Shown here: one piece after another, positions 1 to 64,000 of the stretch
Numbering within the stretch: the stretch's first letter is position 1
Layout of the letters: every line of letters starts with the position of its first letter
Sequence record: MN850644.1
Strand: one strand, 5' to 3'
Length of the DNA: 64,000 nucleotides
Origin: Escherichia phage ekra
The notes under the pieces: model-generated
What the model was told of the DNA's origin: nothing
Database searches by the model: none
The model's input: only the letters and a program-made list of their open reading frames with translations
Position numbers and translations under genes: made by a program

Positions 1-806
1 ATCTGTAGCTGCTCCATGACATAGTTGTGGTAATGTTCTTTAGGAATACCATAAGCTGTTGCTTTTTCAGCATGGTAACGTAGAGACTTCTTAGCATACG
101 GTACAAGTACCTTATCAATCTCTGCTAAAGTAAAGCCACCAAATTGCTGTGCAGTTGCTGAAAGAACTACATCACCAATAACCTGTAAGGCTGACAGTAC
201 AGACTTCGGTTCACAGTATTCAATGCCAGACATTTCAAAGCCACCTTTCAGCACTTTACCAATGTCAAACAAGCAACAGTTGATACCACCAAAAATCAGG
301 TCTCTTAAATCATGGATATAGATAAACCCTTTTTCAATGGCTTCAAGTTCCTCTGGTGTTAGGTGGTACTGTTTAAAGATTTCTTTAGTCAGGTAACCAC
401 GAATAATTGAGCCTTTTGTAGAAATTAAACTGCTGTCAAAATTAGCGTTTTCTCGGTCACCTAAGAAGAGTGTATCTTTGGTCTTCTGGTAGAGTTCATC
501 CCAATTTTGAGCAACCTCTTTACGGTAATTTCTATATGTTGAGTAAGACTCATAAATCTCGTGATTGACTTCTGCCAAAGCACCTTCAACAATACTGTGA
601 ATATCATTTACTGAAATGAGTAAATTATTCTGCTTAGTAGATTTTACCAGAATCCTCATAAATGCTGACTCAAGAGCTTGGGTAACATCTGGTGGAAGTT
701 CTTTATACCCAACCCTATTAGCTGACTTTGAGACTGCTGCTAAAACTTTTTTGATATCAGGTTCTTCGAGTGAGCCATTCTTTTTAATAATCTGTACTTT
801 GTTCAT
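1..806 (-). CDS. nrdD: anaerobic ribonucleoside-triphosphate reductase (class III, NrdD-like), N-terminal part; gene continues beyond window start
   Basis: Hand translation of minus strand from ATG at 806..804 (AAAGGGG RBS upstream) gives MNKVQIIKKNGSLEEPDIKKV (ATP-cone-like) and later FGGINCCLFD...QQFGGFTLAEIDKVLVPYAKK, resembling the NCCL / DKVL.PY region of phage T4 NrdD as I recall it; no stop before position 1. Not in ORF track because it is incomplete. Confidence 0.6.
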   Translation of the reverse strand, partial: MNKVQIIKKNGSLEEPDIKKVLAAVSKSANRVGYKELPPDVTQALESAFMRILVKSTKQNNLLISVNDIHSIVEGALAEVNHEIYESYSTYRNYRKEVAQNWDELYQKTKDTLFLGDRENANFDSSLISTKGSIIRGYLTKEIFKQYHLTPEELEAIEKGFIYIHDLRDLIFGGINCCLFDIGKVLKGGFEMSGIEYCEPKSVLSALQVIGDVVLSATAQQFGGFTLAEIDKVLVPYAKKSLRYHAEKATAYGIPKEHYHNYVMEQLQ

Positions 807-821
807 TATTGCCCCTTTACA

Positions 822-846
822 TGCTAAAAAGGTCTCCGAAGAGACC
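822..846 (-). terminator. rho-independent terminator-like hairpin (GGTCTC-CGAA-GAGACC) followed by U-run on minus strand
   Basis: Perfect 6-bp GC-rich stem with tetraloop at 831..846 and TTTTT in minus sense immediately after; sits between small ORF 855..1061 and nrdD start. Confidence 0.5.
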
Positions 847-854
847 CTTTCATT

Positions 855-1061
855 TTAAATCTTTTTAGAAAACTTCGCAAAGAGTTCTCTTAGTTTTTCA
901 GTGATACCTAACTGTATCTCTAATATTTCAAAGATAACCCATAGTAACATGGCTCCAAACAATGAACCTTGTTCAAAGTCAGTAAATAGGTTAACAATAA
1001 GCATACCAATCACAATAGCTGGTGCATCAACAACCAAACCTTCCCAAATGCGTTTAAGCAT
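855..1061 (-). CDS. small hydrophobic protein, unknown function
   Basis: 68-aa ORF, hydrophobic stretches (AIVIGMLIVNLF, LFGAMLLWVIF); position between grx and nrdD. Confidence 0.3.
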   Translation of the reverse strand: MLKRIWEGLVVDAPAIVIGMLIVNLFTDFEQGSLFGAMLLWVIFEILEIQLGITEKLRELFAKFSKKI

Positions 1062-1296
1062 TATTCACCTCTGCCATAAAATTCTGTAGCGTCCCAACAG
1101 GTTTTAGGTTTTGTCCATCAGTTTTCATGATGAATGGCATCTGACGAACTGGCATCTGTGCAATATCCATCAGGTCTGATAGCTCATAGTCCTGCCCTAA
1201 CATTCTCACAACATGGTCAATACCACGAGCTTTTGCAAAATTCTTTGCAGTCTCACACTGAGGGCATCCAGTTTTGGAGTAAATTATATAAGTCAT
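1054..1296 (-). CDS. glutaredoxin / NrdH-like redoxin
   Basis: 80-aa ORF with CPQC active-site motif near N-terminus (YSKTGCPQCETAK), thioredoxin-fold size, adjacent to nrdB. Confidence 0.7.
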   Translation of the reverse strand: MTYIIYSKTGCPQCETAKNFAKARGIDHVVRMLGQDYELSDLMDIAQMPVRQMPFIMKTDGQNLKPVGTLQNFMAEVNNA

Positions 1297-2369
1297 TAAG
1301 GAACCTCTAAAAATCCACTATTCAAATCATCTACAACAGTATTCAACAGGTACGCACCGTTCTGTTGCTCCTGATTAGCATTCTGCTCTTTATCAATTTC
1401 CATCTTCTTAATCATGTACTTCAAAGGTGGTTCTTTGGGAGCTACAAAATCTCTTGGAATGCCAAACATATCATACAGTGGGGCAGCATTATAGTAAACC
1501 CACTCATGAAGAAGCTTTGTATTTAAGCCAACTACAGCACGTCCTTCGGAGAAGATATAATACGACCATTTCTCTTCACTTTCAACTACTTCATCTAAGA
1601 TTACTTTAATCTCTGGAAGAATCTGTTGAAAAGCTTTCTGCCACTCATCATCTCTTAAAGTTTCTTTTAAAACTTCAATATCAATTTTAGTGTGAAGGAT
1701 TTCATCAAGCATAATTTTCTGGACAGCTTGAGCAATACCCTGAAATTTATCTTGAGCATCAAGTGCAAAAGTACATGCAAAGGATGCCATAAAAGAAATA
1801 CCTTCCAGTGCAGTCACTGCAAATAGACCTTTTAGAATCACTTTATGGAAGTGTAAAGGGTCTTTGTCCAGAAGTGAGTCACGGACATAACTCAGTCGAT
1901 AGTTTATACCCTCATCCAGCAATTCTTCGAGAACACGATTCACAGTTTTTAATCGGTCTTGCACAGCAACATTCTGGTTAATCTCATCTAAGATTGTTTC
2001 AGGGTTTTTAATACATTGTCTTACAATCTCTGAGTAAGTAAGAGCATGTAGGTTTTCAATCTCAGACTGCTTCATAATTGCAGTTGCATAGATGTCGTCA
2101 GAGATAAAGGGTGCAAAGGCAAATGCCAAGCTCTTAGCAACTTGAGTGTCTGCTTCCCATTGCCACTTAAGAATCTCAAGCATTACACCTGACATTGATG
2201 CTGGGACACTCTCAAAATCAAGACGTGATTGTTCAAAAGGGAACTCATCTTCTGACCAATCTTGTGCTTTTTGTTGTTTATAAAGTTCAAAGATTTTTGG
2301 GTAGTGCTTATTGAGTGAGTCAAAAGTTTTTCTCTCACCACCTAAAAAGATTGGGTGCTGGTTAATCAT
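1296..2369 (-). CDS. nrdB: ribonucleotide reductase class I small (beta) subunit NrdB
   Basis: ORF 1296..2429; ferritin-like di-iron protein of typical NrdB size next to nrdA; start moved to internal ATG at 2369 (MINQHP...) which has AAAGGAG RBS 8 nt upstream. Confidence 0.8.
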   Translation of the reverse strand: MINQHPIFLGGERKTFDSLNKHYPKIFELYKQQKAQDWSEDEFPFEQSRLDFESVPASMSGVMLEILKWQWEADTQVAKSLAFAFAPFISDDIYATAIMKQSEIENLHALTYSEIVRQCIKNPETILDEINQNVAVQDRLKTVNRVLEELLDEGINYRLSYVRDSLLDKDPLHFHKVILKGLFAVTALEGISFMASFACTFALDAQDKFQGIAQAVQKIMLDEILHTKIDIEVLKETLRDDEWQKAFQQILPEIKVILDEVVESEEKWSYYIFSEGRAVVGLNTKLLHEWVYYNAAPLYDMFGIPRDFVAPKEPPLKYMIKKMEIDKEQNANQEQQNGAYLLNTVVDDLNSGFLEVP

Positions 2370-2623
2370 AGTGTGATTTCTCCTTTCTTTATCATTTCTG
2401 AGGCTTGTTTTCTGTCTAAAACTTCCCAATTTTCTTTGTTAAACATCTCATAAGGTCTTGCATAGATTTTACCATCTACTGTGGAGATGTAAGAGATACC
2501 AGCAACCCATGAGTCATCCTTTTGTTTTATCATCATATCTGTGCTACTCACATAGTACATCGTTTTCCGAGGCTTGTGGAGCAAGTATATAGGTCGCTCA
2601 TGTTTTTCTATTAAATCTTTCAT
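2366..2623 (-). CDS. hypothetical protein between nrdA and nrdB (start uncertain)
   Basis: ORF 2366..2707 overlaps nrdA 3' end; internal ATG at 2623 (MKDLIEKHERP...) with GGAGAG upstream is the likely start. Confidence 0.3.
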   Translation of the reverse strand: MKDLIEKHERPIYLLHKPRKTMYYVSSTDMMIKQKDDSWVAGISYISTVDGKIYARPYEMFNKENWEVLDRKQASEMIKKGEITL

Positions 2624-2678
2624 GGTCTCTCCAAAGTTATTTTTAGAGGGTCTTTTACGACCCTCATAGTTATTAAAA

Positions 2679-4913
2679 CTAAACACCACAACCCTCGCAA
2701 TAAGCATCTTGCAGTGCAGATTTACCTACACCAATGCGACTGTTAAGGTAGTACATGGTTTTCATACCAACTGAGTTGGCATAAATCATGTACTTCAAAG
2801 CTTGAGCCAATGATACCTTCTTAGACTTTGCATAGTCAACATAGAAGTCTGAAGAAATAGCTTGACCAGTGAACTTTTGAACAATTGCATAACAATCAAT
2901 CATATCAAAGGTGTCAATATCCCAAGCAATTTCATAAACATACTTCAACTCTTCATAATCTGGAACAATAAACAGTACGTTACCAGTTGCAGATTTTTTA
3001 GTTAAAATAAAGTCACGAATTGGGTACAAGCCATTTGTCGTATTAGTTGCTAGTGAAGAACTCTCATTAGGCATGTAAGCTTCTAATACAGAGTTTCGGA
3101 TTCCACCATTCTCTTTGATACGTTGTGCTAAGTCATCCCAATCATATCTTAGTTTTGCATCATGCTTTTCATCAATCTTCTTGTTAGCTGTCTTTGGAGG
3201 AACCCAGCCTTCAGGATACTTAGTGAACTTCATGTACTCTGGAACACCACGCTCTTTAGCAAGTCTCAGAGAGGCTTCATGCAGATAGTAAGAGTGCATT
3301 TCAGCAAGCTCATGAAGCTTCGTTTTACCTGCTCGTGAAGAGTAGTTCACGTAGTTCTTCGCAAGGTAATGAGCCACATTTGTAAGGCCAATCCCAACAG
3401 AACGACGCTTCTGAACATGGTTACGCATCGACGGATACGGATAATCCATAAGGTCAATAACGGAGTCAACCATTGCAAGAGCATAATAAGCAACGTCAGC
3501 GTATTCATCTTCTGAAATTCTCCCTGCAACCAAACTAGCTAGGAAGCAAAGAGCCACCTCACCATCCTCTTTCACAGCATCATCTCTGTAAAGGTCTGTC
3601 TCTTTCTCAAAACCATACACTGGCAACACAATTTCCATACAAAGATTTGACATCTTCAATGACTCTTTAAATGGTGTATGCGTGTTTGCATTGTTAGTGA
3701 AGAATGGATACACACGACCTGTAGCATAACGCTGTTGAATAAACAGCTTAGCAATTTCACGAGCCTTTACTCGTCTGTGCTTAACTCCTGAATGTACTGC
3801 GTGACCAACTGCCATAGCAAACTCATCAGCAGATGCTGTGTAGAACATGTCATAGAGTTTTGGTGCATCTTTGTAAGAGAATAGCAACCAGTCTGTATCA
3901 TACTGAACACACTGCCAGAAATAATCGTTTGTGCCGAATGAGTAGTCCATCTCATTAATACGTTTAGAAGGAACCGTTGTAGGATGCTTCAAACGCAGTA
4001 AATCTTCAATCTGCGGGTCTAGAGCAGTGTAGAAGTTATTAGCTGAACCACCACGACTCTTCTGTTTGTTTGCCTCTACAGATGAACGTACAAGCTTATA
4101 ATAAGGCAGCTTACCCATGTGTTCAATAGTATTTTGACGGATGCCATCACCAATAGTGCGAGTCTCCATCAGCATCCCAATACCAGCTTGCTTTGTGGTC
4201 ATGTCATAGGCAACCTTTGCAGCAATACCTAGAGATTCAGCAGTATCATTCGCCTTAATCAAACAGCATGACGCATAACCTGATTTAGTAGCTCTTAAAC
4301 CGTTTAAATAAGGTGTGGGAGCATTAATCTTCAGGTCAGATAGATAAGTGTACAGCTTGATAACATCTTGCAGTCTACGGTGCTTTGGTTGCTTCTCAAA
4401 AGCTTTCATAGCCATACCCATAAACATAAATTGTGGTGACTCAAAAAGTCTTCCCGTTTTAATATCACGGATACCATACTTGTCTCTGAACTGTTTCAAG
4501 ACTGCATAACCGTAAGAGATATCTTTTGAGTGTACGATGTAACCTTGCAGGTATTCAAGCTCTTCCTGTGAATAATCCATCTTCTCCCAAAGTCCTGCTC
4601 TCTCCATATTTTTAACGAAGGTAACCAGCGTAGGAACCTTAGTAAAGCCTCCAAAGGCTTCTTTGTAGATAATACCCAAAAGCAGTCGTCCAGCCATATC
4701 TGAGTACTCTTGAGTTTGTTTATCAACACAAACATCAATCATGGCTTGGTGCATCTCTTTTGTAGTGCAACCCTCATAAACACGTTTCATGGCTTCCATA
4801 GTGACTTCTGACCAGATAATCCCACGTTTATCTGCCCATGATGCCCACTTATTCAGTCTTTCTGGGTCAAAGCTTACTACTGTACCGTTTGATTTTTTAA
4901 TTGTCTTAATCAT
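2679..4913 (-). CDS. nrdA: ribonucleotide reductase class I large (alpha) subunit NrdA
   Basis: 744-aa ORF; N-terminal ATP-cone-like segment (KKSNGTVVSFDPERLNKW), catalytic-core-like NxxC/E region, C-terminal CEGCGV tail typical of NrdA; adjacent nrdB and glutaredoxin. Confidence 0.9.
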   Translation of the reverse strand: MIKTIKKSNGTVVSFDPERLNKWASWADKRGIIWSEVTMEAMKRVYEGCTTKEMHQAMIDVCVDKQTQEYSDMAGRLLLGIIYKEAFGGFTKVPTLVTFVKNMERAGLWEKMDYSQEELEYLQGYIVHSKDISYGYAVLKQFRDKYGIRDIKTGRLFESPQFMFMGMAMKAFEKQPKHRRLQDVIKLYTYLSDLKINAPTPYLNGLRATKSGYASCCLIKANDTAESLGIAAKVAYDMTTKQAGIGMLMETRTIGDGIRQNTIEHMGKLPYYKLVRSSVEANKQKSRGGSANNFYTALDPQIEDLLRLKHPTTVPSKRINEMDYSFGTNDYFWQCVQYDTDWLLFSYKDAPKLYDMFYTASADEFAMAVGHAVHSGVKHRRVKAREIAKLFIQQRYATGRVYPFFTNNANTHTPFKESLKMSNLCMEIVLPVYGFEKETDLYRDDAVKEDGEVALCFLASLVAGRISEDEYADVAYYALAMVDSVIDLMDYPYPSMRNHVQKRRSVGIGLTNVAHYLAKNYVNYSSRAGKTKLHELAEMHSYYLHEASLRLAKERGVPEYMKFTKYPEGWVPPKTANKKIDEKHDAKLRYDWDDLAQRIKENGGIRNSVLEAYMPNESSSLATNTTNGLYPIRDFILTKKSATGNVLFIVPDYEELKYVYEIAWDIDTFDMIDCYAIVQKFTGQAISSDFYVDYAKSKKVSLAQALKYMIYANSVGMKTMYYLNSRIGVGKSALQDAYCEGCGV

Positions 4914-4929
4914 TTTTGAATCCTACAGA

Positions 4930-4953
4930 TGAAAAGAGCCTCCGAAGAGGCTC
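4930..4953 (-). terminator. terminator-like hairpin (GAGCCTC-CGAA-GAGGCTC) with U-run in minus sense
   Basis: 7-bp perfect stem at 4936..4953, TTTTC run in minus sense after it; between ORF 4960..5295 and nrdA. Confidence 0.5.
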
Positions 4954-4959
4954 CATAGT

Positions 4960-5295
4960 TTAAATCTTGAAAATTTGCTCATTCTGCCACATATCGTAAA
5001 ACTTATCACTTACTTTTGTGACTGACGAGGTGTGCATACAATTTAGGAACCATGATGGTGCGCTAGCATCCATAATTGTTTCAAGTTTTTGTGTAACGTT
5101 CACATCCATGTCTGCAACAACGTAATTACCTCTCATCTTGCAAACAATTCTTCCAAACAAGATTGCACTTCTACCTCTTCGGTCATCACAGTACATGACT
5201 GTGTCTCCGTGCTTAACATCTTGTCCGATACTATCAACACCTAACTTAGCACCTGAGATAATGTCATCATAAGATAGCTTTTTTGCTTTAGACAC
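4960..5295 (-). CDS. hypothetical protein
   Basis: 111-aa ORF in operon-like minus-strand array, ATGA-type overlap with upstream gene. Confidence 0.4.
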   Translation of the reverse strand: MSKAKKLSYDDIISGAKLGVDSIGQDVKHGDTVMYCDDRRGRSAILFGRIVCKMRGNYVVADMDVNVTQKLETIMDASAPSWFLNCMHTSSVTKVSDKFYDMWQNEQIFKI

Positions 5296-5620
5296 GGTAT
5301 TTCTCCAAGTTTCTTTTCAGATACAACCAACCATAGTCAGTCCTTTCTACACCCATAAAGAGTGGAGCCATCACAACTTTACCGAAAGTATTTCTGTGTT
5401 GGCAGATTTCAAAGGAATACTCTTTCTCAATATCAATCCCATATTTGTACAGGACTGCTTTTAAAACTTGTTCATTGTCCAGAAGTGTATCTGGAGTCTC
5501 ACCATATTTTTCTAGTAACGGGTCATTCATAAACACCGTCATAGAAATATTGTAGTTTGAGAAGTGGCTCTTCTGAGCCACACCCTCTTTATTAATGTTC
5601 TGTGAATCCATTATAACCAA
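5288..5620 (-). CDS. hypothetical protein
   Basis: 110-aa ORF, tightly packed in minus-strand array. Confidence 0.4.
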   Translation of the reverse strand: MVIMDSQNINKEGVAQKSHFSNYNISMTVFMNDPLLEKYGETPDTLLDNEQVLKAVLYKYGIDIEKEYSFEICQHRNTFGKVVMAPLFMGVERTDYGWLYLKRNLEKYRV

Positions 5621-6347
5621 CCCCTTTTAACCAGCACTTCAGGTTATTAGCATCATAATTCAGTTTCGGGTATGAGGTTACATGGAACTGCTCACCATCA
5701 TAATAGACAATATCTGCAATCCATAGTCCATTCTCTTTACAGAAGTCTTTATCTGCTTTAGAGGTAATTGGATTAACTTCTACAAAACCATCTACACCCA
5801 AATCCTTTAAGCTACCTACAATACCTTTGCAGATAACGCATGTCTCAGATACTACCACAAAAAGTTCTTGGCTTTCAAGTTCTACAATGTATTCACCAAG
5901 CTGTACTTTAGGGAGATTTGATTGCTTCATAATCTTCCCATCGGCTGCACGAACAATAGCATACCACTCTTTACCATCAACTACTGACATTCTGATAATA
6001 CACTCTTGACCAGTACGCTTTTCAATGTCTGCAAGACGTTTTAAAGCTTCTTCATAGTCATCTGTGTATTTCAGGTCATTATTATGGCAAACAGCTTTCA
6101 TAGCACCGTTATGGTCATGTTGTGACAGGTAAATCAAACCGTCAAGAACATATTGCAAATCTGCCTGAGCATCCAGTGTCTCAATGGGGTCTTTCTCTTC
6201 AATTGCTTTTACAAGCTCTTTTGCTTCTTCAAGCATACACAGAGATTGAGATTTTAAAGATTCCCAATACTCATCACTGTAAGGTTGCTTTTTAGTGTTT
6301 CCACAACGAAGGTTCCAGTTTTTTACTGATTCTCTTGAGTTAAACAT
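5592..6347 (-). CDS. two-domain protein, N-terminal MazG-like nucleotide pyrophosphohydrolase-like segment (tentative)
   Basis: 251-aa ORF; N-terminal EEAKELVKAIEE...DAQADLQYVLDGLIYLS resembles the EExxE...D helical signature of MazG/HisE-type NTP pyrophosphatases; C-terminal half unassigned. Confidence 0.35.
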   Translation of the reverse strand: MFNSRESVKNWNLRCGNTKKQPYSDEYWESLKSQSLCMLEEAKELVKAIEEKDPIETLDAQADLQYVLDGLIYLSQHDHNGAMKAVCHNNDLKYTDDYEEALKRLADIEKRTGQECIIRMSVVDGKEWYAIVRAADGKIMKQSNLPKVQLGEYIVELESQELFVVVSETCVICKGIVGSLKDLGVDGFVEVNPITSKADKDFCKENGLWIADIVYYDGEQFHVTSYPKLNYDANNLKCWLKGVGYNGFTEH

Positions 6348-6586
6348 TCGGATTCCTTAAAATATTTGTTAACCTTTAGCTCTCGTGTTTCAATATATTC
6401 TAGATGTTCACGTAGCTCTTGACGTTTAAGCATTAGGTGCTGCATTTGAGACTCAACAGCTTCAACTTCTTTAATTATTGACTCTCTAGCATTTGCAAGG
6501 ATGCGCTCAAGTTCTTCAATCTTACTGTCAACTTTTGCTACATGACTCACAGCTTTACTTTTGTTAAACATTTTATTCTCTCTCAA
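6323..6586 (-). CDS. small coiled-coil protein, unknown function
   Basis: 87-aa ORF rich in E/K/L heptad-like pattern. Confidence 0.35.
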   Translation of the reverse strand: MRENKMFNKSKAVSHVAKVDSKIEELERILANARESIIKEVEAVESQMQHLMLKRQELREHLEYIETRELKVNKYFKESECLTQENQ

Positions 6587-6592
6587 TAGTTA

Positions 6593-7090
6593 TCAAGCAC
6601 AATTTGCTTTCATTACCTTATGGATTCTTTTTTCAGCATCTTCATAAGTTTCTTTAGTAATAAACTTAATTGCTGCAATATTGGCATTGTAGAAGAGTCT
6701 GAGCTTCGAGTCAATCCTTTTTGTCATTACATCGAATTTATGTTGAAGGTTTGCTTCACCATAGACTAGGCCACCTTTTGTGTAGTAGGTCTGAATAATG
6801 TAAAAGTCAAAAAATTCTTTTCCAAAGCTCTCAATATCTTTTTTAATATACTCAGAAGAAGTCTCGTAAGTCATCCAATCACTCTCCTTAGTGACTACCT
6901 TCTTCCGAGTCTTCCCAGCAACTTTTCTTTTTGTCACACTGTTAAGCTGTTTCTTTCCGATATAATATTGTCCAGTCTTCTTACAGTGCACTAAATAGAC
7001 AAAGCCAAAATGTTTAGTGGGGTCAACTTCCCCACATAAAGATACCCAATGACCGTAGGTAGGGCAATTGCCAAATCCTTTAATCTTCAT
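6593..7090 (-). CDS. GIY-YIG-like endonuclease (putative homing endonuclease)
   Basis: 165-aa ORF with FVYLVHCKKTGQYYIGKK resembling the GIY-(x10)-YIG motif; located among replication genes. Confidence 0.4.
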   Translation of the reverse strand: MKIKGFGNCPTYGHWVSLCGEVDPTKHFGFVYLVHCKKTGQYYIGKKQLNSVTKRKVAGKTRKKVVTKESDWMTYETSSEYIKKDIESFGKEFFDFYIIQTYYTKGGLVYGEANLQHKFDVMTKRIDSKLRLFYNANIAAIKFITKETYEDAEKRIHKVMKANCA

Positions 7091-7587
7091 TCATAAGCTT
7101 CTCCGTGATTTGAAAACTCTTTATGTAGTTCTTCTCTTTTCTTTGTGACTGCATCTTTGGCATCTTCAATACTGTCAAAATACCCCAGAAAGTGAGATAC
7201 TCCGTGTGTCATAACTCTGGCCTTCCATTTTTGGTTAGCCTTATAGAAAGATACACCCTTAACTCCAGATGTGTTGTTGGAGTGTGTTCTTCTATTCCAA
7301 GAGTTTTCAGCTTGTGTGCAAACCCTTAGATTTAATCTCCGATTATCATTAGTAATACCGTTTCGATGGTCTACTCTGTTAGGTAGGAAACCGTCTGTGT
7401 ACAGGATTGCTAAATCATGAGCCATATAGGGTTTTCTTTTAATTTTTATCCTAATATAACCTCGCTTATGTGGTGTACCTGCAATGGAACCTATAACTGT
7501 TCTTTTAGCTGATTTCTTTATCCACGTAAAGACCCCTGTTTCGGGGTCATAGTGTAGATATTCTTTAAGTATCTGCTGAGTCAACAT
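7087..7587 (-). CDS. HNH endonuclease with AP2-like DNA-binding domain (putative homing endonuclease)
   Basis: ORF 7087..7611; HNH-like HRNGITNDNRRLNLRVCTQAENSWN and C-terminal AP2-like GVKGVSFYKANQKWKARV...GYFDSIEDA; N-terminus paralogous to ORF 17193..17702; start set to internal Met to limit overlap with exonuclease gene. Confidence 0.6.
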   Translation of the reverse strand: MLTQQILKEYLHYDPETGVFTWIKKSAKRTVIGSIAGTPHKRGYIRIKIKRKPYMAHDLAILYTDGFLPNRVDHRNGITNDNRRLNLRVCTQAENSWNRRTHSNNTSGVKGVSFYKANQKWKARVMTHGVSHFLGYFDSIEDAKDAVTKKREELHKEFSNHGEAYE

Positions 7588-8611
7588 TTGGAGTCCAACC
7601 ATACTTTTCAAATGAAAAAATATCTGATTTATTTCGCTCTTGATAAGCTAGGAAGAAATGCTGTTCCATTAACTCTAACGGCGTCTTTGTAACGGTCTGT
7701 CCATCCCATGACACATAGGTATAAGAGTCTTTTTTAGCATAAAGTTCATAGATAGCGTCAAGACACTCTTTGTAGGTCTCTTTACCCTCTAAAGCATTCA
7801 TCACAGCTACTTTACCAGCACCTTTTAGGCCGAAGTAGTTGTCTGCATTATCTCCAGCAACAGCCTGATAACACAAGAATTTAAAACCTACACCAACTGT
7901 TTTTGCAGCTTTTGGTTTTGATTTGATAGGGCAATCCCAGATATTACCAACATTATTATCAGCGATAAAAATTAGTGGTGATTTTTCATAAGTCATATCA
8001 ATACAATAAGTCCCTTCAGCTTGTCGAAGGTCTTTGTCAATACTCATAAGAGCAGCTTTCTTACCCATCTTTTCAGCTTTAGCAATTACGATTGAATCGG
8101 CTTCGAAGCCCCCCTTTAAGAGTTTGAACTCTGGTCTTGACAGGAGATACTCACGACAAGCAACTAAGTGTGTTGGTGTGACAGCATCTTTGCGGTTACC
8201 TTGATATTGGTGCTCGAGACCTTTAATGTCTTTATGTTTATGCACACCTTTCTCTGTTAAATAACCTACCCAAGTTCTCTCTTTACCAACAACCTTAAGC
8301 CATTCCTGAAGCACCTGTTGAGTAGCCATGATAGCTTCTTTTTCACTCTTAGCTTCTTTCCAAGTCTGTCTTTCCCATTCATCTTCATCAAATGTCAGGC
8401 CAAGTTCTTCCACAAGGATTCTCTGGTCTGCTAACCATCTTGCAGCATCTTTCGCATTATCAAATGGTTCAGATTCTTCTGCTGTGAGTTTATTGACATA
8501 TTTATATTTTGCTTTCTCAACTACACAAGCACCTTTATAGGCAATACTGTCAGAGTCAATAAAAACATGTGTAACTGAATCGGGAAGTTTTGTTAATGTG
8601 TACTTCTCCAT
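7565..8611 (-). CDS. 5'-3' exonuclease / flap endonuclease (T7 gene 6-like)
   Basis: 348-aa ORF; acidic clusters FIDSDSIAYKG, MSIDKDL, AGDNADNYFG resemble the T7 gp6 / FEN catalytic motifs; sits beside primase-helicase and SSB genes. Confidence 0.65.
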   Translation of the reverse strand: MEKYTLTKLPDSVTHVFIDSDSIAYKGACVVEKAKYKYVNKLTAEESEPFDNAKDAARWLADQRILVEELGLTFDEDEWERQTWKEAKSEKEAIMATQQVLQEWLKVVGKERTWVGYLTEKGVHKHKDIKGLEHQYQGNRKDAVTPTHLVACREYLLSRPEFKLLKGGFEADSIVIAKAEKMGKKAALMSIDKDLRQAEGTYCIDMTYEKSPLIFIADNNVGNIWDCPIKSKPKAAKTVGVGFKFLCYQAVAGDNADNYFGLKGAGKVAVMNALEGKETYKECLDAIYELYAKKDSYTYVSWDGQTVTKTPLELMEQHFFLAYQERNKSDIFSFEKYGWTPNVDSADT

Positions 8612-8673
8612 TATGGCTCTCCATATGAAAAAGCCCCATACTAAGTACAGGGCTTTAAAGTAACTTTTAGAGA

Positions 8674-9531
8674 TTAGTCTTCTGTATCGAAGTCTTCATC
8701 TTCTTCGTCATCTGGGTCTGGCAAATCTTCATCATCACCATCATCAGAAGCATTCGAAGGTTTATGGTCTGTTGCGTCTTCTTCAGTGATTTCACCGTTA
8801 TCTTCAACACCATCAAGACCAAGCATAGCCAGTTCATCTTCATCAAGTTCAGGTTCACCATTAGCACCGTTACCACCAGTGTAAGGTACAAGAGTATCAA
8901 TGATAAACTGTTCCTGAATAGGTTTTGTCAGAACATTGTTCTCAAAAGTGTAGAAGTGAGTAGAAAGAATCACACTACCAAAAGAACCGTTACCAACTGC
9001 GATATCTGGATGAATTACATCATAGTTCTTGTCATCTTCATGTTTATCAGATGCTTGAGCTTTGATTTTCTTCATCGGCTGCTTAACAGCTACACGCTTA
9101 CCATTTACTTCTTCAATCAGCATTACAGGGAATGACTGTTTAGCTGTCCATACAGCACCATCTTTATAAGCTGCTGCACGACTTACTTTCAAGATGTAGT
9201 AAGTGTCTGCTTCAAAAGGTGGCTTACAACCAAACTTCTCTTCAAAGTCATCTGCGTCAACTGCTTCAGTAGTAACTTTATCCCAGCCTTCTGGATTTTT
9301 CTTAGACTTAGTAAACTCTTTAAAGAGCTTGTTACCGTCTTCTGCCAGAATTGATACGCTGTAGTTACAATCTTTTCCTGGGAATTTTTTATCAATAGAC
9401 TTACCTTTTCCCGGACGTGGTGAAGTGTTCAGGTAATAAAACCAGACATCTTTCAGCAGGTAACGCAGAGTTTGACGTTCAGTACCGTTGTACTTCTCTA
9501 CCGGAGCTTTCATTTTAACAACTTTAGACAT
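8674..9531 (-). CDS. single-stranded DNA-binding protein (T7 gp2.5-like, acidic C-terminal tail)
   Basis: 285-aa ORF ending in a strongly acidic tail DDGDDEDLPDPDDEEDEDFDTED with aromatic residue near the C-terminus, as in gp2.5-type SSBs; replication-module context. Confidence 0.45.
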   Translation of the reverse strand: MSKVVKMKAPVEKYNGTERQTLRYLLKDVWFYYLNTSPRPGKGKSIDKKFPGKDCNYSVSILAEDGNKLFKEFTKSKKNPEGWDKVTTEAVDADDFEEKFGCKPPFEADTYYILKVSRAAAYKDGAVWTAKQSFPVMLIEEVNGKRVAVKQPMKKIKAQASDKHEDDKNYDVIHPDIAVGNGSFGSVILSTHFYTFENNVLTKPIQEQFIIDTLVPYTGGNGANGEPELDEDELAMLGLDGVEDNGEITEEDATDHKPSNASDDGDDEDLPDPDDEEDEDFDTED

Positions 9532-10005
9532 TATTTAAACCTCTATCTCAATTTATGAAGAGTACCAATTCTAATTTGTTGATACTCTATTGTCAAATAC
9601 TAATTACTGGAAGTTGTGCTTATCTTTAGAAGCTGCTTTACGTGCAGTTTTTCCAGTTCTTACACGTTTTTCTTCATAGTATTTTGCTGGTTTTCCAGCA
9701 GTGGCTTTTAAGGAATCCCCAAAAACTTTTTCAAATGCTTTAGAGTGTTTCATGATATTCTCCGATATACTTGATATTCAAACACATTTTCTTTAATTAT
9801 AAACAGCCAACTAATATTATGCTGAGGCAGTGCAATGATGACTGTAATCGTGCTTTGGCAGAAATCTTCTTTTATCTCAACTCCCCCATTGCATTTCATG
9901 AGGAGCATTCTATAGAACCTATCAACCTTTGTCAAACACTCTTCCTGAAATTTATTTAAACTCTTTTCTTCAAAGAAGGGTATGAACCCCTCTCTTTTAT
10001 AACTA

Positions 10006-11997
10006 TCACTCAGTTTCGAACGGGCAGTCATCTGCATCCTCACTTAATACAGGTGGAATCGTTGAACTTTGACGCTGTTCTTCAGTATAGACTTCACCAG
10101 TCTCACGGTCAAACACTTCATCCTCATAATGAGGTAAAGAGTCATCATAATGGTCTTCAGCTTCACCAATACCAAACTGCTGGCGAATATTTTCTGCTGC
10201 ACCATCAATATCAACACCACATCCAGAAGCTTTGATAAGACGTCCTGTATCTGGATTGTACCAAGTATGACCAGCAATACCTGTTGACTTACCATGACGA
10301 CGACACTTAGTTAACTTGATTTTTGTCAAGTTTTTCTTAACAGGGTCTGGGTCAACCTTGTTACGCATTAACAGGATGTTATTCATAGAAATCTGGAAAT
10401 ACGCACCAGAACCTTTGATATCCTCTTCAGAGATGTCTCCACCTTCAGAGTTGGCTTTCTGACCACCTGCACTCTTACGAACGTGACATACGTTTACCTG
10501 TGCATACTGGTAGCGTTTGCAACGACGCAATAGCTCAGACAAGACTTCCTCTTCATCCGTATCAGAACGTGACAGAGCCAACGTAATAGGGTCAAGAATA
10601 ATAATCTTACAGTCTAAACTGTTAACAAGGTAGTCAACAAACTCTAGCAGGTTATCTTGGTCAATTGCCCCTTGATGGTCAACGATATGGATACGACGAC
10701 CTTTAGACAGTTCTGCGTGTGCTCCTTTTAATTCATCCCAATCCCGTTCATCATAAGGAATCTCAGAAATCTGTTTGCTCAGGTGGATTGCACAGAGCAT
10801 CTCCATCAACTCTTCATAGGTATCTTCTACAGGAATTACACCGATATTATAGTCAGTTTCTTTCCAAGCGGAATAAATCATCTCACGAGTGTAAGCTGAC
10901 TTACCTACTGAGGATGGTGCTGCCAGAGTTGTAATCTCACCTAAACCATAACCACCATAAGTCAGTCTGTTCAAATCTCCGAAAGATTCTGGGAAAGGAA
11001 TCAATGGAATCTGACCACGATTCTTCATTGCCTCAAAACCATCTGCGAAGTTCTTGATACCAGCAGGACAGTAACGAGGTGCATTGTAGATACGCTGCTT
11101 AAATCCTTCCAGAACTGTATCTTTCTCTTTATAGAACTTTGTCCACCACTCGTTAAGGTCTTTTACACCTTCTGGATACTGGAATAAACGAACCTTCTCA
11201 ATAGGGAGAATACCAGCAGCCTCTTTGGTAGCTTTAGCACCTGCTTCATCGTTATCAAAGCACAAGTAAATCTCATTAAATGATGTAATGTACTGATAGT
11301 TGTCTTTGATAGACTTGATGTTTGCACCTGATGGAACAGATACGTGACAGTAATTCTTACGACGAGACTTGTCCTTAATCGCAAGAGAAGTCATATAGAT
11401 TGCTGTTGCACATTCCATCTCACCTTCCCAGATGAATAGACGGTTACCACCTTCTGGAGCAATCCATGAACCAAACATTGCCAGTTCACCTTTAATGTCT
11501 CCAACACCACCTGAAAAGTCTTTTAGTTTACCTCGTAGGTGTTCTTTTGGATGGTCTTCTGGGTAACGGTGACGAACACGGTAGCCAACATGTTCTAGCT
11601 TACCATCTTCATTACGTTTGTAAGTTGGATAGAAGTGCGCATCAATTTCACCGTCACTGTCAATGTCAATCTTAATACCCAAACGCTCAAGAACTTTTGC
11701 AGGAATCTTCCTGTCTTTCAAGTCCATTGCTTCTAGGTTTTCTTTTACATCGTCTAAATCCATTCCACGGAAAGTACGGTTTTTATTGTCTGAACCAGTA
11801 GAATAAGTGCTCACGATTTGTCCTTTATCAAAATCCCACTCTGGGAAACCTTTGTTACAACTAAAGCAAGTCATCGAATAAGAATCATCGTCATGATGAT
11901 AGATTGAACCAGCATCTGATGAACCACAACGTGGACATGCACAATGACCAATAAACTGACCAGCCTCTTTCAATTTACGACCTTTAGACATTAGCAC
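10006..11997 (-). CDS. bifunctional DNA primase-helicase (T7 gp4-like)
   Basis: 663-aa ORF; N-terminal Cys4 zinc ribbon (CACPRCGSSD...CFSC), central TOPRIM-like region, C-terminal DnaB-like helicase with Walker A GLGEITTLAAPSSVGKS and Walker B IIILD. Confidence 0.85.
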   Translation of the reverse strand: MLMSKGRKLKEAGQFIGHCACPRCGSSDAGSIYHHDDDSYSMTCFSCNKGFPEWDFDKGQIVSTYSTGSDNKNRTFRGMDLDDVKENLEAMDLKDRKIPAKVLERLGIKIDIDSDGEIDAHFYPTYKRNEDGKLEHVGYRVRHRYPEDHPKEHLRGKLKDFSGGVGDIKGELAMFGSWIAPEGGNRLFIWEGEMECATAIYMTSLAIKDKSRRKNYCHVSVPSGANIKSIKDNYQYITSFNEIYLCFDNDEAGAKATKEAAGILPIEKVRLFQYPEGVKDLNEWWTKFYKEKDTVLEGFKQRIYNAPRYCPAGIKNFADGFEAMKNRGQIPLIPFPESFGDLNRLTYGGYGLGEITTLAAPSSVGKSAYTREMIYSAWKETDYNIGVIPVEDTYEELMEMLCAIHLSKQISEIPYDERDWDELKGAHAELSKGRRIHIVDHQGAIDQDNLLEFVDYLVNSLDCKIIILDPITLALSRSDTDEEEVLSELLRRCKRYQYAQVNVCHVRKSAGGQKANSEGGDISEEDIKGSGAYFQISMNNILLMRNKVDPDPVKKNLTKIKLTKCRRHGKSTGIAGHTWYNPDTGRLIKASGCGVDIDGAAENIRQQFGIGEAEDHYDDSLPHYEDEVFDRETGEVYTEEQRQSSTIPPVLSEDADDCPFETE

Positions 11998-12184
11998 CTC
12001 TTCGTTGTAGTTCTGCCTTCAATCCATTTTCAATCTTGTCCAGTTCATGAATTTCATCTGCAATCTCTTTCCTTCGTGATTCAACTCTCTTAAGACGTTC
12101 AATCATTACCTCATTGGAAAGAGATGAGAGTTCCACTAAACGGTGGTCAATAACTTTAAAATTGTCTTTTACTCTCATCTTCAT
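11984..12184 (-). CDS. small coiled-coil protein
   Basis: 66-aa ORF overlapping primase-helicase start by 14 nt. Confidence 0.3.
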   Translation of the reverse strand: MKMRVKDNFKVIDHRLVELSSLSNEVMIERLKRVESRRKEIADEIHELDKIENGLKAELQRRGANV

Positions 12185-12192
12185 TCTCTCTT

Positions 12193-12936
12193 TTAAATCT
12201 TCAGGATAGCTCTTAGTTTGCTCTCAAGGTCTGCAAGAGTACCATTATTATGAATAATGTCACGCTCATATTTTGTAGAAATGCCATTTTCTGAAACATG
12301 TGATGAAACTTTGTCCACATTGTCTCTTTTTACTTCAATAGTTTGGTGTGCAAATCTACTCAGCCACTCAGCTTCAGAGTCAAACCTTAAATCACTGATT
12401 AAAACAACGCCTTCTTGATTTCTAAGTGAACAAACATCAAAGAAATTTACCATTCGTTTTTCAAGGTCTTTAGCCCAGAACTTGTCACCCATAACTTTTC
12501 GGATAACTTCAGTGCCCCAAATCTGTTGAATTTGTCTTGATGAAAATTTATACTTCTTGCTAAATCCCAGACGTGTTAATAGAGTCGGTTTAGCAACCTT
12601 CTTAAGCTCCATGATTAATCGTCCGGTTAACTCTGACATAAGCTTAAAATCCATATGGTAACGTTCGCCTTTGAAGGTGAACTCCATAGCTTCGGTAACT
12701 TTGAACATTAGTTCAGGATATGATAAGTCAAAAACCTGTGGAGTCTCTTTAGTTTCACCATACAGGTCATTCCAAGTCAGGTCAAATATCCTTGATGCAG
12801 ATAGCTTAAGGTTGTCTGCATAGGCCATTACTGCAACATTGTAGCCGTACTCATCCTCTAAGATGTTCTTCACAATCGAACATGAGGTGTCTTTTCCAGA
12901 ACGTGCCTTTCCAGTAAATGCAATAATATTACTCAT
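12193..12936 (-). CDS. deoxynucleoside monophosphate kinase (P-loop)
   Basis: 247-aa ORF with N-terminal Walker A IAFTGKARSGKDT typical of phage dNMP kinases. Confidence 0.6.
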   Translation of the reverse strand: MSNIIAFTGKARSGKDTSCSIVKNILEDEYGYNVAVMAYADNLKLSASRIFDLTWNDLYGETKETPQVFDLSYPELMFKVTEAMEFTFKGERYHMDFKLMSELTGRLIMELKKVAKPTLLTRLGFSKKYKFSSRQIQQIWGTEVIRKVMGDKFWAKDLEKRMVNFFDVCSLRNQEGVVLISDLRFDSEAEWLSRFAHQTIEVKRDNVDKVSSHVSENGISTKYERDIIHNNGTLADLESKLRAILKI

Positions 12937-12956
12937 TTTATCTCCCTTAATTACTA

Positions 12957-12982
12957 AAAAGCCCCCAACTAAGGAGGCTTGT
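12957..12982 (-). terminator. terminator-like hairpin with U-run (minus sense)
   Basis: GCCCCC / GGAGGC imperfect stem 12964..12982 followed in minus sense by TTTTT. Confidence 0.4.
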
Positions 12983-12997
12983 AAGATTTATAAAGAC

Positions 12998-13798
12998 TTA
13001 GTGCAGTTGCTCAGCAGACTCTTTTTCAGCCATAGCTGAGATTTGCTTCACAAAATCATCACCGAAGTTAATGCGTAGTTTTTCTTCAATGATTGAAGCA
13101 CCAATGTTCACCAAAACATCATTGATGGCTTGCATACTAACGCCACCAGTCATCTCCTCAATGAACTCAATACTTACACCCATCATCTGTGAAAGTTGGA
13201 TTAGTGCAACGATATTCATCATCGTAGAGATAGCTGGAATCATCAGTGCAACTTTCACCTGAAGTGGTTCTATATCAGCTACAGAGTCATTTTCAACAGC
13301 TTCTTCCAAAGAATCTTTGGTTTGCTGGATAATTTCTTGGATTCGTGGGTTTAGTTCTTCTACCCCCCAATCAAGTTTTTCATATCGTGACAGCTTCTCT
13401 TCCATTCGCTTCTCAAGAGCAGCCATAACAGCACTTGTTGATGAAATTATCATGGAAATTAACTCATTATTACCTAATGACAGTAATAAGTCCTTTTCTT
13501 CAGAGTTAAGGGAGATATAGTCATTTTTCTGCATCTCCTTAAAAATGAACTCTGCAAGAGCATCAACACCTACGACTATAGATGCTAAAGCAAGTGTAGT
13601 GTCTGTCAACATCATGTTAACCTGTTCTGCAAAAGCACCGTTATCAGACTTGTCTTCAGGCAAGTTATAGCTTGAAGGCATAAACTGTTCTGTGTAGTTG
13701 TTCCCACGAAGAATCATAGCCATGCTTTCTACGGCATTGATTAAAAATGCTTCGTCAATACCTTTTTCTTCAAGCATCTTTTCTACATCGATATTCAT
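12998..13798 (-). CDS. hypothetical protein
   Basis: 266-aa ORF, acidic, no motif recognised. Confidence 0.4.
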   Translation of the reverse strand: MNIDVEKMLEEKGIDEAFLINAVESMAMILRGNNYTEQFMPSSYNLPEDKSDNGAFAEQVNMMLTDTTLALASIVVGVDALAEFIFKEMQKNDYISLNSEEKDLLLSLGNNELISMIISSTSAVMAALEKRMEEKLSRYEKLDWGVEELNPRIQEIIQQTKDSLEEAVENDSVADIEPLQVKVALMIPAISTMMNIVALIQLSQMMGVSIEFIEEMTGGVSMQAINDVLVNIGASIIEEKLRINFGDDFVKQISAMAEKESAEQLH

Positions 13799-13799
13799 A

Positions 13800-14222
13800 T
13801 TATTTCTCTCTCAGTTGGTTAAGTTTCTTTCTAGAACATTTTAAGTTTTCGGATGAAGAAAAGTCAAGTGTCTTTTCAGAACGTGGATAATAGTGCCTAT
13901 CCCAAGAAGTTTCAACATCGTTAATCAGTGACGCTAGATTACACAGGTCTGTACCACTTTGCAACCTCTTTTTAAGAGAATCTAGTAAAGCAACTGTGTC
14001 TTTAGCTTTACGTCTCGCTGTAGCAACATCTTTCATATGCTCAAACACAGAGCATTTTAAGTCATCTTCATAGTTTTCAGATAACTCTATTTCGTGTTGT
14101 ATATCAACCATTCTCCTGTGATGGTGAGCATATTCCCGTTGAGCAGCAATGTCAAGTTCTTCCAACTTCTGCAAAGCTCTAACAAAGTCAGCTATGTCTG
14201 GGTGAACAAACATTTTCTGCAT
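13800..14222 (-). CDS. hypothetical protein
   Basis: 140-aa ORF, first gene of minus-strand block next to divergent intergenic region. Confidence 0.4.
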   Translation of the reverse strand: MQKMFVHPDIADFVRALQKLEELDIAAQREYAHHHRRMVDIQHEIELSENYEDDLKCSVFEHMKDVATARRKAKDTVALLDSLKKRLQSGTDLCNLASLINDVETSWDRHYYPRSEKTLDFSSSENLKCSRKKLNQLREK

Positions 14223-14395
14223 GTAAGCCTCTTTTAAGTAACTATTTAGTTTTAATCTTTTATCTTAACGTATTCTATACGTTATACTTTAAAGCTTTTT
14301 AAAAGCTATTAAATAATCTTTTAAGAGTTTTAAAGTATCTGTATAGTTAAACTGTTAAGTAACCTTTTAAGTAAAAACCCACTTCGCAAAGATTA

Positions 14396-14440
14396 ACACC
14401 TTGTCAAGTGCATTGTCAACTTGCTTTTTATAATTTTTTG
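14396..14440. promoter_or_regulatory. conserved intergenic motif CACCTTGTCAAGTnCnTTGTCAAC...TTTTTnTAA (tandem TTGTCAA boxes) in divergent promoter region
   Basis: Near-identical ~40-nt motif recurs at 56716..56760, also in a divergent intergenic region; contains -35-like TTGTCA and a TATAAT hexamer. Confidence 0.45.
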
Positions 14441-14479
14441 CAGTAATGTATGAGGTTAATGATTTTAGAGGGAGTAAAA

Positions 14480-17179
14480 ATGGAAAACGTAGATTTTAAA
14501 AACTTACATTTAGTTGGTGATACAGAAACTGATGGTTTACTCCTTGAGTTCACTAAAGTGCACGTAATGGCTTTCGCAGACTATAAATCTGACGATGAAG
14601 AGCCACCTGTATGGGTCTTTACAGATGAGCCTATCCTCGGTCACAAGTACACTAAGTACATCAAGGGCGGCTTACGTGAAGGTGTTGAATTTGCGTTAAA
14701 GGCAAAACGTCTTTGCATCCATAATGGTCTCGGCTATGACTGGTGGGTTTTCAATCACATTGCGCCTGATTTATGGAACTTTGATAATCCAAAATGTAAG
14801 CCGTGGAGTAATTTCTTTCAGGATTCTCTTATCCAGTCTCGTGTTCAGTGGATGGATAGGCCAACCCCAAAGGGTTATAAAGGTGCTCATGGTTTGGCTG
14901 CATGGGGTGCTCGTGTTGGTGTCCGTAAACCAGAGATTGAACATTGGGGTGTGTGGAATGCAGAAATCTTCACTCGTGTTGTAGAAGATATCCGTATTAA
15001 CGCCAAAACTAAACGGGCACTTGATAATGAGTATCTCAAGCTTAAGAAGTGTGGCATAGATACTTATGAAACCTATATGCGAGCTAAAGAAACATCTTTC
15101 TGGATGAGTCAACAAGCTATCAATGGTTGGAAAGCTGATAAGGAGCTTATGGAGTTCCATGTAAAGGAACTTGACAAGTTGACTAATGAGCTTGCTTCAG
15201 AGGTTGAACCACATCTTCCTCCAACTATTAAGACCAAAGGTAAAGTGACTGGAGAAGAGTTTGCAAAAGCTTGGAATGAGTATGTTGAAACATTTGGTCA
15301 TGCAGATGGACTGAAGAGGATTACCAAGTACCCTAAGACAAAGTATCGTCAGCAGGTACGTAATGGTGAGATGCAGACATATGAAATCAAGCCATTTGGT
15401 AAGCCAACTACAAAGATTTTTAACATTGAAAAGAGAAATTGCTATACACCAACCAACTCTGTAACTGGTGAAGAGTACAAGGAGGGTTTTGTAGCAATGA
15501 AGGATGCTCGTGAAATTTGCAATGAGTTGAATGCAAAGATTGGTAAGAAATGCAAAGACTGGAAGCCAGTAAAAACAGTCAAAACTGTGAAGTACTATAA
15601 CAGTCACGTTGTTAACCACTTTGAACTTGAGTCAAGTCGCTACACAGGTTTGATTGATGCACCGTATACACCAATTGAGTTTGAAGTTTCTCGTATGACT
15701 CAGGTAGCAGTTGTTAAAGACTACTTGAAATCAGTTGGTTGGATTCCAGATGACTGGAACTACAAGAAAGACTCAGATGGTCGCCCTGTCAAAGTTTGTC
15801 GTTTCAAAGACAATAAAAAGATGATTACAAAACATCCTAAGTGGCAGGAAATGGTTGAGCGGTGTGGTTTGAGCTATGTTGAGCACGAAGGTGTACAGTA
15901 TATTGAGCATAACTGGTCTGTGAAGAAGTACACAGATTTGCTTGAGCCTTGCTTAATCCGTACTTCACCAAAACTTACTGAATCATCTTATGATACGATT
16001 GAAGGTGAGCTTGGACAGAAGATTGCGAAATACTACACTTTGATGCACAGACGCAGAACTATTGAGAACTCAAAGGATGATGAAAAAGGTTGGTTGAACC
16101 AGATTCGTCCTGATGGTCGCCTTAGTGCTGGTGCAATGGTGTTTGGTACTTCAACTGGACGTATGACACAATATGGTATTGTAAACGTACCGTCTGGTGC
16201 TGCTGTCTATGGGGAACCAATGAGGGCAGTGTGGATTTGTGAGGAAGGGACTAACGTTGTCTCTGTAGACATGAACTCAGCCCAGCTAGTTCTTCTTTGT
16301 AACTTTATGGGTGACAAAGACTTCACCAAAGCGGTAACGCAAGGTAAAGAAGAGATTGAGTTCATTCGTCAAGAAGATGGACGCTATTACTGCAAACATT
16401 TTGATGAGTATCTCAACCCAGAAATTGATAAGTACCTTCGCTATGACTCTGAGAATGACCTGTACGTTGTCTATTCAGGGACTGATGCACATACACTGAA
16501 CAGTATTTACTTTAGCTTGAATGATGAGCAGGATATCTTGACTTGTCGAGCTACTCAGGATGAGAATCTTCTTCATGAGATTAGCAAAGGTCGTAAGAAA
16601 GCTAAGAATGGTATCTATGCACTGCTGTTCGGTGCAGGTGATGAGAAGTTTGCTAAGACGATTAAAGCTGCAACTACTCAGGAAGGAGCACTGACTAAAC
16701 AGACTTACTTTATTCGTTTGCCTAAAATTAAGAAGCTGCTAGATGACTTGGAAGCTGACTACAAAGCAACTAAAAAGGCACTTGAAGAGGTGTTTGGTAA
16801 GACTGCTGCAATCTCTAAAGGGGGTTTTGTAAAGGTTGCTGGAGCTTGGTTGTGGTGTAAATCTCCACATAAGTTATTGAATTATTTGCTCATGGGTTCA
16901 GAGGCTCAGATTCAAAATGAGGCGATTAACCTTGCTTGTAGAAGAGCATGTGAAGAAGGGTTGACAAAATTAAATGGACGAAAACCAGCAATTGGTGCTA
17001 GGCTTTTGCTGGCATACCACGATGAAAACAGTTGGGAGTGCCCAGAAAGTATGACTCAAGAAGTTAAAGCCATAACTGACTGGATGTATGGTCAGGCATC
17101 TAAGAATTTAGGTTTGAAGAGTGAGACGCTTGTAACTGGCACAGGTAAGGTTGGTAAGAGCTGGTTGGAAGTGCATTGA
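14480..17179 (+). CDS. DNA polymerase, family A (T7 gp5-like) with 3'-5' exonuclease domain
   Basis: ORF 14450..17179; Exo I motif VGDTETDGL near N-terminus, long palm/fingers region; start moved to ATG 14480 (MENVDFKN) with GAGGGAG RBS. Confidence 0.85.
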   Translation: MENVDFKNLHLVGDTETDGLLLEFTKVHVMAFADYKSDDEEPPVWVFTDEPILGHKYTKYIKGGLREGVEFALKAKRLCIHNGLGYDWWVFNHIAPDLWNFDNPKCKPWSNFFQDSLIQSRVQWMDRPTPKGYKGAHGLAAWGARVGVRKPEIEHWGVWNAEIFTRVVEDIRINAKTKRALDNEYLKLKKCGIDTYETYMRAKETSFWMSQQAINGWKADKELMEFHVKELDKLTNELASEVEPHLPPTIKTKGKVTGEEFAKAWNEYVETFGHADGLKRITKYPKTKYRQQVRNGEMQTYEIKPFGKPTTKIFNIEKRNCYTPTNSVTGEEYKEGFVAMKDAREICNELNAKIGKKCKDWKPVKTVKTVKYYNSHVVNHFELESSRYTGLIDAPYTPIEFEVSRMTQVAVVKDYLKSVGWIPDDWNYKKDSDGRPVKVCRFKDNKKMITKHPKWQEMVERCGLSYVEHEGVQYIEHNWSVKKYTDLLEPCLIRTSPKLTESSYDTIEGELGQKIAKYYTLMHRRRTIENSKDDEKGWLNQIRPDGRLSAGAMVFGTSTGRMTQYGIVNVPSGAAVYGEPMRAVWICEEGTNVVSVDMNSAQLVLLCNFMGDKDFTKAVTQGKEEIEFIRQEDGRYYCKHFDEYLNPEIDKYLRYDSENDLYVVYSGTDAHTLNSIYFSLNDEQDILTCRATQDENLLHEISKGRKKAKNGIYALLFGAGDEKFAKTIKAATTQEGALTKQTYFIRLPKIKKLLDDLEADYKATKKALEEVFGKTAAISKGGFVKVAGAWLWCKSPHKLLNYLLMGSEAQIQNEAINLACRRACEEGLTKLNGRKPAIGARLLLAYHDENSWECPESMTQEVKAITDWMYGQASKNLGLKSETLVTGTGKVGKSWLEVH

Positions 17180-17192
17180 TGGTGTTGAAATG

Positions 17193-17702
17193 ATTACAGA
17201 AATTCGTCTTAAGGAGCTATTGGACTACGACCCCGAAACAGGGGTCTTTACTTGGAAGTTTAGAGAAGGTAATGCAAACTTTAACTCTAGATTTGGAGGT
17301 AAGAGGGCTGGAAACTACAGAACAAATACTGATGGACACAAGTCAGTTCAGTTGCTGATTGATGGAAGGGGTTACCAAGCAAATCGTTTAGTTATCTTGT
17401 ATATGGATGGATATCTACCTGATAAAACCTTACAGGTTGACCATAAGAATGGGGACGGTTGGGACAATAGGTACTTGAATTTAAGGGTTTGTACAGCTTC
17501 ACAAAACTCTTGCAATCGGTCAAGAGAGTCCCCATCTGGGTTGCCAAAAGGTGTACAGAAGATAAGTAAAAGGTTTCGAGCAATGATACGTTTACAAGGT
17601 AAAAACTATCATCTTGGTATGTTTGACACACCAGAAGAAGCCCATAAAGCTTACTGTGAAGCTGCTATTAAACTCCACGGAGAGTTTGCAAAACTATCTT
17701 GA
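17193..17702 (+). CDS. HNH endonuclease with AP2-like domain (putative homing endonuclease), paralog of 7087..7587
   Basis: ORF 17151..17702; LKELLDYDPETGVFTWKFR N-terminus parallels LKEYLHYDPETGVFTWIKK of the other copy; HNH-like VDHKNGDGWDNRYLNLRVCTASQN; AP2-like C-terminus. Confidence 0.6.
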   Translation: MTEIRLKELLDYDPETGVFTWKFREGNANFNSRFGGKRAGNYRTNTDGHKSVQLLIDGRGYQANRLVILYMDGYLPDKTLQVDHKNGDGWDNRYLNLRVCTASQNSCNRSRESPSGLPKGVQKISKRFRAMIRLQGKNYHLGMFDTPEEAHKAYCEAAIKLHGEFAKLS

Positions 17703-17753
17703 CAAGGTGCTCAGGGAAGAGTACCTTATACAATATCTTGTATAGGAGGACTT

Positions 17754-17963
17754 ATGAGCCATCGTGGAAGAACCCATGCAGCGATGATGAAAGGCGCTTC
17801 AAAGGAAACTATCAAGAACCGTAAGCAGAAGTTGTTTGAGAGAATGAACAGGTTAATTGACAATTCATCTCTTTCAGGTTCTGAGAAGGTTTTCTTGAAA
17901 GGTAATCTGAAAAGCATTGCACAAGAACTTATTGACATTGAGTATTGGAGACATCAAAAATGA
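17754..17963 (+). CDS. hypothetical small protein
   Basis: 69-aa ORF. Confidence 0.3.
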   Translation: MSHRGRTHAAMMKGASKETIKNRKQKLFERMNRLIDNSSLSGSEKVFLKGNLKSIAQELIDIEYWRHQK

Positions 17964-18172
17964 CACTTGCAGACGTTATCCAACAACTTCATGATAACTG
18001 CTATACTCCAGAGTTGATTCAGGAGATGCTTATTGTAGTGATGCCTAGTAAGTTCGTAAAAGGTTTTAATAATGACTCTTTAAGGTCTGCGCATATCCTT
18101 ATTGTTGATGGTAAGATTGCAAGGGACCGTACTGGAGTCCTTAAGGGCGAACGTATTAATATTAACCTCTGA
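17945..18172 (+). CDS. hypothetical small protein
   Basis: 75-aa ORF. Confidence 0.3.
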   Translation: METSKMTLADVIQQLHDNCYTPELIQEMLIVVMPSKFVKGFNNDSLRSAHILIVDGKIARDRTGVLKGERININL

Positions 18173-18190
18173 ATATTGGAGATACCGAAA

Positions 18191-18346
18191 ATGAAACGCA
18201 AAGTTAAGTTTTTTAATTTATATGGAAGAGTTGGTAAAGGTTTTGACTGGCAACTGTTACGCTCAAATGTTAAAAGCAATGAATTAGCACCACTTATCAT
18301 TCATTATCGACGTACATACAGAGAAGTAGAGCATCGTGAACAGTAA
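18191..18346 (+). CDS. hypothetical small basic protein (51 aa, below ORF-track cutoff)
   Basis: Hand-read ATG at 18191 preceded by GGAGATA RBS; MKRKVKFFNLYGRVGKGFDWQLLRSN... Confidence 0.25.
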   Translation: MKRKVKFFNLYGRVGKGFDWQLLRSNVKSNELAPLIIHYRRTYREVEHREQ

Positions 18347-18359
18347 ACAGGGGTGTATT

Positions 18360-18596
18360 ATGTGGAAATCAGTAATTGCGCTTGGTGTTATTTTTCTATC
18401 TGGCTGCAACCCTTCTTATGAAGATAAAAATGCTTCTTACAGCCTCCCACCAGAGATGCAAGATTGCAGAGTATACAAGTTACATGGTGATGCTATAAGC
18501 AGAGATATTGTTGTTGTCAGATGTCCAAACTCCCAAACAACAACATCTTATAGCTATGGCAAAAATGGTCAATCACACACTACGGTTATTGAGTGA
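18360..18596 (+). CDS. putative lipoprotein
   Basis: ORF 18336..18596; from Met9: MWKSVIALGVIFLSGCNPS, a signal peptide with lipobox-like LSGC. Confidence 0.4.
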   Translation: MWKSVIALGVIFLSGCNPSYEDKNASYSLPPEMQDCRVYKLHGDAISRDIVVVRCPNSQTTTSYSYGKNGQSHTTVIE

Positions 18597-18606
18597 GGGT
18601 TTCACG

Positions 18607-18813
18607 ATGGAAGTCCTAGTAAACTATATCTATTGTTATGATGTTGTTCACTCTACTACAACGGTAGCTCAACGTAACCCAATCGTCCCACGAGAAGGTG
18701 AGTTGGTTCGCATTGATGGTTGGACTTACACTGTGGAAAGCATCATTCATAAGTTTGATGTTGCTGGTGATGTTCAAGTTATTGACGTAGAAATTGGTGG
18801 CAAGAGGAAATGA
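18607..18813 (+). CDS. hypothetical small protein
   Basis: ORF 18508..18813, likely start at internal ATG 18607 (MEVLVNY) after GAGGGT. Confidence 0.3.
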   Translation: MEVLVNYIYCYDVVHSTTTVAQRNPIVPREGELVRIDGWTYTVESIIHKFDVAGDVQVIDVEIGGKRK

Positions 18814-19001
18814 ACAAAGAAGATAAGCATAAAAATGCTGTACGGACTCCTGATGGAAAGATTCAGTCCTTCGTCCTGACAGTTGGTGGAAAGCCATTTC
18901 GTTGCCACTGCGGAGCAAACTGTTTTCATAAACCAGATAAAAATGACTTAGAGCTTTACGCATGTAATGCTTGCAATACTTGGTATCACTCAGAGGAATA
19001 A
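18810..19001 (+). CDS. small zinc-ribbon protein
   Basis: 63-aa ORF with CHCGANC...CNACNTW Cys pairs. Confidence 0.35.
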   Translation: MNKEDKHKNAVRTPDGKIQSFVLTVGGKPFRCHCGANCFHKPDKNDLELYACNACNTWYHSEE

Positions 19002-19003
19002 AA

Positions 19004-20107
19004 ATGACAATCCTATACAAACAAAATAAAGATGGCTCTTTCAACGTCTGGTCATGCGTTGCTGTAGGTGACAAAGTTATTACAACCTATGGTAAAGAAA
19101 ATGGCAAGATGATGTTTGAAGAGTACACAGCAGAACCGAAAAACATCGGTAAAAAGAATGAGCGTAACGCTGAACAGCAAGCTCTCTTTGAAGTTGCTGC
19201 TAAGTATAAAAAGCAAGTTGACCGTAAAGGCTACGCTTACACAAAAGAGTCTGCAAAGAATACTGAGAAAGTAGGTGTACAACTTGCTCATGATGCTGCA
19301 AAGGTTAGTCATGCAAAGTATCTGAAGTTCCCTGCTGATGCTCAACCAAAACTTGATGGTGTACGTTGTAGAATTTCAAGACACTTAAGTATTGGCAGTG
19401 TATTTACAGCATATTCTCGTGAGAATACTGTTTACAAAATCCCTACTGAACTAATACCTGACATTATGGCAATGTTAAGGCTCCACAAAGATGTTGATGA
19501 ATTTGATGGAGAGATTTATGCTCATGGGTGGGACTTAGAAGATATTGTCTCCATGATTAAAAATGAAGACAATCCTGACAGACACTTACTTAAGTTCTAC
19601 TGGTATGATATCTGTGACAGTACTAAAACGTGGCCTGAGCGTAGAGATATTATTGAGACTTCACCATTGAATGACTTTAGAGACGGCTGTAAAGTTGTCC
19701 CTGTTAAATCTCGTCGTGTAAATTCTTGGGAAGAGTTTGATGAAGCTCATGATAAGTGGGTTGAAGCTAAGTTTGAAGGTGCAATGTACCGTTCAATCTC
19801 TGAAGAATCTTTCTACGAGTGTTGTCACCGTTCATACTTCTTGATTAAGCACAAGAAGATGCACACTGAAGAGTTTAAAGTGACTGGTGTAAAGACCGAT
19901 AAACGTGGTCATGGTAAGTTCGTTGTAGAGACTCTTCCTAACGTCTTTGTAGATGTTTCATGGAAGACTACTCACGAGAAGAAACAGTATCTTGCTGAAC
20001 ACCCTGAAGAGTTTATCGGGAAACCTTTAACGGTTCAGTTCCAGAAGATGACTCGTAAGGGGTCTTTACAGTTCCCTGTAGGGCTAGTTATTAGGGATTA
20101 TGAATAA
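19004..20107 (+). CDS. ATP-dependent DNA ligase
   Basis: ORF 18971..20107; adenylation motif I PKLDGVRC (KxDG), size ~368 aa typical of minimal phage ligases; start at ATG 19004 with GAGGA RBS. Confidence 0.75.
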   Translation: MTILYKQNKDGSFNVWSCVAVGDKVITTYGKENGKMMFEEYTAEPKNIGKKNERNAEQQALFEVAAKYKKQVDRKGYAYTKESAKNTEKVGVQLAHDAAKVSHAKYLKFPADAQPKLDGVRCRISRHLSIGSVFTAYSRENTVYKIPTELIPDIMAMLRLHKDVDEFDGEIYAHGWDLEDIVSMIKNEDNPDRHLLKFYWYDICDSTKTWPERRDIIETSPLNDFRDGCKVVPVKSRRVNSWEEFDEAHDKWVEAKFEGAMYRSISEESFYECCHRSYFLIKHKKMHTEEFKVTGVKTDKRGHGKFVVETLPNVFVDVSWKTTHEKKQYLAEHPEEFIGKPLTVQFQKMTRKGSLQFPVGLVIRDYE

Positions 20108-20110
20108 ACT

Positions 20111-20257
20111 ATGTTCAGTACAGTCATTCTGTTTATACTGGTTGTCTTTGTATTGTCATACGTTGCAAGTAAGCTTTTGGACACATCTTTTGCAATGGGT
20201 GTCTTGTTTACAATCTTTTGTTTCGTGACACATATAGCTATCAGAACTTTTTTATAA
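20111..20257 (+). CDS. small transmembrane protein (48 aa), tentative
   Basis: Hand-read plus-strand ORF MFSTVILFILVVFVLSYVASKLL...; preferred over the antisense 76-aa ORF 20098..20328 because flanking genes are plus-strand. Confidence 0.25.
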   Translation: MFSTVILFILVVFVLSYVASKLLDTSFAMGVLFTIFCFVTHIAIRTFL

Positions 20258-20324
20258 AAAGTTGTTGACATAGAAAATTTGGTGAGTATACTGAGCAGCA
20301 TAAACCAACGGGTACTCACCAACA

Positions 20325-20650
20325 TCACTTAAGAGTCTTTGAAAAGGGTTTTTTAAGTGATGTGGGGCGAGGCTCGGTGAGGTGGGGTAAGGCATAGTGC
20401 GGTGCTGTTTGGTATGGGTAGTTAGTCTCAGCTACATTAAAATGAGACTTACCTTTTTAAAAGGTCTTTAAACAGGGTCTTTTAATAAGGTTGTGTGATG
20501 TGATGTATGGTGCTGTGGAGTTTGGTTAGGTCCGGTCAGGTATGGTATGGTGATGTGAGGTATGGGTGGATGGTAGTAGCCACGTTAAAAATCTACCAAG
20601 TTTCTAAAGAGTCTTCTGTTGAGGGTTCTTTACAAACAACTTAACAATCA
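20325..20650 (+). repeat. composite repeat cluster A: two full units plus one degenerate box (GGTCTTT double box + (GGTNN)n pentanucleotide tract + hairpin)
   Basis: Box AAGAGTCTTTGAAAAGGGTTTTTTAA at 20329, GT-rich tract with 5-nt phase 20355..20420, hairpin AGTCTCA-12nt-TGAGACT 20424..20449; second unit 20453..20598 (box TTTTTAAAAGGTCTTTAAACAGGGTCTTTTAA, tract, hairpin TGGTAG...CTACCA). Confidence 0.8.
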
Positions 20651-20655
20651 ACTAA

Positions 20656-21261
<606 letters not shown>

Positions 21262-21263
21262 TT

Positions 21264-21704
21264 ATGAATACGAAAGCATTAGCAGCAAAGTTTAGTTACG
21301 GTGACACTGTATCACATTCTGAGATGGACACCTTCTTAGGTATTGTGAAGCCAACTTATCAAGGTGACATTGTTAAGTACGAAGATGAAATGAAGGCTTA
21401 TGCGCTTACACGTCTAAACCGACTTGAGAAGTTTATTGAGAAGCTTCTTAAAGAAGAGAAGATTTATCTGGTTGCTTCAATGGGTGTTGGTTATCGTGTG
21501 GTTGAACCTAAGCATCAAGCAACTATTGCAAAACGAAAAATGTCTGGTAAAATTGGTCGTGCTTTAAAGCAAGCCACTCAAGCGATTGAGAATGTGAACA
21601 CTATGGCACTTAGCCATCAAGAACGCTCACGACTAATTGAACAGCAAAACCATTTAGCTGCTATGAAAGCTAACATTAACAAGCAACGTAGAAAACCTTT
21701 CTAA
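21264..21704 (+). CDS. hypothetical protein flanked by repeat clusters
   Basis: 146-aa ORF, basic C-terminus (NKQRRKPF). Confidence 0.45.
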   Translation: MNTKALAAKFSYGDTVSHSEMDTFLGIVKPTYQGDIVKYEDEMKAYALTRLNRLEKFIEKLLKEEKIYLVASMGVGYRVVEPKHQATIAKRKMSGKIGRALKQATQAIENVNTMALSHQERSRLIEQQNHLAAMKANINKQRRKPF

Positions 21705-21715
21705 GTTAACTAGGT

Positions 21716-21738
21716 AGCCTCTTCGGAGGCTCCTTTTT
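21716..21738 (+). terminator. rho-independent terminator (AGCCTC-TTCG-GAGGCT + T-run)
   Basis: Perfect 6-bp stem, tetraloop, followed by CCTTTTTAAAA. Confidence 0.55.
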
Positions 21739-22135
21739 AAAAGGTCTTTAAGAGGGTCTTTTAACAAGGTGCTGCGAGGTGGGGTCGGGTCAGGTACGGT
21801 CTTGTAAGGTCAGGTTAGGTAAAGTGAGGTATGGGTAGTTAATCGGAGCTACATAAAAATTCGATTACATCACTTAAGAGTCTTTTAAAAGGGTTTTTAA
21901 GTGAAGTATGGTATGGCATGGCGCGGTGAGGTCGGGTGCGGTCAGGTCAGGTGAGGTTCGGTATGGGTAGTTAGTCTCAGCTACATTAAAATGAGACTTA
22001 CCTTTTTAAAAGGTCTTTAAGAGGGTCTTTTAATAAGGTATTGTATGGTGTAGTTTGGTTAGGTATGGTTGGGTGTGGTAAGGTAGGGTATGGAAGGATG
22101 GCAGTAGCCTTATAAAAAATCTGCCAAATAAGCTA
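21730..22135 (+). repeat. composite repeat cluster B: three units of the same GGTCTTT box + (GGTNN)n tract + hairpin
   Basis: Units at about 21732..21870, 21871..22002, 22003..22127; hairpins AATCGGA...TTCGATT (21841..21866), AGTCTCA...TGAGACT (21973..21998), TGGCAG...CTGCCA (22099..22126) show compensatory changes relative to cluster A. Confidence 0.8.
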
Positions 22136-22217
22136 TAAAATCTGTTGACAAGTCAGGTGTTATAGCTTATTTTTATACTCAATGTAATACAAAATTTAAT
22201 ATAACTTTGAGGTCATT

Positions 22218-22601
22218 ATGAAAAAGGTTTTATTAGCTGCTGCAATGGTTATGGCAATGAATTTACCAGTTAATGCAACAGAACTTCCAAATGTGGACTT
22301 ATCAGGTGTTCCAGAAGACACTTGCCAGATTGTTAAAGGTGTTGCTCTAGCTAATGGTGAGCTACTTAAACCAATCTCTGAAGAGTCTTTGACAGAGATG
22401 ACTGATAAAGTAACTGACTATCAGTATCGTGTTCTTGCAGAGTATTTCCTGCAATCTGCAAACATTAAAGAGAAGCACCATGAAGATATTGATGTACAGG
22501 CTATGCTAAATCATCGTATCCAGTTTAAAGAAGATTTGATGCAAAAAGCTATGTATGGTGTTGAATATTTCTTAGAAAACAGAAGCTGCACAGGTATTTG
22601 A
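22218..22601 (+). CDS. secreted/periplasmic protein (signal peptide)
   Basis: 127-aa ORF with N-terminal MKKVLLAAAMVMAMNLPVNA signal-peptide-like segment; AT-rich leader with TTGACA box upstream. Confidence 0.5.
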   Translation: MKKVLLAAAMVMAMNLPVNATELPNVDLSGVPEDTCQIVKGVALANGELLKPISEESLTEMTDKVTDYQYRVLAEYFLQSANIKEKHHEDIDVQAMLNHRIQFKEDLMQKAMYGVEYFLENRSCTGI

Positions 22602-22602
22602 T

Positions 22603-22815
22603 ATGGCTCTTAAAAAGTTACATCCCAGAAGCGGTTATGGTAAGATAATTGACGATACAGACGGCTTTACAGTCTTTACAGTCATCTGTCAAGATGATTC
22701 ACAGATTGAAAAGGCTCTTGACGATTATCTTAATGATGAACGTGAAAAGGTTAGGGCTACAAACATAGATTCATTAATTGACACTTCACGTAAACGGAAG
22801 AAGAAAGATGAATGA
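22603..22815 (+). CDS. hypothetical small protein
   Basis: 70-aa ORF, ATGA overlap with next gene. Confidence 0.35.
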   Translation: MALKKLHPRSGYGKIIDDTDGFTVFTVICQDDSQIEKALDDYLNDEREKVRATNIDSLIDTSRKRKKKDE

Positions 22816-23107
22816 AGTTTTTGACCCTTATGCTCCACAAGATGATTGGGAGGCTGACAGAGAGGCTGAAATGGAGAGTTATGTTTGTCCAATGGATGTA
22901 GACGAAATGAGAGACTTCGTTGCACATCGTTTTAAGAGAGAGATTAAATCCAGAGGTCTTTCTCAAGAGCAAGTTGCTAAAATTTGTGGTATCTCTCAGG
23001 CTCGTGTATCCAACATAATCCACCTCACTGGGAATGTTTCCCTTGAGTATATGTTGGAAGTATGTGAAAAATTTGGTGTTAATTTTAATTTAAGGTTGGC
23101 AGATTAA
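22811..23107 (+). CDS. helix-turn-helix DNA-binding protein (XRE-like)
   Basis: ORF 22778..23107; C-terminal LSQEQVAKICGISQARVSNII resembles an HTH recognition motif; start at ATG 22811. Confidence 0.45.
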   Translation, partial: NEVFDPYAPQDDWEADREAEMESYVCPMDVDEMRDFVAHRFKREIKSRGLSQEQVAKICGISQARVSNIIHLTGNVSLEYMLEVCEKFGVNFNLRLAD

Positions 23108-23108
23108 T

Positions 23109-23468
23109 ATGAAACGTGAAAACATTATCCACTCTGAAAACTTCGCATTAGGCTTTTATGGCGTACCCACTCACCTTGAAAAGTATTATGGTGTGAAGAT
23201 TCTCTCCAATCTCATTATGGCTTACAAAGATGGTAAGATTAAGCATACTGAGAAGAAACGTGTCATGGGCTATATGGCTGTAGGCTCAGCAATCTCGAAC
23301 ATTAAGCTGGAGACAACTAGCAGTCAGATTGTGAAAGACCACTTCATCAAAGAGCTTTACCAGAATCTTGATGGTGTGGATGTTCAGGCTGTTTGGCTGG
23401 ATGTTGATGGTCATAACTACACGAGTTTTGTTTTCAAAAACGATGACATTAAGTGTCTGTTCCCATAA
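23109..23468 (+). CDS. hypothetical protein
   Basis: 119-aa ORF. Confidence 0.4.
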   Translation: MKRENIIHSENFALGFYGVPTHLEKYYGVKILSNLIMAYKDGKIKHTEKKRVMGYMAVGSAISNIKLETTSSQIVKDHFIKELYQNLDGVDVQAVWLDVDGHNYTSFVFKNDDIKCLFP

Positions 23469-23481
23469 TAGGTGATTAACT

Positions 23482-23997
23482 ATGATTGATGTCTACTTAC
23501 AAGATGCTCATGCAGATTTCCTTAAAGAGATGCTTAAAAAGTTTATGGCTTCACAGTATGAGAATGAAGCATCTTTTAAAATAGTTACATGTGGCGACGA
23601 AGCTGGTTTTGTTGAGATTGAACATGAAGGTACTGGAAAGATTGTTTGTAAGCTACCTGATAGTATGTTCTCTAAAACGTTCTTAACAAAGACTAGTATA
23701 AATGTTAAACTTGTACCACAGATTGAAACATACTCTGGTACAGATTACCCTAAAGGTTTCAAGTCACTGATGAAACACTTCTTAGATGACTTTGTGAGTA
23801 ATCTTCTAAGTGAGGTAACAGAAAGCCGTACAATATTAACTGTAGAGAATCTAGGGAACACTATCAGGGTTACTTCTGACCGATATTCTATGAGTCTCTT
23901 CGACTTTGTACCTAAGAACTTTGATGGTATTCTGGATGAAGAAGATGACTGTGTAGACTTTATATTGGTTCTTGAACCAGTTTTTGAGGTTAAATAG
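23482..23997 (+). CDS. hypothetical protein
   Basis: 171-aa ORF. Confidence 0.4.
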   Translation: MIDVYLQDAHADFLKEMLKKFMASQYENEASFKIVTCGDEAGFVEIEHEGTGKIVCKLPDSMFSKTFLTKTSINVKLVPQIETYSGTDYPKGFKSLMKHFLDDFVSNLLSEVTESRTILTVENLGNTIRVTSDRYSMSLFDFVPKNFDGILDEEDDCVDFILVLEPVFEVK

Positions 23998-24258
23998 ATG
24001 AAAATTGAACACTGCTATGAGTCTGATGGAACACCTATCCGTTGTCCACATTGTGGGTGTACAGACTTACAAGGTGAGGTAAGTGAAATAGTCAACGGTC
24101 ATATTGCTGAAGAAAGTACCCGATGCACAGTGTGTAATGAAATTATCGCTTTCTGGGCTTATGGTTCATACCAACCCTCTCCACATTTTATCTACCATCG
24201 TAGTAAAGTTGTGAAGAGTGTCATCAACTGGTTCATTAAGAAAGGGTTTACAAAATGA
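23998..24258 (+). CDS. small zinc-ribbon protein
   Basis: 86-aa ORF with CPHCGC...CTVC motif. Confidence 0.35.
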   Translation: MKIEHCYESDGTPIRCPHCGCTDLQGEVSEIVNGHIAEESTRCTVCNEIIAFWAYGSYQPSPHFIYHRSKVVKSVINWFIKKGFTK

Positions 24259-24800
24259 TTAAACTAATATTTGCAAGTGGTGAAAACGGTGAATTTGGTA
24301 CTCCAACTGGTATGCCGTGGCCTCGACATAAACAGGACATGCAAGAGTTTAAGAGACTCACTAAAAATAACTTAGTAGTTATGGGTAATGAGACTTTTAA
24401 GACTCTGGGTAGTAAACCTTTACCAGAACGTGCAAACCTCGTCTTAACAAATTCTGTACCATACTTAGGCATAGACTTTGGCAAAGATGATGTAATGTAT
24501 GCTAAAGCCAGTAAAGAGTCATTTGGAGCATTTTTGAAGTATCTTGATAGCTCTATTGGTGAAGATGTCTTTGTAATTGGTGGTGCAGGTATCCTTGTCA
24601 ATGCTTTACCGTATGCTAGTGTGGTGTTCCATACTGTTTTCCATAAAGTAACTGAAGAGGCCACTGTGCATTTACCTTTTGAAAACTTCTTCGATAAGTT
24701 GTATGATAGCCGTGTATTTGCAAAGGTGCAGTCAAGACCCTCAGATGATGGTAAAGCAACCTTTGAAATTTATGTTCCACAAGTAAAAGGACACTTTTGA
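24255..24800 (+). CDS. folA: dihydrofolate reductase
   Basis: 181-aa ORF; N-terminal IFASGENGEFGTPTGMPW and VVMGNETFKTLG match DHFR substrate/NADPH-binding signature; immediately upstream of thymidylate synthase. Confidence 0.8.
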   Translation: MIKLIFASGENGEFGTPTGMPWPRHKQDMQEFKRLTKNNLVVMGNETFKTLGSKPLPERANLVLTNSVPYLGIDFGKDDVMYAKASKESFGAFLKYLDSSIGEDVFVIGGAGILVNALPYASVVFHTVFHKVTEEATVHLPFENFFDKLYDSRVFAKVQSRPSDDGKATFEIYVPQVKGHF

Positions 24801-24801
24801 T

Positions 24802-25701
24802 ATGTCACAAGCAGATTCAAGTTACAAAAATATCCTGAACCATGTTTTATCCGTTGGTGAACTGCGTACTACACGAACTGGAGATGTTATCTCTGCTTTT
24901 GCTCCACCTAAGTTTCGTTTTGATATGCGTACTGGTTTCCCACTCTTAACATCTAAACAGGTGTTTACACGGCAAGTTATTGGGGAAGCTTTATGGTTCC
25001 TGAATGGTGAGAATAAACTTGGTGAACTCCGTTATCGTACTTGGGGTGAAAATGATGGGGAGCGTTGGACTATCTGGTCAGATGATTTTAAACGCTGGTT
25101 AAGCTCTAATTATTCTTCTGAACAAGATTGGTTAGAAGATGCAGGTGGGAGAATCTACGGGGTTCAGTGGAGAAACTTTGAAGGTCATAATGGTTGTGTT
25201 GTAGACCAGTTAGAGACCTTAGTAACAAAGATGAAAGGTGATATCACAGACCGCTACATGCTTGTTAATGCTTGGAATGCAGCAGATATTGCAGCAAACT
25301 CGATGGCTTTAGCACCTTGTCATGTTCTGTTTCAGATTTATATCACCAACGAAGGTGAAGTTGACTTACAATGGTATCAACGTTCTGTAGACACCTTTTT
25401 AGGACTTCCATTTAATATTGCGTCTTATGGTTTTATTCTGGAAGTTCTTTGTAAGATGACTGGATACACTCCACGATACTTGATAGGTGTCTTTGGAGAT
25501 ACTCAGATTTATCAGAACCATATGAAGCAGGTTTATGAACTGATGAACAATGAAGAGTTCCATGCACCTACTTTTGAGATTGGTGTGCAGCTTAACACTC
25601 TAAGTGATTTAAAACACCTTACTGCAAGTGATTTTATTGGTGGCATTAACAACTACCAACATGCAGGGAAGATTGAAGCACCTCTGTCAGTAGGTAAGTA
25701 A
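24802..25701 (+). CDS. thyA: thymidylate synthase
   Basis: 299-aa ORF; active-site region ALAPCHVLFQIY with catalytic Cys, RSVDTFLGLPFNIASY motif. Confidence 0.85.
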   Translation: MSQADSSYKNILNHVLSVGELRTTRTGDVISAFAPPKFRFDMRTGFPLLTSKQVFTRQVIGEALWFLNGENKLGELRYRTWGENDGERWTIWSDDFKRWLSSNYSSEQDWLEDAGGRIYGVQWRNFEGHNGCVVDQLETLVTKMKGDITDRYMLVNAWNAADIAANSMALAPCHVLFQIYITNEGEVDLQWYQRSVDTFLGLPFNIASYGFILEVLCKMTGYTPRYLIGVFGDTQIYQNHMKQVYELMNNEEFHAPTFEIGVQLNTLSDLKHLTASDFIGGINNYQHAGKIEAPLSVGK

Positions 25702-25702
25702 A

Positions 25703-25730
25703 ACAAAAAAGGCTCCCGTAAAAAGGAGCC
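25703..25730. terminator. hairpin GGCTCC-CGTAAAAA-GGAGCC between convergent genes (terminator for minus-strand gene, possibly bidirectional)
   Basis: 6-bp GC stem at 25711..25730; T-run in minus sense (rc of AAACAAAAAA). Confidence 0.5.
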
Positions 25731-25737
25731 TTAAACT

Positions 25738-26109
25738 TTATTTTTCAGTATTCTTTGTGTTCTTTTCAGTAATAGCTTGGAGGGCTGATACTGATTGAGC
25801 CAGATTGTTCACACTGTCAGAGAATTTATCAAGAGTTTTGGTAAGTTTTGCGTTTTCACCCTTAACATTCTCTAACTGAACTTTCTGGTTCTCCATCCCT
25901 AGCTGAACCAATCTCATGTCAGACTGTAAATCACGAATAGCTGAATAGTTACTTTTGGAATAATTATCTAGCTGCTGTAACTTTGTTGTGACAGACACTT
26001 CTTGTTTACCACTTGAAACTTGCATCGTGGTATACATCCCAATAACACTAAAAATACCAACTACAATTGCACCAATATTATTTTTAAAAGCTTCCTCTAG
26101 CCACTTCAT
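25738..26109 (-). CDS. membrane-anchored coiled-coil protein (i-spanin-like, tentative)
   Basis: 123-aa ORF: N-terminal TM helix IGAIVVGIFSVIGMYTT followed by Q/L/N-rich coiled-coil; adjacent small TM protein. Confidence 0.3.
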   Translation of the reverse strand: MKWLEEAFKNNIGAIVVGIFSVIGMYTTMQVSSGKQEVSVTTKLQQLDNYSKSNYSAIRDLQSDMRLVQLGMENQKVQLENVKGENAKLTKTLDKFSDSVNNLAQSVSALQAITEKNTKNTEK

Positions 26110-26304
26110 TTATTTCTCCCCCTTAAAAGCTTTTTCTAAGTTATCTACGAACTCATCATCAATAGGTGTGTCTGTTTTACTCGCAAGGTATCTTGCAAGC
26201 TTAAAGAACACTTTCTCAATCATGTATTCACTTAGAAGGGATAAAATGAGTTTCCAGAAGAAGCTACCTAGATTTTTTAGAAGAATTGCTAGGATTGTAG
26301 GCAT
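26110..26304 (-). CDS. small transmembrane protein (holin-like, tentative)
   Basis: 64-aa ORF with one hydrophobic helix and charged C-terminus. Confidence 0.3.
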   Translation of the reverse strand: MPTILAILLKNLGSFFWKLILSLLSEYMIEKVFFKLARYLASKTDTPIDDEFVDNLEKAFKGEK

Positions 26305-26383
26305 TTAATCACCTCATCAGCCAAGATGGTGAGAATACCCATAAAGAATATTAACACCATCTTAACAATCAGTCAACAAGGGA

Positions 26384-28735
26384 TTAAGCAGTTCTCACCC
26401 AAGCCATTAACTTGTAGAACTGGTTAGTAACACTAAATGCTGAACCAGAACCTGTACCACCAGTGTTACCACTTACTGTATGTCTGTGAGCACCAATACC
26501 AACACTGTGAGCATGGTTACCAGCAGAAGCGGCAGTACCACTTACGGAGTGGGTGTGAGCACCGTTAGCATCGGTGTAACCCGGTCCTACACCAATACTA
26601 CCACCACCACCACCAGAGTAGTGTGTAGAGTTCTGACCAATCCACGAAATGGAATGGTTGTGGTTACCAGCAGATGAAGTAGAGCCACTTACAGAGTGAG
26701 TGTGAGCACCAGTCGTGTTAGTGTTTTTTGTTCCGTAGTCAAACGATGAGGTAGTCGCAGAAAAACTGTGCGTGTGCGAAGGTAAGTTACCAACAGCTAA
26801 CGTTACAGAATCTGAACCACCAGTTGTAGCAACATCTGAACCATTTGCTGCTGCAATTCTAATAGTCCTACCAACACCATTCTTCAGATACGTCCAAGTT
26901 AGGCCAGGCAGTGCTGTATTAGGGTTAACATTACTGTTAAACCACGTCACAATACCCACTGGATAGATTTTGTTAAGGTCTGTAGAGTCACTTACTGCCT
27001 GTGCAATCTTCTGGTCAGTTTCAGCTTTAGTGTATGCACCAAGCTCTGAAGGGGTTGGTTTCTGAGCCTCTGTGTAAACCTTAGACCACTTAGCCTCAAA
27101 ACCTTTACTGTCTACAGATGTTCTGTACCACATCCCACCATTTTTATACTGGAACTTTAGTTGCGCACAGGCAGTAGAAGAGGACACTCCCTGATACATT
27201 TGAAATACAAGTGATGTGTAATCACCATTTGGTGATGTTACATTATATAAGCCTGTTTTAGCGTTCCATGCCACACCATCTGCATTCTGCTCTGTAGCTT
27301 CTCCTGTAGAACCTGCAACCATGAATCTCTGATTAGCTGCTGACTGAGTGAAGTATCTAGCATCTAAGTTAGACCAATCAGAAGGTTTTACCTGTCCAGT
27401 AATCTGTAGAGATTTAGACAGAAGAATTTCGTCAGCTAAATCGAGTCTTGCACCAGTCAAGTAGTTATGGAAAGATGCAATACCAGAACCATTTGTCCCA
27501 CAACCGATAAACCACTTATTTGTGTTATCAGTATTCTTACCAACAATGTAAGAAGAATTATTCTGAGCCTTGTTGTAGATTCTTAATGCTTCACCATCAG
27601 ATTGAATATTCTGCTGTAAAGTGAATGTGTTAGCTTCATTCTTCTTAGCAAGATTTGCGTATGAACCGATAAGAACATAACGAGAGTCAATGTTAGTCCA
27701 GTCAGAAGGTTGAACTTGACCAGTTACAGTTAGTGTTTTATTGATATTAACACTTGTCCCTACAGTAATCTTGCCACTAGTTTTGTAGTTTCCTAGAGCT
27801 ACGTTATCACCTTTGTTACTATTACCAATGTACCATCTGTTGACACCTGTGCTATCAATCGCCTTAATGTACAATGGTTGTGCAGCATTGGCATTCTGTA
27901 GCCTAATTGCTTCACCATCTTTTTTGAAAACACTTAGTTGGTTGAATGTGTTTAAACCACTGAATGTGTTATTACCAACTAGCTGCGCAAATCTCTGATT
28001 AGCAACTGTCTGAGTAAAATATCTAGCATCTAAGTTAGAGAAGTCAGAAGGTTGTACTTGACCAGTGATTTGAATTGATTTATTCACAGAGATTAGGTTA
28101 GCTAAAATCGCTACGTATGCACCAGATTTAACGTTTTTTAAAACAAGGTTGTCTGTGCCTTTATTATCATTGCCTAGATACCATCTGTTAGTGCCATCTG
28201 CATCTTGACCACGAATATAGAGTGGCATCCCTTGTGTCAAATTCTTAAGAATTAACCCTTCATTGTTAGCAACAATAGTCTGAGTGGCTCTAAAGGTGTT
28301 ATTTACAGCCAGTCTTGCATATCTTGCATCATTCTCTTCATTAGTTCTCATCCCAAGTTCATTAGGGCTTGGCTTATTAAGAGTATGATAAACAGTTGCC
28401 GACCTTGAAGCATCTGCAATAGTTAGTTTAAGGTCATTTGCGTTGATTTTAAAAGTCTTTAAAACATCCCCAATAGTAATCTCAGAAGAGCCTGTTGGGT
28501 CAAAGATTGCCTTACCACCATAAAGTAACTTAACAATCCCTAAGTCACCCGTCATATTGCTACCAGCAATCTGAACAAATCTTTCGAGTTTGAAAGATGC
28601 TAAGAAGTCTTGATAAGTCATTCGACGGTCTTCATCACCAAGCATTTCAGGTCTCTTTTTAACCCTAACATGAAGAAGGTCATCTGAACGGATTGTATCG
28701 ATTGAGTTTAATTCACTCAACTTGTAATCTGCCAT
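26384..28735 (-). CDS. tail fiber protein with C-terminal His-x-His repeat domain
   Basis: 783-aa ORF; triplicated internal repeat ITGQV(Q/K)PSD(F/W)xN(L/I)D(A/S)RY; C-terminus with repeated AHTHS/GNHNHS/AHRHT motifs and terminal GSGSAFSV...WVRTA shared with ORF 28782..29930. Confidence 0.7.
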   Translation of the reverse strand: MADYKLSELNSIDTIRSDDLLHVRVKKRPEMLGDEDRRMTYQDFLASFKLERFVQIAGSNMTGDLGIVKLLYGGKAIFDPTGSSEITIGDVLKTFKINANDLKLTIADASRSATVYHTLNKPSPNELGMRTNEENDARYARLAVNNTFRATQTIVANNEGLILKNLTQGMPLYIRGQDADGTNRWYLGNDNKGTDNLVLKNVKSGAYVAILANLISVNKSIQITGQVQPSDFSNLDARYFTQTVANQRFAQLVGNNTFSGLNTFNQLSVFKKDGEAIRLQNANAAQPLYIKAIDSTGVNRWYIGNSNKGDNVALGNYKTSGKITVGTSVNINKTLTVTGQVQPSDWTNIDSRYVLIGSYANLAKKNEANTFTLQQNIQSDGEALRIYNKAQNNSSYIVGKNTDNTNKWFIGCGTNGSGIASFHNYLTGARLDLADEILLSKSLQITGQVKPSDWSNLDARYFTQSAANQRFMVAGSTGEATEQNADGVAWNAKTGLYNVTSPNGDYTSLVFQMYQGVSSSTACAQLKFQYKNGGMWYRTSVDSKGFEAKWSKVYTEAQKPTPSELGAYTKAETDQKIAQAVSDSTDLNKIYPVGIVTWFNSNVNPNTALPGLTWTYLKNGVGRTIRIAAANGSDVATTGGSDSVTLAVGNLPSHTHSFSATTSSFDYGTKNTNTTGAHTHSVSGSTSSAGNHNHSISWIGQNSTHYSGGGGGSIGVGPGYTDANGAHTHSVSGTAASAGNHAHSVGIGAHRHTVSGNTGGTGSGSAFSVTNQFYKLMAWVRTA

Positions 28736-28781
28736 TATAAATTTTCCTCTTAAAAGGGGCTATACAGCCCCTGTAAAGAAA

Positions 28782-29930
28782 TTAAGCTGTTCTCTGCCAT
28801 ACATACAATACGAAGGATGGCTGTTCAACACTAAATGCTTGACCAGAACCAGTTGGACCAGTTGTGCCAGAGTGTGAATGCTCACCTGCTCCGGTTACTG
28901 TTACTGTTGCTGAGTGGTTGTGGGAACCAATTGCAACAGAATGGTTGTGAGCACCAATCCCAACTGTGTGATTATGCGCGCCAATTGCTACAGAGTGAGT
29001 GTGGTTGTTAGCTGTTGTCAGCGTAGCTCTTGGGTCATAGCTTGCCCCCTCAACTGATAAACCTCTCCAACCACCATCAGCATAACCACGATTAATGAAT
29101 GTTGTTTGTGTTAAACCAGCAGCACTGGTTGTTCTGTTACCATAGTCATAAGTAGATACAGTCTTTGTTCCATAGTCAAACGTTGTAGTCCCTTTAGTAC
29201 CGTAGTCAAAAGCACTGATAGAGGCCGTTGCACCGTGTGTGTGACCACCACCAGTGACGTATACTGAGTGAGTGTGTGCAGGAATATTGTTAACTGTCAG
29301 TGCAGTAGTCTGCGAACCAAACGTTGAACCAACTGGCCTAGAAGCACTATCATAACCTACAAGTGCTCTTCCTTTTGAAACTAACTCCCAAGTACCCCCA
29401 CAAATTAAATATGTAGAAGGGTTTGCAGGATTCATAGAGAGATGGATAGTACCTACTGGATAAGAAGCCTGAACAGCCTTGTACAAGTTATTTACTGCTC
29501 TTGCTGTAGCATACTTATCTGCATCCTCATTATAAAGGTTAGATGTCACCCAGTTCTGAACATTGCTTAACCCAACCTGTGCCTTAGTAGTATTGTGTGG
29601 GTTGCTCTTATCATCAATATGTTGTTGAATAAGATTATTAACCTCTTCTGAAGACATAATCTGTAGATTTGCTCTTGCCTCAGCTACATTAACAATGTCT
29701 GATAAGTTATTTTCAGCAACTAACTGGAGAGCATTAATAACGTTATCTAAACCAATTTGTGTCTTAGTAACACCATGAGGGTTATTTCTTAGGCTTGAGT
29801 GTGGAGCAAGTAATTGCTCAAGAGTACATCTCTTATCCTCGATACCCTGTTTAAGATGGAAGATATCACTAAGGTCAATTGGTAAGGCTGCTTGAGGCAA
29901 GGCACTAATTTGAATTTCACCTACTGCCAT
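28782..29930 (-). CDS. tail fiber protein, second paralog with His-x-His repeats
   Basis: 382-aa ORF; C-terminal HTHSVAIGAHNHTVGIGAHNHSVAIGSHNHS and GSGQAFSV...WQRTA. Confidence 0.7.
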   Translation of the reverse strand: MAVGEIQISALPQAALPIDLSDIFHLKQGIEDKRCTLEQLLAPHSSLRNNPHGVTKTQIGLDNVINALQLVAENNLSDIVNVAEARANLQIMSSEEVNNLIQQHIDDKSNPHNTTKAQVGLSNVQNWVTSNLYNEDADKYATARAVNNLYKAVQASYPVGTIHLSMNPANPSTYLICGGTWELVSKGRALVGYDSASRPVGSTFGSQTTALTVNNIPAHTHSVYVTGGGHTHGATASISAFDYGTKGTTTFDYGTKTVSTYDYGNRTTSAAGLTQTTFINRGYADGGWRGLSVEGASYDPRATLTTANNHTHSVAIGAHNHTVGIGAHNHSVAIGSHNHSATVTVTGAGEHSHSGTTGPTGSGQAFSVEQPSFVLYVWQRTA

Positions 29931-29932
29931 TA

Positions 29933-37930
<7,998 letters not shown>

Positions 37931-37931
<1 letters not shown>

Positions 37932-38170
37932 TACATTTTTCCTGCTCTTCTAAGTTCGTTGTAAGCAATTTCCTCTTTATACGACCTCTGAATTTCAAGA
38001 AATTGTCTCAATGATAATAAATCAGAGAATGTCATAGCAAAGAGTTGGTCAAGTGTTTCTTTACACCCTTCCATACCATAAATAGCAAGCACAAATTTCA
38101 TCTCGTCTGCTTCTTCATAGGTTGCCTCTACAGCAGCATCAGTTAGTGGTGTCTGTAGAGTGTTACCCAT
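37931..38170 (-). CDS. tail assembly chaperone, frameshift-extension ORF (GT-like)
   Basis: 79-aa ORF in -1 frame relative to 38173..38571; frame is open back to the slippery site. Confidence 0.4.
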
Positions 38171-38172
38171 GT

Positions 38173-38571
38173 TTACTGAGAAGTTAGGCTTTTGAAAATG
38201 CTTGCTTCGAAAAAACTTCCGAAGTTTGCCTCCAGCGCAAATGCTAAGTAATCAATAAATTCACCATAGTTTGCTTGGAAGTATGTATCAATATTAAGTG
38301 GGAAGTCATCAACAGTTGCCCCTTGAAATAACAGGGTAGCCATTTCTTCAAGGTTGATTTCTTCAATTCTGTCAAAACAAGCTTCAACAAGTTCTTTAAA
38401 TGGAACCATTGGAGCTTCTTTCTTATCTTTATCAGTCAGACTTGATAGCATCTGTGCAAAAGTTGGAACAACAATTTTACCCAACTTCATAGACATCTTA
38501 ATACCATCTCTTGCCCCAAGCAGAACGATATTTACTTTCTTACCATTAATTACTCTAGATTCTGTTTTCAT
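38173..38571 (-). CDS. tail assembly chaperone (G-like)
   Basis: 132-aa ORF directly upstream of tape measure; contains U UUU UUC slippery heptamer near 3' end. Confidence 0.45.
   Translation of the reverse strand: MKTESRVINGKKVNIVLLGARDGIKMSMKLGKIVVPTFAQMLSSLTDKDKKEAPMVPFKELVEACFDRIEEINLEEMATLLFQGATVDDFPLNIDTYFQANYGEFIDYLAFALEANFGSFFEASIFKSLTSQ
38209..38215 (-). other. putative -1 programmed ribosomal frameshift slippery site UUUUUUC
   Basis: Minus-sense GGA AGU UUU UUC GAA in the 0 frame of ORF 38173..38571; -1 frame is open from here into ORF 37931..38170. Confidence 0.45.
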
Positions 38572-38597
38572 TGTGATTCCTTAATACTTTTAAAAGA

Positions 38598-38633
38598 AAC
38601 AAAAAAGGGGAAGACCTTTTAAAGTCTCCCCCT
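38598..38633 (-). terminator. terminator-like hairpin with U-run after tail tube gene
   Basis: GGGGAAGAC / GTCTCCCCC stem, T-run in minus sense (rc of GAAACAAAAAA). Confidence 0.45.
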
Positions 38634-38644
38634 TATAGGATTTA

Positions 38645-39091
38645 TTAAACACTTGACGCTGGAATTGTTGAAGTGTAGTCTAGCTTCTCACAACCAAAAA
38701 TCCAAGTTTTAGAGTTCTGGTCACGACCAAGTTCAATCTGTGGTAATTCCTGCAACCAAGCATTAATACCAGTTGCCAGAACAGAGCCTGATGGGTCGTA
38801 GATTACGAAGTTAGAAGAGATATCTTCTTCAAGTTCCATATTGTCTTGTTTAGCTTGAATTGCAGAAAGCATCTGGTTAGAGAGAGAAGTCTGCATTAGC
38901 TCAATCTCAATAGTACCTGTCTTGTCTGCATTTCGTGTCAGAGCAACCTGACCACCTGCACCAACAACTGGTGTCACAAGTGGTGATGTTCTCTGTAGAC
39001 GCAAGAATGAGTCTGGAGCAAAGCCTTCAATAGCAATGCCGTTCCAGCTACATACAACGTCTTTAGGGGAATATTGCTGATACATAGCCAT
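38645..39091 (-). CDS. tail tube protein
   Basis: 148-aa ORF immediately downstream of the sheath gene; myovirus sheath-tube order. Confidence 0.5.
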   Translation of the reverse strand: MAMYQQYSPKDVVCSWNGIAIEGFAPDSFLRLQRTSPLVTPVVGAGGQVALTRNADKTGTIEIELMQTSLSNQMLSAIQAKQDNMELEEDISSNFVIYDPSGSVLATGINAWLQELPQIELGRDQNSKTWIFGCEKLDYTSTIPASSV

Positions 39092-39106
39092 TCCAATTTA
39101 CCTCTA

Positions 39107-40459
39107 TTATTCGTAAGCCACTGTACCTTTCAAGTCAACATCCAAGATAGCCCCTGCTAAGATACCTGCGAAGGTAACATCTTTCAGGATACGTGCTTTC
39201 TTGTCTGCTAAAGCAACTTGAGAGGCTTTAGGAACATTAACTGTGTAAGATGACAGGAAGTTTCTGTTGACTGCTCTTTGCAGAGAGGTTTCAATGACTT
39301 GACGAATACGGGTAATACCAGTATCATCATAAGTAATCTTACCACCCTTCTGGTTAATTAGCAAGTCTCTCAGAGAAGTTTTCAGGTCTGATTCTAACCA
39401 GTCAACACCACGGACGATATCAATCCATTCCCCACCAGAAGTAATCCCTCTACGAACCACTGGAACACCACCATCAAGGTCAATAAAGTTACAGTGACGT
39501 ACATCTAAAGCAGACTTCTGAATACTTGTCAGAGGTCTCTGATTAGATGGTTGTAGAGAAGCTGCTACGCCAGTTAGCTGAGCATTACCCCAAGCAATTG
39601 AGCCTGCATCATATGGAGCACCATAAGCAATGTATGCCATCTCTGGATAATCTTCTGCTGCTGCGTGATGCCACAAGCAAACTGTACGAGTGTACATATT
39701 CTTAGCAAGCTGTGCTGGAACATCATTTGCACTGGCTAATTCTGTACCTTGTAGGGCTGTTACATCGGAGTTAGCCGTAAAGAAGATTTTCTTACGAGCC
39801 TGAATCTCAGAAGCCATTGCTAAGACAAACTGTTGAGTTCTGTCTTCTGCTGCAATGAAATACCAGTCAGTAGAGTAAGCTTCGATAGCTGCCAGAGCAG
39901 TTGCTGCTGTATCAGCAGTTGTACTTGCAATATATACAGTCTGTGCTGTGGTTGTTACTTTCACAAAGTCATTATCACCAGCTTTGGTAATAATCATTGT
40001 GGCAGAGCCATTGCTACCAGTTACATTCACAGAAACCTTATCTTTGATTGTTGGGTCAGCTTCAATCTGTGTTTTAAACTGTTGCAACACTACCTCAGCA
40101 GTGTCTGAATCTTGTGCTGTGTACTGGTATGGTTGAGAAATTCCACCGCCAACAGCTACAGTAATTGAGTAGTCTGTACTTTCGGTAACGGCATCAGGAA
40201 TTGATACAGTGTACTGCATAGCGCGTCTACCGATATAAAGCTGAGTTACTTTAGGAGTCTGACTCCAAAGTTGTTTAGCAGCCTTATATGCAGCAGTATT
40301 CTCATCGAAATCTTCAGCAACTTCAGTTAAGGAAGTGTAACCACGCACTCTTTCTTCAAAGTTATCTGTTGAAGCTAAGAATAGTGGCAAACCAAAACCT
40401 TCTCTTGTAGTTCCTGCGGTGTTCAATGTAATATCTACATTAACAATTGGATTCCACAT
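39107..40459 (-). CDS. contractile tail sheath protein
   Basis: 450-aa ORF followed by tube gene; size and position. Confidence 0.55.
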   Translation of the reverse strand: MWNPIVNVDITLNTAGTTREGFGLPLFLASTDNFEERVRGYTSLTEVAEDFDENTAAYKAAKQLWSQTPKVTQLYIGRRAMQYTVSIPDAVTESTDYSITVAVGGGISQPYQYTAQDSDTAEVVLQQFKTQIEADPTIKDKVSVNVTGSNGSATMIITKAGDNDFVKVTTTAQTVYIASTTADTAATALAAIEAYSTDWYFIAAEDRTQQFVLAMASEIQARKKIFFTANSDVTALQGTELASANDVPAQLAKNMYTRTVCLWHHAAAEDYPEMAYIAYGAPYDAGSIAWGNAQLTGVAASLQPSNQRPLTSIQKSALDVRHCNFIDLDGGVPVVRRGITSGGEWIDIVRGVDWLESDLKTSLRDLLINQKGGKITYDDTGITRIRQVIETSLQRAVNRNFLSSYTVNVPKASQVALADKKARILKDVTFAGILAGAILDVDLKGTVAYE

Positions 40460-41059
40460 TTATTTTACCCCTTTGGAGTCTACATCTAGATGGATAGTAT
40501 ATTCTGGTGGCTCTTGTCCTTCTTCATAAACCAACTCACCATCAACAATGACACGCTCAATAATACTTCCACGTTCATCCTTCAGGACTGAGTTTTTTAC
40601 AAGAGTTACAACAAGAGGCGCAGAATTTTCGAAATCTGTATTGAGATAAGTGTAGTCATTCGGGATAGCTCCAGTGTCTAGTACTGTAGCTCCTGTTTCT
40701 TCAAGGATTAAATCTCTGACTGAACTCATCTCTAATCGTTGTTTAAGCTCAAGCATAATACTGTGAGCACCTTTACCATTTACCGTAATCAATACAGGAA
40801 TCTGAAAAGCAATTCTGTAGCAAACTACATCATCCTCAACAAACTTATCAAGAACCCAACCATAAGGTGTTGCAGCATCTTGACAATATACGGTGATAAA
40901 TGGCTGGTCAGGTTTTAAACCTTTGTCATTTGAGTTATCAGAAGGGTAAGCTCTAATTACGTTTGGCCTATTATTTTTATCACGAGCTAGTCTGTGACCA
41001 ATAACATCCACTAAGGTTCTAACTAGACCTTTTTCAAGTTCTGCTGTTTCTAACTGCAT
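40460..41059 (-). CDS. hypothetical virion protein (neck/tail completion region)
   Basis: 199-aa ORF between capsid and sheath modules. Confidence 0.3.
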   Translation of the reverse strand: MQLETAELEKGLVRTLVDVIGHRLARDKNNRPNVIRAYPSDNSNDKGLKPDQPFITVYCQDAATPYGWVLDKFVEDDVVCYRIAFQIPVLITVNGKGAHSIMLELKQRLEMSSVRDLILEETGATVLDTGAIPNDYTYLNTDFENSAPLVVTLVKNSVLKDERGSIIERVIVDGELVYEEGQEPPEYTIHLDVDSKGVK

Positions 41060-41435
41060 TCATTTTATCCCTTCTAATAATGATATATTCATAATGGGAC
41101 GTATGGGCTAATTGCTGTGACCAATCCATAGTCATAAATACTTCATACTCATGACCATCAATCATAACAATATCAGACTCATTCCACTCTACATCATCTG
41201 AAGTTCTAAGTTTATATGTGGTATACAGGATTCTTGTATCGGTAAGCCTGATACCTTCCGGTAAAGCAATCTGTGTACCATTCTTTACAGAACCTTTGAT
41301 ATATGGCTGGATATTACCTTTGCAGTTAACCTCTACAATATCTTGTGAAGCTACCCAATCACCATCATCATTATAATAACCATCTTCAGAGACTTTACGC
41401 TTTACTACAAAGCTGTGTCTGTTTAAGAGTCTCAT
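41034..41435 (-). CDS. hypothetical virion protein
   Basis: 133-aa ORF. Confidence 0.3.
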   Translation of the reverse strand: MRLLNRHSFVVKRKVSEDGYYNDDGDWVASQDIVEVNCKGNIQPYIKGSVKNGTQIALPEGIRLTDTRILYTTYKLRTSDDVEWNESDIVMIDGHEYEVFMTMDWSQQLAHTSHYEYIIIRRDKMNAVRNSRT

Positions 41436-41914
41436 TTCTTAATACCCTTCTTAGTAGAAATTTTATAAGCAAGGTTATCTCTTAAGTCACCTGTCTCAAC
41501 AAGAGGTGCGTTAAAGCCTTTTTTCTTGACTGTGGAAGGTGCGTTAGGAGGGAGGATAGCAGAATTACCAAAGCCCCTTTTAATTGTCTTTTGAGCATTC
41601 TTTGCAAATGCTTCTAAGGTATTTGAAGGGTCTGTGTTGAGACTGCTAAGTTGCTTATATAGATTCTTCTTAGTCTGCTCTAACAAGGTCTGTTTGTTTA
41701 GCATCATAGTGATTTCAAACAACCTACGATATACTTTACCAGAAGCTGAAGGAACCCCAATAACTTCTTGTAAATACATTAAAGCAGGATAAGAAAAACC
41801 AGAGCTATGTTGACCTTGTTCTTGAAAATACCCAACTTGAGCATTAGCCGTTTGCAAGTTCTTCATAGCCCCGACTAATTTTGCTCTAGCGGGGTGAATA
41901 ACCCTTTTAACCAT
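41432..41914 (-). CDS. hypothetical head-tail joining protein
   Basis: 160-aa ORF. Confidence 0.3.
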   Translation of the reverse strand: MVKRVIHPARAKLVGAMKNLQTANAQVGYFQEQGQHSSGFSYPALMYLQEVIGVPSASGKVYRRLFEITMMLNKQTLLEQTKKNLYKQLSSLNTDPSNTLEAFAKNAQKTIKRGFGNSAILPPNAPSTVKKKGFNAPLVETGDLRDNLAYKISTKKGIKK

Positions 41915-42363
41915 TATTCATCTCGCTCGATAATAAATACGCCATTAACACGGTTGCAGTAATCTCTGCCTTCGTATCTGGCAGCGTCACCATATTCTGT
42001 GTATTTCTTGACAGAGCAAGGATTCTGACGACGCATGTCAATATCACACTGATTAATACCACCTGCATAGGGTAGTCCTGAAACAGAGCTTTTAACAAGG
42101 TCGTCATAAACAGCTTTCAGAGACTTGAATCTGGAAGAGTTACGTAAATAAACACCACCAACCTTCTCATCTCCCATCTTGGCTACTTGAAAGAGTAAAT
42201 ATTTAAGAGCTTTGATGGCTGCTTTCTTTTCATCCTTTCCAGATTCTAGATAGAACCACTCTAGCACAGACTGCTCAATAAGAATTTCATCATTATTGGT
42301 GTCTGTGCAGAGGATTCTTACTCTATCAAGAGGGTTATTGGCTGGGTCGCCTGTATAACACAT
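41914..42363 (-). CDS. hypothetical head completion protein
   Basis: 149-aa ORF. Confidence 0.3.
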   Translation of the reverse strand: MCYTGDPANNPLDRVRILCTDTNNDEILIEQSVLEWFYLESGKDEKKAAIKALKYLLFQVAKMGDEKVGGVYLRNSSRFKSLKAVYDDLVKSSVSGLPYAGGINQCDIDMRRQNPCSVKKYTEYGDAARYEGRDYCNRVNGVFIIERDE

Positions 42364-42384
42364 TCATAACCCTCCTTAAGAATA

Positions 42385-43494
42385 TTATTCTTGAGCGTCA
42401 GAACGAACATCTACCAGCAACTGAGGACGTGTGCAGTATGGCAGCATGTAAGAGTGAGCTTCAAAGTCAATACCTTCGTCACGGTCTTTTTCGTATTCGA
42501 ATACGTACAGTTCCTGACCCAGAGTATTTGCATAACCCATCTTAGGACATGGGCCATATGCCACTTCGAAGATGTTGTTTGCTTCACCCAGCATAGAAAC
42601 GTTAGGGAAAGCATGACCTACACCTACAGTTCCATCCTGAGTAACACCATCAATACTAACCAGAGTATGAACCTTACCACGCTTGTCTTTGAACTTACCG
42701 TTGTACTGGACAAACTTAACACCACCGTAGTAGAAAGTGTTCATATGAGCCTGAACGCCGTCAGCACCACCAGTTCTCAGAGAACCAGTAATCTGTTGCC
42801 AAGCCAGTGGAGTCTGCTGTGCAAGATAAGCGTCACGAATCTTAGGGTGCTTAACCAGTTTGCTGAAGAATACACGGTCAACAACTACGTGAATTTCTTC
42901 ACCGTTGATTACAGTGCCAGTCTTAGCTTCGTCTTCCATGTGCATACGCAGTTCTTCAATAGCAGCATCGATGTCAGCATTAGGGTTGTCAAGGTCGAAG
43001 TAAATAGTCTTCTTCTCAACGTCGAACTGCTTGTACAGGTCAGCATACAGAGTACCACGAGCATCAACAACTTTACCCTTCAGAGCTTGCATAAACAAGA
43101 ACTCACGAGTAATATCGAACTTGGTACGAATCTTCATCAGCTTCTTAGCACGTACTACAGCTTCAGTAGTCAGTTCGTTTGCAGTGCCTGGCTGACGTAC
43201 ACCCTGAATCTCATCAGGAGTAATGCTTTCAACTTCTTTGAAGTACATCATTGGGAAGCTGATTTGACGAACACGCTCAGGTGCGCTAGTCTCTGCTTTA
43301 CGGCTATCACGGTCTACCGCATCAAGCAAGCTAACATCCCAATCAGTCAAGTCCATAAGGAAAGTAGTTTGGGTGATTGGTGCTGAACGGAACAGACCTA
43401 AGTTGGAAATATACCCATAAGTATTAGGGATAGACTGGACTTCACCAGTCAGGTCAGCAAGGAAAAATCTGCTTTTTTCAGAATTAGTCAACAT
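42385..43494 (-). CDS. major capsid protein (lambda gpE-like family, tentative family assignment)
   Basis: 369-aa ORF downstream of protease/scaffold and decoration-like genes; strong RBS; size typical. Confidence 0.6.
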   Translation of the reverse strand: MLTNSEKSRFFLADLTGEVQSIPNTYGYISNLGLFRSAPITQTTFLMDLTDWDVSLLDAVDRDSRKAETSAPERVRQISFPMMYFKEVESITPDEIQGVRQPGTANELTTEAVVRAKKLMKIRTKFDITREFLFMQALKGKVVDARGTLYADLYKQFDVEKKTIYFDLDNPNADIDAAIEELRMHMEDEAKTGTVINGEEIHVVVDRVFFSKLVKHPKIRDAYLAQQTPLAWQQITGSLRTGGADGVQAHMNTFYYGGVKFVQYNGKFKDKRGKVHTLVSIDGVTQDGTVGVGHAFPNVSMLGEANNIFEVAYGPCPKMGYANTLGQELYVFEYEKDRDEGIDFEAHSYMLPYCTRPQLLVDVRSDAQE

Positions 43495-43527
43495 TGTAAA
43501 ATTCTCCAGAATGTCTTATTATTGTTA

Positions 43528-43905
43528 TTACAGGCCAGTTGGTACGAAATCAATACCTTTAGCAGCCAGAGCTTTCTTGACTTCAGTAGCATCAACGCTT
43601 GATTCAAGAGTTAGCAGGTCTTTCAGTTCTGCATCACGGTGGATACCTACCACTTTCAACTGACCATGATAAGACAGTTGCAGGTCTGCGTAGAAATTAA
43701 CGATACATACAGAGTCTGCTTGGGCTTCTTCTCCAGCTTGTACCTTAGTACCATCTGCTTTCAGAACTTCACCTACGCGGTATTCTGTTGAAGCAACTGG
43801 AGTGTACTCTTTACGAGAGTGGCCTGTTGGTGTAATCTGTTCCCAAAGAATGATATCATTCAGAGGTTCTCTGTTACCTAACTTAGTAAAACCTTGATAT
43901 GCCAT
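43528..43905 (-). CDS. head decoration-like protein
   Basis: 125-aa ORF between protease/scaffold and capsid genes. Confidence 0.4.
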   Translation of the reverse strand: MAYQGFTKLGNREPLNDIILWEQITPTGHSRKEYTPVASTEYRVGEVLKADGTKVQAGEEAQADSVCIVNFYADLQLSYHGQLKVVGIHRDAELKDLLTLESSVDATEVKKALAAKGIDFVPTGL

Positions 43906-43916
43906 TATTGTGTTCC

Positions 43917-45263
43917 TTATTTGATAAGAGATTTTAGAGCATTCTGGAGAGCCAGTTTGCGTTGTTCAGCGGTGTCTTCGGAAGCATTCTTAGCTGGTTC
44001 TTTTTCTTCTTCAACCAAATCAGCTTCGCCGTCATTACCCATTTCTTCCATAGCATTAGAATGTTCAAGAACAGCACCAGCAGTTTCTTTCAGCTTGGTA
44101 ATTTCTGATTCTTTTTCTTCCATTGCAGAAGCATGGGACGCGATAGTTTCATTAAGTTTCTGGTTAGCACCTTCCATAGCATTCATAAACAGAACACTCA
44201 GAGGGTTATCAAGACCAGCACCTAAAATAGTCGTTGCAGCTTCTTTTGCATCAAATCCAAAAGCTTCAGCAGAAGCAGAAATCTTATTAGTCAAATCTGA
44301 CAAAGCAGCTTCCTGTTCTTTAGCTTTCATTTGAGCAACCTGAAGACGCAAAGCTTCTAGTTCTTGCTTTTCTTGTTCAGTCATTTCTTCACCTGAATTG
44401 TTAACGTTTAAACTTACAGGAGCCTCTTCAGAACCTTGTAAGTAATTTAAGAAATCATCTTGAGACATGATTGAGTTAATTAAACCAAGTTCAAGAGCTT
44501 CCTGAGCAGAATAAACATTCGCCTCAGTATTCTTTACAGCTTCTTCAGAGAGATTACGAGATTCGGCTACAAAACCTGTAAAGGTTGCGTAGGTATCATT
44601 AATTCTCTTTTGAAGTCTTTCTTTGCTTTCTTCTGAAAGTGCTTGGAATGGTGAACCCATACCTTTAAACTCACCAGCTTTGATGACGTTAATTGTTACG
44701 CCATTCTTTTCAAATGCCTTAGTTAATTCCTGATGAACCATAATTACACCAATAGAACCAACATCTGCATCTGGTGATGCGATAATTTCTTCAGCAGAAG
44801 ATGCAAGAGCGTATGCAGCGGAACAAGCGAACTCATCTACATAAGCAATAATTTTCTTTTGGCCTCTTGAAGCCATAATGTGACGTGCTAATTCAAAGCA
44901 ACCTGAAGCTTCACCACCACCAGAATCGATGTGCAGAACAATAGTCTTGATTGACTCATCTGCTAAAGCTTCGTCAAAGCCTCTACGCAAACCTTCATAA
45001 GAGCTTAATCCACCTGTACACATTGCATCAATGAATGTCATACGATGGGTTAAACCACCCATAATAGGGATAATAGCAATGTCATCTTTCACTTTTAAAA
45101 GACTTCTTGCTTCACCTTTGGGTTTATCAAAGTTTACTGCTGCTTGGACATCACCCAGCAATCTGTTATTCACATAAGTTGCTGCTGAGTGAGCTAATGA
45201 TTCAGTGGCTAGTAAAGGTTGGTTGAATAATCTATCAGCAAGTCTGAAGATATTCGAACTCAT
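43917..45263 (-). CDS. prohead protease (S49 / ClpP-like) fused to scaffold-like C-terminal region
   Basis: 448-aa ORF; N-terminal half has S49/SppA-like segment IVLHIDSGGGEASG...FACSAAYALASSAEEI; C-terminal half E/A/K-rich coiled coil. Confidence 0.6.
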   Translation of the reverse strand: MSSNIFRLADRLFNQPLLATESLAHSAATYVNNRLLGDVQAAVNFDKPKGEARSLLKVKDDIAIIPIMGGLTHRMTFIDAMCTGGLSSYEGLRRGFDEALADESIKTIVLHIDSGGGEASGCFELARHIMASRGQKKIIAYVDEFACSAAYALASSAEEIIASPDADVGSIGVIMVHQELTKAFEKNGVTINVIKAGEFKGMGSPFQALSEESKERLQKRINDTYATFTGFVAESRNLSEEAVKNTEANVYSAQEALELGLINSIMSQDDFLNYLQGSEEAPVSLNVNNSGEEMTEQEKQELEALRLQVAQMKAKEQEAALSDLTNKISASAEAFGFDAKEAATTILGAGLDNPLSVLFMNAMEGANQKLNETIASHASAMEEKESEITKLKETAGAVLEHSNAMEEMGNDGEADLVEEEKEPAKNASEDTAEQRKLALQNALKSLIK

Positions 45264-45274
45264 TTTTACTCACC

Positions 45275-45607
45275 CTATTTGTTTAAATCTACAGAGACTG
45301 AAGAGATAACATAGATACCTTCTTCAGCAAAGAATTGAGGTTTGCTAAGAGCACCAGTTGCCACGCATTTATCGTTAGCATCCCACAAGCTATAGTGTGA
45401 GACCGTTGCAGAAGCTGGAACAGTGATATTAACTGTGTCTTCTGAGGCAATTAAGCCATTATCCGGTTCAGAAAAATAAATAGCCACTGGCTGAGTAACC
45501 TTATTTGCTGTAGGGTCTGCCGTTGGGTCTACATTGTGTAAAATAATAGTCGTTGGGGTTAGCGTGGCGAGGATTTTATTCTTACCATCAATAGTTAATG
45601 TTCCCAT
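45275..45607 (-). CDS. hypothetical protein
   Basis: 110-aa ORF. Confidence 0.3.
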   Translation of the reverse strand: MGTLTIDGKNKILATLTPTTIILHNVDPTADPTANKVTQPVAIYFSEPDNGLIASEDTVNITVPASATVSHYSLWDANDKCVATGALSKPQFFAEEGIYVISSVSVDLNK

Positions 45608-46107
45608 TAATTAAACCTTACTTTTTGTTTAAGGACTGTTGAATGGTTACCAGATTCATCTACCACATTTACAATCATATCATAAACTTTACCTTTGACA
45701 AGTACTTTGTAATCATTTTGTGAAAAAATGTACTCAAGTCTGTTTGTTTCTTTATTAACTGTAATTGGAGATTGAAATGCAGTGTCGAGGGTAATGAAAG
45801 CGGCTTCAATGCTATTAACATTGATACGTTTATTCTCGCAGTTATATAACTTTACACCCAAAAGGCATGAACTGTCAAATGGAATTTTAACAATTTCACT
45901 ACAATTTCCTGAAATAAACGGTTTTCCACTCATTGGTGCATCAAGTAACCTGCAAATAGTGAAAACGTCAGAGGCTCCACCATCACTTACATAACCTGAA
46001 AGGCTGACCCTTGAGCCAGCCTCTACAGATAATTTGTCAGTGATAATAAGAACACCTCTATACGAATGCACTCGTGTAGCATTTGAAATAGAGATAACTT
46101 CAGCCAT
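45607..46107 (-). CDS. hypothetical protein
   Basis: 166-aa ORF. Confidence 0.3.
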   Translation of the reverse strand: MAEVISISNATRVHSYRGVLIITDKLSVEAGSRVSLSGYVSDGGASDVFTICRLLDAPMSGKPFISGNCSEIVKIPFDSSCLLGVKLYNCENKRINVNSIEAAFITLDTAFQSPITVNKETNRLEYIFSQNDYKVLVKGKVYDMIVNVVDESGNHSTVLKQKVRFN

Positions 46108-47582
46108 TATTTATTTGCCTTATTTGCTGTGCTTGGGTCTTTCGCTGAAGGTGTCTTTGCAGTACCTTCTCCAGCGGTCTTATAACCATCTCCTGAGCGG
46201 CTTTGGCTATTTGGAGAAAGCTTTTCAGATACTGGCTGAGACTCATCAGCAGGAGGAAGACCAATATGCTCTCTAAGCTTGTTGGATAGCTCTTTGTCAA
46301 CTTCCAAAGCACCTACTGCAACAGTCTTCTGAATATAAGAGCCAATTGCTTCAAGGTCTGGAGTTTCGATATCATCATATGTGATTTGTACATGTTCTTC
46401 ATCATCCCACATATTAAGAGCATAAGTCTGTGCAACTAAATCACGGTTAATTACGTTCTTAATTTGCTTCAGCAGAATATCTACTGACATTGCTAGTAAG
46501 CTTGTCTTAGAATCTGCAAGAGAGAATGAACCATATTTTGACTGACCCATAGCAAGAACATCTGACATAAATGCCATCATAATCTGCTTGGAATATCTGT
46601 CAATAATAGAACCTGTATCGTATGCTTTAGCACCCTGTCTAGAAACTAATGAGAACTCGAAAATATCCTCTTTAGTATCTGGGTCGATATATCTAGGCCA
46701 GATTAAACCTGCTCTGTCATTAGCAATCATATCGTTGACAACAGTTTTGCAGTATTGTACGAAAGCTTTCTTTTCAGGTTCTGCATTTTCATCCAGATAA
46801 TCTGGTGGTAAACCAATCTTTGGCATACCTACTAAATCTCTTGAGACACCAACAGCTTCGTACTCTTCAATCTGAACTTTATACTTCCACGGTACATAAG
46901 CATTAAGTAATGGTGAGCGACCTTCTGGGTTTCCATATTCATCGTCATACTTAAACAGCATGAATTTAGCTCGTGGAAGTTTTCTTGTTAGTGGTCTTTC
47001 TCCGAGATTAATTGCTCCAGCAATATGTGAAACATTTCTCAGATTCTGCCTAACACCAGTAACTTTTCTAAAGTCTTCGTCAAAATACCACTTATCAAGT
47101 GTTGATTGGTTTCTAATTGGTAATTTAGCCCATCCAATTAGACCATCATCAAATTTAGACTGATACTTTCCTTTTTTACCCTGACGCTTCTTATAAACTT
47201 TCTCGTTAACACAGAACCCATAAGTGCAGAATGACATTACAGAATTAATAAAATCTGCCCAATCATGCTCCATGTCATCCATTAAAGAATTAAAGAAGTC
47301 TGCTCTTTCAAGCATTTTAGGGTCTTGCTCTTTTCCCTTTGGAGGTACGAATCTCCAGTTGACTTTTCTGACAAACATCTTAATAATATTTACAGATGCT
47401 GCTACAGCAGGGTCACGCATCATTAATTGGAAAGTTTTAATACTTTCAGGGAACCTTAGTGCCTGACGAGGTTCTTCATAGATTCTTCCATTCTTAACCT
47501 TCAGACCCAAAGAACCTACTTCACCCATTCTAAATGGTGGTAAGCTTTCTTGTGTTTCTGTAATATCTGCCATTCTTCTCAC
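46107..47582 (-). CDS. portal protein
   Basis: 491-aa ORF immediately downstream of large terminase; size and position. Confidence 0.6.
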   Translation of the reverse strand: MRRMADITETQESLPPFRMGEVGSLGLKVKNGRIYEEPRQALRFPESIKTFQLMMRDPAVAASVNIIKMFVRKVNWRFVPPKGKEQDPKMLERADFFNSLMDDMEHDWADFINSVMSFCTYGFCVNEKVYKKRQGKKGKYQSKFDDGLIGWAKLPIRNQSTLDKWYFDEDFRKVTGVRQNLRNVSHIAGAINLGERPLTRKLPRAKFMLFKYDDEYGNPEGRSPLLNAYVPWKYKVQIEEYEAVGVSRDLVGMPKIGLPPDYLDENAEPEKKAFVQYCKTVVNDMIANDRAGLIWPRYIDPDTKEDIFEFSLVSRQGAKAYDTGSIIDRYSKQIMMAFMSDVLAMGQSKYGSFSLADSKTSLLAMSVDILLKQIKNVINRDLVAQTYALNMWDDEEHVQITYDDIETPDLEAIGSYIQKTVAVGALEVDKELSNKLREHIGLPPADESQPVSEKLSPNSQSRSGDGYKTAGEGTAKTPSAKDPSTANKANK

Positions 47583-47589
47583 CTAGCTA

Positions 47590-49206
47590 TCAACGTCTAA
47601 GCCCCTCATATGGGTTTCCTCTCACTAAATCTGTGTGAGCACCCATTGATGGTGGCTTGAATAATTTAACTTCGTTAAGACTGTTGAAAGCATCACTGGT
47701 AGCATCCACTTGGTCATCTTTAGTTTTACCATCACCACAAAAGCCTTCAAGCTCTTGAAAGTAAGCTTCATTCCAACTACCTCTCAAGACTTTTACAAGT
47801 CCAGCTTCAGAAGCAGCAGAAAATCCCGCAAAGCGGGTAACTTTATCTTTATTTGTTGGTTTGGCTCTTGCTCGATAACCTTTCTCGGCAAGTTTCCTGA
47901 TGAGGGATGTTGCGTAGGATTTACCAGCAGCGCCTGGGTCTTGAGGGATAAAAATACCAGTTCGCTTACCGTCACTTTCAGCAGTCAAATTAATTTGTGT
48001 TTCGACTCCAGAGGGTCTATCTCTAAATCTTACTACATCAATGATATAATAGCAACCGTCTTTTTTAGATTTACCCATCTTAACACCTGCTGTCCAGTCT
48101 GGATTAGGGTTAACCTCAGATGGTAAAGTTGCTGCTAAGTCCCATGCTCTAACATCAAATACATCTTCTGGGAGTGAATCAACAATTTCACACCATTGTC
48201 TTTGCCAATAGTTTGAACCTTCTGCACGAGCCTTCCAGTTACCGAAACGAAGTCTTGCAACGTTTACAGGGGTGTTGTTTTCCAACTTACCACGGTACTT
48301 AGGTTCTAAGAAGTCAAGGATTGGGTTATCATCAATCGTACCAGAGATGAATGTGTATGTTTGAGGAATCTCAAGAGGGAACATTTCAAGAATCTTGTCT
48401 CTCTCCCAATCAGAAACCATCACACCATCATTCATTACATACCAACGAATACGACCACACTTTTCAGGGTCTGGATAACCTTCTTCATCTAAGAATGGTT
48501 CTACCCAATCATAAATAAAGTGGTCTCTGTCTGGGTTCATGGAAATCTTCATGTATGAATCACCTTCAGCACCAGAACGTAAACGGGTTTGTAGATATGA
48601 AATCTGTGAAGCAGAGAAGTGTGTACCTTCGTCAAAGTAAATAGCTGAGTATTCAATACCCTGATGACCTTCAGCGTGCTTTTCAAGTTCTAGGTAGGTA
48701 AACTTGATAGTTGCCCCAGAAGGGAATGTGATAGTCATTTTCTGCTCGTGAGGAATCCCACCAAACTTACCAAATAGTTTCTTTGCAGCAGGCCATAAAC
48801 CACCTTGCAACTGTGTTGTGTTTCGACGGAAATATACAGCATTATAGTTAGGGTCTTCAATAAATCTTAAAGAGTCCATTAACAATGCAGCAGTCTTACC
48901 AGCACCAGCAGCACCACCATAGAGTACCAAGTCAGCATTAGTGTTTAAAAAGACCTCTTGAGAACCCGGCTGAGGGGCTACATAGTTCTTATCAGTCATC
49001 AATTTGAAGATAAGCCTAACTTGGTCTGGTGTGTATCTTAATAAAGTCAGAATTTGAGTTGGAAGGAATTTAGAGGGGTCTTTACCGAATGATTTGATAA
49101 TTTCTTTTACTTCATCAGAAAGCCCCAACTCTCCAGCTAGGACTTTCCTAACATCTTCCACTCGCTTCTGCTTAACAGCATTTAAGTCCATTAAGCGCCT
49201 CCGCAA
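47590..49206 (-). CDS. terminase large subunit
   Basis: 538-aa ORF with Walker A LYGGAAGAGKTAAL and downstream acidic nuclease-like region. Confidence 0.85.
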   Translation of the reverse strand: MRRRLMDLNAVKQKRVEDVRKVLAGELGLSDEVKEIIKSFGKDPSKFLPTQILTLLRYTPDQVRLIFKLMTDKNYVAPQPGSQEVFLNTNADLVLYGGAAGAGKTAALLMDSLRFIEDPNYNAVYFRRNTTQLQGGLWPAAKKLFGKFGGIPHEQKMTITFPSGATIKFTYLELEKHAEGHQGIEYSAIYFDEGTHFSASQISYLQTRLRSGAEGDSYMKISMNPDRDHFIYDWVEPFLDEEGYPDPEKCGRIRWYVMNDGVMVSDWERDKILEMFPLEIPQTYTFISGTIDDNPILDFLEPKYRGKLENNTPVNVARLRFGNWKARAEGSNYWQRQWCEIVDSLPEDVFDVRAWDLAATLPSEVNPNPDWTAGVKMGKSKKDGCYYIIDVVRFRDRPSGVETQINLTAESDGKRTGIFIPQDPGAAGKSYATSLIRKLAEKGYRARAKPTNKDKVTRFAGFSAASEAGLVKVLRGSWNEAYFQELEGFCGDGKTKDDQVDATSDAFNSLNEVKLFKPPSMGAHTDLVRGNPYEGLRR

Positions 49207-49212
49207 ATAGAA

Positions 49213-49413
49213 TTATTCAGAGTCTGTCGCAGTCTCTTCTTTCTTAACTTCGAACTTTGCATCAACAGCATCAAGAAGTGCATCCATAGATGCTTCTTTA
49301 ATATCTATACCTGTTGCTACAGATAATCTATCTGCAATTGCCATGATAGTATTCTGCATAAACTCTAGCTTCTTATTAGCTTCATAAAGTTCTTTATAAA
49401 CGGTCTCACTCAT
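49213..49413 (-). CDS. small hypothetical protein upstream of terminase
   Basis: 66-aa ORF, acidic. Confidence 0.3.
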   Translation of the reverse strand: MSETVYKELYEANKKLEFMQNTIMAIADRLSVATGIDIKEASMDALLDAVDAKFEVKKEETATDSE

Positions 49414-49635
49414 TATGTTTTCTCCAAATAATTAATCATGTTTCTCCTTAAAAAAGACGGCACAGAGACCGTCAAGGAGAAACCACAATGTACGTCAGAG
49501 ACATACTGTATAAGTCTTCCTATAAAGTATAACTCTGTAAAAAAGCCCTGTCTAAAAATACTCTTCGGTAGCGAAAGGAAGAATACTTATAGCAGGGCAT
49601 TATTATTATTTTAATTGAGAGAGAGTAAAATAACT

Positions 49636-49711
49636 TGGAGAATCCGAAGGGACTCGAACCCTTATAAACCTGTTTTGCAGACAGGTACATATCCATTTCT
49701 GTCACGGATTC
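49636..49711 (-). tRNA. tRNA-Cys (anticodon GCA)
   Basis: Hand-folded cloverleaf on minus strand; T-arm GACTCGAACCC-type; anticodon stem CCTGT/ACAGG, loop CTGCAAA; CCA encoded; ends +/-3 nt. Confidence 0.65.
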
Positions 49712-49715
49712 AAAT

Positions 49716-49808
49716 TGGAGGAAGATACCAGACTTGAACTGGTACACCGATTTCTCAGCTACTGGCAGTTTAGCAAACTGCTCCCTTACCTTTTAGGGTT
49801 AATCTTCC
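49716..49808 (-). tRNA. tRNA-Ser (anticodon GCT), long variable arm
   Basis: 93-nt element, acceptor GGAAGAT/ATCTTCC, anticodon loop TTGCTAA; hand-folded. Confidence 0.6.
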
Positions 49809-49809
49809 A

Positions 49810-50544
49810 TTATTTCTGTAATGCGCTCTTCATTTCTGGTGTTGCAATAGTGTCAATTACACCAGTTTTACAAGCATCGTCAAACCAGTCTGGTAAGATA
49901 CCTGCTAAGAACCCATTGATATTCGTTTTAAGGTACTCTGCAATAAGGGCAGCTTCTTCTTCAATCATCTGCACAACTTCATCTGCATAGGCGGTAATCT
50001 TTGAGATACCCTCATTAATCTTAATAACAGCTTGGTTAGCTAAATCAGAAACAGTATCAAGACCCTTATCAATAGCATCTTGTAAGTCACTTAACACATC
50101 GTTAACACTATCTAGTGTACTGTTAATCGTATCAATAGCTTTTTGACCATACTCTGTAGCAACACCCATAATACCACTGAATGGTGTACAACCGACTTGT
50201 TCTCCTGCTGCACCCATAACATTGGAGTATCCCTTTGCTACCTGCATACGTGATGAAAACTCATCAATAGACTTTTGACCATAGTCTGTTAGGGTCTTAG
50301 TAGTTGCTGTAGTGCTTGTCAGGCTTGTTGTAAAGCTGTTTAGAAGGACTGTTGTAAGTCCAGCAGCAACAAGCTTCTCCTCCATTGTAGGGTCTGTTAC
50401 AGAGCTAATAGAGCTTACAAGTGATGTAGAGGCAGCTACGGTTCCACCGAGAACTGCTGCACCAGTAATAAGTGGGTTAGAAAACCCTTTACCAGTTTTT
50501 AAGAGATTAAAAATCTCCTTACCTTGTTCTGTCATCTCTTTCAT
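49810..50544 (-). CDS. hypothetical protein embedded in tRNA array
   Basis: ORF 49810..50607 trimmed to ATG 50544 (MKEMTEQGKE, AAAGG RBS) so as not to overlap tRNA-Phe; Ser/Thr/Gly-rich N-terminal half, acidic helical C-terminal half. Confidence 0.4.
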   Translation of the reverse strand: MKEMTEQGKEIFNLLKTGKGFSNPLITGAAVLGGTVAASTSLVSSISSVTDPTMEEKLVAAGLTTVLLNSFTTSLTSTTATTKTLTDYGQKSIDEFSSRMQVAKGYSNVMGAAGEQVGCTPFSGIMGVATEYGQKAIDTINSTLDSVNDVLSDLQDAIDKGLDTVSDLANQAVIKINEGISKITAYADEVVQMIEEEAALIAEYLKTNINGFLAGILPDWFDDACKTGVIDTIATPEMKSALQK

Positions 50545-50560
50545 TAAGCACCTTTGAAAT

Positions 50561-50636
50561 TGGTAGTCCAGTGGGATTTGAACCCTCTTCTCATGTTTTT
50601 CAGACACGCGCTTTAACCATATAAGCTACTTGGACT
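50561..50636 (-). tRNA. tRNA-Phe (anticodon GAA)
   Basis: T-arm GGGATTTGAACCC; anticodon loop CTGAAAA; hand-folded. Confidence 0.6.
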
Positions 50637-50642
50637 ATAAAT

Positions 50643-50718
50643 TGGGGTGACCTACGGGATTTGAACCCGTATAGACCATGTTCACAGCATGGGTCATTAC
50701 CGTTTATGATAAGGCCAC
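50643..50718 (-). tRNA. tRNA-His (anticodon GTG)
   Basis: T-arm ACGGG-ATTTGAA-CCCGT; anticodon stem CATG/CATG, loop CTGTGAA; C73 discriminator. Confidence 0.6.
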
Positions 50719-50749
50719 ATTTAAGGACTCTCGTAAGAATCCTTAGAAG

Positions 50750-50825
50750 TGGCAGCGGCATAAGGATTTGAACCTTAATAGGACAGCTTCAGAGACTGCT
50801 GCATTGCCAGTTATGCTATACCGCT
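50750..50825 (-). tRNA. tRNA-Gln (anticodon CTG), tentative anticodon
   Basis: T-arm TAAGG-ATTTGAA-CCTTA clear; anticodon loop CTCTGAA with weak stem. Confidence 0.45.
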
Positions 50826-50830
50826 AAATT

Positions 50831-50909
50831 TGGTACTCCATATCGGATTCGAACCGATACATAACACAGATTTTAAGTCTGGCCTCTCTGCCAATTGGAG
50901 TAATGGAGC
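50831..50909 (-). tRNA. tRNA with Leu anticodon TAA; short variable region (unusual for Leu)
   Basis: T-arm ATCGG-ATTCGAA-CCGAT; loop CTTAAAA; D-loop AATTGGCAGAG (Leu-like); A73; only ~6 nt between anticodon and T stems. Confidence 0.45.
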
Positions 50910-50911
50910 AT

Positions 50912-50987
50912 TGGCGGGGGATGTTGGAATTGAACCAACTTCTTCGATTTCAAAGACCGAGGTTTTAACCTTGTAAACTAATCCCCT
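50912..50987 (-). tRNA. tRNA-Gln (anticodon TTG)
   Basis: T-arm GTTGG-AATTGAA-CCAAC; anticodon loop CTTTGAA; D-arm GTTT/AAAC. Confidence 0.5.
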
Positions 50988-50995
50988 TTAAATCT

Positions 50996-51553
50996 TTACT
51001 TTCTCAGTGGATGAATAAAGAATGCCAACATAACTCTTTCCCTTGAGAATGCTCTTTCTTCTGGGACAACACTTTTTAGTTTCCATCCAACATAAATTCT
51101 CCAGTAAAACTGTTTACCAAAGACTTTAATTGACGGAATAAAAGCGAATAATCCCCAAGCATTACTGTTCCACATTAGGAGATAACCTGTCTGATTATCT
51201 TCAGGGTCAGAACTTACGTTGATATTACCTTTCCACTTAGTAACATCTTTTACATCTCTTCCTAATACATGGTAAGAGAAGTTATAAGCTTTGTTTCTCC
51301 AGAGCCATCCGACTCTCTGCATGTAGACACCCAGCTTACCAATCTTTCTAATCTTAGCCCATCTTTTAACGTGACCTTCATCACCATCAATCGGATTGTC
51401 ATAGGTCTCCATCCATCTGAATCCAAAAGGTAGATGTCCTTTCTTCTCACTGTAGAATGGAACTACGAAAGGTGCTAAGATGACTGCTAGGGTTGCTGCA
51501 AATGGTTCTAGTAAAGCTAGGAAAATCCATGAAGCATACTTCAAATATCTCAT
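50996..51553 (-). CDS. hypothetical membrane protein embedded in tRNA array
   Basis: 185-aa ORF with AAGAGG RBS; N-terminal hydrophobic helix ASWIFLALLEPFAATLAVILAPFVVPF; Trp-rich. Confidence 0.45.
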   Translation of the reverse strand: MRYLKYASWIFLALLEPFAATLAVILAPFVVPFYSEKKGHLPFGFRWMETYDNPIDGDEGHVKRWAKIRKIGKLGVYMQRVGWLWRNKAYNFSYHVLGRDVKDVTKWKGNINVSSDPEDNQTGYLLMWNSNAWGLFAFIPSIKVFGKQFYWRIYVGWKLKSVVPEERAFSRERVMLAFFIHPLRK

Positions 51554-51572
51554 CTAAATAGCCTCTTAAAAT

Positions 51573-51650
51573 TGGTGTTCCAAGACGGATTCGAACCGTC
51601 ACTAATACAAGGTTTGAGCTTGCATCCTCTGCCAATTGGGATACTGGAAC
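51573..51650 (-). tRNA. tRNA with Leu anticodon CAA; short variable region
   Basis: T-arm GACGG-ATTCGAA-CCGTC; loop CTCAAAC; D-loop CCAATTGGCAGAGGA-type as in 50831..50909; A73. Confidence 0.45.
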
Positions 51651-51651
51651 A

Positions 51652-51726
51652 TGGTACTCACTAAAGGACTTGAACCTTTTTCTTCATCTTGTAAGGGTGA
51701 TGTTTTACCATATAAACTAAGCGAGT
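51652..51726 (-). tRNA. tRNA-Val (anticodon TAC)
   Basis: T-arm AAAGG-ACTTGAA-CCTTT; anticodon stem TCATC/GGTGA, loop CTTACAA. Confidence 0.6.
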
Positions 51727-51821
51727 GTGAAAGAGGTCTGAAGTTGTGCCGCTAACTCAACTCCGTGGAATTTGTTACGGTCTTCAGTTGACACCAGCGG
51801 TCTTTCACTTGACCTCTGAAT

Positions 51822-51898
51822 TGGTGCTGCTCACAGGACTCGAACCTGCATTTCCATCCTTACAAGGGATGTGTAATAGCCAATTATACGAAAGCAGC
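51822..51898 (-). tRNA. tRNA-Thr (anticodon TGT)
   Basis: Anticodon stem CATCC/GGATG perfect, loop CTTGTAA; T-arm ACTCGAA type. Confidence 0.6.
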
Positions 51899-51904
51899 AT
51901 TGTT

Positions 51905-51979
51905 TGGAGCATCCAGAGGGAATCGAACCCTCAACCTCAGTTTGGAAGACTGTAATTTTCCCGTTTAAACTATGGATGC
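51905..51979 (-). tRNA. tRNA-Gly (anticodon TCC)
   Basis: Acceptor GCATCCA/TGGATGC perfect; T-arm GAGGG-AATCGAA-CCCTC; loop CTTCCAA. Confidence 0.65.
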
Positions 51980-51985
51980 ACTAAT

Positions 51986-52062
51986 TGGTGGAGAAGCAGG
52001 GAATTGAACCCTGTACTTAAGTTTGCAAAACTTATGTTTTAACCATGTAAACTACATCCCCA
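51986..52062 (-). tRNA. tRNA-Ala (anticodon TGC)
   Basis: Anticodon stem TAAGT/ACTTA perfect, loop TTTGCAA; acceptor contains G3-U70 pair characteristic of tRNA-Ala. Confidence 0.6.
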
Positions 52063-52067
52063 ATGTT

Positions 52068-52143
52068 TGGTACAGGTGGAGGGAATTGAACCCATCGTCT
52101 TACTGATTAAGAGTCAGTCGCATAACCATTTTGCTACACCTGC
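52068..52143 (-). tRNA. tRNA-Lys (anticodon CTT)
   Basis: Anticodon stem ACTGA/TCAGT perfect, loop CTCTTAA; T-loop AATTGAA. Confidence 0.55.
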
Positions 52144-52150
52144 ATTAATT

Positions 52151-52228
52151 TGGTAGGAGACAAGGGATTCGAACCCTCAAACACCAACTTCTAAGGATGG
52201 TAGGTTTACCAATTACCGTCAATCTCCC
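52151..52228 (-). tRNA. tRNA with Leu anticodon TAG; short variable region
   Basis: T-arm AAGGG-ATTCGAA-CCCTC; loop CTTAGAA; D-loop AATTGGTAA (Leu-like); A73. Confidence 0.45.
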
Positions 52229-52483
52229 ATTAAATCTTTTTAGAGAACTTCTAAGAACCTAAGCAACAAGGTTCCACAACAAGCTGTAATAACCTTAGAA
52301 GCCCTCTAAAAAGACCTAAAAAGGTCTTTGCATAGTCTTGTTTAATCCGGTGACTAGAACCTTTGGAGAGCTTGATATTATCTCTTCTCCATGACACCTA
52401 CTAGGTGTTTTATCAGTGTGTACGACAATACACGAGGGATACCAAAGCAACATCCGAATGAAGCTTGGCTTTAAATCTTATTA

Positions 52484-52573
52484 GGCGGTAAGTAAAGGAG
52501 TCGAACCCTCACCGTATCTCTACAGTGGCAACTGTTTTCAAGACAGTTTGGCTACCATTAGCCGCTACCTACC
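52484..52573 (-). tRNA. tRNA-Ser (anticodon TGA), long variable arm
   Basis: Anticodon stem ACTGT/ACAGT perfect, loop CTTGAAA; ~21-nt variable arm; 3-bp D stem; 3' CCA not encoded. Confidence 0.55.
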
Positions 52574-52586
52574 CCTAATAAGACTT

Positions 52587-52669
52587 TGGCATGGGACGGA
52601 GGAGTTGAACCCCTTTGAAACGGTTTTGGAGGCCGTTGCTCATGCCTTAGAGTCTTAACATCGTCCCAC
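52587..52669 (-). tRNA. tRNA-Trp (anticodon CCA), boundaries uncertain
   Basis: Anticodon stem ACGGT/GCCGT, loop CTCCAAA; T-loop AGTTGAA; element ~7 nt longer than canonical, D region ambiguous. Confidence 0.4.
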
Positions 52670-52811
52670 ACTATAATTCGAAGCTTACCGTATTTTCGCA
52701 ACACTGTAAAGCCCCTTCTCAGATTATTTACATGTTCTGGAAAACATGAGATACAGACCACCTCCTTACACGGAGACCCGATAAGGTCGTCTAAGCAATC
52801 TGCTAACTATT

Positions 52812-52888
52812 TGGCACACCCTACAGGATTCGAACCTGTAACTAACGATTTAGAAGACCGTTGCTCTATCCAATTGAACTAAGGGTGC
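52812..52888 (-). tRNA. tRNA-Arg (anticodon TCT)
   Basis: T-arm ACAGG-ATTCGAA-CCTGT; loop CTTCTAA. Confidence 0.6.
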
Positions 52889-53135
52889 ATTAATCTTTAA
52901 AGACTCTCTTAGAAAGCCCTTAAAGATGCCCACCTTATTAATCATACCGTGGGCGAGTACGCCAAATTCTTTGATGAGGGATTGGAAGACCTCACTGGTG
53001 TTTAGCCTATCAAGCTACTGCCAGAAAAACATTGTCGTTTGCATTTATTTTAAATTTGCAAAATAGACGCTACGCAACGAAAACTAAGGTTACTATAAAG
53101 TGGTCACATGTTAATGTCAACAACTTTATTGAAAT

Positions 53136-53211
53136 TGGTACTGGTAGGTGGAATCGAACCACCGATGTTCCCTTATCAGGGGAGTGTTATAACCTTCTTA
53201 ACTATACCAGC
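53136..53211 (-). tRNA. tRNA-Ile (anticodon GAT)
   Basis: T-arm GGTGG-AATCGAA-CCACC perfect; anticodon loop CTGATAA. Confidence 0.6.
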
Positions 53212-53213
53212 TT

Positions 53214-53290
53214 GGAGGTTCAGATGGGAATCGAACCCACATTCATAGGGCTTATGAGACCCCTGCATTACCTTATCTGCGACTGAACCA
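53214..53290 (-). tRNA. tRNA-Met (anticodon CAT; initiator, elongator or Ile-lysidine type not resolved)
   Basis: Acceptor GGTTCAG/CTGAACC perfect; anticodon loop CTCATAA with three consecutive G-C pairs in anticodon stem. Confidence 0.55.
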
Positions 53291-53293
53291 TAT

Positions 53294-53369
53294 TGGTAGA
53301 AGTGGAGGGATTCGAACCCATCGCCTGTCAGATTAAAAGTCTGCCGCATCACCATTCTGCTACACTTCC
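53294..53369 (-). tRNA. tRNA-Lys (anticodon TTT)
   Basis: T-arm GGAGGGATTCGAACCC; anticodon loop CTTTTAA. Confidence 0.6.
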
Positions 53370-53827
53370 ATTAAATTATCTTTGTAGATAAGCTACCCAG
53401 ACTTGCTTAAGGTCTGTAGCGATGTGCTTTGTTGGGTTTAAATCTAGAATTTACCCTTTCACCCTTTGTGGTCGCATACTCACAGGTAAGCTTAATAACT
53501 TATCTACAAAGATAATTACCAGACCGTTGTTTATCATCTTAAGTGCTACCATTACACCAACTCGACATCTGCCGAGTGAAGGAATCGAACCTTCGCCTTT
53601 TCTTTACCGGAGAAATAGATTGTTTAAGTTTTGCTGTAAACGGTCTTCTGTAAATTTGTTGAGCCAGACCAAGTTTTAAATTTTTTCAAAATTAAATTGG
53701 CTTGAAAATATCATACGTACTTGCTGAATTTGGTCTTCTGCTCCTTTAAAGAATACTCGTAAGAACTCTTTAAGGGAGGGGCTAAATAGCCCTCTCAAAA
53801 CATCATCTTGAAATACTTATTATAATT

Positions 53828-53905
53828 TGGCGGTTACGAAGGGATTTGAACCCTCATCATCTCCCGTGACAGGGGAGTATTTTAACCAGATTAAACTACA
53901 TAACC
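53828..53905 (-). tRNA. tRNA-Asp (anticodon GTC)
   Basis: Anticodon stem CTCCC/GGGAG perfect, loop CTGTCAC; T-arm AAGGG-ATTTGAA-CCCTC. Confidence 0.65.
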
Positions 53906-53911
53906 TTTATT

Positions 53912-53999
53912 TGGTGTGCCGTGTAGGAGTCGAACCTACCGAGTCTCAATGACAAGGGATTTACAGTCCCCACCGCTACCATCTACGGGATAACGACAC
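53912..53999 (-). tRNA. tRNA-Tyr (anticodon GTA), long variable arm
   Basis: 88-nt element; T-arm GTAGG-AGTCGAA-CCTAC; loop CTGTAAA; ~15-nt variable arm. Confidence 0.55.
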
Positions 54000-54070
54000 A
54001 TTTTATTATTCTATTCAGGCTAAGGACTTGCACCTTACAAATCGGTGAGCAATCGCTTCTCTCCTAAATT

Positions 54071-54147
54071 TGGCGGTTAGTCAGGGATTCGAACCCTGTG
54101 CCATTCGCTTAACAGGCGACCGCACATACCTTATGTGCTTCCTAACC
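54071..54147 (-). tRNA. tRNA-Asn (anticodon GTT)
   Basis: T-arm CAGGG-ATTCGAA-CCCTG; anticodon loop CTGTTAA; D stem GCAC/GTGC. Confidence 0.6.
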
Positions 54148-54225
54148 TTAATACATTGCCAGACCGTGTTTTTTTCTTTTATCCGCAAAAAGTAGTTTGT
54201 TGCTGCATACGGTCTTCTGCAAAAT

Positions 54226-54302
54226 TGGAGGCGGGTGCAGGAGTCGAACCTACCGATACCATGCTAATGAGACATGTGAGACGCCCTTTCTCTATACCCG
54301 CA
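54226..54302 (-). tRNA. tRNA-Met, second CAT-anticodon gene
   Basis: T-loop AGTCGAA; anticodon stem CATG/CATG, loop CTCATTA. Confidence 0.5.
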
Positions 54303-54391
54303 ATTCTTAATGACCAGACCAAATATCTTCTTTGTCCGATTTATCTTCAGATGAATAAGATTAAGTTTGCTGCAATTGGTCTTCTGTCAAA

Positions 54392-54469
54392 ACTGGCGTT
54401 CCAGAAGGGATTTGAACCCTCAAATATCCACTTTGAAAGAGTGGTGACTTTACCGTTTTGTCTACTGGA
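54392..54469 (-). tRNA. tRNA-Glu (anticodon TTC)
   Basis: Acceptor GTTCCAG/CTGGAAC perfect; anticodon stem CCACT/AGTGG perfect, loop CTTTCAA. Confidence 0.65.
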
Positions 54470-54476
54470 ACATTAA

Positions 54477-63245: not shown

Positions 63246-63794
63246 ATGGAAAAAGATAACTTAAAAGAAGTTGAAGGTAACTACCTAGTACTTGACTGGA
63301 GCGATGTTCGAGAAGCACTCTCCGAAGAAAATCTTGACTGGTTCGAACAAATTATCTTTGCAGTACGGCATAACAGAGAAGTTGAAAATGGTAAAGAGCC
63401 ACTTGAAGGAATCTTTGTAGAGAAGTCTTATCCGTTCTATGAAGACACTTTGCAGAAAGTTAAAATGTACTTTAAACAGAAGAACCGTAAAGTGGTCACT
63501 ATGGTATCTCTTGGTGGACAGAGTATGTCTGTGATGGAAGATATCAACCCTAAGAGACCAAGTAAGGGTGTCTGTATAAAAATCACAGGTCATGAAGAGT
63601 ACATCTCAGCAAGTGATTTTAGTGTATTCTGTAATGGTTCTGCTGTCTTTAATGGGTTTCACTATGATATCCGAGTGTACCCAATCAAGGGAGATGCTGT
63701 TATGATGCAGATATTTGATAACAACAATGGATTCACTCATTTTTATCAGACAACCAAGTCATCATTGAAGACAGTTTTAGAAAGCCTGATTTAA
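63246..63794 (+). CDS. hypothetical protein
   Basis: ORF 63189..63794 trimmed to internal ATG 63246 (MEKDNLKEV) to avoid overlap with previous gene. Confidence 0.35.
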   Translation: MEKDNLKEVEGNYLVLDWSDVREALSEENLDWFEQIIFAVRHNREVENGKEPLEGIFVEKSYPFYEDTLQKVKMYFKQKNRKVVTMVSLGGQSMSVMEDINPKRPSKGVCIKITGHEEYISASDFSVFCNGSAVFNGFHYDIRVYPIKGDAVMMQIFDNNNGFTHFYQTTKSSLKTVLESLI

Positions 63795-63804
63795 AATATC
63801 TTAA

Positions 63805-63838
63805 GAGCCTCCTTAATTGGGGGCTTTTTATTTTTTTA
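63805..63838 (+). terminator. rho-independent terminator (AGCCTCC...GGGGGCT + long T-run)
   Basis: Stem-loop at 63806..63825 followed by TTTTTATTTTTTT. Confidence 0.55.
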
Positions 63839-63889
63839 TAAAATTTTATCGGTTGTCCCAACCTCTGGGTCACCATCATATGTGAACAA

Positions 63890-63990
63890 AATATCTATCC
63901 TTCTTAACAACCTTCTTAATCTTACTCTCTATATAGTTATATAGTACTATATAGTATCTTAGTAACTATCTAGTGGTCTTAATAGCCCCT
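63890..63990. repeat. AT-rich short direct repeats (TATATAGT x3, TATCTAGT) at window end
   Basis: CTATATAGTTATATAGTACTATATAGTATCTTAGTAACTATCTAGTGG read directly. Confidence 0.4.
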
Positions 63991-64000
63991 CTGTATAACC

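Follow-up and report, generated by a model that had tools for sequence, protein, structure and literature searches.

The stretch of DNA analysed here (the window: 64,000 nucleotides of Escherichia phage ekra, sequence record MN850644.1) is that of a Felixounavirus genome, a Felix O1-like coliphage with 97-99% identity to phages heid, bumzen and NRG857CP1. Three ORFs with homing-endonuclease-like domains had been predicted next to its replication genes (Table 1). All three are real and their domain assignments stand: two encode HNH_3 + AP2 proteins, here called HNH1 and HNH2, and one encodes a SegE-type GIY-YIG protein, here called GIY. They had been described as a cluster; the three genes are present, but they are spread over two loci 10 kb apart. 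BLASTP searches with the GIY, HNH1 and HNH2 proteins found no further homing-endonuclease-like ORF in the window, and a non-exhaustive PHROG scan of ten ORFs of medium size, two of them within the tRNA cluster, gave no extra endonuclease. Therefore, the supposed cluster consists of only three genes at two loci.

HNH1 and HNH2 are ordinary free-standing homing endonucleases, which come and go among relatives, and they are not new, being already annotated in near-identical GenBank genomes; the window HNH1 is 100% identical to a gene of phage garuso. Six endonuclease-like sequences have been reported in Felix O1 (PMC8300805) and HNH-AP2 enzymes have been reported for Felix 01 (PMC4237383). Magnani et al. 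2004, as cited in PMC4237383, dealt with the HNH-AP2 endonucleases of bacteriophage Felix 01, RB49, Trichodesmium, and Tetrahymena.

Genes and junctions at the two loci

At the first locus, the exonuclease gene (exo), which lies upstream of HNH1, is labelled exodeoxyribonuclease or gene 6 in records of Felix O1 and its relatives, and its product also has weak NCBIfam matches to 5'-3' exonuclease. An overlap with exo had been claimed for both GIY and HNH1. It exists for HNH1, the first 23 nt of which lie within exo, and does not exist for GIY in the window genome; instead, the stop of HNH1 overlaps the start of GIY by 4 nt (ATGA). In-frame alternative starts of HNH1 are found at 7602 (ATG) and 7611 (TTG). 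The chain of overlapping stops and starts from exo to HNH1 to GIY is maintained with HNH1 placed between the exo stop and the GIY start, and in phages with an empty site GIY follows exo directly with an 11-nt overlap.

At the second locus, HNH2 was expected to begin at 17193 and to overlap the 3' end of the DNA polymerase gene (pol). Its end at 17702 is correct; however, the ATG is at 17190, with 17193 being the next codon (ATT), and this ATG lies 11 nt past the pol stop (17177-17179). Only a start at the upstream TTG, at 17151, would make HNH2 overlap pol. The gene ends in a TGA that falls within the TTGACA hexamer of a promoter-like element; the AYO145A record labels this element a promoter, and a consensus scan of the window made no call there. 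In junction alignments, both HNH genes appear as exact insertions at gene junctions (exo/GIY and pol/promoter), outside introns and inteins.

Table 1. Coordinates of the features at the two loci in the window
Feature	Position	Strand	Basis
GIY, GIY-YIG catalytic-domain-only protein, 165 aa, Ounavirinae core gene	6593..7090	-	Pfam, distribution
HNH1, HNH_3 + AP2 gene of free-standing homing endonuclease type, promoter-less cassette	7087..7587	-	domains, sequence, distribution
Hairpin GACCCC-GAAACA-GGGGTC inside HNH1, encoding DPETGV	7531..7548	-	exact copy in HNH2
Divergent exo 3' end travelling with the HNH1 cassette	7571..7653	-	window vs Barry mismatch profile
5'-3' exonuclease gene (T7/T3 gene 6-like), host gene of HNH1	7565..8611	-	PHROG 107, E 2e-62
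Family A DNA polymerase gene, uninterrupted, upstream of HNH2	14450..17179	+	ORF; annotation in relatives
Empty insertion site of the group I intron found in pol of relatives	16620..16622	+	within conserved KNGIYA/LLFGAG motif
Divergent pol 3' end linked to the window-type HNH2 allele	16900..17179	+	window vs heid mismatches
HNH2, HNH_3 + AP2 gene of free-standing homing endonuclease type	17190..17702	+	between pol stop and next promoter-like element
Second copy of the hairpin, inside HNH2	17229..17246	+	fits terminator-like pattern, consensus scan
Conserved TTGACA promoter-like element of the downstream gene	17699..17732	+	alignment of occupied and empty sites

The window itself contains no detectable group I intron. 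In pol of Mushroom, the insert is 311 nt long, lacks an ORF, and scores 62.3 bits against Rfam Intron_gpI (gathering score 50); the insert in Barry is 806 nt long and carries an Endonuclease_7 ORF. Collaborative or trans homing of HNH2 with this intron, which would lie about 560 nt upstream, was considered and rejected for want of any association: only some of the records with the window-type HNH2 have the pol intron (as judged from span lengths), and Barry and similar intron-bearing phages have no HNH2.

Alleles, empty sites and divergent flanks

HNH1 and HNH2 match Pfam HNH_3 and AP2 as well as PHROG 99 'HNH endonuclease' (E 4e-71 and 7e-61). The HNH_3 matches (E 1.8e-7 and 6.1e-12) are both above the cut-off, and the AP2 matches (17.6 and 26.6 bits) are under the cut-off of 33.3 bits, whereas the AP2 domains of sister alleles at the same site score 38.1 and 41.3 bits. 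The two proteins are paralogous, as was predicted, with 39% identity (E 1e-33) and the common N-terminal segment LKExLxYDPETGVFTW. The HNH_3 + AP2 architecture is present in every allele examined at both loci, among them the alleles of Felix O1, which differ from those of the window at both loci (53% and 42% amino-acid identity).

A profile search with the alleles matched I-HmuI (PDB code: 1U3E; E 3.5e-9), with DH...N...N aligned, and also plant AP2/ERF domains. Six alleles agree at residues D73, H74, N82, N86, N95, and N98, and the ORF is intact in all eight translated alleles. Loss of the catalytic residues would have spoken against the prediction; they are kept in every allele examined. The catalytic core is thus shared with I-HmuI of Bacillus phage SPO1. 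However, I-HmuI is intron-encoded and has a NUMOD/HTH DNA-binding region, whereas the window enzymes are free-standing and have AP2. I-HmuI nicks one strand of its target.

The presence/absence polymorphism that was predicted among relatives holds for both HNH-AP2 genes. Occupancy was counted in an evenly spaced sample of records, with classifiable records only: at locus 1, 33 of 52 were empty, 6 had the window-type allele, and 13 had another allele; at locus 2, about 32 of 51 were occupied and about 19 empty. HNH1 is absent from Barry and AYO145A, for instance, and occupied and empty versions of locus 1 differ by an exact 491-bp indel. The empty exo/GIY junction was found in 167 records overall, in each of which the empty-site type of exo tail abuts the GIY start. 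AYO145A, Barry, and JH2 have no HNH gene at locus 2, and vB_SflM_004 has a deletion scar there. At least three HNH-AP2 alleles compete for each site, locus 2 included, and the window alleles of HNH1 and of HNH2 are each full-length in only 27 of about 258-261 records.

Two apparent cases of decay were rejected. A class of locus 2 with about 210 extra nucleotides had been a candidate for HNH remnants; in JH2, the one record of the class that was checked, the other nine of that span class being assumed alike, the surplus is accounted for by an unrelated gene of 72 aa that lies downstream of the promoter, and nothing occupies the HNH site. The HNH gene of Moogle seemed to be a truncated pseudogene, annotated with 339 nt, yet the full ORF of 166 codons is intact.

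The sequences next to the HNH genes diverge together with the alleles. At locus 1, the window and Barry (empty site) differ by 1 mismatch over 8611-7654 and by 33 mismatches over 7653-7571 (83 nt); outside these last 83 nt of exo, identity is about 100% on either side of the locus. At locus 2, the window and heid differ by 13 mismatches in 14459..16899 (99.5% identity over 2.4 kb) and by 72 mismatches in 16900..17173 (26% divergence over 274 nt), followed by different HNH alleles and then by 96-100% identity from 17650 onwards. Mushroom shares both the HNH2 allele and the pol tail with the window, and the locus 1 allele of Felix O1 and Mushroom lies within about 1.2 kb of divergent sequence.

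The identity breaks at 7653 and 16900 are sharp, in genomes that are otherwise 99.5-100% identical. They match co-conversion, although they do not prove that an endonuclease made the start, and to judge from these alignments the allele-linked divergent flanks are consistent with intronless homing. The segment 7571..7653 is a candidate co-converted flank, and a candidate site of both the endonuclease target and the immunity polymorphisms. Since the HNH1-linked exo tail is closer to that of the outgroup phiEa21-4 than the empty-site tail is, the empty sites of locus 1 may be derived, resistant alleles and not naive targets.

The case for intronless homing

In T4, free-standing endonucleases, intronless homing, co-conversion, and promoter-less cassettes have all been described (PMC2988022). 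Close parallels to HNH1 and HNH2 are MobA-E of T4-like phages, which passages in PMC2988022 and PMC2790892 present as promoter-less, intergenic genes beside essential nucleotide or replication genes (e.g. MobE between nrdA and nrdB), sporadic in distribution, with a target expected in the neighbouring gene and with co-converted flanks. Unlike in the Mob proteins, the DNA-binding module of HNH1 and HNH2 is AP2, the host genes are those of a T7 gp6-like exonuclease and a family A polymerase, and the activity is a predicted one. Swapping of endonucleases at a site, as seen here, has a parallel in T4-related phages, where SegH and Hef replace mobC and mobE (Sandegren et al. 2005, in the account given by PMC2988022); however, the competitors here are all of the HNH-AP2 family, with site-specific 3' ends and an 18-nt hairpin in common.

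Overall, it is highly probable that HNH1 and HNH2 are free-standing homing endonuclease genes of the HNH_3 (I-HmuI-like) + AP2 type, and that GIY is not mobile and probably domesticated. A possible homing scheme can be described as follows. In a mixed infection, the HNH enzyme would bind DNA through its AP2 domain and would nick or cut the genome that lacks the allele, inside the 3' end of the essential upstream gene. Recombinational repair would copy the endonuclease gene, with the adjoining 80-280 nt of the donor exo or pol, into the cut genome, and sequence differences in the co-copied stretch would protect the donor. Rival alleles would compete for both sites, and HNH genes would sometimes be lost through deletion. 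Because each HNH cassette is promoter-less and placed exactly at a gene junction, the operon keeps working. No demonstrated cleavage, target site, or homing event was found in the literature for any Felixounavirus HNH-AP2 protein.

Allele-linked flanks could also result from homologous recombination between co-infecting phages without an endonuclease break. In addition, HNH1 is under strong purifying selection across a long divergence (dN/dS 0.06 between the window and Moogle alleles, i.e. across Felixounavirus and Mooglevirus, at dS 1.5), a pattern also compatible with a gene that benefits the phage. The HNH-AP2 genes might therefore no longer be selfish but be kept for the benefit of the phage, by excluding co-infecting relatives or by driving local recombination or amplification, with their patchiness due to ordinary recombination and loss. 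Every allele is intact and the placement of the cassettes preserves operon expression, as would be expected of useful genes, and among T-even phages endonucleases are credited with marker exclusion (PMC2988022) and with SegB-driven amplification (PMC13096335). This explanation is rather unlikely, however, as about 65% of relatives have no such gene at locus 1 and about 37% have none at locus 2, near-identical genomes differ solely by the cassette, and the deletion scar in vB_SflM_004 marks the gene as dispensable. Moreover, any such benefit would use the same cutting and repair mechanism, and therefore it is an extension of homing and not an exclusive alternative to it.

For phylogenetic work, the 3' ends of exo and pol and both junctions are recombination hot spots that should be excluded from trees of Felixounavirus. 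The defined empty and occupied alleles are ready substrates for tests of HNH-AP2 enzymes.

The GIY-YIG gene and the shared hairpin

The value of the present analysis is mostly corrective: two of the three genes are textbook homing endonucleases, and the third, GIY, is widely mislabelled though it behaves as a core gene. In sequence records it often appears as 'NAD synthetase' or 'GIY-YIG homing endonuclease'. The protein is a full-length match to Pfam SegE_GIY-YIG (E 9e-28; 97.4 bits, cut-off 25). Residues G29, F30, Y32, Y43, G45, E112, and N135 do not vary, and R62 is conserved to at least 90%; they were mapped onto the catalytic residues of I-TevI by motif position, for which structural support is weak. 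The SegE_GIY-YIG domain is shared with T4 SegE and other Seg-type proteins, and long relatives of GIY carry NUMOD3 or HTH as Seg proteins do (nine of the ten scanned among those of 220-390 aa). Unlike these, GIY is a catalytic domain alone: no NUMOD, HTH, or zinc finger module was found in it, and the 27 residues past the catalytic domain hold no other Pfam domain. Sequence searches of the PDB with the GIY protein and profile gave no match, nor did NCBIfam and PADLOC searches with the protein. Its AlphaFold model is of moderate quality (pLDDT 70, with residues 107-147 below 50), and therefore the fold search was weakly informative.

GIY had been predicted to be mobile like its neighbours. It is instead found, with its position unchanged, in essentially all relatives, which had been named beforehand as an outcome that would speak against mobility. 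It matches 297 records (269 at 80% coverage or more), compared with 298 that match the polymerase end, and its position is identical in Felixounavirus, Mooglevirus, Suspvirus, and Kolesnikvirus; in the Kolesnikvirus phages of Erwinia, such as phiEa21-4, it directly follows exo. The dN/dS ratio of GIY is 0.04-0.08, as low as or below those of the exo and MazG genes, and its dN to phiEa21-4 is below that of either. The most plausible reading of GIY is that it descends from a Seg-type enzyme, of which it keeps the catalytic domain alone, that it became fixed directly after exo throughout Ounavirinae, and that it now most likely serves as a domesticated nuclease in phage DNA metabolism.

It could be argued that GIY is a genuine homing endonuclease, fixed in Ounavirinae and still targeting more distant phages that lack it. 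Such a role would agree with its SegE-type GIY-YIG family membership, the retained catalytic residues, the annotation 'GIY-YIG homing endonuclease' in several records, and the fact that about half of the family representatives are just as short. It is nevertheless improbable, given that the 297 records from several genera display no presence/absence polymorphism, that no NUMOD, HTH, or zinc-finger module is present, and that constraint on GIY equals or exceeds that on neighbouring core genes, when a fixed endonuclease without remaining targets should decay. That GIY, HNH1, and HNH2 are inactive remnants or DNA-binding regulators and not nucleases, as the role of plant AP2 as a transcription-factor domain and the sub-threshold AP2 scores of the window proteins (17.6 and 26.6 vs 33.3 bits) might suggest, is highly improbable in view of the invariant HNH (DH...N...N) and GIY-YIG residues, the purifying selection along the full gene length, and the other alleles at the same loci that clear the AP2 cut-off.

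If GIY is a domesticated nuclease, one possibility is that it serves as an endonuclease partner of exo in host-DNA breakdown or recombination. T4 endonuclease II (DenA) is a GIY-YIG enzyme, a small phage nuclease with a housekeeping role in host-DNA breakdown, and the T7 gene 6 exonuclease works with the gene 3 endonuclease. GIY, translationally coupled to a gp6-like exonuclease, may be likened to DenA and T7 gp3 in function and position only; no sequence-level link of GIY to either was found.

HNH1 and HNH2 share an 18-nt hairpin (Table 1), for which the chance expectation is 0.02 per window and the folding energy is -12.6 kcal/mol (z -3.8). A linked pair of proposals can be made, tentatively: that GIY is a domesticated, essential nuclease translationally coupled to exo, and that the hairpin, GACCCC-N6-GGGGTC, is a functional nucleic-acid element. 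If true, the former would show a homing endonuclease domain recruited as a housekeeping nuclease, and the latter would be a conserved nucleic-acid element within a family of competing endonuclease alleles. The hairpin could act as an expression brake on the endonuclease or as a recombination anchor for swapping allele cores as cassettes.

The hairpin is not a general feature of HNH-AP2 genes, as none of about 66 DPETG homologues outside Ounavirinae has six Watson-Crick pairs. Its identity as a canonical intrinsic terminator is doubtful, since only the copy in HNH2 passes a pattern scan; the U-tract that follows it varies among alleles (UUUACG, UUAACA, and UUCUAC). In all Felixounavirus and Mooglevirus HNH-AP2 alleles examined, the hairpin is conserved at the codon level, and in those of Felixounavirus its conservation is perfect.

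Gene neighbourhood and identity of the three ORFs

By sequence comparison the window can be assigned to a genome segment of Felixounavirus (Ounavirinae), since its closest matches, at about 99% identity, are Escherichia phages heid and bumzen and Felixounavirus NRG857CP1, with Salmonella phage Felix O1 at about 94%. The region is matched by 258-262 phage records. Two of the sequences found, GU169904.1 and MG065664.1, are labelled 'Staphylococcus phage SA1' and 'Campylobacter phage A132' and have Felixounavirus sequence inside, and protein P0007, labelled Methanobrevibacter gottschalkii, is 92% identical to the GIY-YIG ORF; all three labels probably reflect contamination or mislabelling.

The three ORFs lie in a replication and nucleotide-metabolism module (Table). 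Its minus strand carries nrdA, MazG, a small ORF, the GIY-YIG ORF, the first HNH-AP2 gene (HNH1), the exonuclease gene and the primase-helicase; the divergent plus strand carries the DNA polymerase, the second HNH-AP2 gene (HNH2), small ORFs and the ligase.

Table. Coordinates of genes, sites and elements in the window
Feature	Position	Strand	Assignment or remark
GIY-YIG ORF	6593..7090	-	Pfam SegE_GIY-YIG, E 9e-28
HNH1	7087..7587	-	Pfam HNH_3 + AP2; PHROGs family 99 'HNH endonuclease'
Shared 3' end of HNH1-site alleles	7087-7160	-	...KKREELHxEFxNHGEAxE
Hairpin in HNH1	7531-7548	-	6-bp stem, folding energy -12.6 kcal/mol
Exonuclease	7565..8611	-	PHROGs family 107 'exonuclease'
DNA polymerase	14450..17179	+	
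Intron site of relatives	16620-16622	+	KNGIYA|LLFGAG motif
HNH2	17190 (ATG)..17702	+	Pfam HNH_3 + AP2; PHROGs family 99 'HNH endonuclease'
Hairpin in HNH2	17229-17246	+	6-bp stem, folding energy -12.6 kcal/mol
Shared 3' end of HNH2-site alleles	17608-17702	+	...EEAHKAYCEAAIKLHGEFAKLS
Variable patch	18150-18350	+	3' of HNH2
tRNA cluster	49639-54555	-	23 genes (Rfam)
ORFs inside or beside tRNA cluster	49810-50607, 50996-51553		conserved PHROGs, function unassigned, not endonucleases

The original prediction described all three ORFs as a cluster of homing-endonuclease-like genes. The ORFs and their domain types are real, with SegE_GIY-YIG found once and HNH_3 plus AP2 twice and PHROGs in agreement, and HNH1 and HNH2 are indeed paralogs (39% identical, E 1e-33), both with LKExLxYDPETGVFTW. 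The gene boundaries needed revision. HNH1 overlaps the exonuclease gene, as proposed, and does so by 23 nt; the GIY-YIG ORF, said to do the same, overlaps the HNH1 stop instead (ATGA). The start of HNH2 had been placed at 17193, three bases from the actual ATG, which lies 11 nt past the polymerase stop; therefore, the proposed overlap with the polymerase gene exists only if TTG 17151 is the start.

In its original form the endonuclease finding is already known. Near-identical GenBank genomes carry the labels 'HNH homing endonuclease' and 'GIY-YIG homing endonuclease', and HNH1 is 100% identical to a gene of phage garuso. Six endonuclease-like sequences are described in Felix O1 (PMC8300805), and HNH-AP2 endonucleases of 'Bacteriophage Felix 01' appear in the literature on AP2 origin (PMC4237383).

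Occupied and empty sites of the HNH-AP2 genes

In T4, free-standing endonucleases are encoded by promoter-less cassettes that sit where conserved genes meet; the enzymes cut in the adjacent gene, the flanks are co-converted in repair ('intronless homing'), and different endonucleases can substitute for each other at one site (PMC2988022). The anatomy of HNH1 and HNH2 is alike, and their interpretation as ordinary free-standing homing endonucleases is well supported. The homing prediction holds for the two HNH genes, though not for the GIY-YIG gene. HNH1 and HNH2 would cut or nick alleles without them in the 3' ends of the exonuclease and polymerase genes, respectively, and would be copied in along with these ends.

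At the exonuclease/GIY junction, 60 evenly spaced records out of 255 matching ones were surveyed and classified by how long a stretch matched. Among the 52 classifiable records, 33 are empty, with exactly 491 bp missing, 6 carry window-type HNH1 (the 80%-identical Mooglevirus form counted in), and 13 have another gene of equal size. Only 27 records have the window-type allele at full length, and 167 have the empty junction together with a distinct version of the exonuclease tail; in all 60 of the latter that were sampled, the features there are 'exonuclease | GIY' and no others. Barry and AYO145A have the empty site, with an 11-nt overlap (ATGAATGAAGATTAA) between the exonuclease stop and the GIY start. 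Both flanks are essentially identical between the window and Barry: there is 1 mismatch from 8611 to 7654, then 33 in the last 83 nt of the exonuclease gene (7653..7571), followed by the 491-bp insertion; the first 40 nt of the GIY-YIG ORF then show two or three differences. The Felix O1/Mushroom allele shows 53% amino-acid identity and a larger divergent tract, about 6950-8150. Since the HNH1-linked exonuclease tail (…FSFEKYGW…) is nearer than the empty-site tail (…FSFKKYNW…) to that of the outgroup phiEa21-4, the empty allele may itself be derived and perhaps resistant.

The HNH2 insertion separates the polymerase stop from a conserved TTGACA element, annotated as a promoter in the AYO145A record; the hexamer contains the HNH2 stop TGA. 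At least three alleles of the HNH_3+AP2 type are found here (window/Mushroom, heid, Felix O1), their common sequence being limited to a hairpin block and the last ~95 nt. Between the window and heid, the polymerase genes differ by 13 mismatches in 2.4 kb and then by 72 in the last 274 nt; different HNH genes follow, and 96-100% identity returns from 17650 onward. Mushroom equals the window in HNH2 allele and polymerase tail alike. Among 51 classifiable records of an evenly spaced sample, ~32 are occupied (6 by the window type) and ~19 are empty. Ten 'empty' records have ~210 extra bases, which in JH2, the one member read and taken to represent the class, are an unrelated small gene past the promoter. 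In Shigella phage vB_SflM_004 (L089, about 480-500), a polymerase tail of the window type and 16 nt from the start of the HNH2 leader, with the ATG, are joined straight to the downstream promoter spacer, the HNH2 ORF and the TTGACA hexamer being gone. Judged from its sequence, this junction is a deletion scar; therefore, HNH2 can be lost.

The ORFs are intact in all eight HNH alleles translated, including that of Moogle, annotated shorter in its record. D73, H74, N82, N86, N95 and N98 are invariant, and the allele profile aligns with the catalytic core of I-HmuI (1U3E, E 3.5e-9) and with plant AP2/ERF domains. HNH1 of the window and Moogle gives a dN/dS of 0.06 (dS 1.5); HNH2 of the window and Mushroom differs by 8 non-synonymous and 4 synonymous changes, too few to inform on selection. 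Since alleles at each site have near-identical, site-specific 3' ends with cores of only 40-60% DNA identity, cores may be swapped between alleles like cassettes, or conversion tracts may stop at the 3' ends.

Further variable features were noted in these genomes. The patch 3' of HNH2 shows 40-70% identity and small indels against AYO145A, Mushroom and Felix O1, and is still 100% identical in heid. In relatives, the polymerase gene is interrupted by a group I intron at a conserved motif: that of Mushroom (L005 21256-21560) is 311 nt, ORF-less, and scores 62 bits against Rfam Intron_gpI, and that of Barry (L002 about 20845-21650) is 806 nt with an Endonuclease_7-type ORF annotated 'DNA polymerase I'. 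The window allele is intron-less. Around the site, exon sequence shows local divergence. Outside the window's coverage, two endonuclease genes split nrdD into pieces in Mushroom (L005 2023-5474), and a MobE-like HNH gene follows nrdD in Barry (L002 2750-3307).

A fixed GIY-YIG gene for a putative nuclease

The GIY-YIG ORF is found at the same position in relatives, which is the opposite of the patchy distribution originally expected of it. It matches 297 records, 269 at 80% of its length or more, and the polymerase end matches 298. The position is the same in Mooglevirus and Suspvirus phages, and in Erwinia phage phiEa21-4 (Kolesnikvirus) the ORF comes immediately after the exonuclease gene, which it overlaps by 8 nt. 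Its dN/dS is 0.04-0.08, and at 0.33 its dN to phiEa21-4 is below the values for the exonuclease (0.43) and MazG (0.65). G29, F30, Y32, Y43, G45, E112 and N135 are invariant, and R62 nearly so. The family comprises 2266 cluster representatives (E ≤ 0.001); scanned members of 220-390 aa have NUMOD3 or HTH modules, which the 165-aa protein lacks. In our reading, a Seg-type catalytic domain would have turned into a fixed, functional phage nuclease, and its position makes it plausible that it acts with the exonuclease in recombination or in breaking down host DNA. This possible domestication is a modest side lead.

The ORF belongs to PHROG 447, labelled 'NAD synthetase', a name that has spread to many GenBank records and for which no sequence support was found; other records name it 'GIY-YIG homing endonuclease' and, once, 'HNH homing endonuclease'. 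It is best described as a mislabelled core gene with a predicted nuclease role.

A hairpin conserved within the HNH-AP2 genes

An exact 18-mer, GACCCCGAAACAGGGGTC, is present in both HNH1 and HNH2, with 0.02 copies expected by chance. In the Felixounavirus and Mooglevirus sequences retrieved, all HNH-AP2 genes at the two sites (those of the window and of relatives L001, L003, L005, L006 and L008-L012) have the form GACCCC-N6-GGGGTC, which is absent from the remainder of these sequences. It encodes DPxxGV, and allele differences are confined to the loop (GACAAA in Felix O1, GAAATA in Mushroom). Among alleles less than 60% identical, compared as non-independent pairs, the codon is shared at 45% of identical amino acids outside the motif, against 142 of 142 within it. 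None of ~66 homologues from other viral contigs with the same DPETG peptide keeps all six Watson-Crick pairs. A canonical terminator is unlikely, because the sequence after the stem varies between alleles. The hairpin is a modest side lead; it may restrain expression of the endonuclease, anchor recombination when allele cores are exchanged, or result from short-patch gene conversion.

Follow-up and report, generated by a model that had tools for sequence, protein, structure and literature searches.

The window analysed here is a stretch of 64,000 nucleotides from Escherichia phage ekra (MN850644.1), which belongs to the genus Felixounavirus and is 98.7% identical to phage heid. Within it, the interval 14240-14400 (region A) adjoins the DNA polymerase gene on one side and the primase-helicase operon on the other, and GC skew turns there. 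The features in and around this interval are as follows.

14231-14238, minus strand: box CTTTTAAG overlapping the Shine-Dalgarno sequence of the gene at 13800-14222 (minus strand); the minus strand reads CTTAAAAGAGGCTTACATG
14267-14283, no strand assigned: short palindrome or hairpin AACGTATTCTATACGTT separating the ribosome-binding site from the box array, recognised by a compensatory change
14287-14335, minus strand: box array from motif positions, CTTTAAAG at 14287, CTTTTTAAAAG at 14295, CTTTTAAG at 14318 and TTTTAAAG at 14328
14364-14371, minus strand: isolated box CTTTTAAG (motif match) in the gene-97 leader
14390-14419, minus strand: predicted sigma-70 promoter of the gene-97 operon, -35 TTGACA at 14419-14414, 18-nt spacer
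14398-14390, minus strand: predicted extended -10 element TGTTAATCT of that promoter
14421-14449, plus strand: predicted promoter of the DNA polymerase gene (TTGCTT, 17 nt, TAATGT), hexamer positions conserved, spacer varying between genera

The four boxes of the array at 14287-14335 are predicted to form a single hairpin within the putative leader of the gene-97 operon. Folding of 14275-14350 gave -17.3 kcal/mol (z -4.4) for the minus strand and -22.0 kcal/mol (z -6.0) for the plus strand. Among 20 unique sequences from three genera the box cores were invariant and the inter-box nucleotides variable, and the outer 3 bp of the long helix were missing in Mooglevirus and Suspvirus. Since the box cores never vary, covariation is uninformative in region A and does not decide between RNA and DNA at 14240-14400; no strand-specific signal was found in the region (one G·U versus one A·C). 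By analogy and from the predicted fold we infer an RNA role for the array, and a DNA-level or protein-binding role may exist at 14240-14400. The neighbouring palindrome AACGTATTCTATACGTT is replaced in Mooglevirus by ATGTATGTTATACAT, a compensatory C-G to T-A change in which pairs 132:148 and 134:146 are altered on both sides, although, being symmetric, it indicates neither strand nor molecule. The box at 14231-14238 is ordinary ribosome-binding-site context. As for the box at 14364-14371, an identical AACCTTTTAAGT is found at 56680, in the other divergent region.

A near-palindromic box in intergenic DNA

The initial annotation had quoted three sites as examples of a GGTCTTT/AGTCTTT box shared with the repeat clusters. 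Each quoted string is present once in the window. CTTTTAAGAGTTTTAAAG lies where it had been placed (14318-14335), whereas TCTTAAAAGGCTTTTAAGA is at 56611-56629 rather than 56618 and CTCTAAAAAGACCTAAAAAGGTCTTT is at 52304-52329 rather than 52290, displacements of 7 and 14 nt. Only CTCTAAAAAGACCTAAAAAGGTCTTT contains GGTCTTT itself (52323, with the complement at 52310), the other two sites being merely box-like. The view of the heptamer as a genome-wide signal also failed on enrichment, as outside the clusters five intergenic matches were found versus 2.2±1.4 in dinucleotide shuffles (at least five in 34 of 500 shuffles), which is within chance; heptamer densities outside the clusters were 1.34/kb between genes and 0.87/kb in coding DNA.

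In contrast, a looser near-palindrome, C-T(2-5)-A(2-5)-G, does recur beyond the clusters, is conserved, and exceeds AT- and dinucleotide-matched expectation between genes. There are 21 intergenic copies outside the clusters versus 6.3±2.4 in shuffles (none of 500 reached this number), a density of 5.6/kb against 0.87/kb in coding sequence (6.5-fold). Under Felix O1's own annotation the densities were 3.78/kb and 0.88/kb. The top intergenic 11-mer family, seeded by ATCTTTTAAGA at 14316, has 21 sites, versus maxima of 11-19 in 25 shuffles. The boxes are also phased: eight neighbouring pairs lie 9-13.5 nt apart versus 0.11±0.34 expected (0/500 shuffles), and within the 13 phased arrays the spacing is 11-12.5 nt. 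Box columns were better conserved across genera than the remaining columns of the same spacers (86 versus 69%, p=0.013; 93 versus 81%, p=0.037). Inside the box the distance from C to G varies from 6 to 9 nt, and the boxes show no orientation bias. In the distant relative Erwinia phage MM7 the motif is sixfold denser between genes, and its genome-wide count shows no excess over dinucleotide shuffles (11 versus 8.4±2.8). Five of the 11 intergenic MM7 boxes fall in two divergent regions, where they form only weak 7-bp hairpins (z about 0).

Predicted promoters and isolated boxes

Besides the promoters of region A, the following sites were recognised; promoters, transcription starts and processing are throughout predictions from sequence.

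56711-56739, minus strand: predicted sigma-70 promoter P41, TTGACA 56739-56734, 17 nt, TAGGCT 56716-56711, with TAnnnT kept across variants
54590-54715, minus strand: two predicted sigma-70 promoters, their TTGACA hexamers (54702 and 54611) immediately preceded by TTTTAAAAAG-type tracts

The gene-97 promoter has a second TTGACA at 14407-14402 and an A-rich tract upstream. Its TGnTA(A/G)TCT and TTGACA elements are kept in three genera, and MM7 has TTGACA-N17-TACATT at the homologous TGTCAAGT. The promoter at 56711-56739, which corresponds to P41 of Whichard 2010 (PMC3185647), has a second TTGACA copy at 56727-56722. Tracts of the TTTTAAAAAG type lie 3-5 nt upstream of TTGACA at 54702, 54611, 56205, 56739 and 14419 (minus strand) and at 20265 (plus strand), and the boxes beside these sites are candidate UP-element-like tracts. 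UP elements are A/T tracts located at about -40 to -60. The likeness to them is one of A/T-tract position, 3-5 nt from TTGACA; it accounts for isolated boxes only, as the phased arrays lack an adjoining -35. An A/T tract directly upstream of a -35 is found at roughly 6-8 isolated boxes and at none of the 13 phased arrays. A few other isolated boxes form the tail or loop of a terminator (21716-21740, 28749, 38616). A minority of isolated boxes are ordinary signals: UP-like A/T tracts by TTGACA, terminator U-tracts or Shine-Dalgarno flanks.

The initial annotation had read the box as a candidate promoter or transcription-factor site, which fits the arrays poorly. They lack -35 and -10 partners, stand at no set distance from gene starts and show no preferred orientation. 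The recognisable promoters (TTGACA, 16-18 nt, TAnnnT, A-rich upstream tracts) are separate from the arrays, which lie downstream of them or in tRNA spacers. As sigma-70 or phage promoters the arrays were rejected, since they have no hexamer partners and the TTGACA-N16-18-TAnnnT sites lie elsewhere. Promoter-like matches in 13500-23000 numbered 23 versus 21.7±5.4 in shuffles.

Hairpins in leaders, tRNA spacers and repeat clusters

Each array folds into a hairpin with z of about -2 to -5, scores that partly restate the motif because near-palindromic boxes pair together whatever their function. Outside region A the hairpins are as follows.

56600-56690, minus strand: long imperfect hairpin (about 33 bp), gene-41 (DUF5681) leader, -28.1 kcal/mol, z -2.9
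50715-50752, minus strand: hairpin UAAGGAUUCU-UACG-AGAGUCCUUA between tRNA-Gln and tRNA-His, -16.8 kcal/mol, z -5.2
52231-52318, minus strand: 26-bp helix (5' arm 52318-52293, 3' arm 52256-52231) ending 2 nt before tRNA-Leu(UAG), from covariation
52893-52927, minus strand: 16-bp hairpin with three boxes, 4 nt upstream of tRNA-Arg(UCU), from fold and alleles
53741-53778, minus strand: hairpin CUCCCUUAAAGAG..CUUUAAAGGAG with apical UUCUUACGAG, downstream of tRNA-Asp, -13.3 kcal/mol, z -2.8
20322-20366, plus strand: type 1 cluster hairpin CAUCACUUAAGAGUCUU..GGGUUUUUUAAGUGAUG downstream of the 20265 promoter, -21.2 kcal/mol, z -4.2
21868-21904, plus strand: second type 1 copy, sense -12.6 versus antisense -6.1 kcal/mol (fold from 21862)
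21731-21771, plus strand: type 2 cluster hairpin from fold, its arms being two GGTCTTT boxes (UUAAAAGGUCUU / GGGUCUUUUAA)
20451-20491 and 22000-22040, plus strand: further type 2 copies

The arrays in tRNA spacers sit 2-5 nt from tRNA 5' ends. The helix before tRNA-Leu, which includes the third site of the initial annotation (CTCTAAAAAGACCTAAAAAGGTCTTT), is paired in 98.6% of 364 cells across 14 distinct sequences, versus 35-67% in slid controls. Eight of its pairs vary one-sidedly through wobble and one shows a double change (UA to GC); in the window it has seven G·U pairs. A competing small hairpin, AAAGACC..GGTCTTT at 52310-52329, has a hypervariable loop. Upstream of tRNA-Arg the sense strand folds at -17.4 kcal/mol (z -3.9) and the antisense strand at -5.7 kcal/mol (fold from 52889). 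The longer allele of this hairpin, present in Felix O1 and Mijalis, replaces GGGUA/UACCC with GAGCA/UGCUC and ACAU/AUGU with AUAU/AUAU, so that the alleles differ by three compensatory double changes. The same two phages keep the hairpin downstream of tRNA-Asp (53741-53778) and have a G·U in place of an A-U pair in the hairpin between tRNA-Gln and tRNA-His. The annotation of the Mijalis record is offset by 58 nt from its own sequence.

The gene-41 leader (region B) has boxes at 56600, 56612, 56621, 56669 and 56683 and an apical AGATATC..GATATCT (56638-56657). This hairpin covaries: among 10 unique sequences, pair 44:112 is UA in five, CG in three and UG in two, pair 40:114 is AU in seven and GU in three, and pair 45:111 is UA in nine and UG in one. 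The plus (non-leader) strand folds slightly better than the minus strand (-30.2 versus -28.1 kcal/mol). Compensatory and wobble changes on one strand, as expected of structured RNAs in general, were thus found at the tRNA-Leu helix, in the gene-41 leader and between the tRNA-Arg alleles.

In the clusters, 15 unique type 1 copies have conserved arms and a variable loop, with a 30-nt insertion in one loop. Type 2 hairpins (about 19 unique copies) have near-invariant arms around loops of 4-6 variable nucleotides, an outer stem alternating between CCUU/AAGG and UCUU/GAGG, and 3-4 G·U pairs per copy; the sense strand folds at -16.0 and the antisense strand at -9.5 kcal/mol (fold from 21725). Over all arrays the sense stems contain 32 G·U pairs versus two A·C 1x1 mismatches, although the cluster contributions to this count are not independent, as cluster copies are paralogues. 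G·U-containing stems on the transcribed strand only, wobble and compensatory substitutions, and hypervariable loops between invariant arms all speak further against a promoter. The suggestion that the repeat units are amplified copies of an ordinary module holds insofar as the module at the unit head belongs to the same motif family, the promoter reading of that module again being a poor fit.

The hairpins also mark points of gene-module exchange. A 1.7-kb insertion relative to Felix O1, comprising two ORFs and four repeat units, is flanked by junctions that both fall within box hairpins. Both alleles of the tRNA-Arg hairpin, short and long, occur with the downstream tRNA modules in all four combinations, and homing-endonuclease and tRNA modules differ at hairpin junctions.

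Interpretation and alternative explanations

We consider the chances about even that most boxes are arms of conserved A/U-rich RNA stem-loops in leaders, tRNA spacers and the non-coding repeat locus. In this scheme the signature CUUU(U)AA(A)G, usually within (R)UCUUUWAAGR, would mark the arms and apices of a hairpin family encoded in transcribed, untranslated parts of the Felix O1-like genome, namely the leaders of the two leftward operons starting at the divergent control regions, together with the longer spacers between tRNAs and the beginning of each repeat unit. Two or three boxes 11-12.5 nt apart would make one hairpin, the outer boxes pairing and the middle box forming the apex, and the GGTCTTT boxes of the clusters would pair with one another through G·U wobble. 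Punctuation of polycistronic transcripts for RNA processing or stability is the most likely function: the hairpins would be signals of the RNase III or RNase E type for endonucleolytic cleavage and/or stabilisation of RNA ends, separating tRNAs, non-coding units and mRNA leaders. As the arm sequence itself is kept, beyond its pairing, a factor that reads sequence is probably involved. The dispersed hairpins would double as crossover points for module exchange.

The family appears to be undescribed so far. In Rfam searches the tRNAs alone matched at the gathering threshold; nothing matched at E<=1 in 14150-22300, and the tRNA-Leu hairpin gave only sub-threshold chance matches to generic hairpin models. 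Literature searches on Felix O1 promoters, transcriptomes, late promoters, transcription starts and stem-loops returned nothing relevant beyond the genome paper (PMC3185647), and a PhageMaP preprint on Bas63 did not probe intergenic sites in that phage.

A close functional parallel may be the RNase III sites of T7 early mRNA (R0.3, R0.5, R1, R1.1), which likewise form a family of irregular hairpins resembling one another and lie in transcribed spacers, both after the early promoters and between cistrons. The gene-41 hairpin shares their layout of lower stem, asymmetric internal loop and upper stem, and both would punctuate polycistronic RNA. The T7 sites, however, have CAAGGU..GGCCUUUAUGAUU in common, are ~55% A+U and lack a CU(2-5)A(2-5)G box, and no motif is shared with the T7 R-site consensus, no box being present in R0.3 to R1.1. 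A/U pairs predominate in the Felix-type stems, which also include many G·U pairs and span 10 to about 33 bp. Measured against two helical turns, the gene-41 leader hairpin has about 33 bp and an asymmetric internal loop, the helix before tRNA-Leu has 26 bp and the others have 10-16 bp.

REP/BIME elements, too, are short imperfect palindromes scattered through transcribed intergenic DNA. As RNA hairpins REPs stabilise RNA, and they also serve in recombination as substrates; they are G+C-rich chromosomal elements linked to RAYT transposases. The box hairpins are instead A/U-rich, phage-borne and at specific functional places (leaders and tRNA flanks), and no RAYT-type transposase was noticed among the annotations read.

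Lambda nut and rrn boxA sequences were also considered, as GGTCTTTTAACAAGG (21756) and CTCTTAAAAG resemble TGCTCTTTAACAA and CGCTCTTAAAAA, and an untranslated array of tRNAs and non-coding RNAs would gain from protection against Rho. A boxA site has a (T/C)GCTCTT(T)A core in sense orientation, accompanied by a boxB hairpin. However, position 2 of the GCTCTT core is G rather than C here (GGTCTTT), boxA works single-stranded whereas the phage box is base-paired in a hairpin, and there is no defined boxB partner. In region A the nucleotides before CTTAAAAG, including the flanking CT, differ from genus to genus. Antitermination was set aside, given the pairing of the box and the lack of core conservation in region A. 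Intrinsic terminators were rejected, as the stems of the arrays, rich in A/U and containing G·U pairs, are not followed by a U-run. Sites for IHF, Fis, H-NS, CRP and DnaA, compared by eye with consensus sequences, did not fit.

An alternative close to the transcription-factor idea of the initial annotation is that the boxes, phased at about one helical turn, are operators or architectural sites in DNA that bind a phage regulator, a host nucleoid protein or alpha-CTD and control the divergent promoters. We regard this as unlikely, although several observations suit it: the boxes are palindromic and spaced by 11-12.5 bp, the cores of regions A and B are invariant in sequence and not merely pair-preserving, region A lacks strand asymmetry, and in MM7 5/11 intergenic boxes are in divergent regions where hairpins are weak. 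T(n)A(n) junctions are also flexible and deform easily; as regards intrinsic curvature, T(n)A(n) tracts are of the non-bent phasing type. An HTH_3 regulator (22778-23107) is encoded within the window and is a candidate, as is the DUF5681 protein (56218-56589), which has a GRP-containing basic motif; these two were the only candidate regulators recognised by Pfam and PHROGs, the others having no assigned function, and for the 471-aa protein beside the tRNA array no relative with a solved structure was found. Against DNA binding, a C-to-G distance varying from 6 to 9 nt would be atypical of protein recognition, and a classic HTH dimer would need half-sites further apart. The same motif also occurs in tRNA spacers and the repeat locus, where G·U pairs on one strand only, wobble intermediates and loop variability point to RNA.

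It is improbable that there is no single element at all, the motif being a by-product of ordinary signals juxtaposed in AT-rich spacers (a terminator U-tract, an A-rich ribosome-binding region and a Shine-Dalgarno G, or UP-like tracts by a -35). Individual boxes are of this kind: a terminator tail and a Shine-Dalgarno sequence together make up GCCCCTTTTAAGAGG at 28749, a ribosome-binding site accounts for CTTAAAAGAGG at 14231, and the TTGACA hexamers at 54702, 54611, 56205 and 20265 each have TTTTAAAAAG 3-5 nt upstream; the MM7 motif count, too, is not above dinucleotide shuffles. The arrays at 14287-14335, 56600-56695, 52231-52318, 52893-52927 and 53741-53778 and in the clusters, however, adjoin no gene, terminator or -35, and the spacing (eight pairs versus 0.11), the covariation and the invariance across genera would be left unexplained.

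More improbable still is that the repeated hairpins mainly supply short homologies for shuffling genes and tRNAs, with any RNA role secondary. A close precedent would be the T4-type PeSLs (PMC2839356, PMC4122927), which like the boxes are repeated regulatory cassettes with a stem-loop, bordering variable modules and mediating shuffling. The box hairpins do lie at borders of variable modules and at crossover points: they bound the 1.7-kb insertion on both sides, either tRNA-Arg allele occurs with either downstream module, and the homing-endonuclease and tRNA modules differ at the junctions. PeSLs, however, consist of a strong sigma-70 early promoter and a terminator stem-loop (PMC2839356), and the box arrays were rejected as PeSLs, having neither promoter nor terminator features and A/U-rich stems without a U-tract. 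Recombination needs neither selection for pairing nor invariance in regions A and B, which are not variable, and it is compatible with, not opposed to, the RNA explanation.

Least credible is that a modified RNA polymerase reads the boxes as phage-specific middle or late promoters, or that region A contains an unwinding element of a replication origin (tandem promoters followed by AT-rich 12-13-mers beside T7-like replication genes). In favour are a loose likeness of ATCTTTT-type units to oriC 13-mers, the location of region A, with the DNA polymerase gene on one side, the primase-helicase operon on the other and a turn in GC skew (uninformative on an origin because skew follows transcription direction), and the fact that Felix O1 transcription timing is unexplained, with P41 the sole promoter recognised in the two divergent regions (PMC3185647). 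Against both, distance and orientation to downstream genes are inconsistent, a -10-like partner is absent, boxes within tRNA spacers are paired as RNA, conventional TTGACA promoters are already present, and no sigma factor or polymerase-modifying gene is known (PMC3185647).

The RNA stem-loop reading shifts attention from how transcription starts to how the RNA is processed and stabilised, and annotators are warned that such boxes should not be labelled promoters. Felix O1 is the classic Salmonella typing and biocontrol phage, and its genome paper left the promoters of the divergent regions, terminator read-through and temporal regulation all unexplained (PMC3185647). The hairpins indicate where gene and tRNA modules swap among about 250 sequenced relatives. 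A bolder extension, which we think improbable as it stands, is that Felix O1-like phages have a dedicated sequence-specific RNA recognition in which a phage or host factor reads CUUUWAAG-armed hairpins and coordinates tRNA release, maturation of the expandable G/U-rich non-coding RNAs and the two divergent operons, while the same repeats drive module exchange. If true, CUUUWAAG recognition would supply the missing temporal control for a phage in which neither a sigma factor nor a polymerase modifier is known.

The box motif and its distribution

The window belongs to a Felix O1-like myophage (Felixounavirus) and runs in the reverse of Felix O1 numbering; there are about 260 related records, and Escherichia phage heid is 98.7% identical to it across 13000-17000. 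The layout of its strand blocks makes the spacers 14223-14449 (region A, with the predicted leader of gene 97) and 56590-56817 (region B, with that of gene 41) the genome's two divergent-transcription regions. They correspond to the Felix O1 spacers 96/97 and 40/41, respectively, and have a common architecture and near-equal lengths (227 and 228 nt).

Strand blocks
1-14222, minus
14480-25701, plus, DNA polymerase first
25738-56589, minus, morphogenesis genes and 25 tRNAs (49636-54555)
56818-64000, plus

The initial annotation had proposed GGTCTTT/AGTCTTT as a genome-wide signal, citing three strings. Each is present once (14318, 56611 and 52304), the latter two lying 7 and 14 nt from their assigned positions, and GGTCTTT is found in the third and absent from the other two. 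The heptamers and their complements were counted in intergenic DNA outside the two repeat clusters. There are 5 copies, where dinucleotide-preserving shuffles gave 2.2±1.4 (a count of 5 was reached in 34 of 500), and their densities in intergenic and coding DNA were nearly equal (1.34 and 0.87 per kb). The literal heptamer thus lacks the intergenic enrichment on which that proposal had been staked.

The element common to the cited sites is a near-palindrome, C-T(2-5)-A(2-5)-G, hereafter the box. Outside the clusters it has 21 intergenic copies versus 6.3±2.4 expected (0 of 500 shuffles), a density of 5.6/kb versus 0.87/kb in coding DNA; Felix O1's independent annotation gave 3.78 versus 0.88 per kb. 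In an unbiased search the largest intergenic 11-mer family (up to 2 mismatches) was ATCTTTTAAGA at 14316, within region A; it numbers 21 sites outside the clusters, the shuffles peaking at 11-19. Neighbouring boxes are mostly 11-12.5 nt apart, centre to centre, and eight adjacent pairs are spaced by 9-13.5 nt (0.11±0.34 in shuffles). A recurrent intergenic signal therefore stands as a conserved, strongly non-random generalised motif, not as the heptamer. Closely spaced boxes form about 13 arrays in total. Isolated boxes have ordinary explanations, either as tracts beside a -35 element or as fusions of a terminator tail with a Shine-Dalgarno sequence.

Box arrays and isolated boxes
14287-14335 and 56600-56695, arrays in the two divergent regions
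52236-52329, 52895-52926, 53744-53775 and 50730-50749, arrays in longer tRNA spacers
8653-8672, array
20322-20491 and 21731-22040, arrays at the heads of five repeat units
54702, 54611 and 56205 (minus) and 20265 (plus), TTTTAAAAAG tracts 3-5 nt 5' of TTGACA in sigma-70-type promoters
28749, GCCCCTTTTAAGAGG, terminator tail fused to a Shine-Dalgarno sequence

Folding and covariation of the arrays

Upon folding, the two or three boxes of each array form one stem-loop, with the outer boxes paired and the middle one at its apex.

Folding of arrays outside the divergent regions (kcal/mol; sense is the transcribed strand)
52889-52935: sense -17.4, z -3.9; antisense -5.7
tRNA-Gln/His spacer: sense -16.8, z -5.2; antisense -15.9
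53735-53785: sense -13.3, z -2.8; antisense -17.5
Cluster type 1, first copy: sense -21.2, z -4.2; antisense -17.5
Cluster type 1, second copy: sense -12.6, z -4.1; antisense -6.1
Cluster type 2, 21725-21775: sense -16.0, z -2.0; antisense -9.5
Cluster type 2, 20445-20495: sense -13.5, z -2.5; antisense -9.7

In the clusters the two GGTCTTT boxes of the initial annotation make up the arms of a single hairpin, UUAAAAGGUCUU and GGGUCUUUUAA, which pair by way of G·U wobble. In all arrays except that of region A, G·U pairs in the sense-strand stems number 32 and A·C single mismatches 2 (counts that are not fully independent, the cluster copies being paralogues), an RNA-like asymmetry not expected of a DNA palindrome.

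Comparison among relatives bears on individual hairpins. The boxes next to tRNA-Leu(UAG), at 52231-52256 and 52293-52318, take in the third cited site and together make a helix of 26 bp whose end lies 2 nt short of the tRNA. The alignment of 14 distinct sequences, drawn from reference phages and public viral contigs, has 364 cells, of which 98.6% are paired; when the partner columns are slid, the figure falls to 35-67%. One-sided variation affects eight pairs, through G·U/A-U/G-C or U-A/U·G exchanges, and in one pair both sides have changed, from U-A to G-C. The gene 41 leader hairpin, which holds the second cited site, has the pairs UA:5/CG:3/UG:2, AU:7/GU:3 and UA:9/UG:1 in 10 distinct sequences, variants tolerated only in minus-strand RNA. 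The hairpin 5' of tRNA-Arg(UCU) has a short allele (the window) and a long one; between Felix O1 and Citrobacter phage Mijalis the long allele differs by the compensatory doubles GGGUA/UACCC vs GAGCA/UGCUC and ACAU/AUGU vs AUAU/AUAU. In about 19 type-2 and 15 type-1 unique copies of the cluster hairpins the arms are near-invariant, the outer stems alternate between CCUU/AAGG and UCUU/GAGG, and the loops vary in sequence and length, one carrying a 30-nt insertion. A search of Rfam with the box hairpins and repeat units gave no family match.

The repeat unit (20258-20600, 21705-22217) comprises a box hairpin, GGTNN repeats of period 5 over about 60 nt (at 21925-21964, GGTGA GGTCG GGTGC GGTCA GGTCA GGTGA GGTTC GGTAT), and another hairpin, either GGGTAGTTAGTCTCAGCTAC or GGATGGCAGTAGCC..CTGCCA; its complementary strand is C-rich and G-poor. 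Five units in the window versus one in Felix O1 lie 3' of a near-consensus promoter at 20265 (TTGACA-N16-TATACT), and the whole looks like an expandable non-coding RNA locus.

Promoters and the divergent regions

Across the two divergent regions the Felix O1 genome paper recognized a single promoter, P41 (PMC3185647). The right-hand end of each region is ACACCTTGTCAAGTnnnTTGTCAAC; read on the minus strand it gives a pair of TTGACA hexamers, 12 nt from each other, following an A-rich tract.

Predicted promoters
Gene 41: first TTGACA, 17 nt, TAGGCT
Gene 97: 18-nt spacer, then TGTTAATCT
DNA polymerase gene, plus, 5' of the gene: TTGCTT-N17-TA(A/G)(T/G)GT

The gene 41 -10 element varies (TAGCCT, TAGTGT, TAAGTT, TATAGG), T-A-n-n-n-T being kept, and TGTTAATCT is conserved across three genera as TGnTA(A/G)TCT, the homologous spot of Erwinia phage MM7 reading TTGACA-N17-TACATT. 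Both hexamers of the DNA polymerase promoter are conserved and its spacer is variable. By these predictions the promoters are elements separate from the arrays, and the leftward ones put the arrays downstream, in leaders of about 160 and 115 nt. The initial annotation had taken the box for a candidate promoter or transcription-factor site and the repeat units for amplified copies of an ordinary regulatory module. The repeat units do share the box, but it is probably neither a promoter nor a classical transcription-factor site, since the predicted sigma-70 promoters stand apart and the arrays fold as hairpins. The TTGACA pairs (14401-14419 and 56721-56739, minus; plus reads CACCTTGTCAAGTnnnTTGTCAAC) are conserved across genera, and the second hexamer of each lies within the predicted spacer, without a -10 partner.

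A DNA-level operator or architectural role of the boxes in both control regions is a serious rival to an RNA role, owing to strict sequence invariance. The region A array folds well on either strand (minus -17.3, z -4.4; plus -22.0, z -6.0) and shows no strand-specific signal, G·U and A·C being equal in number. Its box cores are the same in all 20 unique sequences, which come from three genera; the nucleotides between boxes vary (AG, AA, GG, TC or AC after CTTTTAAG), and Mooglevirus and Suspvirus lack the three outermost pairs of the long helix. The strict invariance suggests that in region A the sequence, besides the pairing, is read by something. A small palindrome at 14267-14283 has undergone a compensatory change, C-G to T-A, which its symmetry leaves unassigned to a strand. 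In MM7 each divergent region contains CTTTAAAG/CTATAAAG pairs spaced by 14 nt; the two regions make up 8% of the intergenic DNA and hold 5 of its 11 boxes. These boxes fold weakly, and genome-wide MM7 has no box excess over shuffles.

The 12-mer AAGATAAAAGAT occurs in both regions in opposite orientations (14252-14265, minus; 56624-56637, plus), MM7 having TATCT x5 at the matching place (L013 4190-4225). Beside region B a DUF5681 protein (56218-56589, minus) has an N-terminal stretch, KKGQSGNPSGRPKGSRNK, with a GRP core between basic residues; it resembles an AT-hook, making the protein a candidate A/T-tract binder.

The tRNA region and a possible role for the hairpins

The 1.7-kb difference from Felix O1 comprises two ORFs (20659-21704) and four repeat units, both end points falling within box hairpins, and the short and long tRNA-Arg hairpin alleles each occur with either downstream module, intact or HNH-interrupted tRNA. 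The hairpins thus behave as crossover points, a second role. This modular shuffling is like that of the PeSL cassettes of T4-type phages (PMC2839356), although the box arrays do not have the promoter and terminator that define PeSLs.

In Felix O1 (25940-26020) the start of the HNH endonuclease ORF45, ATGCGGGTTCGAGTCCTG, which is T-arm-like, breaks into tRNA-Arg(UCU) past its anticodon arm; the window tRNA-Arg (52812-52888) is intact. Felix O1 HNH ORF44 and ORF47 are cleanly absent from the window (break points 53160/53212 and 51901/51903). Four tRNA spacers (53520-53740, 54148-54225, 54303-54393, minus) carry an inverted repeat, CAGAAGACC(G/A)...(C/T)GGTCTGG, closing 50-60 nt, and fold no better than shuffles (z about -1). 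They adjoin a 471-aa ORF (54721-56136; DUF2828 and DUF7788; RefSeq 'RNA-binding protein') for which no relative of solved structure was found. A long inverted repeat, ..TTATCTTTGTAGATAAGC.. / ..GCTTAATAACTTATCTACAAAGATAATT.. (53374-53395 and 53490-53515), encloses about 100 nt immediately 5' of tRNA-Lys(UUU). Weak tRNA-like remnants below threshold (22-23 bits) at 53577-53627 and 52593-52667 (minus) suggest decayed tRNA genes in longer spacers. The deposited features of Mijalis (KY654690.2, 58000-68500) are 58 nt off the sequence in the tRNA region (ARAGORN vs feature table). Just past the window end (63795-64000), Felix O1 has 1.6 kb without an annotated gene (12306-13927), dense in CTTAACA/TAACAAG repeats about 10-11 bp apart and CTCTTWWAAG boxes; the window ends with the tandem repeat CTATATAGTATATAGTAA (63929-63974). 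This stretch is possibly a genome end, a packaging site or an origin.

On the reading favoured here, the element is a dispersed intergenic RNA hairpin. The analysis shows that the boxes are enriched and phased, that they form hairpins with strand asymmetry and covariation, and how they lie relative to tRNAs; we infer that the arrays are transcribed from the predicted promoters and function in processing. The boxes would mark a family of cis-acting RNA stem-loops that punctuate the polycistronic transcripts, so that tRNAs, non-coding repeat units and mRNA leaders are set apart or protected by endonucleolytic processing or end stabilization, a reading whose chances we put at about even. As a working analogue, the RNase III sites of T7 early RNA come closest: they have the same architecture, although the sequence is not shared and the T7 sites are much less A/U-rich. 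A literature search found no description of box hairpins for Felix O1-like phages. The genome paper declared Felix O1 terminator read-through and temporal regulation unexplained (PMC3185647); the box hairpins, with the function we infer, give work on the gene regulation of this classic phage something concrete and testable to start from.

Follow-up and report, generated by a model that had tools for sequence, protein, structure and literature searches.

We propose that two divergent regions of this Felix O1-like phage genome each carry a strong leftward sigma70 promoter core with a second, complete -35 hexamer kept in the spacer, and we consider this the best explanation of the data as a whole and a likely one. 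That the sites are promoters, read leftward by the host sigma70 polymerase, appears highly probable from their sequence and its conservation. The kind of promoter is already known; what is new here is the selected second -35 hexamer within the spacer. No description of a doubled -35 was found in the literature searched, and these sites are not mentioned in the wV8 paper, the VpaE1 paper or the UAB_Phi87 supplement.

A tandem element at two divergent regions

The window, by which we mean the whole 64,000-nt stretch that was analysed, belongs to a Felixounavirus and shares 98-99% identity with phage heid, with Felix O1 and with about 250 other records, its plus strand corresponding to the minus strand of Felix O1. 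Site 1 lies in the divergent region between Felix O1 genes 96 and 97, where the DNA polymerase gene (gp96) starts at window position 14480, and site 2 lies in the divergent region between genes 40 and 41. Downstream of site 2 in the leftward direction are a DUF5681 gene (56218-56589), a gene of 471 aa, a tRNA cluster and the structural genes. In the genome paper on Felix O1, exactly these two regions were proposed as the points from which four transcription units diverge, divergent promoters were expected there, and the phage was reported to encode neither an RNA polymerase nor a known factor that alters the promoter specificity of polymerase (PMC3185647). The only promoter-like sequence that the paper gave for these regions was P41, TTGACA-N15-TATAGG, with none at 96/97 (PMC3185647).

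The 22-nt sequence CCTTGTCAAGTNCNTTGTCAAC is found exactly at 14399-14420 and 56719-56740 of the plus strand and nowhere else in the window with up to three mismatches; it was absent from all of 100 dinucleotide-preserving shuffles of the window, and none is expected by chance. The original prediction had described the regions 14396..14440 and 56716..56760 as near-identical and as lying where a minus-strand block meets a plus-strand block, and both statements hold: 14396-14420 and 56716-56740 are identical at 23 of 25 positions, and the ORF map and the Felix O1 annotation agree in placing both sites at such junctions. The similarity reaches further than was then recognized, as a second block common to both sites, ACTTAAAAGGTT on the minus strand, follows about 25 nt downstream. 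The direct repeat of TTGTCAA is present at both sites, with starts at 14401 and 14413 and at 56721 and 56733; its period is 12 nt, with a 5-nt gap between the 7-mers, and not 11 nt as first stated.

Scanning the whole window for the motif, a check proposed with the prediction, returned the tandem form at the two sites only, whereas the bare 7-mer TTGTCAA occurs 27 times against 21.3 expected and is not enriched. The exact form TTGACA-N6-TTGACA is confined to the two sites within the window, and in the complete Felix O1 genome TTGACA-N5-7-TTGACA is found exactly three times, against 0.14 expected per simulated genome. The tandem motif is real and highly non-random, and what makes it significant is the pairing of the boxes together with their setting, not the bare 7-mer. 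No Rfam family matched either region.

On the opposite strand TTGTCAA reads TTGACAA, so that both sites contain a pair of perfect sigma70 -35 hexamers directed toward the minus-strand genes. The earlier assignment of a promoter to the divergent regions was right, to judge from the sequence, and was made on the wrong strand; the phage-specific promoter class that it had entertained gives way to a host sigma70 architecture of A-tract, TTGACA, 17/18-nt spacer and TAnnnT.

Anatomy of the predicted leftward promoters

On the minus strand site 1 reads AAAAAGCAAG TTGACA ATGCAC TTGACA AGGTGT TAATCT. The distal TTGACA (14414-14419), a perfect -35 hexamer that runs from 14419 to 14414 and points into the minus-strand block, is the proposed working -35; it does not vary among the 10 distinct sequences obtained from 29 loci and stands 18 nt upstream of a conserved TGnTAnTCT. 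The proximal TTGACA (14402-14407, minus strand), the second -35 hexamer, lies inside the spacer and is the same in every relative, and the six bases between the boxes read ATGCAC, ATACAC, AATCAC, AATAAC or AAGCAC. The candidate extended -10, TGtTAATCT (14390-14398, minus strand; TGn at 14398-14396, hexamer TAATCT at 14395-14390), appears in relatives as TGTTAATCT, TGTTAGTCT or TGGTAGTCT. Just upstream of the distal -35 is a tract resembling a proximal UP element, AAAAAG-CAAG (14425-14429, minus strand), and AAAAAGCAAGTTGACAA is invariant in the site 1 alignment; as the tract overlaps the rightward -35, its conservation is ambiguous. The same AAAAAG-N3-4 context also precedes other TTGACA promoters in the window. 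Transcription is predicted from the -10 to start at about 14383-14384, giving a leader (14223-14384, minus strand) of about 160 nt that is AT-rich and extends to the ATG of a 140-aa gene (13800-14222). This leader is as conserved as coding DNA, with a mean column identity of 88%, and contains three CTTTTAAG octamers and a hairpin at 14266-14284.

The minus strand of site 2 reads AAAAAAGTTG TTGACA AAGGAC TTGACA AGGTG TAGGCT. Here the distal TTGACA (56734-56739), again perfect and directed from 56739 to 56734 into the minus-strand block, is the proposed working -35; it is invariant in every locus that spans it, stands 17 nt from TAnnnT and is identical with the -35 of Whichard's P41. The proximal TTGACA inside the spacer (56722-56727, minus strand) is invariant as well, and the six bases between the two are AAGGAC, AAGTAC, AATGAC, TTCCTC or AGCCTC among relatives. 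The candidate -10 hexamer, TAGGCT (56711-56716, minus strand), reads TAGGCT, TAGCCT or TAAGTT in relatives, with T1, A2 and T6 unchanged and the middle variable. An A-tract, AAAAAAGTTG (AAAAAAG-TTG; 56744-56749, minus strand), lies directly upstream of the distal -35, and the AAAAAGTTG flank of this site also precedes the -35 of a T4 early-type promoter and of marine elements described below. The start predicted from the -10 is at about 56704, with a leader of about 115 nt to the DUF5681 gene (56590-56705, minus strand).

Conservation and promoter assignment

Orthologous regions were gathered from IMG/VR by means of their flanking proteins, and the site 1 set of 10 distinct sequences from 29 loci included lineages in which the polymerase is only 89-93% identical. 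Both hexamers are invariant in Felixounavirus and in about five more diverged lineages. In the -10 only T1, A2 and T6 are fixed across relatives, with the TGn of site 1 kept, and the inter-box bases vary freely at both sites. At site 1, AAAAAGCAAGTTGACAA together with CTTGACA is invariant and the -10 region reads TG(T/G)TA(A/G)TCT, hence only the non-critical -10 positions change. Fixed hexamers and fixed T1, A2 and T6 over variable bases are, as far as an alignment can tell, the signature of a -35/-10 promoter.

Downstream of the distal box, TAATCT or TAGTCT is found at 18 nt in site 1, TAGGCT, TAGCCT or TAAGTT at 17 nt in site 2, and TAACTT or TAATGT at 17 nt in a third copy of the element; directly upstream of the distal box are AAAAAG-CAAG, AAAAAAG-TTG and AAAAAAG-TG, respectively. 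The -10s match TATAAT at three of six positions at sites 1 and 2 and at three to four of six overall, site 1 requires the 18-nt spacer, and a simple promoter scan called neither leftward promoter. About eight other intergenic sites in the window show the succession of A-tract, TTGACA, 17-18 nt and TAnnnT and form with these one family of host-type promoters. One of its members is the related box that had been pointed out at 22145 (TTGACAAGTC, 22145-22154, plus strand). The box is present, and it appears to be an ordinary single -35 of the phage's sigma70-type promoter set, TTGACA (22145-22150), 17 nt and TATTTT (22168-22173), serving the plus-strand gene 22218-22601; it has no second hexamer and fits a promoter, not an operator.

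The third tandem copy is at position 11269 of Felix O1, about 2.7 kb past the right end of the window, and reads AAAAAAGTG TTGACA ATACCCC TTGACA TTGG TAACTT. Across 17 loci it varies only between the boxes and in the middle positions of the -10. It lies between the co-directional ORF21 and ORF22 and points at ORF22, with no gene on the opposite strand, and so the motif follows the strand of TTGACA and needs no divergent setting. A different candidate for a third tandem, within the window at 54685-54702 (TTGACA..TTGATA), was discarded, as its second box is the other arm of the hairpin of Whichard's terminator t42.

Rightward promoters can be placed in both regions by the same elements. For the DNA polymerase gene the candidate is TTGCTT (14421-14426), 17 nt and TAATGT (14444-14449) on the plus strand, ahead of the ATG at 14480; in relatives TTGCTT is invariant, the spacer is variable and the -10 is TAATGT, TAAGGT, TAGGGT or TAGTGT. 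At site 2 the promoter scan gave TTGACT (56765-56770), 17 nt and TACCAT (56788-56793) on the plus strand, ahead of the ATG at 56839, and the six lineages that were compared all have this sequence unchanged. At site 1 the tandem boxes directly adjoin the rightward -35, and at site 2 they are 26 nt away from it; between the distal box and the leftward -10 the distance stays constant, at 17-18 nt.

Published expression data are consistent with more than one schedule. RT-PCR found transcripts of ORFs 41, 42, 97 and 98 to be maximal at 25 min and not at 5 min, as judged by a non-quantitative end-point gel; the same table, again from end-point gels, gives 5 min as the peak of ORF22, the gene that follows the third copy, and the text of that study states that ORFs 96, 101 and 105 are transcribed within 5 min, by the same non-quantitative method. 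As these are end-point gels, the timing is weak evidence and immediate-early firing is not shown by it. No mapped transcription start for any Felix O1-like phage was found in the literature searched. Naked FelixO1 and VpaE1 genomes yield phage in an E. coli cell-free extract, hence the host polymerase is sufficient to start the programme (PMC10933291).

We propose that host polymerase with sigma70 would use the distal TTGACA as its -35 and fire leftward into the minus-strand block, the upstream A-tract acting in the manner of a proximal UP element. The spacer of 17 nt (site 2) or 18 nt (site 1) would lead to a weak -10, TAGGCT at the former and TGn with TAATCT at the latter, with starts predicted near 56704 and 14383.

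Recurrence outside the genus

Similar promoters are found in more distant phages. An Erwinia-phage-like locus carries, at the position orthologous to site 1, the single form CTTGACA-17-TACATT, and Erwinia phage phiEa21-4 has a tandem promoter elsewhere in its genome, AAAAAGCCC TTGACA TTCTAC TTGACA GGGGC TAAAGT. Scanning IMG/VR for AAAAG-N3-TTGACA-N6-7-TTGACA returned at least 120 loci. Among the matches listed, about 78 belong to one low-GC family, which by gene content (gp46, gp47, gp55, UvsW, UvsY and the capsid protein) consists of uncultured marine T4-like phages; the cultured phages closest to them are Melnitz, HTVC008M and the cyanomyophages.

The marine phages have the element ahead of gp55, which encodes the late sigma factor: it occupies the stretch from the preceding gene to the gp55 start and is antisense to both genes. 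When gp55 was used as the anchor for an unbiased sample, 57 distinct upstream sequences were obtained, and 49 of them contain the tandem of exact TTGACA; the exceptions include two with a distal TTGACT and two with a proximal TTGCCA. The inter-box and post-box lengths are 6+5 or 5+6, the proximal box shifting by one base, which leaves 17 nt between the distal box and the -10. This spacing was found in 32 of 36 distinct core variants, and an alternative TATTAT gives 17 in three of the four others. The marine -10s are TATAGT, TAAAGT, TATTAT, TATATT, TACATT, TAGAAT or TAGTAT. In HTVC008M the same antisense position is taken by a consensus promoter of the single form, CTTGACA-17-TATAAT, and Melnitz differs there. 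The core of site 2 and that of the marine element are alike at about 30 of 33 bases and unrelated outside it; homology between them was considered and set aside, as a shared T4-type early-promoter consensus (AAAAAGTTG and -35), present in T4 too, is the simpler account.

A further 34 distinct viral contigs among the matches listed have TAnnnT 17 nt from the distal box in 10 cases, against about 0.8 at other offsets, and the same contigs show no clear TAnnnT peak 17 nt from the proximal box. As the tandem is found in phiEa21-4, in the marine family and in other contigs, we regard it as a recurrent architecture in which the distal box serves as the -35 and its proximal counterpart lies in the spacer. 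Given the anatomy, the conservation and the recurrence, we assign the sites to the UP/-35/TGn/-10 kind of early promoter described for T4.

A second -35 hexamer within the spacer

The proximal hexamer is an exact TTGACA in the Felix O1-like copies, often cTTGACA, while its flanks vary and its position floats by about 1 nt. It lies inside the spacer, at about -23 to -18. The spacing from box to box is 11, 12 or 13 nt among copies and lineages, and that from the distal box to the -10 stays at 17-18. These alignments indicate that the second TTGACA is kept by selection as an exact -35 hexamer. To our knowledge, sigma70 in the standard complex of holoenzyme and promoter does not recognize the bases from -23 to -18 by their sequence.

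In Felix O1-like phages the tandem box accompanies the weakest -10s of the promoter family. It is conceivable that the second TTGACA serves as a further docking site for sigma70 region 4, or for something of the same specificity, and docking of this sort could raise the capture of polymerase at poor -10s or hold polymerase in an alternative complex. We offer this docking role tentatively, as a serious possibility of somewhat less than even probability. The facts fit recognition of one hexamer at a time, in the manner of sigma70 region 4; a fixed dimer over both fits less well. More speculative is the broader thought that a complete second -35 in the spacer, at about -24 to -18, is a distinct selected element, kept or reinvented in unrelated lineages (Ounavirinae, marine T4-like phages and scattered contigs) and read by sigma70 region 4 in an undescribed mode or by a conserved -35-specific factor, which we hold to be possible but doubtful.

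The conservation of a proximal hexamer that a normal sigma70 promoter does not need would also be accounted for if the TTGACA pair bound a direct-repeat regulator over the -35 and spacer that shuts the promoters off, for example in a switch from early to later transcription, the promoter assignment itself remaining as it is. Repressors often bind within promoter spacers, the phage encodes a helix-turn-helix protein (22778-23107), and the RT-PCR timing suggests that these units are not purely immediate-early. Against this, conservation ends exactly at the edges of the -35 hexamers and the flanks vary, box spacings of 11, 12 or 13 nt suit a fixed dimer poorly, and the same layout is found in phages with very different gene sets, the marine T4-like phages and other contigs among them. 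The phage protein, the one put forward in the original prediction, has an HTH_3 domain of the Cro/Xre type, and such proteins usually bind inverted, not direct, repeats. The two regions share no palindrome: no inverted repeat is common to both, and the one candidate, ACGTAT-N3-ATACGT of site 1, was rejected for want of an exact second copy in the window or of a match near site 2 (with up to two mismatches it has 3 matches in the window against 1.2 expected). A dimeric operator is characterized by fixed spacing, usually an inverted repeat, and conservation over the footprint of a protein, and the sequence shows none of these features. The dimeric operator of the original prediction is weakened accordingly in our reading of the sequence and was probably wrong, and we consider a regulator bound to the pair improbable.

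The doubled -35 might alternatively serve replication, the leftward transcripts forming R-loop primers in the AT-rich leader as at T4 oriF and oriG, a role compatible with promoter function. The idea arises because AT-rich leaders follow the promoters and a marine copy lies beside uvsW and uvsY. The leaders are conserved, 115-160 nt long and full of A/T tracts, site 1 adjoins the DNA polymerase gene, and the marine element is antisense to its neighbours, which is odd for an mRNA promoter; T4 oriF is located at uvsY. The third Felix O1 copy and the phiEa21-4 copy, however, are in ordinary early-gene regions, and the leaders end in normal ribosome-binding sites and genes. We regard a role in origin priming as quite unlikely.

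Both hexamers are perfect -35s, and the proximal one even fits an extended cTTGACA, which would suit a pair of overlapping promoters with two starts 12 nt apart, each TTGACA being its own -35. Such an arrangement calls for a second -10, and no TAnnnT is present 16-18 nt downstream of the proximal box at site 1, site 2 or the third copy, where the sequences are AAGTGG, TACTTA and GGGGGT, respectively, and none is conserved as such. The lack of a clear TAnnnT peak at 17 nt from the proximal box in the 34 viral contigs among the matches listed argues likewise, and twin promoters seem very unlikely to us.

That the boxes act rightward, as a plus-strand activator site, of which a PhoB pho box is one version, or as a weak TTGTCA -35, can be dismissed as scarcely credible: TTGTCA does match the -35 consensus at five of six positions, the scan gave TTGTCA-18-AATAGT at 56733 and the TGTCA repeats are pho-box-like, but the distance to the rightward promoter differs (adjacent at site 1, 26 nt at site 2), the third copy, which has no opposite-strand gene to serve, speaks against a rightward role of any kind, the period of 12-13 nt is variable and unlike the 11 nt of the pho box, and the TATAAT at 14428, which as a plus-strand -10 would be wrongly spaced at 10 or 22 nt from the boxes, is not conserved.

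Other known elements were compared with the sites and rejected. CII-type repeats do not fit, as the period of the boxes is wrong for them and variable. A T4 late promoter, TATAAATA, beside site 2 reads AATAAAAC or AATAAATA in relatives, and no late sigma is annotated in Felix O1. For a T4 middle promoter with a MotA box, (a/t)(a/t)(a/t)TGCTT(t/c)A centred at -30, TGCTT (14422-14426) is 17 nt from TAATGT, as a normal -35 would be, and not 11-13. By eye, the GG/GC-type spacing is wrong for sigma54; CTTGACA resembles the CTTGAAA of sigma32 with no CCCCAT at 13-17 nt; GGACTT, for sigmaE, is not conserved; and the TTR of IHF is one position out of register.

Significance

If the spacer hexamer is indeed a distinct element, it would represent a new way to tune or switch strong early promoters, and if functional it would apply to many phages, abundant marine ones included. 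It is in any case a small and clean puzzle on how RNA polymerase reads spacers. Felix O1-like phages are widely used in Salmonella and E. coli typing, in biocontrol and in cell-free phage engineering, and their transcription programme is essentially unmapped, the genome paper having missed the promoter of one region and mis-registered that of the other. The leftward and rightward promoters of both regions are now placed, as predictions, to the base and provide targets for engineering.

Comparison with known systems

Direct repeats that overlap the -35 region are familiar from the lambda CII site, TTGC-N6-TTGC, and from the CTGTCAT repeats of PhoB with their 11-nt period. Like our sites, these place short direct repeats about one helical turn apart over the -35 region of promoters whose -10 is poor. 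Their repeats replace or flank a poor -35 at a fixed spacing, whereas our sites repeat the consensus -35 itself, at a spacing of 11-13 nt, and have no known cognate factor.

The P41 promoter of Felix O1 is the same DNA as site 2, its -35 being the distal TTGACA at Felix O1 position 21515 (Whichard 2010, PMC3185647). Whichard paired this -35 with TATAGG at N15, where relatives read TGTAGG, TGTAGC or TGTAAG (PMC3185647), and comparison of these relatives indicates that the selected register is N17 TAnnnT and not N15 TATAGG. The second hexamer is not mentioned in that paper, which has nothing at 96/97, that is, at site 1 (Whichard 2010, PMC3185647).

Canonical sigma70 and extended -10 promoters of E. 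coli share with the sites the TTGACA, the spacer of 17±1 nt, the TAnnnT, the TGn at -15/-14 (as in site 1) and the orientation toward genes. Their spacer sequence is normally free, whereas that of the sites holds a second -35 hexamer; the spacer effects that are known relate to position -18 and to DNA shape (Singh 2011, PMC3130263).

The closest known relatives of the sites are the T4 early promoters (Pe), described as 'uber' UP/-35/TGn/-10 promoters with further consensus regions that are unexplained (Hinton 2010, PMC2988021). Both belong to virulent myoviruses that lack a polymerase of their own and are read, in the case of our sites by prediction, by the unmodified sigma70 polymerase of the host, and both have an A-tract upstream, a near-consensus -35 and often a TGn; one T4 example, caaaaagttgTTTACT-17-TATGAT, even has the AAAAAGTTG flank before its -35, as site 2 has. 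Unlike T4, Felix O1 has no known Alt-like or other polymerase-modifying function. No second TTGACA was found in a promoter spacer in the first 50 kb of T4, and it is by their weak -10s and the complete second TTGACA in the spacer that the sites described here differ from the T4 early promoters.

Elements of the leftward leaders

The AT-rich leaders that separate the two predicted leftward starts from the first minus-strand genes carry short sequence elements. The window contains 16 copies of the octamer CTTTTAAG where 5.2 are expected; six of them fall within the short leaders that follow the two leftward promoters (14231-14371 at site 1 and 56612-56690 at site 2). Both sites also have a second block in common, which reads ACTTAAAAGGTT on the minus strand and includes one copy of the octamer. 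The octamer could be a signal in the leaders, acting through a protein or at the RNA level.

The site 1 leader also holds an inverted repeat at 14266-14284, TAACGTAT-tct-ATACGTTA, whose 8-bp arms pair perfectly; the window has no exact second copy of it. In the corresponding leader of lineage L022 the repeat reads ATGTAT-aac-ATACAT, so that both arms have changed and yet pairing is kept. The paired change points to either a small hairpin in the RNA or a palindromic binding site.

The site 2 unit and the tRNA cluster

The predicted unit of the site 2 promoter contains the minus-strand gene of a 471-aa protein (54721-56136), which matches DUF2828 and DUF7788 and is annotated in RefSeq as an RNA-binding protein. 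This gene lies directly upstream of a cluster of about 20 tRNA genes, an adjacency that may be meaningful. Ahead of the cluster we find a further promoter, TTGACA-17-TAATAT (54675-54710), whose -35 hexamer sits within the stem of the hairpin GGGTATTGACAatgTGTTTGATACCC. The hairpin is the bidirectional terminator t42 in the list of the Felix O1 paper (PMC3185647); thus promoter and terminator overlap.

Among the plus-strand genes, the long intergenic gaps harbor three copies of a ~40-nt repeat unit, CCTTTTTAAAAGGTCTTTAAGAGGGTCTTTTAATAAGGT (20322-20542 and 21732-22090; repeat families D2, D5, D11 and D20), each of which leads into ~50 nt of GGT-type repeats that are degenerate and rich in G/T.

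Doubled -35 promoters in other phages

Promoters with a doubled -35, i.e., two TTGACA hexamers, are also present elsewhere in the subfamily of the window phage: in Felix O1 (L062, 11269-11305) upstream of ORF22, beyond the stretch that the window covers, with a 13-nt period, and in phiEa21-4 (L285, 16494-16530) after gp31, where the period is 12 nt. A very abundant family of uncultured marine T4-like phages (loci L083-L202 and L205-L284; for example, L127 at 8706-8742) likewise has an early-type promoter that is close to consensus and carries a doubled -35. There the promoter lies between gp55, the gene for the late sigma factor, and the gene before it, antisense to both, and its predicted product would be an antisense or non-coding transcript heading towards uvsW and uvsY. 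The cultured relative HTVC008M carries a single-box version of this promoter.

Follow-up and report, generated by a model that had tools for sequence, protein, structure and literature searches.

The closest described counterparts of the two tail fibre genes considered here are those of Escherichia phage JohannRWettstein (Bas63), in which the positions, lengths and domain architecture of the fibres have been shown by others. For its long and short fibres (gp27 and gp26), a gp37-like collar, needle and head, the numbers of HxH motifs and a series of repeated shaft domains were published on the basis of cryo-EM (Sci Adv 2025, PMC12609058). Cryo-EM together with AlphaFold placed collar, needle and head in both fibres, the short one having seven HxH motifs and the long one six; the fibre chains double back at the head, the fibres measure 430 and 630 Angstrom, and their density was fitted at the level of domains only (PMC12609058). 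The same work described a baseplate-binding domain that is structurally conserved in both fibres, and gp25 as the long-fibre platform, i.e., the attachment point for the long fibre (PMC12609058). In T4 gp37, HxH motifs from three chains bind Fe2+ octahedrally (Islam 2019; PMC12609058); its tip residues were mapped functionally at 929-959, and at many positions within 929-949 a change to alanine leaves the phage unable to form plaques (Islam 2019). We took the T4 domain limits and metal sites from these two sources. The study of Shigella phage Sf14 reads the same fibre domains somewhat differently from this collar, needle and head scheme, with a C24-like domain in the middle of the shorter of the two fibres, and its authors suggest that receptor contacts lie nearer to the baseplate than to the tip (PMC11821841).

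In the window analysed (64,000 nucleotides of Escherichia phage ekra, MN850644.1), the ORF map showed two adjoining genes on the minus strand, at 26384..28735 (783 aa) and 28782..29930 (382 aa), with coordinates and lengths exactly as in an earlier note on this DNA. Judged by its sequence, the phage that carries them is a Felixounavirus (Felix O1-like coliphage); the region is 95% identical to Felixounavirus genomes at the DNA level throughout, with matches in 243 phage records. The 783-aa protein has the same sequence as the tail fibre protein of phage ekra (100% identity), matched phrog_4277 ('tail fiber protein') end to end (residues 1-783, 780 profile positions) and is the orthologue of Bas63 gp27 and Sf14 gp53, its gene being syntenic with bas63_0027 in an annotation comparison. 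The 382-aa protein matched phrog_2097 and is the orthologue of Bas63 gp26 and Sf14 gp52. We also checked the position of the gene pair, comparing the ORF map with the Bas63 annotation and with five further relatives. Gene order and protein lengths were those of Bas63 gp23-gp27: the fibre pair lies on the same strand directly after the baseplate wedge genes and a 100-aa platform gene (29933..30235, minus strand), and 3' of it come small membrane-protein genes and then a convergent thymidylate synthase gene. The 100-aa protein, an orthologue of Bas63 gp25 (synteny with bas63_0025), matched phrog_4141 (function unknown), and no match was obtained with it in a Pfam search. Across 13 Ounavirinae relatives, identity ranged from 54 to 94% for the long fibre and from 68 to 99.5% for the short one. 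Pfam matches below the cut-off (YmaF, TolB_N, DUF1615 and others) were disregarded. A promoter and terminator scan of the fibre region gave nothing above shuffle expectation, with the sole exception of a bidirectional hairpin located 3' of the small downstream genes.

Bas63 belongs to the same genus and shares the gene order of the ekra fibre locus, and its fibres are of nearly the same length (784 vs 783 aa for the long, 382 vs 382 aa for the short). Its gp26 is 97.6% identical to the ekra short fibre, with an identical head, while gp27 and the long fibre are 69% identical over their whole length, a figure that rises to 82-100% for the N-terminus, collar, needle, head and C-terminus; the HxH counts, six and seven, are the same. 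The two phages differ in the shaft beta bodies, which are 30-52% identical and of different cassette types, and in a HHxH noted by the Bas63 authors, where ekra has NHNH at 691-694. What we obtained on homology, motif numbers, repeat structure, synteny and variability makes it very probable that the products of the two genes are homotrimeric tail fibres of a Felixounavirus, one long (783 aa) and one short (382 aa), each composed of a baseplate-binding region, a stalk and a gp37-type receptor-binding module.

The long fibre starts with an N-terminal baseplate-binding region (aa 1-118; 28382..28735, minus strand, as are all fibre features below), which was of a single type with a mean pairwise identity of 0.95 among 120 homologues. 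The shaft that follows contains three repeat units, each made of a variable beta body and a conserved linker: unit 1 (aa 128-245; 28001..28354; body 146-220, linker ITGQVQPSDFSNLDARY at 223), unit 2 (aa 246-359; 27659..28000; body 259-334, linker VTGQVQPSDWTNIDSRY at 337) and unit 3 (aa 360-467; 27335..27658; body 373-442, linker ITGQVKPSDWSNLDARY at 445). The three internal repeats and three NRWY(L/I)GN-type segments that had been noticed before were located, the latter as NRWYLG at 183, NRWYIG at 299 and NKWFIG at 406. Unit 2 is 42% identical to unit 1 in amino acids and 52% in DNA, and unit 3 shares 44% of its residues with unit 1 and 32% with unit 2. PF20744 (gp37_trimer) matched in three stretches (E = 3.9e-64, 213.1 bits vs a cut-off of 21.7), that of unit 1 covering residues 159-248, and residues 381-448 of unit 3 matched the T7 gp17 fragment 4A0U/4A0T (E ~1e-3), a protein also returned by Foldseek. 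A fourth, divergent beta domain of the Mu S / P2 H fibre type (aa 473-556; 27068..27319) matched PF12604 (gp37_C; 66.3 bits vs a cut-off of 22.5) and the Mu fibre 8JU3 (E = 8.8e-17), which was also the first-ranked Foldseek match. An AF2 monomer of the long fibre (67-sequence alignment) contained four confident beta domains only (pLDDT 56-82 over 151-230 in unit 1 and 70-91 over 261-340 in unit 2), with Mu fibre, T4 gp34 and T7 gp17 as best PDB matches in Foldseek, and the intertwined N-terminus and the tip had block-mean pLDDT values of 28-46. The modular, repeat-built shaft suggested in the earlier note was thus borne out by the three PF20744 stretches, the repeat alignment (32-44%), the AF2 beta domains and the fold matches. 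The description of the repeat as triplicated holds for the three clear sequence repeats, but the count is incomplete, since the Bas63 structure has five beta domains.

These beta bodies, with three matches to PF20744 and one to PF12604, resemble the rod repeats of T4 gp34, the C-terminal fragment of T7 gp17 and the fibre domain of Mu S and P2 H. T7 gp17 and Mu S gave sequence matches to the shaft, Mu, T4 gp34 and T7 gp17 gave fold matches, and the N.WYIG motif is common to T7 gp17 and the ekra shaft. However, in T7 and Mu these domains form the terminal receptor-binding part, whereas in ekra they are internal shaft modules that precede a gp37-type tip. On the ORF map, no Mu-type chaperone gene adjoins the long fibre gene.

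Variability within the long fibre was greatest in its four beta bodies. Clustering at 70% identity across the 120 homologues, which are the best matches to this 783-aa protein and hence a biased sample, gave 10, 11, 14 and 11 types for the four bodies and seven for the head, compared with three for link3, two for link1 and a single type each for the other linkers, the collar and both termini. Segment identities were bimodal, the body types reassorted (66 combinations in 120 representatives; adjusted mutual information of 0.01-0.37), and DNA breakpoints were sharp at the body/linker borders. Across these homologues, the shaft domains behave like separate cassettes, each reassorting independently of the others at the conserved linkers. 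In the published Bas63 work, the variability was noted and recombination was not analysed; its authors call the variability unexpected and offer host recognition or defence escape as options (PMC12609058).

One reading of this pattern, which we put forward tentatively, is that host recognition by the long fibre is set largely by the variable shaft domains through lateral glycan binding, and not by the head only, or else that the variation serves escape from defence. In addition to the variability, bimodality, reassortment and sharp breakpoints described above, two published observations are in line with it: it was suggested for Sf14 that the receptor is contacted proximal to the tip (PMC11821841), and variants of a Salmonella felixounavirus that rose in a 12-h host challenge affected long fibre residues 497 and 534, both inside the fourth body if the numbering is equivalent. 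On the other hand, relaxed constraint together with recombination could yield the same pattern, the sampling is biased towards best matches, and what shapes the domains may instead be their sheath contacts in the retracted state. A further possibility, which we likewise hold to be less than even, is that the shaft is a combinatorial array whose cassettes recombine in the P-S-D...D-x-R-Y linkers and are kept diverse by glycan contact or host defence, with the HxH motifs acting as handles for head exchange. Such an array would offer at least ten sequence types at each of the three repeat positions; its cassettes might reassort near-independently and sometimes shift between positions 1 and 3, and the HxH handles might let the two fibres of one phage swap heads, as in Salmonella felixounaviruses. 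Recombination at a 'His box' in the gp37/gp38 adhesins of T-even phages was reportedly described by Tetart et al. in 1996 and 1998. There, too, short conserved motifs flank variable receptor-binding segments, and in Salmonella felixounaviruses HxH motifs flank the head-containing segment that the two fibres have in common; the ekra fibre genes differ in having only 22-36-nt patches in common. The PhageMaP essentiality preprint on Bas63 and a 2026 receptor-prediction preprint yielded nothing of use about these fibres or about their receptors.

With regard to the tip, which in our preferred reading is a gp37-type module in both fibres, phmmer against the PDB matched T4 gp37 785-1026 (2XGF) to long fibre residues 585-762 (E = 1.5e-17) and short fibre residues 146-352 (E = 4.2e-14), and BLASTP against T4 gp37 gave 37% and 32% identity, respectively. 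These matches, and orthologues of the same architecture in Bas63 (69% and 98% identical), support the previous description of two tail fibres with a T4 gp37-type HxH needle. In the long fibre, the collar (aa 589-648; 26792..26971) aligns to that of T4 gp37 in 2XGF and has a mean pairwise identity of 0.96 among the 120 homologues. It is followed by a descending needle strand (aa 649-694; 26654..26791) with one FDYGTK and with HxH motifs at 654, 678 and 692, which pair with T4 H883, H915 and H929, by the head domain (aa 695-726, SISWIGQNSTHYSGGGGGSIGVGPGYTDANGA; 26558..26653), and by an ascending strand (HxH at 727, 741 and 750, aligned one-to-one with T4 H966, H980 and H989) that ends in the C-terminal segment TGSGSAFSVTNQFYKLMAWVRTA (26387..26557; mean pairwise identity 0.98 among the 120 homologues). 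The head, the predicted receptor-contacting tip at the chain reversal, aligns to T4 gp37 932-965, a range that includes functionally critical T4 residues. The return of the ascending strand to the collar is a topology taken from T4 and Bas63 (PMC12609058).

The short fibre consists of an N-terminal baseplate-binding region (aa 1-45) and a stalk (aa 46-152) bearing NPH..TK.Q.GL.NV motifs (together 29475..29930), both conserved across relatives, then the collar (aa 153-213) and descending needle strand (aa 214-262; together 29145..29474), the head (~aa 263-306, YGNRTTSAAGLTQTTFINRGYADGGWRGLSVEGASYDPRATLTT; 29013..29144), and an ascending strand with HxH at 310, 319, 328, 337 and 351 and the C-terminal segment TGSGQAFSVEQPSFVLYVWQRTA (28785..29012). 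Residues 143-222 matched the C-terminal domain of T4 gp10 (2FKK, 5HX2), and PF21939 (Gp10_C) scored 65.5 bits vs a cut-off of 27, which the long fibre, with 22.8 bits, did not reach. The descending strand carries HxH at 219 and 230 and three (F/Y)DYG(T/N)(K/R) motifs. HxH motifs per strand (descending + ascending) are thus 3 + 3 in the long fibre, 2 + 5 in the short fibre and 3 + 4 in T4; the short fibre lacks counterparts of the second and third descending HxH of T4 and has (F/Y)DYG motifs there instead, and its needle is therefore not a simple copy of that of T4. The E. coli felixounaviruses in the sample (Bas63, radambza, LNA1, Alf5, allfine, CL1 and ESCO50) all have the same short fibre head (100% identity), and identity to it falls to 13-26% in VSe11, Mijalis, Henu11 and LF110P1.

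The likeness to T4 gp37 extends over the collar, both needle strands and the position of the head. FDYGTK motifs, HxH motifs that stay in register and a hydrophobic strand at the C-terminus with the ending R-x-A are further points in common. In contrast, identity to the ekra fibres is only 32-37%, T4 gp37 has seven Fe sites on its HxH motifs where the ekra long fibre has six HxH, the ending TGSG.AFSV....W.RTA is specific to the group to which the ekra fibres belong, and the module is borne by a four-protein long fibre in T4 and by a single-protein fibre in ekra. A tblastn search for a homologue of the T4 chaperone gp38 in the 64-kb window (of a genome of ~87 kb) returned only a 35-aa match (E = 0.2); reliance on gp38 (and gp57A) pertains to assembly in T4 and is no property of the fold.

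The earlier note had regarded the two fibres as sharing a tip. According to the alignment with T4 gp37, the chain would reverse at a small head domain midway through the HxH region (695-726 in the long fibre, ~263-306 in the short one); this hairpin turn, the predicted receptor-contacting part, is wholly different between the fibres, whose head segments did not align in a three-way alignment with T4. By homology, the C-terminal segment that they do share would be a scaffold running back to the collar rather than a receptor-contacting tip. The T4 alignment and the AlphaFold/cryo-EM fit of Bas63 likewise predict a trimer with a needle of six strands, the C-terminus lying at the collar again. Because the AF2 monomer was uninformative for this part (block-mean pLDDT of 28-42 over residues 581-783 of the long fibre), the hairpin topology rests on homology and the Bas63 work.

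A rival reading, which takes up the recent duplication suggested in the earlier note, is that the pair arose by recent tandem duplication and that the tips of both fibres still share one receptor specificity. The genes are indeed adjacent and on the same strand, have collar, HxH strands and C-terminal ending in common, and show a weak match of the N-termini (D..H...EDRR(M/C)T....LA, a score reached in 7 of 1000 shuffles). In Salmonella felixounaviruses, moreover, a segment of ~89 aa that includes the head is common to both fibres (about 80% amino acid and 77% DNA identity in VSe11), and all eight Salmonella records listed from a spread sample had two to three matching places between the fibres. 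However, the ekra tips share only 36% of their residues in an alignment with many gaps and resemble each other no more than they resemble T4 gp37 (37% and 32%), the heads are unrelated, and DNA likeness is confined to three patches of 22-36 nt. The gene pair was found in three genera of Ounavirinae, Felixounavirus, Suspvirus and Mooglevirus, and any duplication therefore predates those genera. We rejected a recent duplication on the repeat identities, the DNA patches and the tips, and regard it as highly improbable. Since the heads differ, dual receptor specificity is plausible for the two fibres.

Pairwise alignment of the C-termini, the check proposed along with the original observation, gave 36% identity over 236 columns. 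The two terminal segments are identical at 13 of 23 positions, so that the conserved motif stands while 'near-identical' was an overstatement; similarly, HxH repeats are present in both C-termini (six copies in the long, seven in the short fibre), but the pattern (A/G)H(T/N/R)H(S/T) covers only some of them. That this likeness is merely compositional, a product of low-complexity stretches rich in Gly, Ser, Thr and His with short tandem-like motifs and devoid of homology or structural meaning, has next to no likelihood and was rejected, given the composition-adjusted BLASTP value (E = 5e-21), an alignment that begins in the His-free collar (YPVG...TW...G), independent HMM matches to 2XGF, Gp10_C and PF03335, HxH counts far above those of residue shuffles (mean 0.3, maximum 3 for the long fibre; mean 1.0, maximum 5 for the short fibre), and the invariance of all twelve His of the six long fibre motifs in the 67-sequence alignment.

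In the homotrimeric fibres proposed here, the long fibre would sit on the 100-aa platform protein encoded directly upstream, and the short fibre on a baseplate wedge protein. The extra length of the long fibre would be provided by four beta domains (three sequence repeats and one Mu S-like domain) joined by the conserved P-S-D/E...D-x-R-Y linkers. In the tip module, the collar would be followed by the six-stranded needle, in which each chain descends, turns in the head and ascends again, so that the C-terminus packs against the collar. By analogy with T4, where the metal is Fe2+, each HxH contributed by three chains would form one octahedral metal site, from which we infer that the long fibre has six such sites and the short fibre seven. 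The lipopolysaccharide core is likely to be contacted by the head, at the hairpin turn, and as the two heads are unrelated in sequence, the fibres probably read different surface features or act in sequence; if they work as in T4, reversible scanning would fall to the long fibre and commitment to the short one.

As this architecture has already been published for close relatives, the observation is real but ordinary: the phage has been deposited with these genes annotated as tail fibres, and the observation matters little for this window. What has been mapped are the scaffold segments (N-terminus, linkers, collar, HxH strands and C-terminus) and the candidate specificity determinants, i.e., two different heads and four shaft cassettes. 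The evidence for natural exchange of these segments at conserved junctions suggests cut-and-paste points for re-targeting, which might find use in adapting Felix O1-type phages for diagnostics or therapy.

The fibre pair lies on the minus strand of the window, where the short fibre ORF (28782..29930; 382 aa in the ORF map) and the long fibre ORF (26384..28735; 783 aa) are adjacent to one another. On the 5' side of the pair, the same strand encodes proteins of 100 aa (29933-30235, minus strand), 285 aa and 489 aa, the last of which is a Baseplate_J protein. On the 3' side, two small membrane-type ORFs with hydrophobic N-terminal regions (25738-26304, minus strand) are followed by the genes for thymidylate synthase and dihydrofolate reductase in convergent orientation, with a bidirectional hairpin terminator (25709-25732) dividing the two small ORFs from the thymidylate synthase gene. 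These small ORFs, of 64 and 123 aa, match phrog_402 and phrog_4038, respectively, to neither of which PHROGs gives a function, and some relatives have the 123-aa ORF annotated as a 'holin' or a 'putative holin'. The same gene order and lengths were found for bas63_0023 to bas63_0027 of Escherichia phage JohannRWettstein (Bas63). At the DNA level, the fibre region matched 243 phage records, with identities of 91–97% to many Escherichia Felixounavirus genomes. Phage ekra itself originates from Danish wastewater, and its long fibre, deposited under MN850644 with the name 'tail fibers protein', is 100% identical to the 783-aa protein.

The architecture of such a fibre pair is already known, since it has been published for the fibres of Bas63 and Shigella phage Sf14, and the observation made in the earlier note is correct. 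In Bas63, the short (gp26) and long (gp27) fibres measure 430 and 630 Angstrom, respectively; in both, the N-terminal domain that binds the baseplate is conserved in structure, and a collar, a needle and a head resemble those of T4 gp37. Seven His-x-His (HxH) motifs were reported for the short fibre and six for the long one, and the chain reverses at the head and returns to the collar (PMC12609058). The long fibre further comprises five beta-helix repeat domains with triple-helix-and-turn motifs between them, an arrangement like that of T4 gp34, and is attached through a platform trimer of gp25, which corresponds to the 100-aa gene in the window (PMC12609058). This platform was identified by cryo-EM, and its topology is reportedly like that of T4 gp9 (PMC12609058). 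The 100-aa protein belongs to phrog_4141 (PHROG function unknown) and has no Pfam match; for this gene, family libraries and most genome annotations trail structure. The same two fibres are present in Sf14, in which T7 gp17-like, Mu-like and gp37-like parts were pointed out (PMC11821841), and in the VpaE1 paper of 2015 both proteins were likened to the T4 gp37 adhesin, the middle of the larger one being highly variable.

A motif scan found all the motifs listed in the earlier note. Six HxH motifs are located at residues 654, 678, 692, 727, 741 and 750 of the long fibre (shuffle mean 0.3) and seven at residues 219, 230, 310, 319, 328, 337 and 351 of the short fibre (shuffle mean 1.0), and the proteins end in TGSGSAFSVTNQFYKLMAWVRTA and TGSGQAFSVEQPSFVLYVWQRTA. 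Composition-adjusted BLASTP aligned the two C-termini over 236 columns with 36% identity (E = 5e-21), and this match opens in a His-free segment, which indicates that the resemblance is true homology. Moreover, both C-termini matched 2XGF, the receptor-binding tip of T4 gp37 (residues 785-1026), with E = 1.5e-17 and 4.2e-14, and the region preceding the needle resembles the C-terminal (collar) fold of T4 gp10 (PF21939, 2FKK/5HX2).

A three-way alignment of the long fibre, the short fibre and T4 gp37 established the register of the HxH motifs. The six motifs of the long fibre are in register with H883, H915 and H929 (descending strand) and H966, H980 and H989 (ascending strand) of T4 gp37, whose seventh motif, H998, is the sole one without a long-fibre counterpart. 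In the short fibre, the descending strand carries two HxH and three (F/Y)DYG(T/N)(K/R) motifs, and the ascending strand carries five HxH. The inter-strand segment of T4 gp37 (residues 932-965), which holds tip residues at which a change to alanine prevents plaque formation in T4, has its counterparts in the long fibre at residues 695-726 and in the short fibre at about 263-306. No alignment was obtained between these two head segments, which lie at the hairpin turn. The proposal of a tip shared by both fibres thus needs to be narrowed: the similarity lies in the collar, in the HxH strands and in the C-terminal ending, whose course by homology would lead back to the collar; what the two fibres of this phage appear to have in common is a scaffold.

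A shared tip in the literal sense is a feature of the Salmonella clade rather than of this phage, because matches to the head-containing segment that the two fibres of Salmonella phage VSe11 have in common occurred at two to three places in all eight listed Salmonella felixounavirus records (a spread sample) and at one place in most listed E. coli felixounavirus records. The segment spans approximately 89 aa, including the head, and is about 80% (amino acid) and 77% (DNA) identical between the long and short fibres of VSe11 (3490-3756 versus 1034-1300). This suggests that, in the Salmonella clade, the fibre genes have swapped heads with each other, the conserved HxH motifs being the sites of exchange.

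The possibility that the pair arose by recent duplication was not borne out, given that the long fibre tip is no nearer to the short fibre (36% identity, 82 bits) than to T4 gp37 (37%, 86.7 bits), that the DNA common to both genes in the window is restricted to three patches of 22-36 nt, and that the pair is found in Felixounavirus, Suspvirus and Mooglevirus. The similarity between the fibres is, as judged from these comparisons, old. The motif D..H...EDRR(M/C)T....LA gives a weak match between the two N-termini, with a score that 7 of 1000 shuffles reached, and this match fits ancient paralogy.

The modular, repeat-built shaft and the fibre family were read correctly in the earlier note: the motifs ITGQV.PSD.xN.D.RY (residues 223, 337 and 445) and N(R/K)W(Y/F)(L/I)G (residues 183, 299 and 406) each occur three times in the long fibre, and Pfam PF20744 covers three stretches (E = 3.9e-64). 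The triplication belongs to a longer series, with a divergent, Mu S-like fourth unit and, at residues 121 and 559, conserved K-P-S/T-P-x-E-L-G linkers. Residues 381-448 matched the C-terminal fragment of T7 gp17, and 8JU3, the Mu S fibre, was matched by residues 469-578. An AF2 monomer showed four confident beta domains at roughly 151-230, 261-340, 381-450 and 481-540 (block-mean pLDDT mostly 70-91), with best fold matches to Mu fibre, T4 gp34 and T7 gp17, and left unresolved all parts expected to intertwine in the trimer. Since the repeat units are only 32-44% (amino acid) and 49-57% (DNA) identical, the triplication is also old. In the window, the regions of linkers 1 and 3 form a direct repeat of 117 nt with 79% identity (27990-28106 and 27324-27440).

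Variability was mapped in 13 relatives and then in 120 cluster representatives, those with the best scores from a set of 1,037 proteins (E <= 1e-30), a sample biased towards kin of the 783-aa protein. Among these 120, a single sequence type (mean pairwise identity 0.72-0.98) was seen for each of the two termini, for the collar and the needle strands, and for most of the linkers. Bodies 1-4, the shaft beta domains spanning aa 146-556 (window 27068-28300), fell into 10, 11, 14 and 11 types at 70% identity, respectively, compared with seven types for the head. Pairwise identities were bimodal, DNA identity to single relatives dropped from at least 90% to below 75% at the body/linker borders, and an identity of up to 87% was seen between body 1 cassettes of some phages and body 3 cassettes of other phages. 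The 120 homologues of this biased sample displayed 66 combinations of types, with an adjusted mutual information between positions of 0.01-0.37; hence, the shaft beta domains reassort almost independently. The authors of the Bas63 study considered the variability of the shaft domains unexpected and put forward three explanations (PMC12609058). Because the types are discrete and reassort, the data argue for recombinational exchange over a simple build-up of tolerated mutations.

Two side observations concern the long fibre. The variants at aa 497 and 534 that rose in a Salmonella felixounavirus during a 12-h host challenge (PMC6669636) would, if the numbering is equivalent, fall inside the Mu S-like fourth shaft domain (window 27068-27319, aa 473-556) and outside the gp37-like tip. 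In addition, a 72% identical homologue (P0092) is filed in NCBI and UniRef as 'tail fiber protein [Methanobrevibacter gottschalkii]', on an 88,424-bp sequence that probably reflects contamination of an archaeal assembly by a Felixounavirus genome; comparable entries carry the names of E. coli ST131 and Shigella sonnei.

Among the sampled E. coli felixounaviruses, the short fibre is 97-99.5% identical, its head 100%, whereas their long fibres differ by 6-31%. Given this contrast between a near-invariant short fibre and a diverse long one, the two evolve under very different regimes. Judging from homology and the structure of Bas63, the baseplate would bear six fibres of each kind, long and short, all of them trimers that hang from it and lie along the sheath until release; each HxH triplet would bind one metal ion and thereby stiffen the needle, and the head would contact the lipopolysaccharide (LPS) core. 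An intact LPS core is required by Bas63, and a truncated one is used by VpaE1. A division of labour between the fibres may be envisaged by analogy with T4 only. Because their heads differ in this phage, the two fibres are likely to provide two specificities or two sequential binding steps.

What the first reader, a model, noticed from the sequence alone, without database searches (positions are those of the whole stretch)
37931..38571. Canonical -1 frameshift site (UUUUUUC) joining the two tail chaperone ORFs
On the minus strand the 0-frame codons AGU UUU UUC lie ~45 nt before the stop of ORF 38173..38571. A -1 slip opens a frame that runs without stops into ORF 37931..38170, giving a fusion of roughly 210 aa. 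This is the conserved G/GT-type programmed frameshift found upstream of tape measure genes in many tailed phages, and it supports the tail-module assignment.
Basis: partly seen in the sequence, partly recalled or inferred. Interest (0 to 1): 0.4.

Follow-up and report, generated by a model that had tools for sequence, protein, structure and literature searches.

The report
Known tail-chaperone −1 frameshift, Felix O1-like phage
This is the ordinary, already annotated programmed −1 ribosomal frameshift (U UUU UUC) that lets a Felix O1-like phage make a short and a long tail-assembly chaperone from two overlapping genes in front of its tape measure gene.

Summary
On the minus strand the 0-frame codons AGU UUU UUC (heptamer 38215-38209) lie 12 codons before the stop of ORF 38173-38571. 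The −1 frame runs without stops into ORF 37931-38170, which predicts a 213-aa fusion.

The window is a Felixounavirus, 99% identical to several E. coli phages. The gene order is sheath, tube, terminator, chaperone G, T, tape measure. G matches Pfam Phage_TAC_15 and T matches phrog_4963.

The heptamer, in the same frame and with an open −1 frame, is present in every relative examined. These range from near-identical phages to Kolesnikvirus, Hafnia, Yersinia and Pectobacterium phages at about 40% identity, and to a Vequintavirinae phage at 26%. Third-codon-position identity peaks exactly at the site. The ATG of T has no Shine-Dalgarno sequence and is not conserved.

No stimulatory RNA structure lies at the canonical 5-9 nt spacing. 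A clade-specific hairpin lies about 40 nt downstream.

The frameshift is already annotated as a joined CDS in Salmonella phage Meda (same genus) and in Citrobacter phage Moogle. It is also described in the Moogle, Michonne and Mijalis genome announcements. No experiment on this lineage was found.

The parts
38173..38571 (-). Gene G: tail assembly chaperone, 132 aa, the product of standard translation
   Evidence: ORF. Pfam PF21822 Phage_TAC_15 at E 1.2e-19, 71.5 bits against a cut-off of 22. phrog_1613 'tail assembly chaperone' at E 7.9e-49. The Shine-Dalgarno duplex upstream of its ATG is -6.1 kcal/mol.
38209..38215 (-). Slippery heptamer U UUU UUC in X XXY YYZ phase (0-frame codons AGU UUU UUC = residues 119-121)
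   Evidence: Read directly. It is the only canonical in-frame heptamer in G. It is present in phase in every related locus examined except CL1, which has seven T. In E. coli, Sharma et al. 2014 place U_UU.U_UU.C within the efficient class H_HH.U_UU.Y and report it in IS elements (PMC4066793).
37931..38209 (-). -1 frame read after the slip: a 13-codon linker (RSKHFQKPNFSVN) plus the 79-codon T ORF and its stop. The TAA overlaps the tape measure ATG (TAATG).
   Evidence: Translation. phrog_4963 'tail assembly chaperone' at E 2.8e-55 for the T part. On the fusion, phrog_3840 aligns through the junction, residues 1-151 against profile positions 6-157 of 158; on G alone it reaches only profile position 136.
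37931..38571 (-). Whole G-T recoding unit, giving the predicted 213-aa GT fusion
   Evidence: The same fusion, 99.1% identical, is encoded as a single ORF in phage CL1, whose record has one extra T.
38186..38226 (-). Block of extreme nucleotide conservation: the heptamer plus the following CGAAGCAAGCAUUUUCAAAA, read in both frames
   Evidence: This is the only stretch that blastn aligns with Kolesnikvirus phages, at 92.7% over 41 nt, although the proteins are about 41-43% identical. Third-codon-position identity is 0.91-0.95 at fusion residues 117-128, against a mean of 0.63.
38229..38233 (-). GGAGG 13 nt 5' of the heptamer: a possible Shine-Dalgarno-like stimulator (inference only)
   Evidence: Sequence. 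It is present in the Felixounavirus, Mooglevirus and Wc4-1 loci. It is replaced by GGAGA, GGAAG, AGAAG or nothing in Suspvirus, Yersinia, Hafnia, Kolesnikvirus and CR8. It also lies in a weak hairpin that the terminator scan picked up.
38116..38171 (-). Clade-specific hairpin beginning 38 nt 3' of the heptamer, with the ATG of T in its base. It is too far away to be a canonical frameshift stimulator.
   Evidence: MFE -24.5 kcal/mol, z -2.4. z is -3.4 to -4.3 in Felixounavirus, Suspvirus and L030, and -1.9 in Moogle. The RNAalifold consensus on 5 sequences has 4 pairs with compensatory changes. It is absent in more distant relatives.
35724..37931 (-). Tape measure protein gene immediately downstream
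   Evidence: phrog_4036 at E 0 and Pfam PF20155 TMP_3 at E 2.4e-16.
38645..39091 (-). Tail tube-like virion structural protein gene immediately upstream, itself preceded by the sheath gene at 39107-40459
   Evidence: phrog_280 and Pfam PF11681 for the tube; phrog_205 'tail sheath' at E 4e-122 for 39107-40459. The homologue is annotated 'tail tube protein' in Erwinia phage Omen.
38595..38634 (-). Intrinsic terminator between the tube gene and G
   Evidence: 13-pair stem followed by TTTTGTTTCT. It is annotated as a terminator in phage Meda.

Best explanation
This is the tail-assembly-chaperone recoding site of a Felix O1-like myophage (genus Felixounavirus). Most ribosomes translate G (132 aa) to its stop. 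A minority slip back one base while the two tRNA-Phe occupy UUU UUC (38214-38209), re-pairing with UUU UUU. They then read CGA onward in the -1 frame and produce a 213-aa GT protein: the first 121 residues of G, a 13-residue linker, and the 79-residue T domain. By analogy with lambda gpG/gpGT and P2 E/E+E', G and the G part of GT would coat the tape measure protein encoded immediately downstream. The T part would recruit the tube protein. The frameshift frequency would set the G:GT ratio, and neither protein would end up in the virion. What is shown here: the site, its phase, the open -1 frame, the family assignment, the gene order, the conservation of the site and the lack of an independent start for T. 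What is inferred: that ribosomes actually shift, at what frequency, and the chaperone roles.
For: The heptamer is in X XXY YYZ phase 12 codons before the G stop, and the -1 frame is open through T. G is Pfam Phage_TAC_15 and phrog_1613/3840; T is phrog_4963; the tape measure gene is directly downstream and the tube and sheath genes are upstream. The heptamer and the open -1 frame (94-96 codons, 125 in CR8) are conserved in every locus examined, apart from CL1 (seven T) and L033, whose contig ends inside T. These include Mooglevirus, Suspvirus, Kolesnikvirus, Hafnia, Yersinia and Pectobacterium phages and the Vequintavirinae phage CR8. Nucleotide and third-position conservation peak at the site. 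The ATG of T has no Shine-Dalgarno sequence: +0.6 kcal/mol against -5.1 to -9.6 for nine neighbouring genes. That ATG is absent or displaced in relatives, while conserved T residues lie upstream of any start. A joined CDS noted 'Tape measure chaperone frameshift product' is annotated in Felixounavirus Meda, 98.3% identical here, and a joined chaperone CDS in Moogle. The -1 frameshift is stated in PMC4319497, PMC4591319 and PMC5543628. Heptamers of the H_HH.U_UU.Y type, which includes U_UU.U_UU.C, are among the efficient -1 motifs in E. coli (PMC4066793). The general G/GT mechanism is reviewed in PMC5009743.
Against: I found no experimental demonstration of the fusion or of its necessity for any Ounavirinae phage. 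No stimulatory RNA structure lies at the canonical 5-9 nt spacing in the window or in eight divergent relatives (z from -1.2 to +1.5). There is no consensus structure across ten relatives. The frequency therefore cannot be predicted and may be low. Most GenBank records annotate two separate genes. In one genome the heptamer alone is only about a 1-in-10 chance event.
Confidence: 0.88

Rival explanations
1. G and T are two independently translated genes, as most database records annotate them. T would be initiated at its own ATG (38170), perhaps by termination-reinitiation because that ATG lies 2 nt after the G stop (UAAACAUG).
For: An ATG opens a 79-codon ORF 2 nt after the G stop. Most Felixounavirus records list two CDS. 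Reinitiation could coexist with frameshifting in this genus.
Against: The ATG has no Shine-Dalgarno sequence: +0.6 kcal/mol, against -5.1 to -9.6 for neighbouring genes. It is predicted to be base-paired in the hairpin at 38171-38116. It is not conserved: Moogle, L030/L032, Kolesnikvirus, Hafnia, Yersinia and Wc4-1 lack it or have their first Met far inside the conserved T domain. This model does not explain why the heptamer, its phase and the stop-free -1 overlap are kept down to 26% identity, nor the peak of third-position conservation.
Confidence: 0.05
2. The fusion is made by transcriptional slippage. RNA polymerase would add one extra U in the run of six, producing an mRNA that encodes GT directly. 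The protein product would be identical to the ribosomal one (…GSFFRSK…).
For: The site is a homopolymer, and an mRNA with seven U encodes exactly the predicted fusion, as the CL1 DNA record with seven T shows. Protein mass spectrometry could not tell the two routes apart.
Against: From general knowledge of bacterial transcriptional slippage, productive sites are runs of about 8-9 or more A or T, so six is short. The run is exactly six T followed by C in every relative, never longer. No seven-T version occurs in IMG/VR. The motif is a proven ribosomal -1 motif in E. coli.
Confidence: 0.05
3. The T-run has no recoding role. It is either a chance heptamer or the U-tract of a weak intrinsic terminator, formed with the hairpin at 38235-38219 followed by AAGUUUUUUC.
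For: The terminator scan flags the site: 6 pairs, 3 of them G-C. About 0.1 in-frame heptamers are expected by chance in the permissive stretch.
Against: The scan expects 0.9 such hits by chance in this 1.4-kb region. The stem sequence is not kept in Kolesnikvirus, Hafnia or CR8, whereas the heptamer is. A terminator inside G, ahead of the tape measure gene, would block expression of essential downstream tail genes. Chance cannot explain conservation in phase in all relatives.
Confidence: 0.02

Closest known systems
Tape measure chaperone frameshift of Felix O1-like phages, as annotated in Salmonella phage Meda (MH586731, Meda_064/065) and Citrobacter phages Moogle, Michonne and Mijalis
   Same: Same genes, same position and same heptamer. 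Meda is 98.3% identical over the 641 nt and carries a joined CDS noted 'Tape measure chaperone frameshift product'. Moogle has AAGTTTTTTCGAGGCAAGC and a joined chaperone CDS. The genome announcements state a -1 translational frameshift.
   Different: Nothing of substance. In the window the 0-frame stop is 12 codons after the A-site slip codon, against 15 in Moogle, and the window has an ATG in the T frame that Moogle lacks.
Phage lambda gpG/gpGT programmed -1 frameshift (Levin, Hendrix & Casjens 1993; Xu, Hendrix & Duda 2004, 2013, 2014; reviewed in PMC5009743)
   Same: An overlapping ORF pair directly upstream of the tape measure gene. [quoted passage not shown] In the window no downstream stimulatory structure was found, and to my recollection lambda needs none either.
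   Different: Lambda is a siphovirus and uses G GGA AAG (Gly/Lys tRNAs); this is a contractile-tailed phage using U UUU UUC (two Phe tRNAs). The match to lambda G was not tested. The family hit here is Pfam Phage_TAC_15, and no solved structure is detectable by sequence.
Phage P2 E / E+E' tail chaperone frameshift (myovirus example in the Xu et al. 2004 set; P2-type efficiency noted in PMC5009743)
   Same: A contractile-tail phage with the order sheath, tube, chaperone pair with -1 frameshift, tape measure. To my recollection P2 also slips on a T-rich heptamer.
   Different: P2 was not compared here, and no sequence relationship was tested. The P2 heptamer identity is from memory, not from a tool result.
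E. coli dnaX and IS3/IS911-type -1 frameshift signals
   Same: The heptamer class works in E. coli: U_UU.U_UU.C is used by IS elements. A GGAGG lies 13 nt 5' of the site, within the 10-14 nt range in which, to my recollection of Larsen et al. 1994, a Shine-Dalgarno-like sequence stimulates -1 shifting.
   Different: dnaX and the IS elements have a strong 3' hairpin or pseudoknot at 5-9 nt, and none is present here. The GGAGG is not conserved in distant relatives.

Membership tests
G/GT-type tail assembly chaperone programmed -1 frameshift (Xu, Hendrix & Duda 2004) | Two overlapping or abutting ORFs lie between the major tail (tube) gene and the tape measure gene, on the same strand | tested here: met
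   On the minus strand: tube 38645-39091, G 38173-38571, T 37931-38170, tape measure 35724-37931.
G/GT-type tail assembly chaperone programmed -1 frameshift (Xu, Hendrix & Duda 2004) | [quoted passage not shown] | tested here: met
   U UUU UUC at 38215-38209, with its A-site codon 12 codons before the stop. It is the only such heptamer in G.
G/GT-type tail assembly chaperone programmed -1 frameshift (Xu, Hendrix & Duda 2004) | The shifted frame is open from the slip site to the end of the second ORF | tested here: met
   92 sense codons after the slip. The T frame is open from 38251.
G/GT-type tail assembly chaperone programmed -1 frameshift (Xu, Hendrix & Duda 2004) | The second ORF lacks its own translation start signals | tested here: met
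   No Shine-Dalgarno sequence: +0.6 kcal/mol against -5.1 to -9.6 for neighbouring genes. The ATG is not conserved in relatives.
G/GT-type tail assembly chaperone programmed -1 frameshift (Xu, Hendrix & Duda 2004) | The slip site and the two-frame arrangement are conserved among relatives whose proteins have diverged | tested here: met
   All loci have it in phase, down to 26% identity; the exception is CL1, which has seven T. Third-position identity is 0.91-0.95 at the site against a mean of 0.63.
G/GT-type tail assembly chaperone programmed -1 frameshift (Xu, Hendrix & Duda 2004) | The fusion protein is actually made at a low fixed ratio to G, and both are needed for tail assembly | not testable with these tools
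   This needs a reporter assay, Western blot or mass spectrometry, plus phage genetics. The searches found no such data for Ounavirinae.
Pfam PF21822 Phage_TAC_15 (tail assembly chaperone) | Score above the curated gathering threshold over most of the model | tested here: met
   71.5 bits against a cut-off of 22; residues 9-124 align to model positions 1-124 of 127.
Stimulated -1 PRF signals (dnaX / IS3 / viral type) | A stable hairpin or pseudoknot starts 5-9 nt 3' of the heptamer | tested here: not met
   The first 59 nt 3' of the site fold at -3.4 kcal/mol, z +1.2. z ranges from -1.2 to +1.5 in nine phages. There is no consensus structure and no Rfam family. Pseudoknots were not searched explicitly.

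The most novel reading that the evidence does not exclude
The roughly 20-nt stretch immediately 3' of the heptamer (CGAAGCAAGCAUUUUCAAAA, 38208-38189) is nearly invariant across Ounavirinae genera whose chaperones are only about 40% identical, and it is predicted to be unstructured. It might be more than a dual-coding by-product. It could act as a linear, structure-independent stimulator of the shift, for example through mRNA-rRNA pairing, through the nascent FFRSKHF/FFEASIF peptide, or through a back-up U_UUC slip site at 38197-38194. The clade-specific hairpin about 40 nt downstream might add to this by pausing a leading ribosome. Dual-frame coding constraint explains the conservation equally well and is the more likely reading.
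Probability: 0.12. Interest if true: 0.35.

Novelty: already known. Interest (0 to 1): 0.1.

Why it matters
It matters mainly for annotation. It confirms the tail-module assignment of this window. It also shows that most Felixounavirus records, which list two separate 'hypothetical' or 'chaperone' genes, should carry a joined GT product, as Meda and Moogle already do. Felix O1-like phages are widely used for Salmonella and E. coli typing, biocontrol and therapy, so correct structural-gene annotation has some practical value. The comparative result adds a small point of interest. The same U UUU UUC heptamer is kept from Felixounavirus to a Vequintavirinae phage at 26% identity, apparently without a canonical 3' stimulator. 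That would make the lineage a clean system for studying unstimulated, low-level -1 frameshifting in enterobacteria.

Tried and rejected
- **Downstream stimulator at canonical spacing.** I folded the 59 and 99 nt 3' of the site. I also computed shuffled z-scores for three segment choices in nine divergent phages. Nothing significant lies within about 70 nt, apart from the distal hairpin in the Felixounavirus/Suspvirus/Mooglevirus clade.
- **Consensus structure.** RNAalifold on ten divergent relatives gave 0 pairs. On five close-clade sequences it gave a 21-pair hairpin with 4 covarying pairs. I judged this too distal, and based on too few sequences, to call a frameshift stimulator.
- **Rfam.** A scan of 37800-38700 at E up to 1 returned only three chance-level hits, all far below gathering score.
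- **Intrinsic-terminator reading of the T-run.** I rejected this reading (with the conservation data).
- **Seven-T variant.** It was searched in IMG/VR to see whether the fused ORF of CL1 is a natural allele. There were no hits.
- **Exact look-up of the predicted fusion in the protein collection.** It is not present. Only the 213-aa CL1 protein is, and it is clustered with the 132- and 79-aa proteins.
- **Solved structures and NCBIfam.** PDB sequence search and NCBIfam gave nothing.
- **Literature.** A search for 'Felixounavirus' + frameshift + 'tail assembly chaperone' found no paper. The relevant papers use 'FelixO1-like' and 'tape measure chaperone'.
- **Not run.** I judged the large protein searches and structure prediction unnecessary.

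Full report
**Observation**

The minus strand of 38220-38173 reads GGA AGT TTT TTC GAA GCA AGC ATT TTC AAA AGC CTA ACT TCT CAG TAA. The phase is fixed by the ATG at 38571, since 351 nt = 117 codons separate it from 38220.

- The heptamer T TTT TTC occupies 38215-38209 in X XXY YYZ phase.
- The two Phe codons are residues 120 and 121 of the 132-aa ORF 38173-38571.
- After a -1 slip the next codon is CGA (38209-38207).
- That frame runs for 92 sense codons, passes in frame through the ATG at 38170, and ends at the TAA at 37933-37931.
- The predicted fusion is 121 + 92 = 213 aa.

The T frame is open upstream only to 38251, so a slip has to occur within a 76-nt stretch. In-frame heptamers of canonical shape occur at 0.0038 per codon in the window's ORFs of at least 120 aa. 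About 0.1 would be expected in that stretch by chance, so the single-genome observation is only weakly significant. The weight comes from comparison with relatives.

**What the locus is**

The 1-kb region is 98.6-99.6% identical to dozens of Escherichia, Shigella and Salmonella phages of genus Felixounavirus, subfamily Ounavirinae. The minus-strand gene order is:

| Feature | Coordinates | Evidence |
|---|---|---|
| Tail sheath | 39107-40459 | phrog_205, E 4e-122 |
| Tube-like structural protein | 38645-39091 | phrog_280, Pfam PF11681 |
| Intrinsic terminator | stem 38634-38605 | |
| G | 38173-38571 | Pfam PF21822 Phage_TAC_15, 71.5 bits against a cut-off of 22; phrog_1613, E 8e-49 |
| T | 37931-38170 | phrog_4963 'tail assembly chaperone', E 3e-55 |
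| Tape measure protein | 35724-37931 | phrog_4036, E 0; Pfam TMP_3 |
| Dit-like protein | 34924-35724 | Pfam PF21821 |

On the fusion, phrog_3840 aligns through the junction, to profile position 157 of 158. On G alone it stops at position 136. This suggests that some members of that family read across the junction.

**Comparative test**

I collected 45 related loci from GenBank phages and IMG/VR and scanned 42 of them, plus the window, for the site.

- Every locus but one has G TTT TTT C in the same phase, about 120-144 codons into the chaperone ORF.
- The 0-frame stop follows 11-35 codons later.
- The -1 frame stays open for 94-96 codons, or 125 in CR8, ending at or just before the tape measure start. 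In L033 the contig ends inside T.
- The set includes Mooglevirus and Suspvirus (about 70-81% protein identity), Kolesnikvirus phiEa21-4 and Hafnia, Yersinia and Pectobacterium phages (about 40-47%), and the Vequintavirinae phage CR8 (26%).

The exception is phage CL1. Its record has seven T and therefore a single 213-aa ORF that is 99.1% identical to my predicted fusion. No seven-T version exists in IMG/VR, so this is probably a homopolymer error.

At the DNA level, the only segment that blastn can still align between the window and Kolesnikvirus phages is 38226-38186. That segment is the heptamer plus about 23 nt on its 3' side, and it aligns at 92.7%. In a codon alignment of eight divergent fusions, third-position identity is 0.91-0.95 at residues 117-128, against a mean of 0.63. 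That is the signature expected of a recoding site followed by a stretch read in two frames.

**Does T have its own start?**

The ATG at 38170 has no Shine-Dalgarno complementarity: +0.6 kcal/mol, against -5.1 to -9.6 for nine neighbouring genes. It is predicted to be paired in a hairpin. It is also not conserved. Moogle, L030/L032, Kolesnikvirus, Hafnia, Yersinia and Wc4-1 lack an ATG there, and in several the first Met lies well inside the conserved T domain. Independent translation of T is therefore not the conserved mode of expression. Some reinitiation in Felixounavirus itself cannot be excluded.

**Stimulatory elements**

- The 59 nt 3' of the heptamer are unstructured: -3.4 kcal/mol, z +1.2.
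- In nine divergent phages no segment starting 3 nt after the site is significantly structured; z ranges from -1.2 to +1.5.
- RNAalifold finds no consensus structure in ten relatives, and Rfam has no match.
- A hairpin at 38171-38116 begins 38 nt after the heptamer. It is significant in the Felixounavirus, Suspvirus and L030 sequences (z -3.4 to -4.3) and has a few compensatory pairs among five sequences. It is too far from the site to act at the ribosome's entry channel, and it is absent in more distant relatives.
- A GGAGG (38233-38229) lies 13 nt 5' of the site. To my recollection of Larsen et al. 1994, that is within the spacing at which Shine-Dalgarno-like sequences stimulate -1 shifting in E. 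coli dnaX. Synonymous codons remove it in Hafnia, Kolesnikvirus and CR8.

The site therefore looks like a lambda-type, essentially unstimulated slippery sequence. Sharma et al. 2014 place H_HH.U_UU.Y heptamers among the efficient -1 motifs in E. coli. They list U_UU.U_UU.C among those with more than 0.1% shifting without stimulators, and they find it in IS elements (PMC4066793).

**Mechanism and rivals**

The best explanation is ribosomal -1 slippage of the two tRNA-Phe on U UUU UUC, giving G and a minor GT. The roles follow the lambda model reviewed in PMC5009743: G and the G part of GT bind the tape measure protein, and T recruits the tube protein.

Transcriptional slippage would give an identical protein and cannot be excluded by sequence alone. 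However, six T is short for that mechanism, and the run is never longer in any relative. The terminator-like pattern that the scan reports at the site is at chance level and its stem is not conserved.

**Comparison with what is known**

This exact frameshift is already on record.

- Salmonella phage Meda (Felixounavirus, 98.3% identical here) carries a two-piece CDS noted 'Tape measure chaperone frameshift product'.
- Citrobacter phage Moogle carries a two-piece chaperone CDS over the same heptamer.

Most other records, including Felix O1 itself, list two separate ORFs. I found no experimental test in this lineage.

**Verdict**

The feature is already known, and interest is low. The only mildly open questions are whether the invariant 3' block or the distal hairpin modulates the shift, and whether the seven-T allele of CL1 is real.

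Noticed in passing
L039 (OK040806.1, Escherichia phage CL1) 801-1442; corresponds to window 38215-38209: The CL1 record has seven T instead of six at the slip site. G and T are therefore one 213-aa ORF, 99.1% identical to the predicted GT fusion and annotated 'tape measure chaperone'. The seven-T version has no match in IMG/VR. It is probably a homopolymer sequencing error; otherwise it would be a GT-only mutant.
   Followed up: partly
window 38634-38595 (-): A strong intrinsic terminator lies between the tube gene and the chaperone gene: a 13-pair stem AAGGGGGAGACTT/AAGGTCTTCCCCTT followed by a T-tract. It probably lowers expression of the chaperones and tape measure relative to sheath and tube. 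It is annotated as a terminator in phage Meda.
   Followed up: partly
window 38171-38116 (-): A stable hairpin (z about -3.4) begins 38 nt 3' of the heptamer and encloses the ATG of the T ORF. It is conserved, with a few compensatory changes, in Felixounavirus, Suspvirus and Mooglevirus, but not in more distant Ounavirinae. Its function is unknown. It might suppress internal initiation or pause ribosomes.
   Followed up: partly
window 38235-38219 (-): A weak hairpin, CTGGAG-GCAAA-CTTCGG, lies immediately 5' of the T-run and was flagged by the terminator scan. It contains a GGAGG 13 nt upstream of the heptamer, which could act as a Shine-Dalgarno-like frameshift stimulator. It is not conserved in distant relatives.
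   Followed up: partly
window 38197-38194 (-): A second, weaker slip-prone motif, U_UUC (0-frame AUU UUC), lies 12 nt after the heptamer inside the invariant block and would feed into the same T frame. In Yersinia phage P778 the equivalent is C UUU UUC.
   Followed up: no
L003 (LR597658.1, Escherichia phage VpaE1_ev108) 1-3001: The annotation of this record is out of register with the genes. The sheath is called 'Ad1 adapter protein', the tube 'Ne1 neck protein', G 'Hc1 head closure protein', T 'Tc1 tail completion protein' and the tape measure 'Tail sheath protein'. Salmonella phage SUT_S820 likewise calls T a 'head closure protein'.
   Followed up: no
hits H69 (GU169904.1) and H123 (MG065664.1); protein P0007: Felix O1-like sequence at 96-97.5% identity appears in records named Staphylococcus phage SA1 (147 kb) and Campylobacter phage A132. 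It also appears as a 'Staphylococcus hyicus' protein, WP_252560994.1. These hosts are implausible for this phage group, which suggests contamination, chimeric assembly or mislabelling.
   Followed up: no
L005 (EU710883.1 phiEa21-4) 1269-1506; L041 (MN270892.1 Wc4-1) 1623-1859; L045 (PP278848.1 Omen) 711-948: In several distant relatives the T region is unannotated, or split into small spurious ORFs, because it has no start codon of its own. The conserved heptamer predicts a GT fusion there too.
   Followed up: partly
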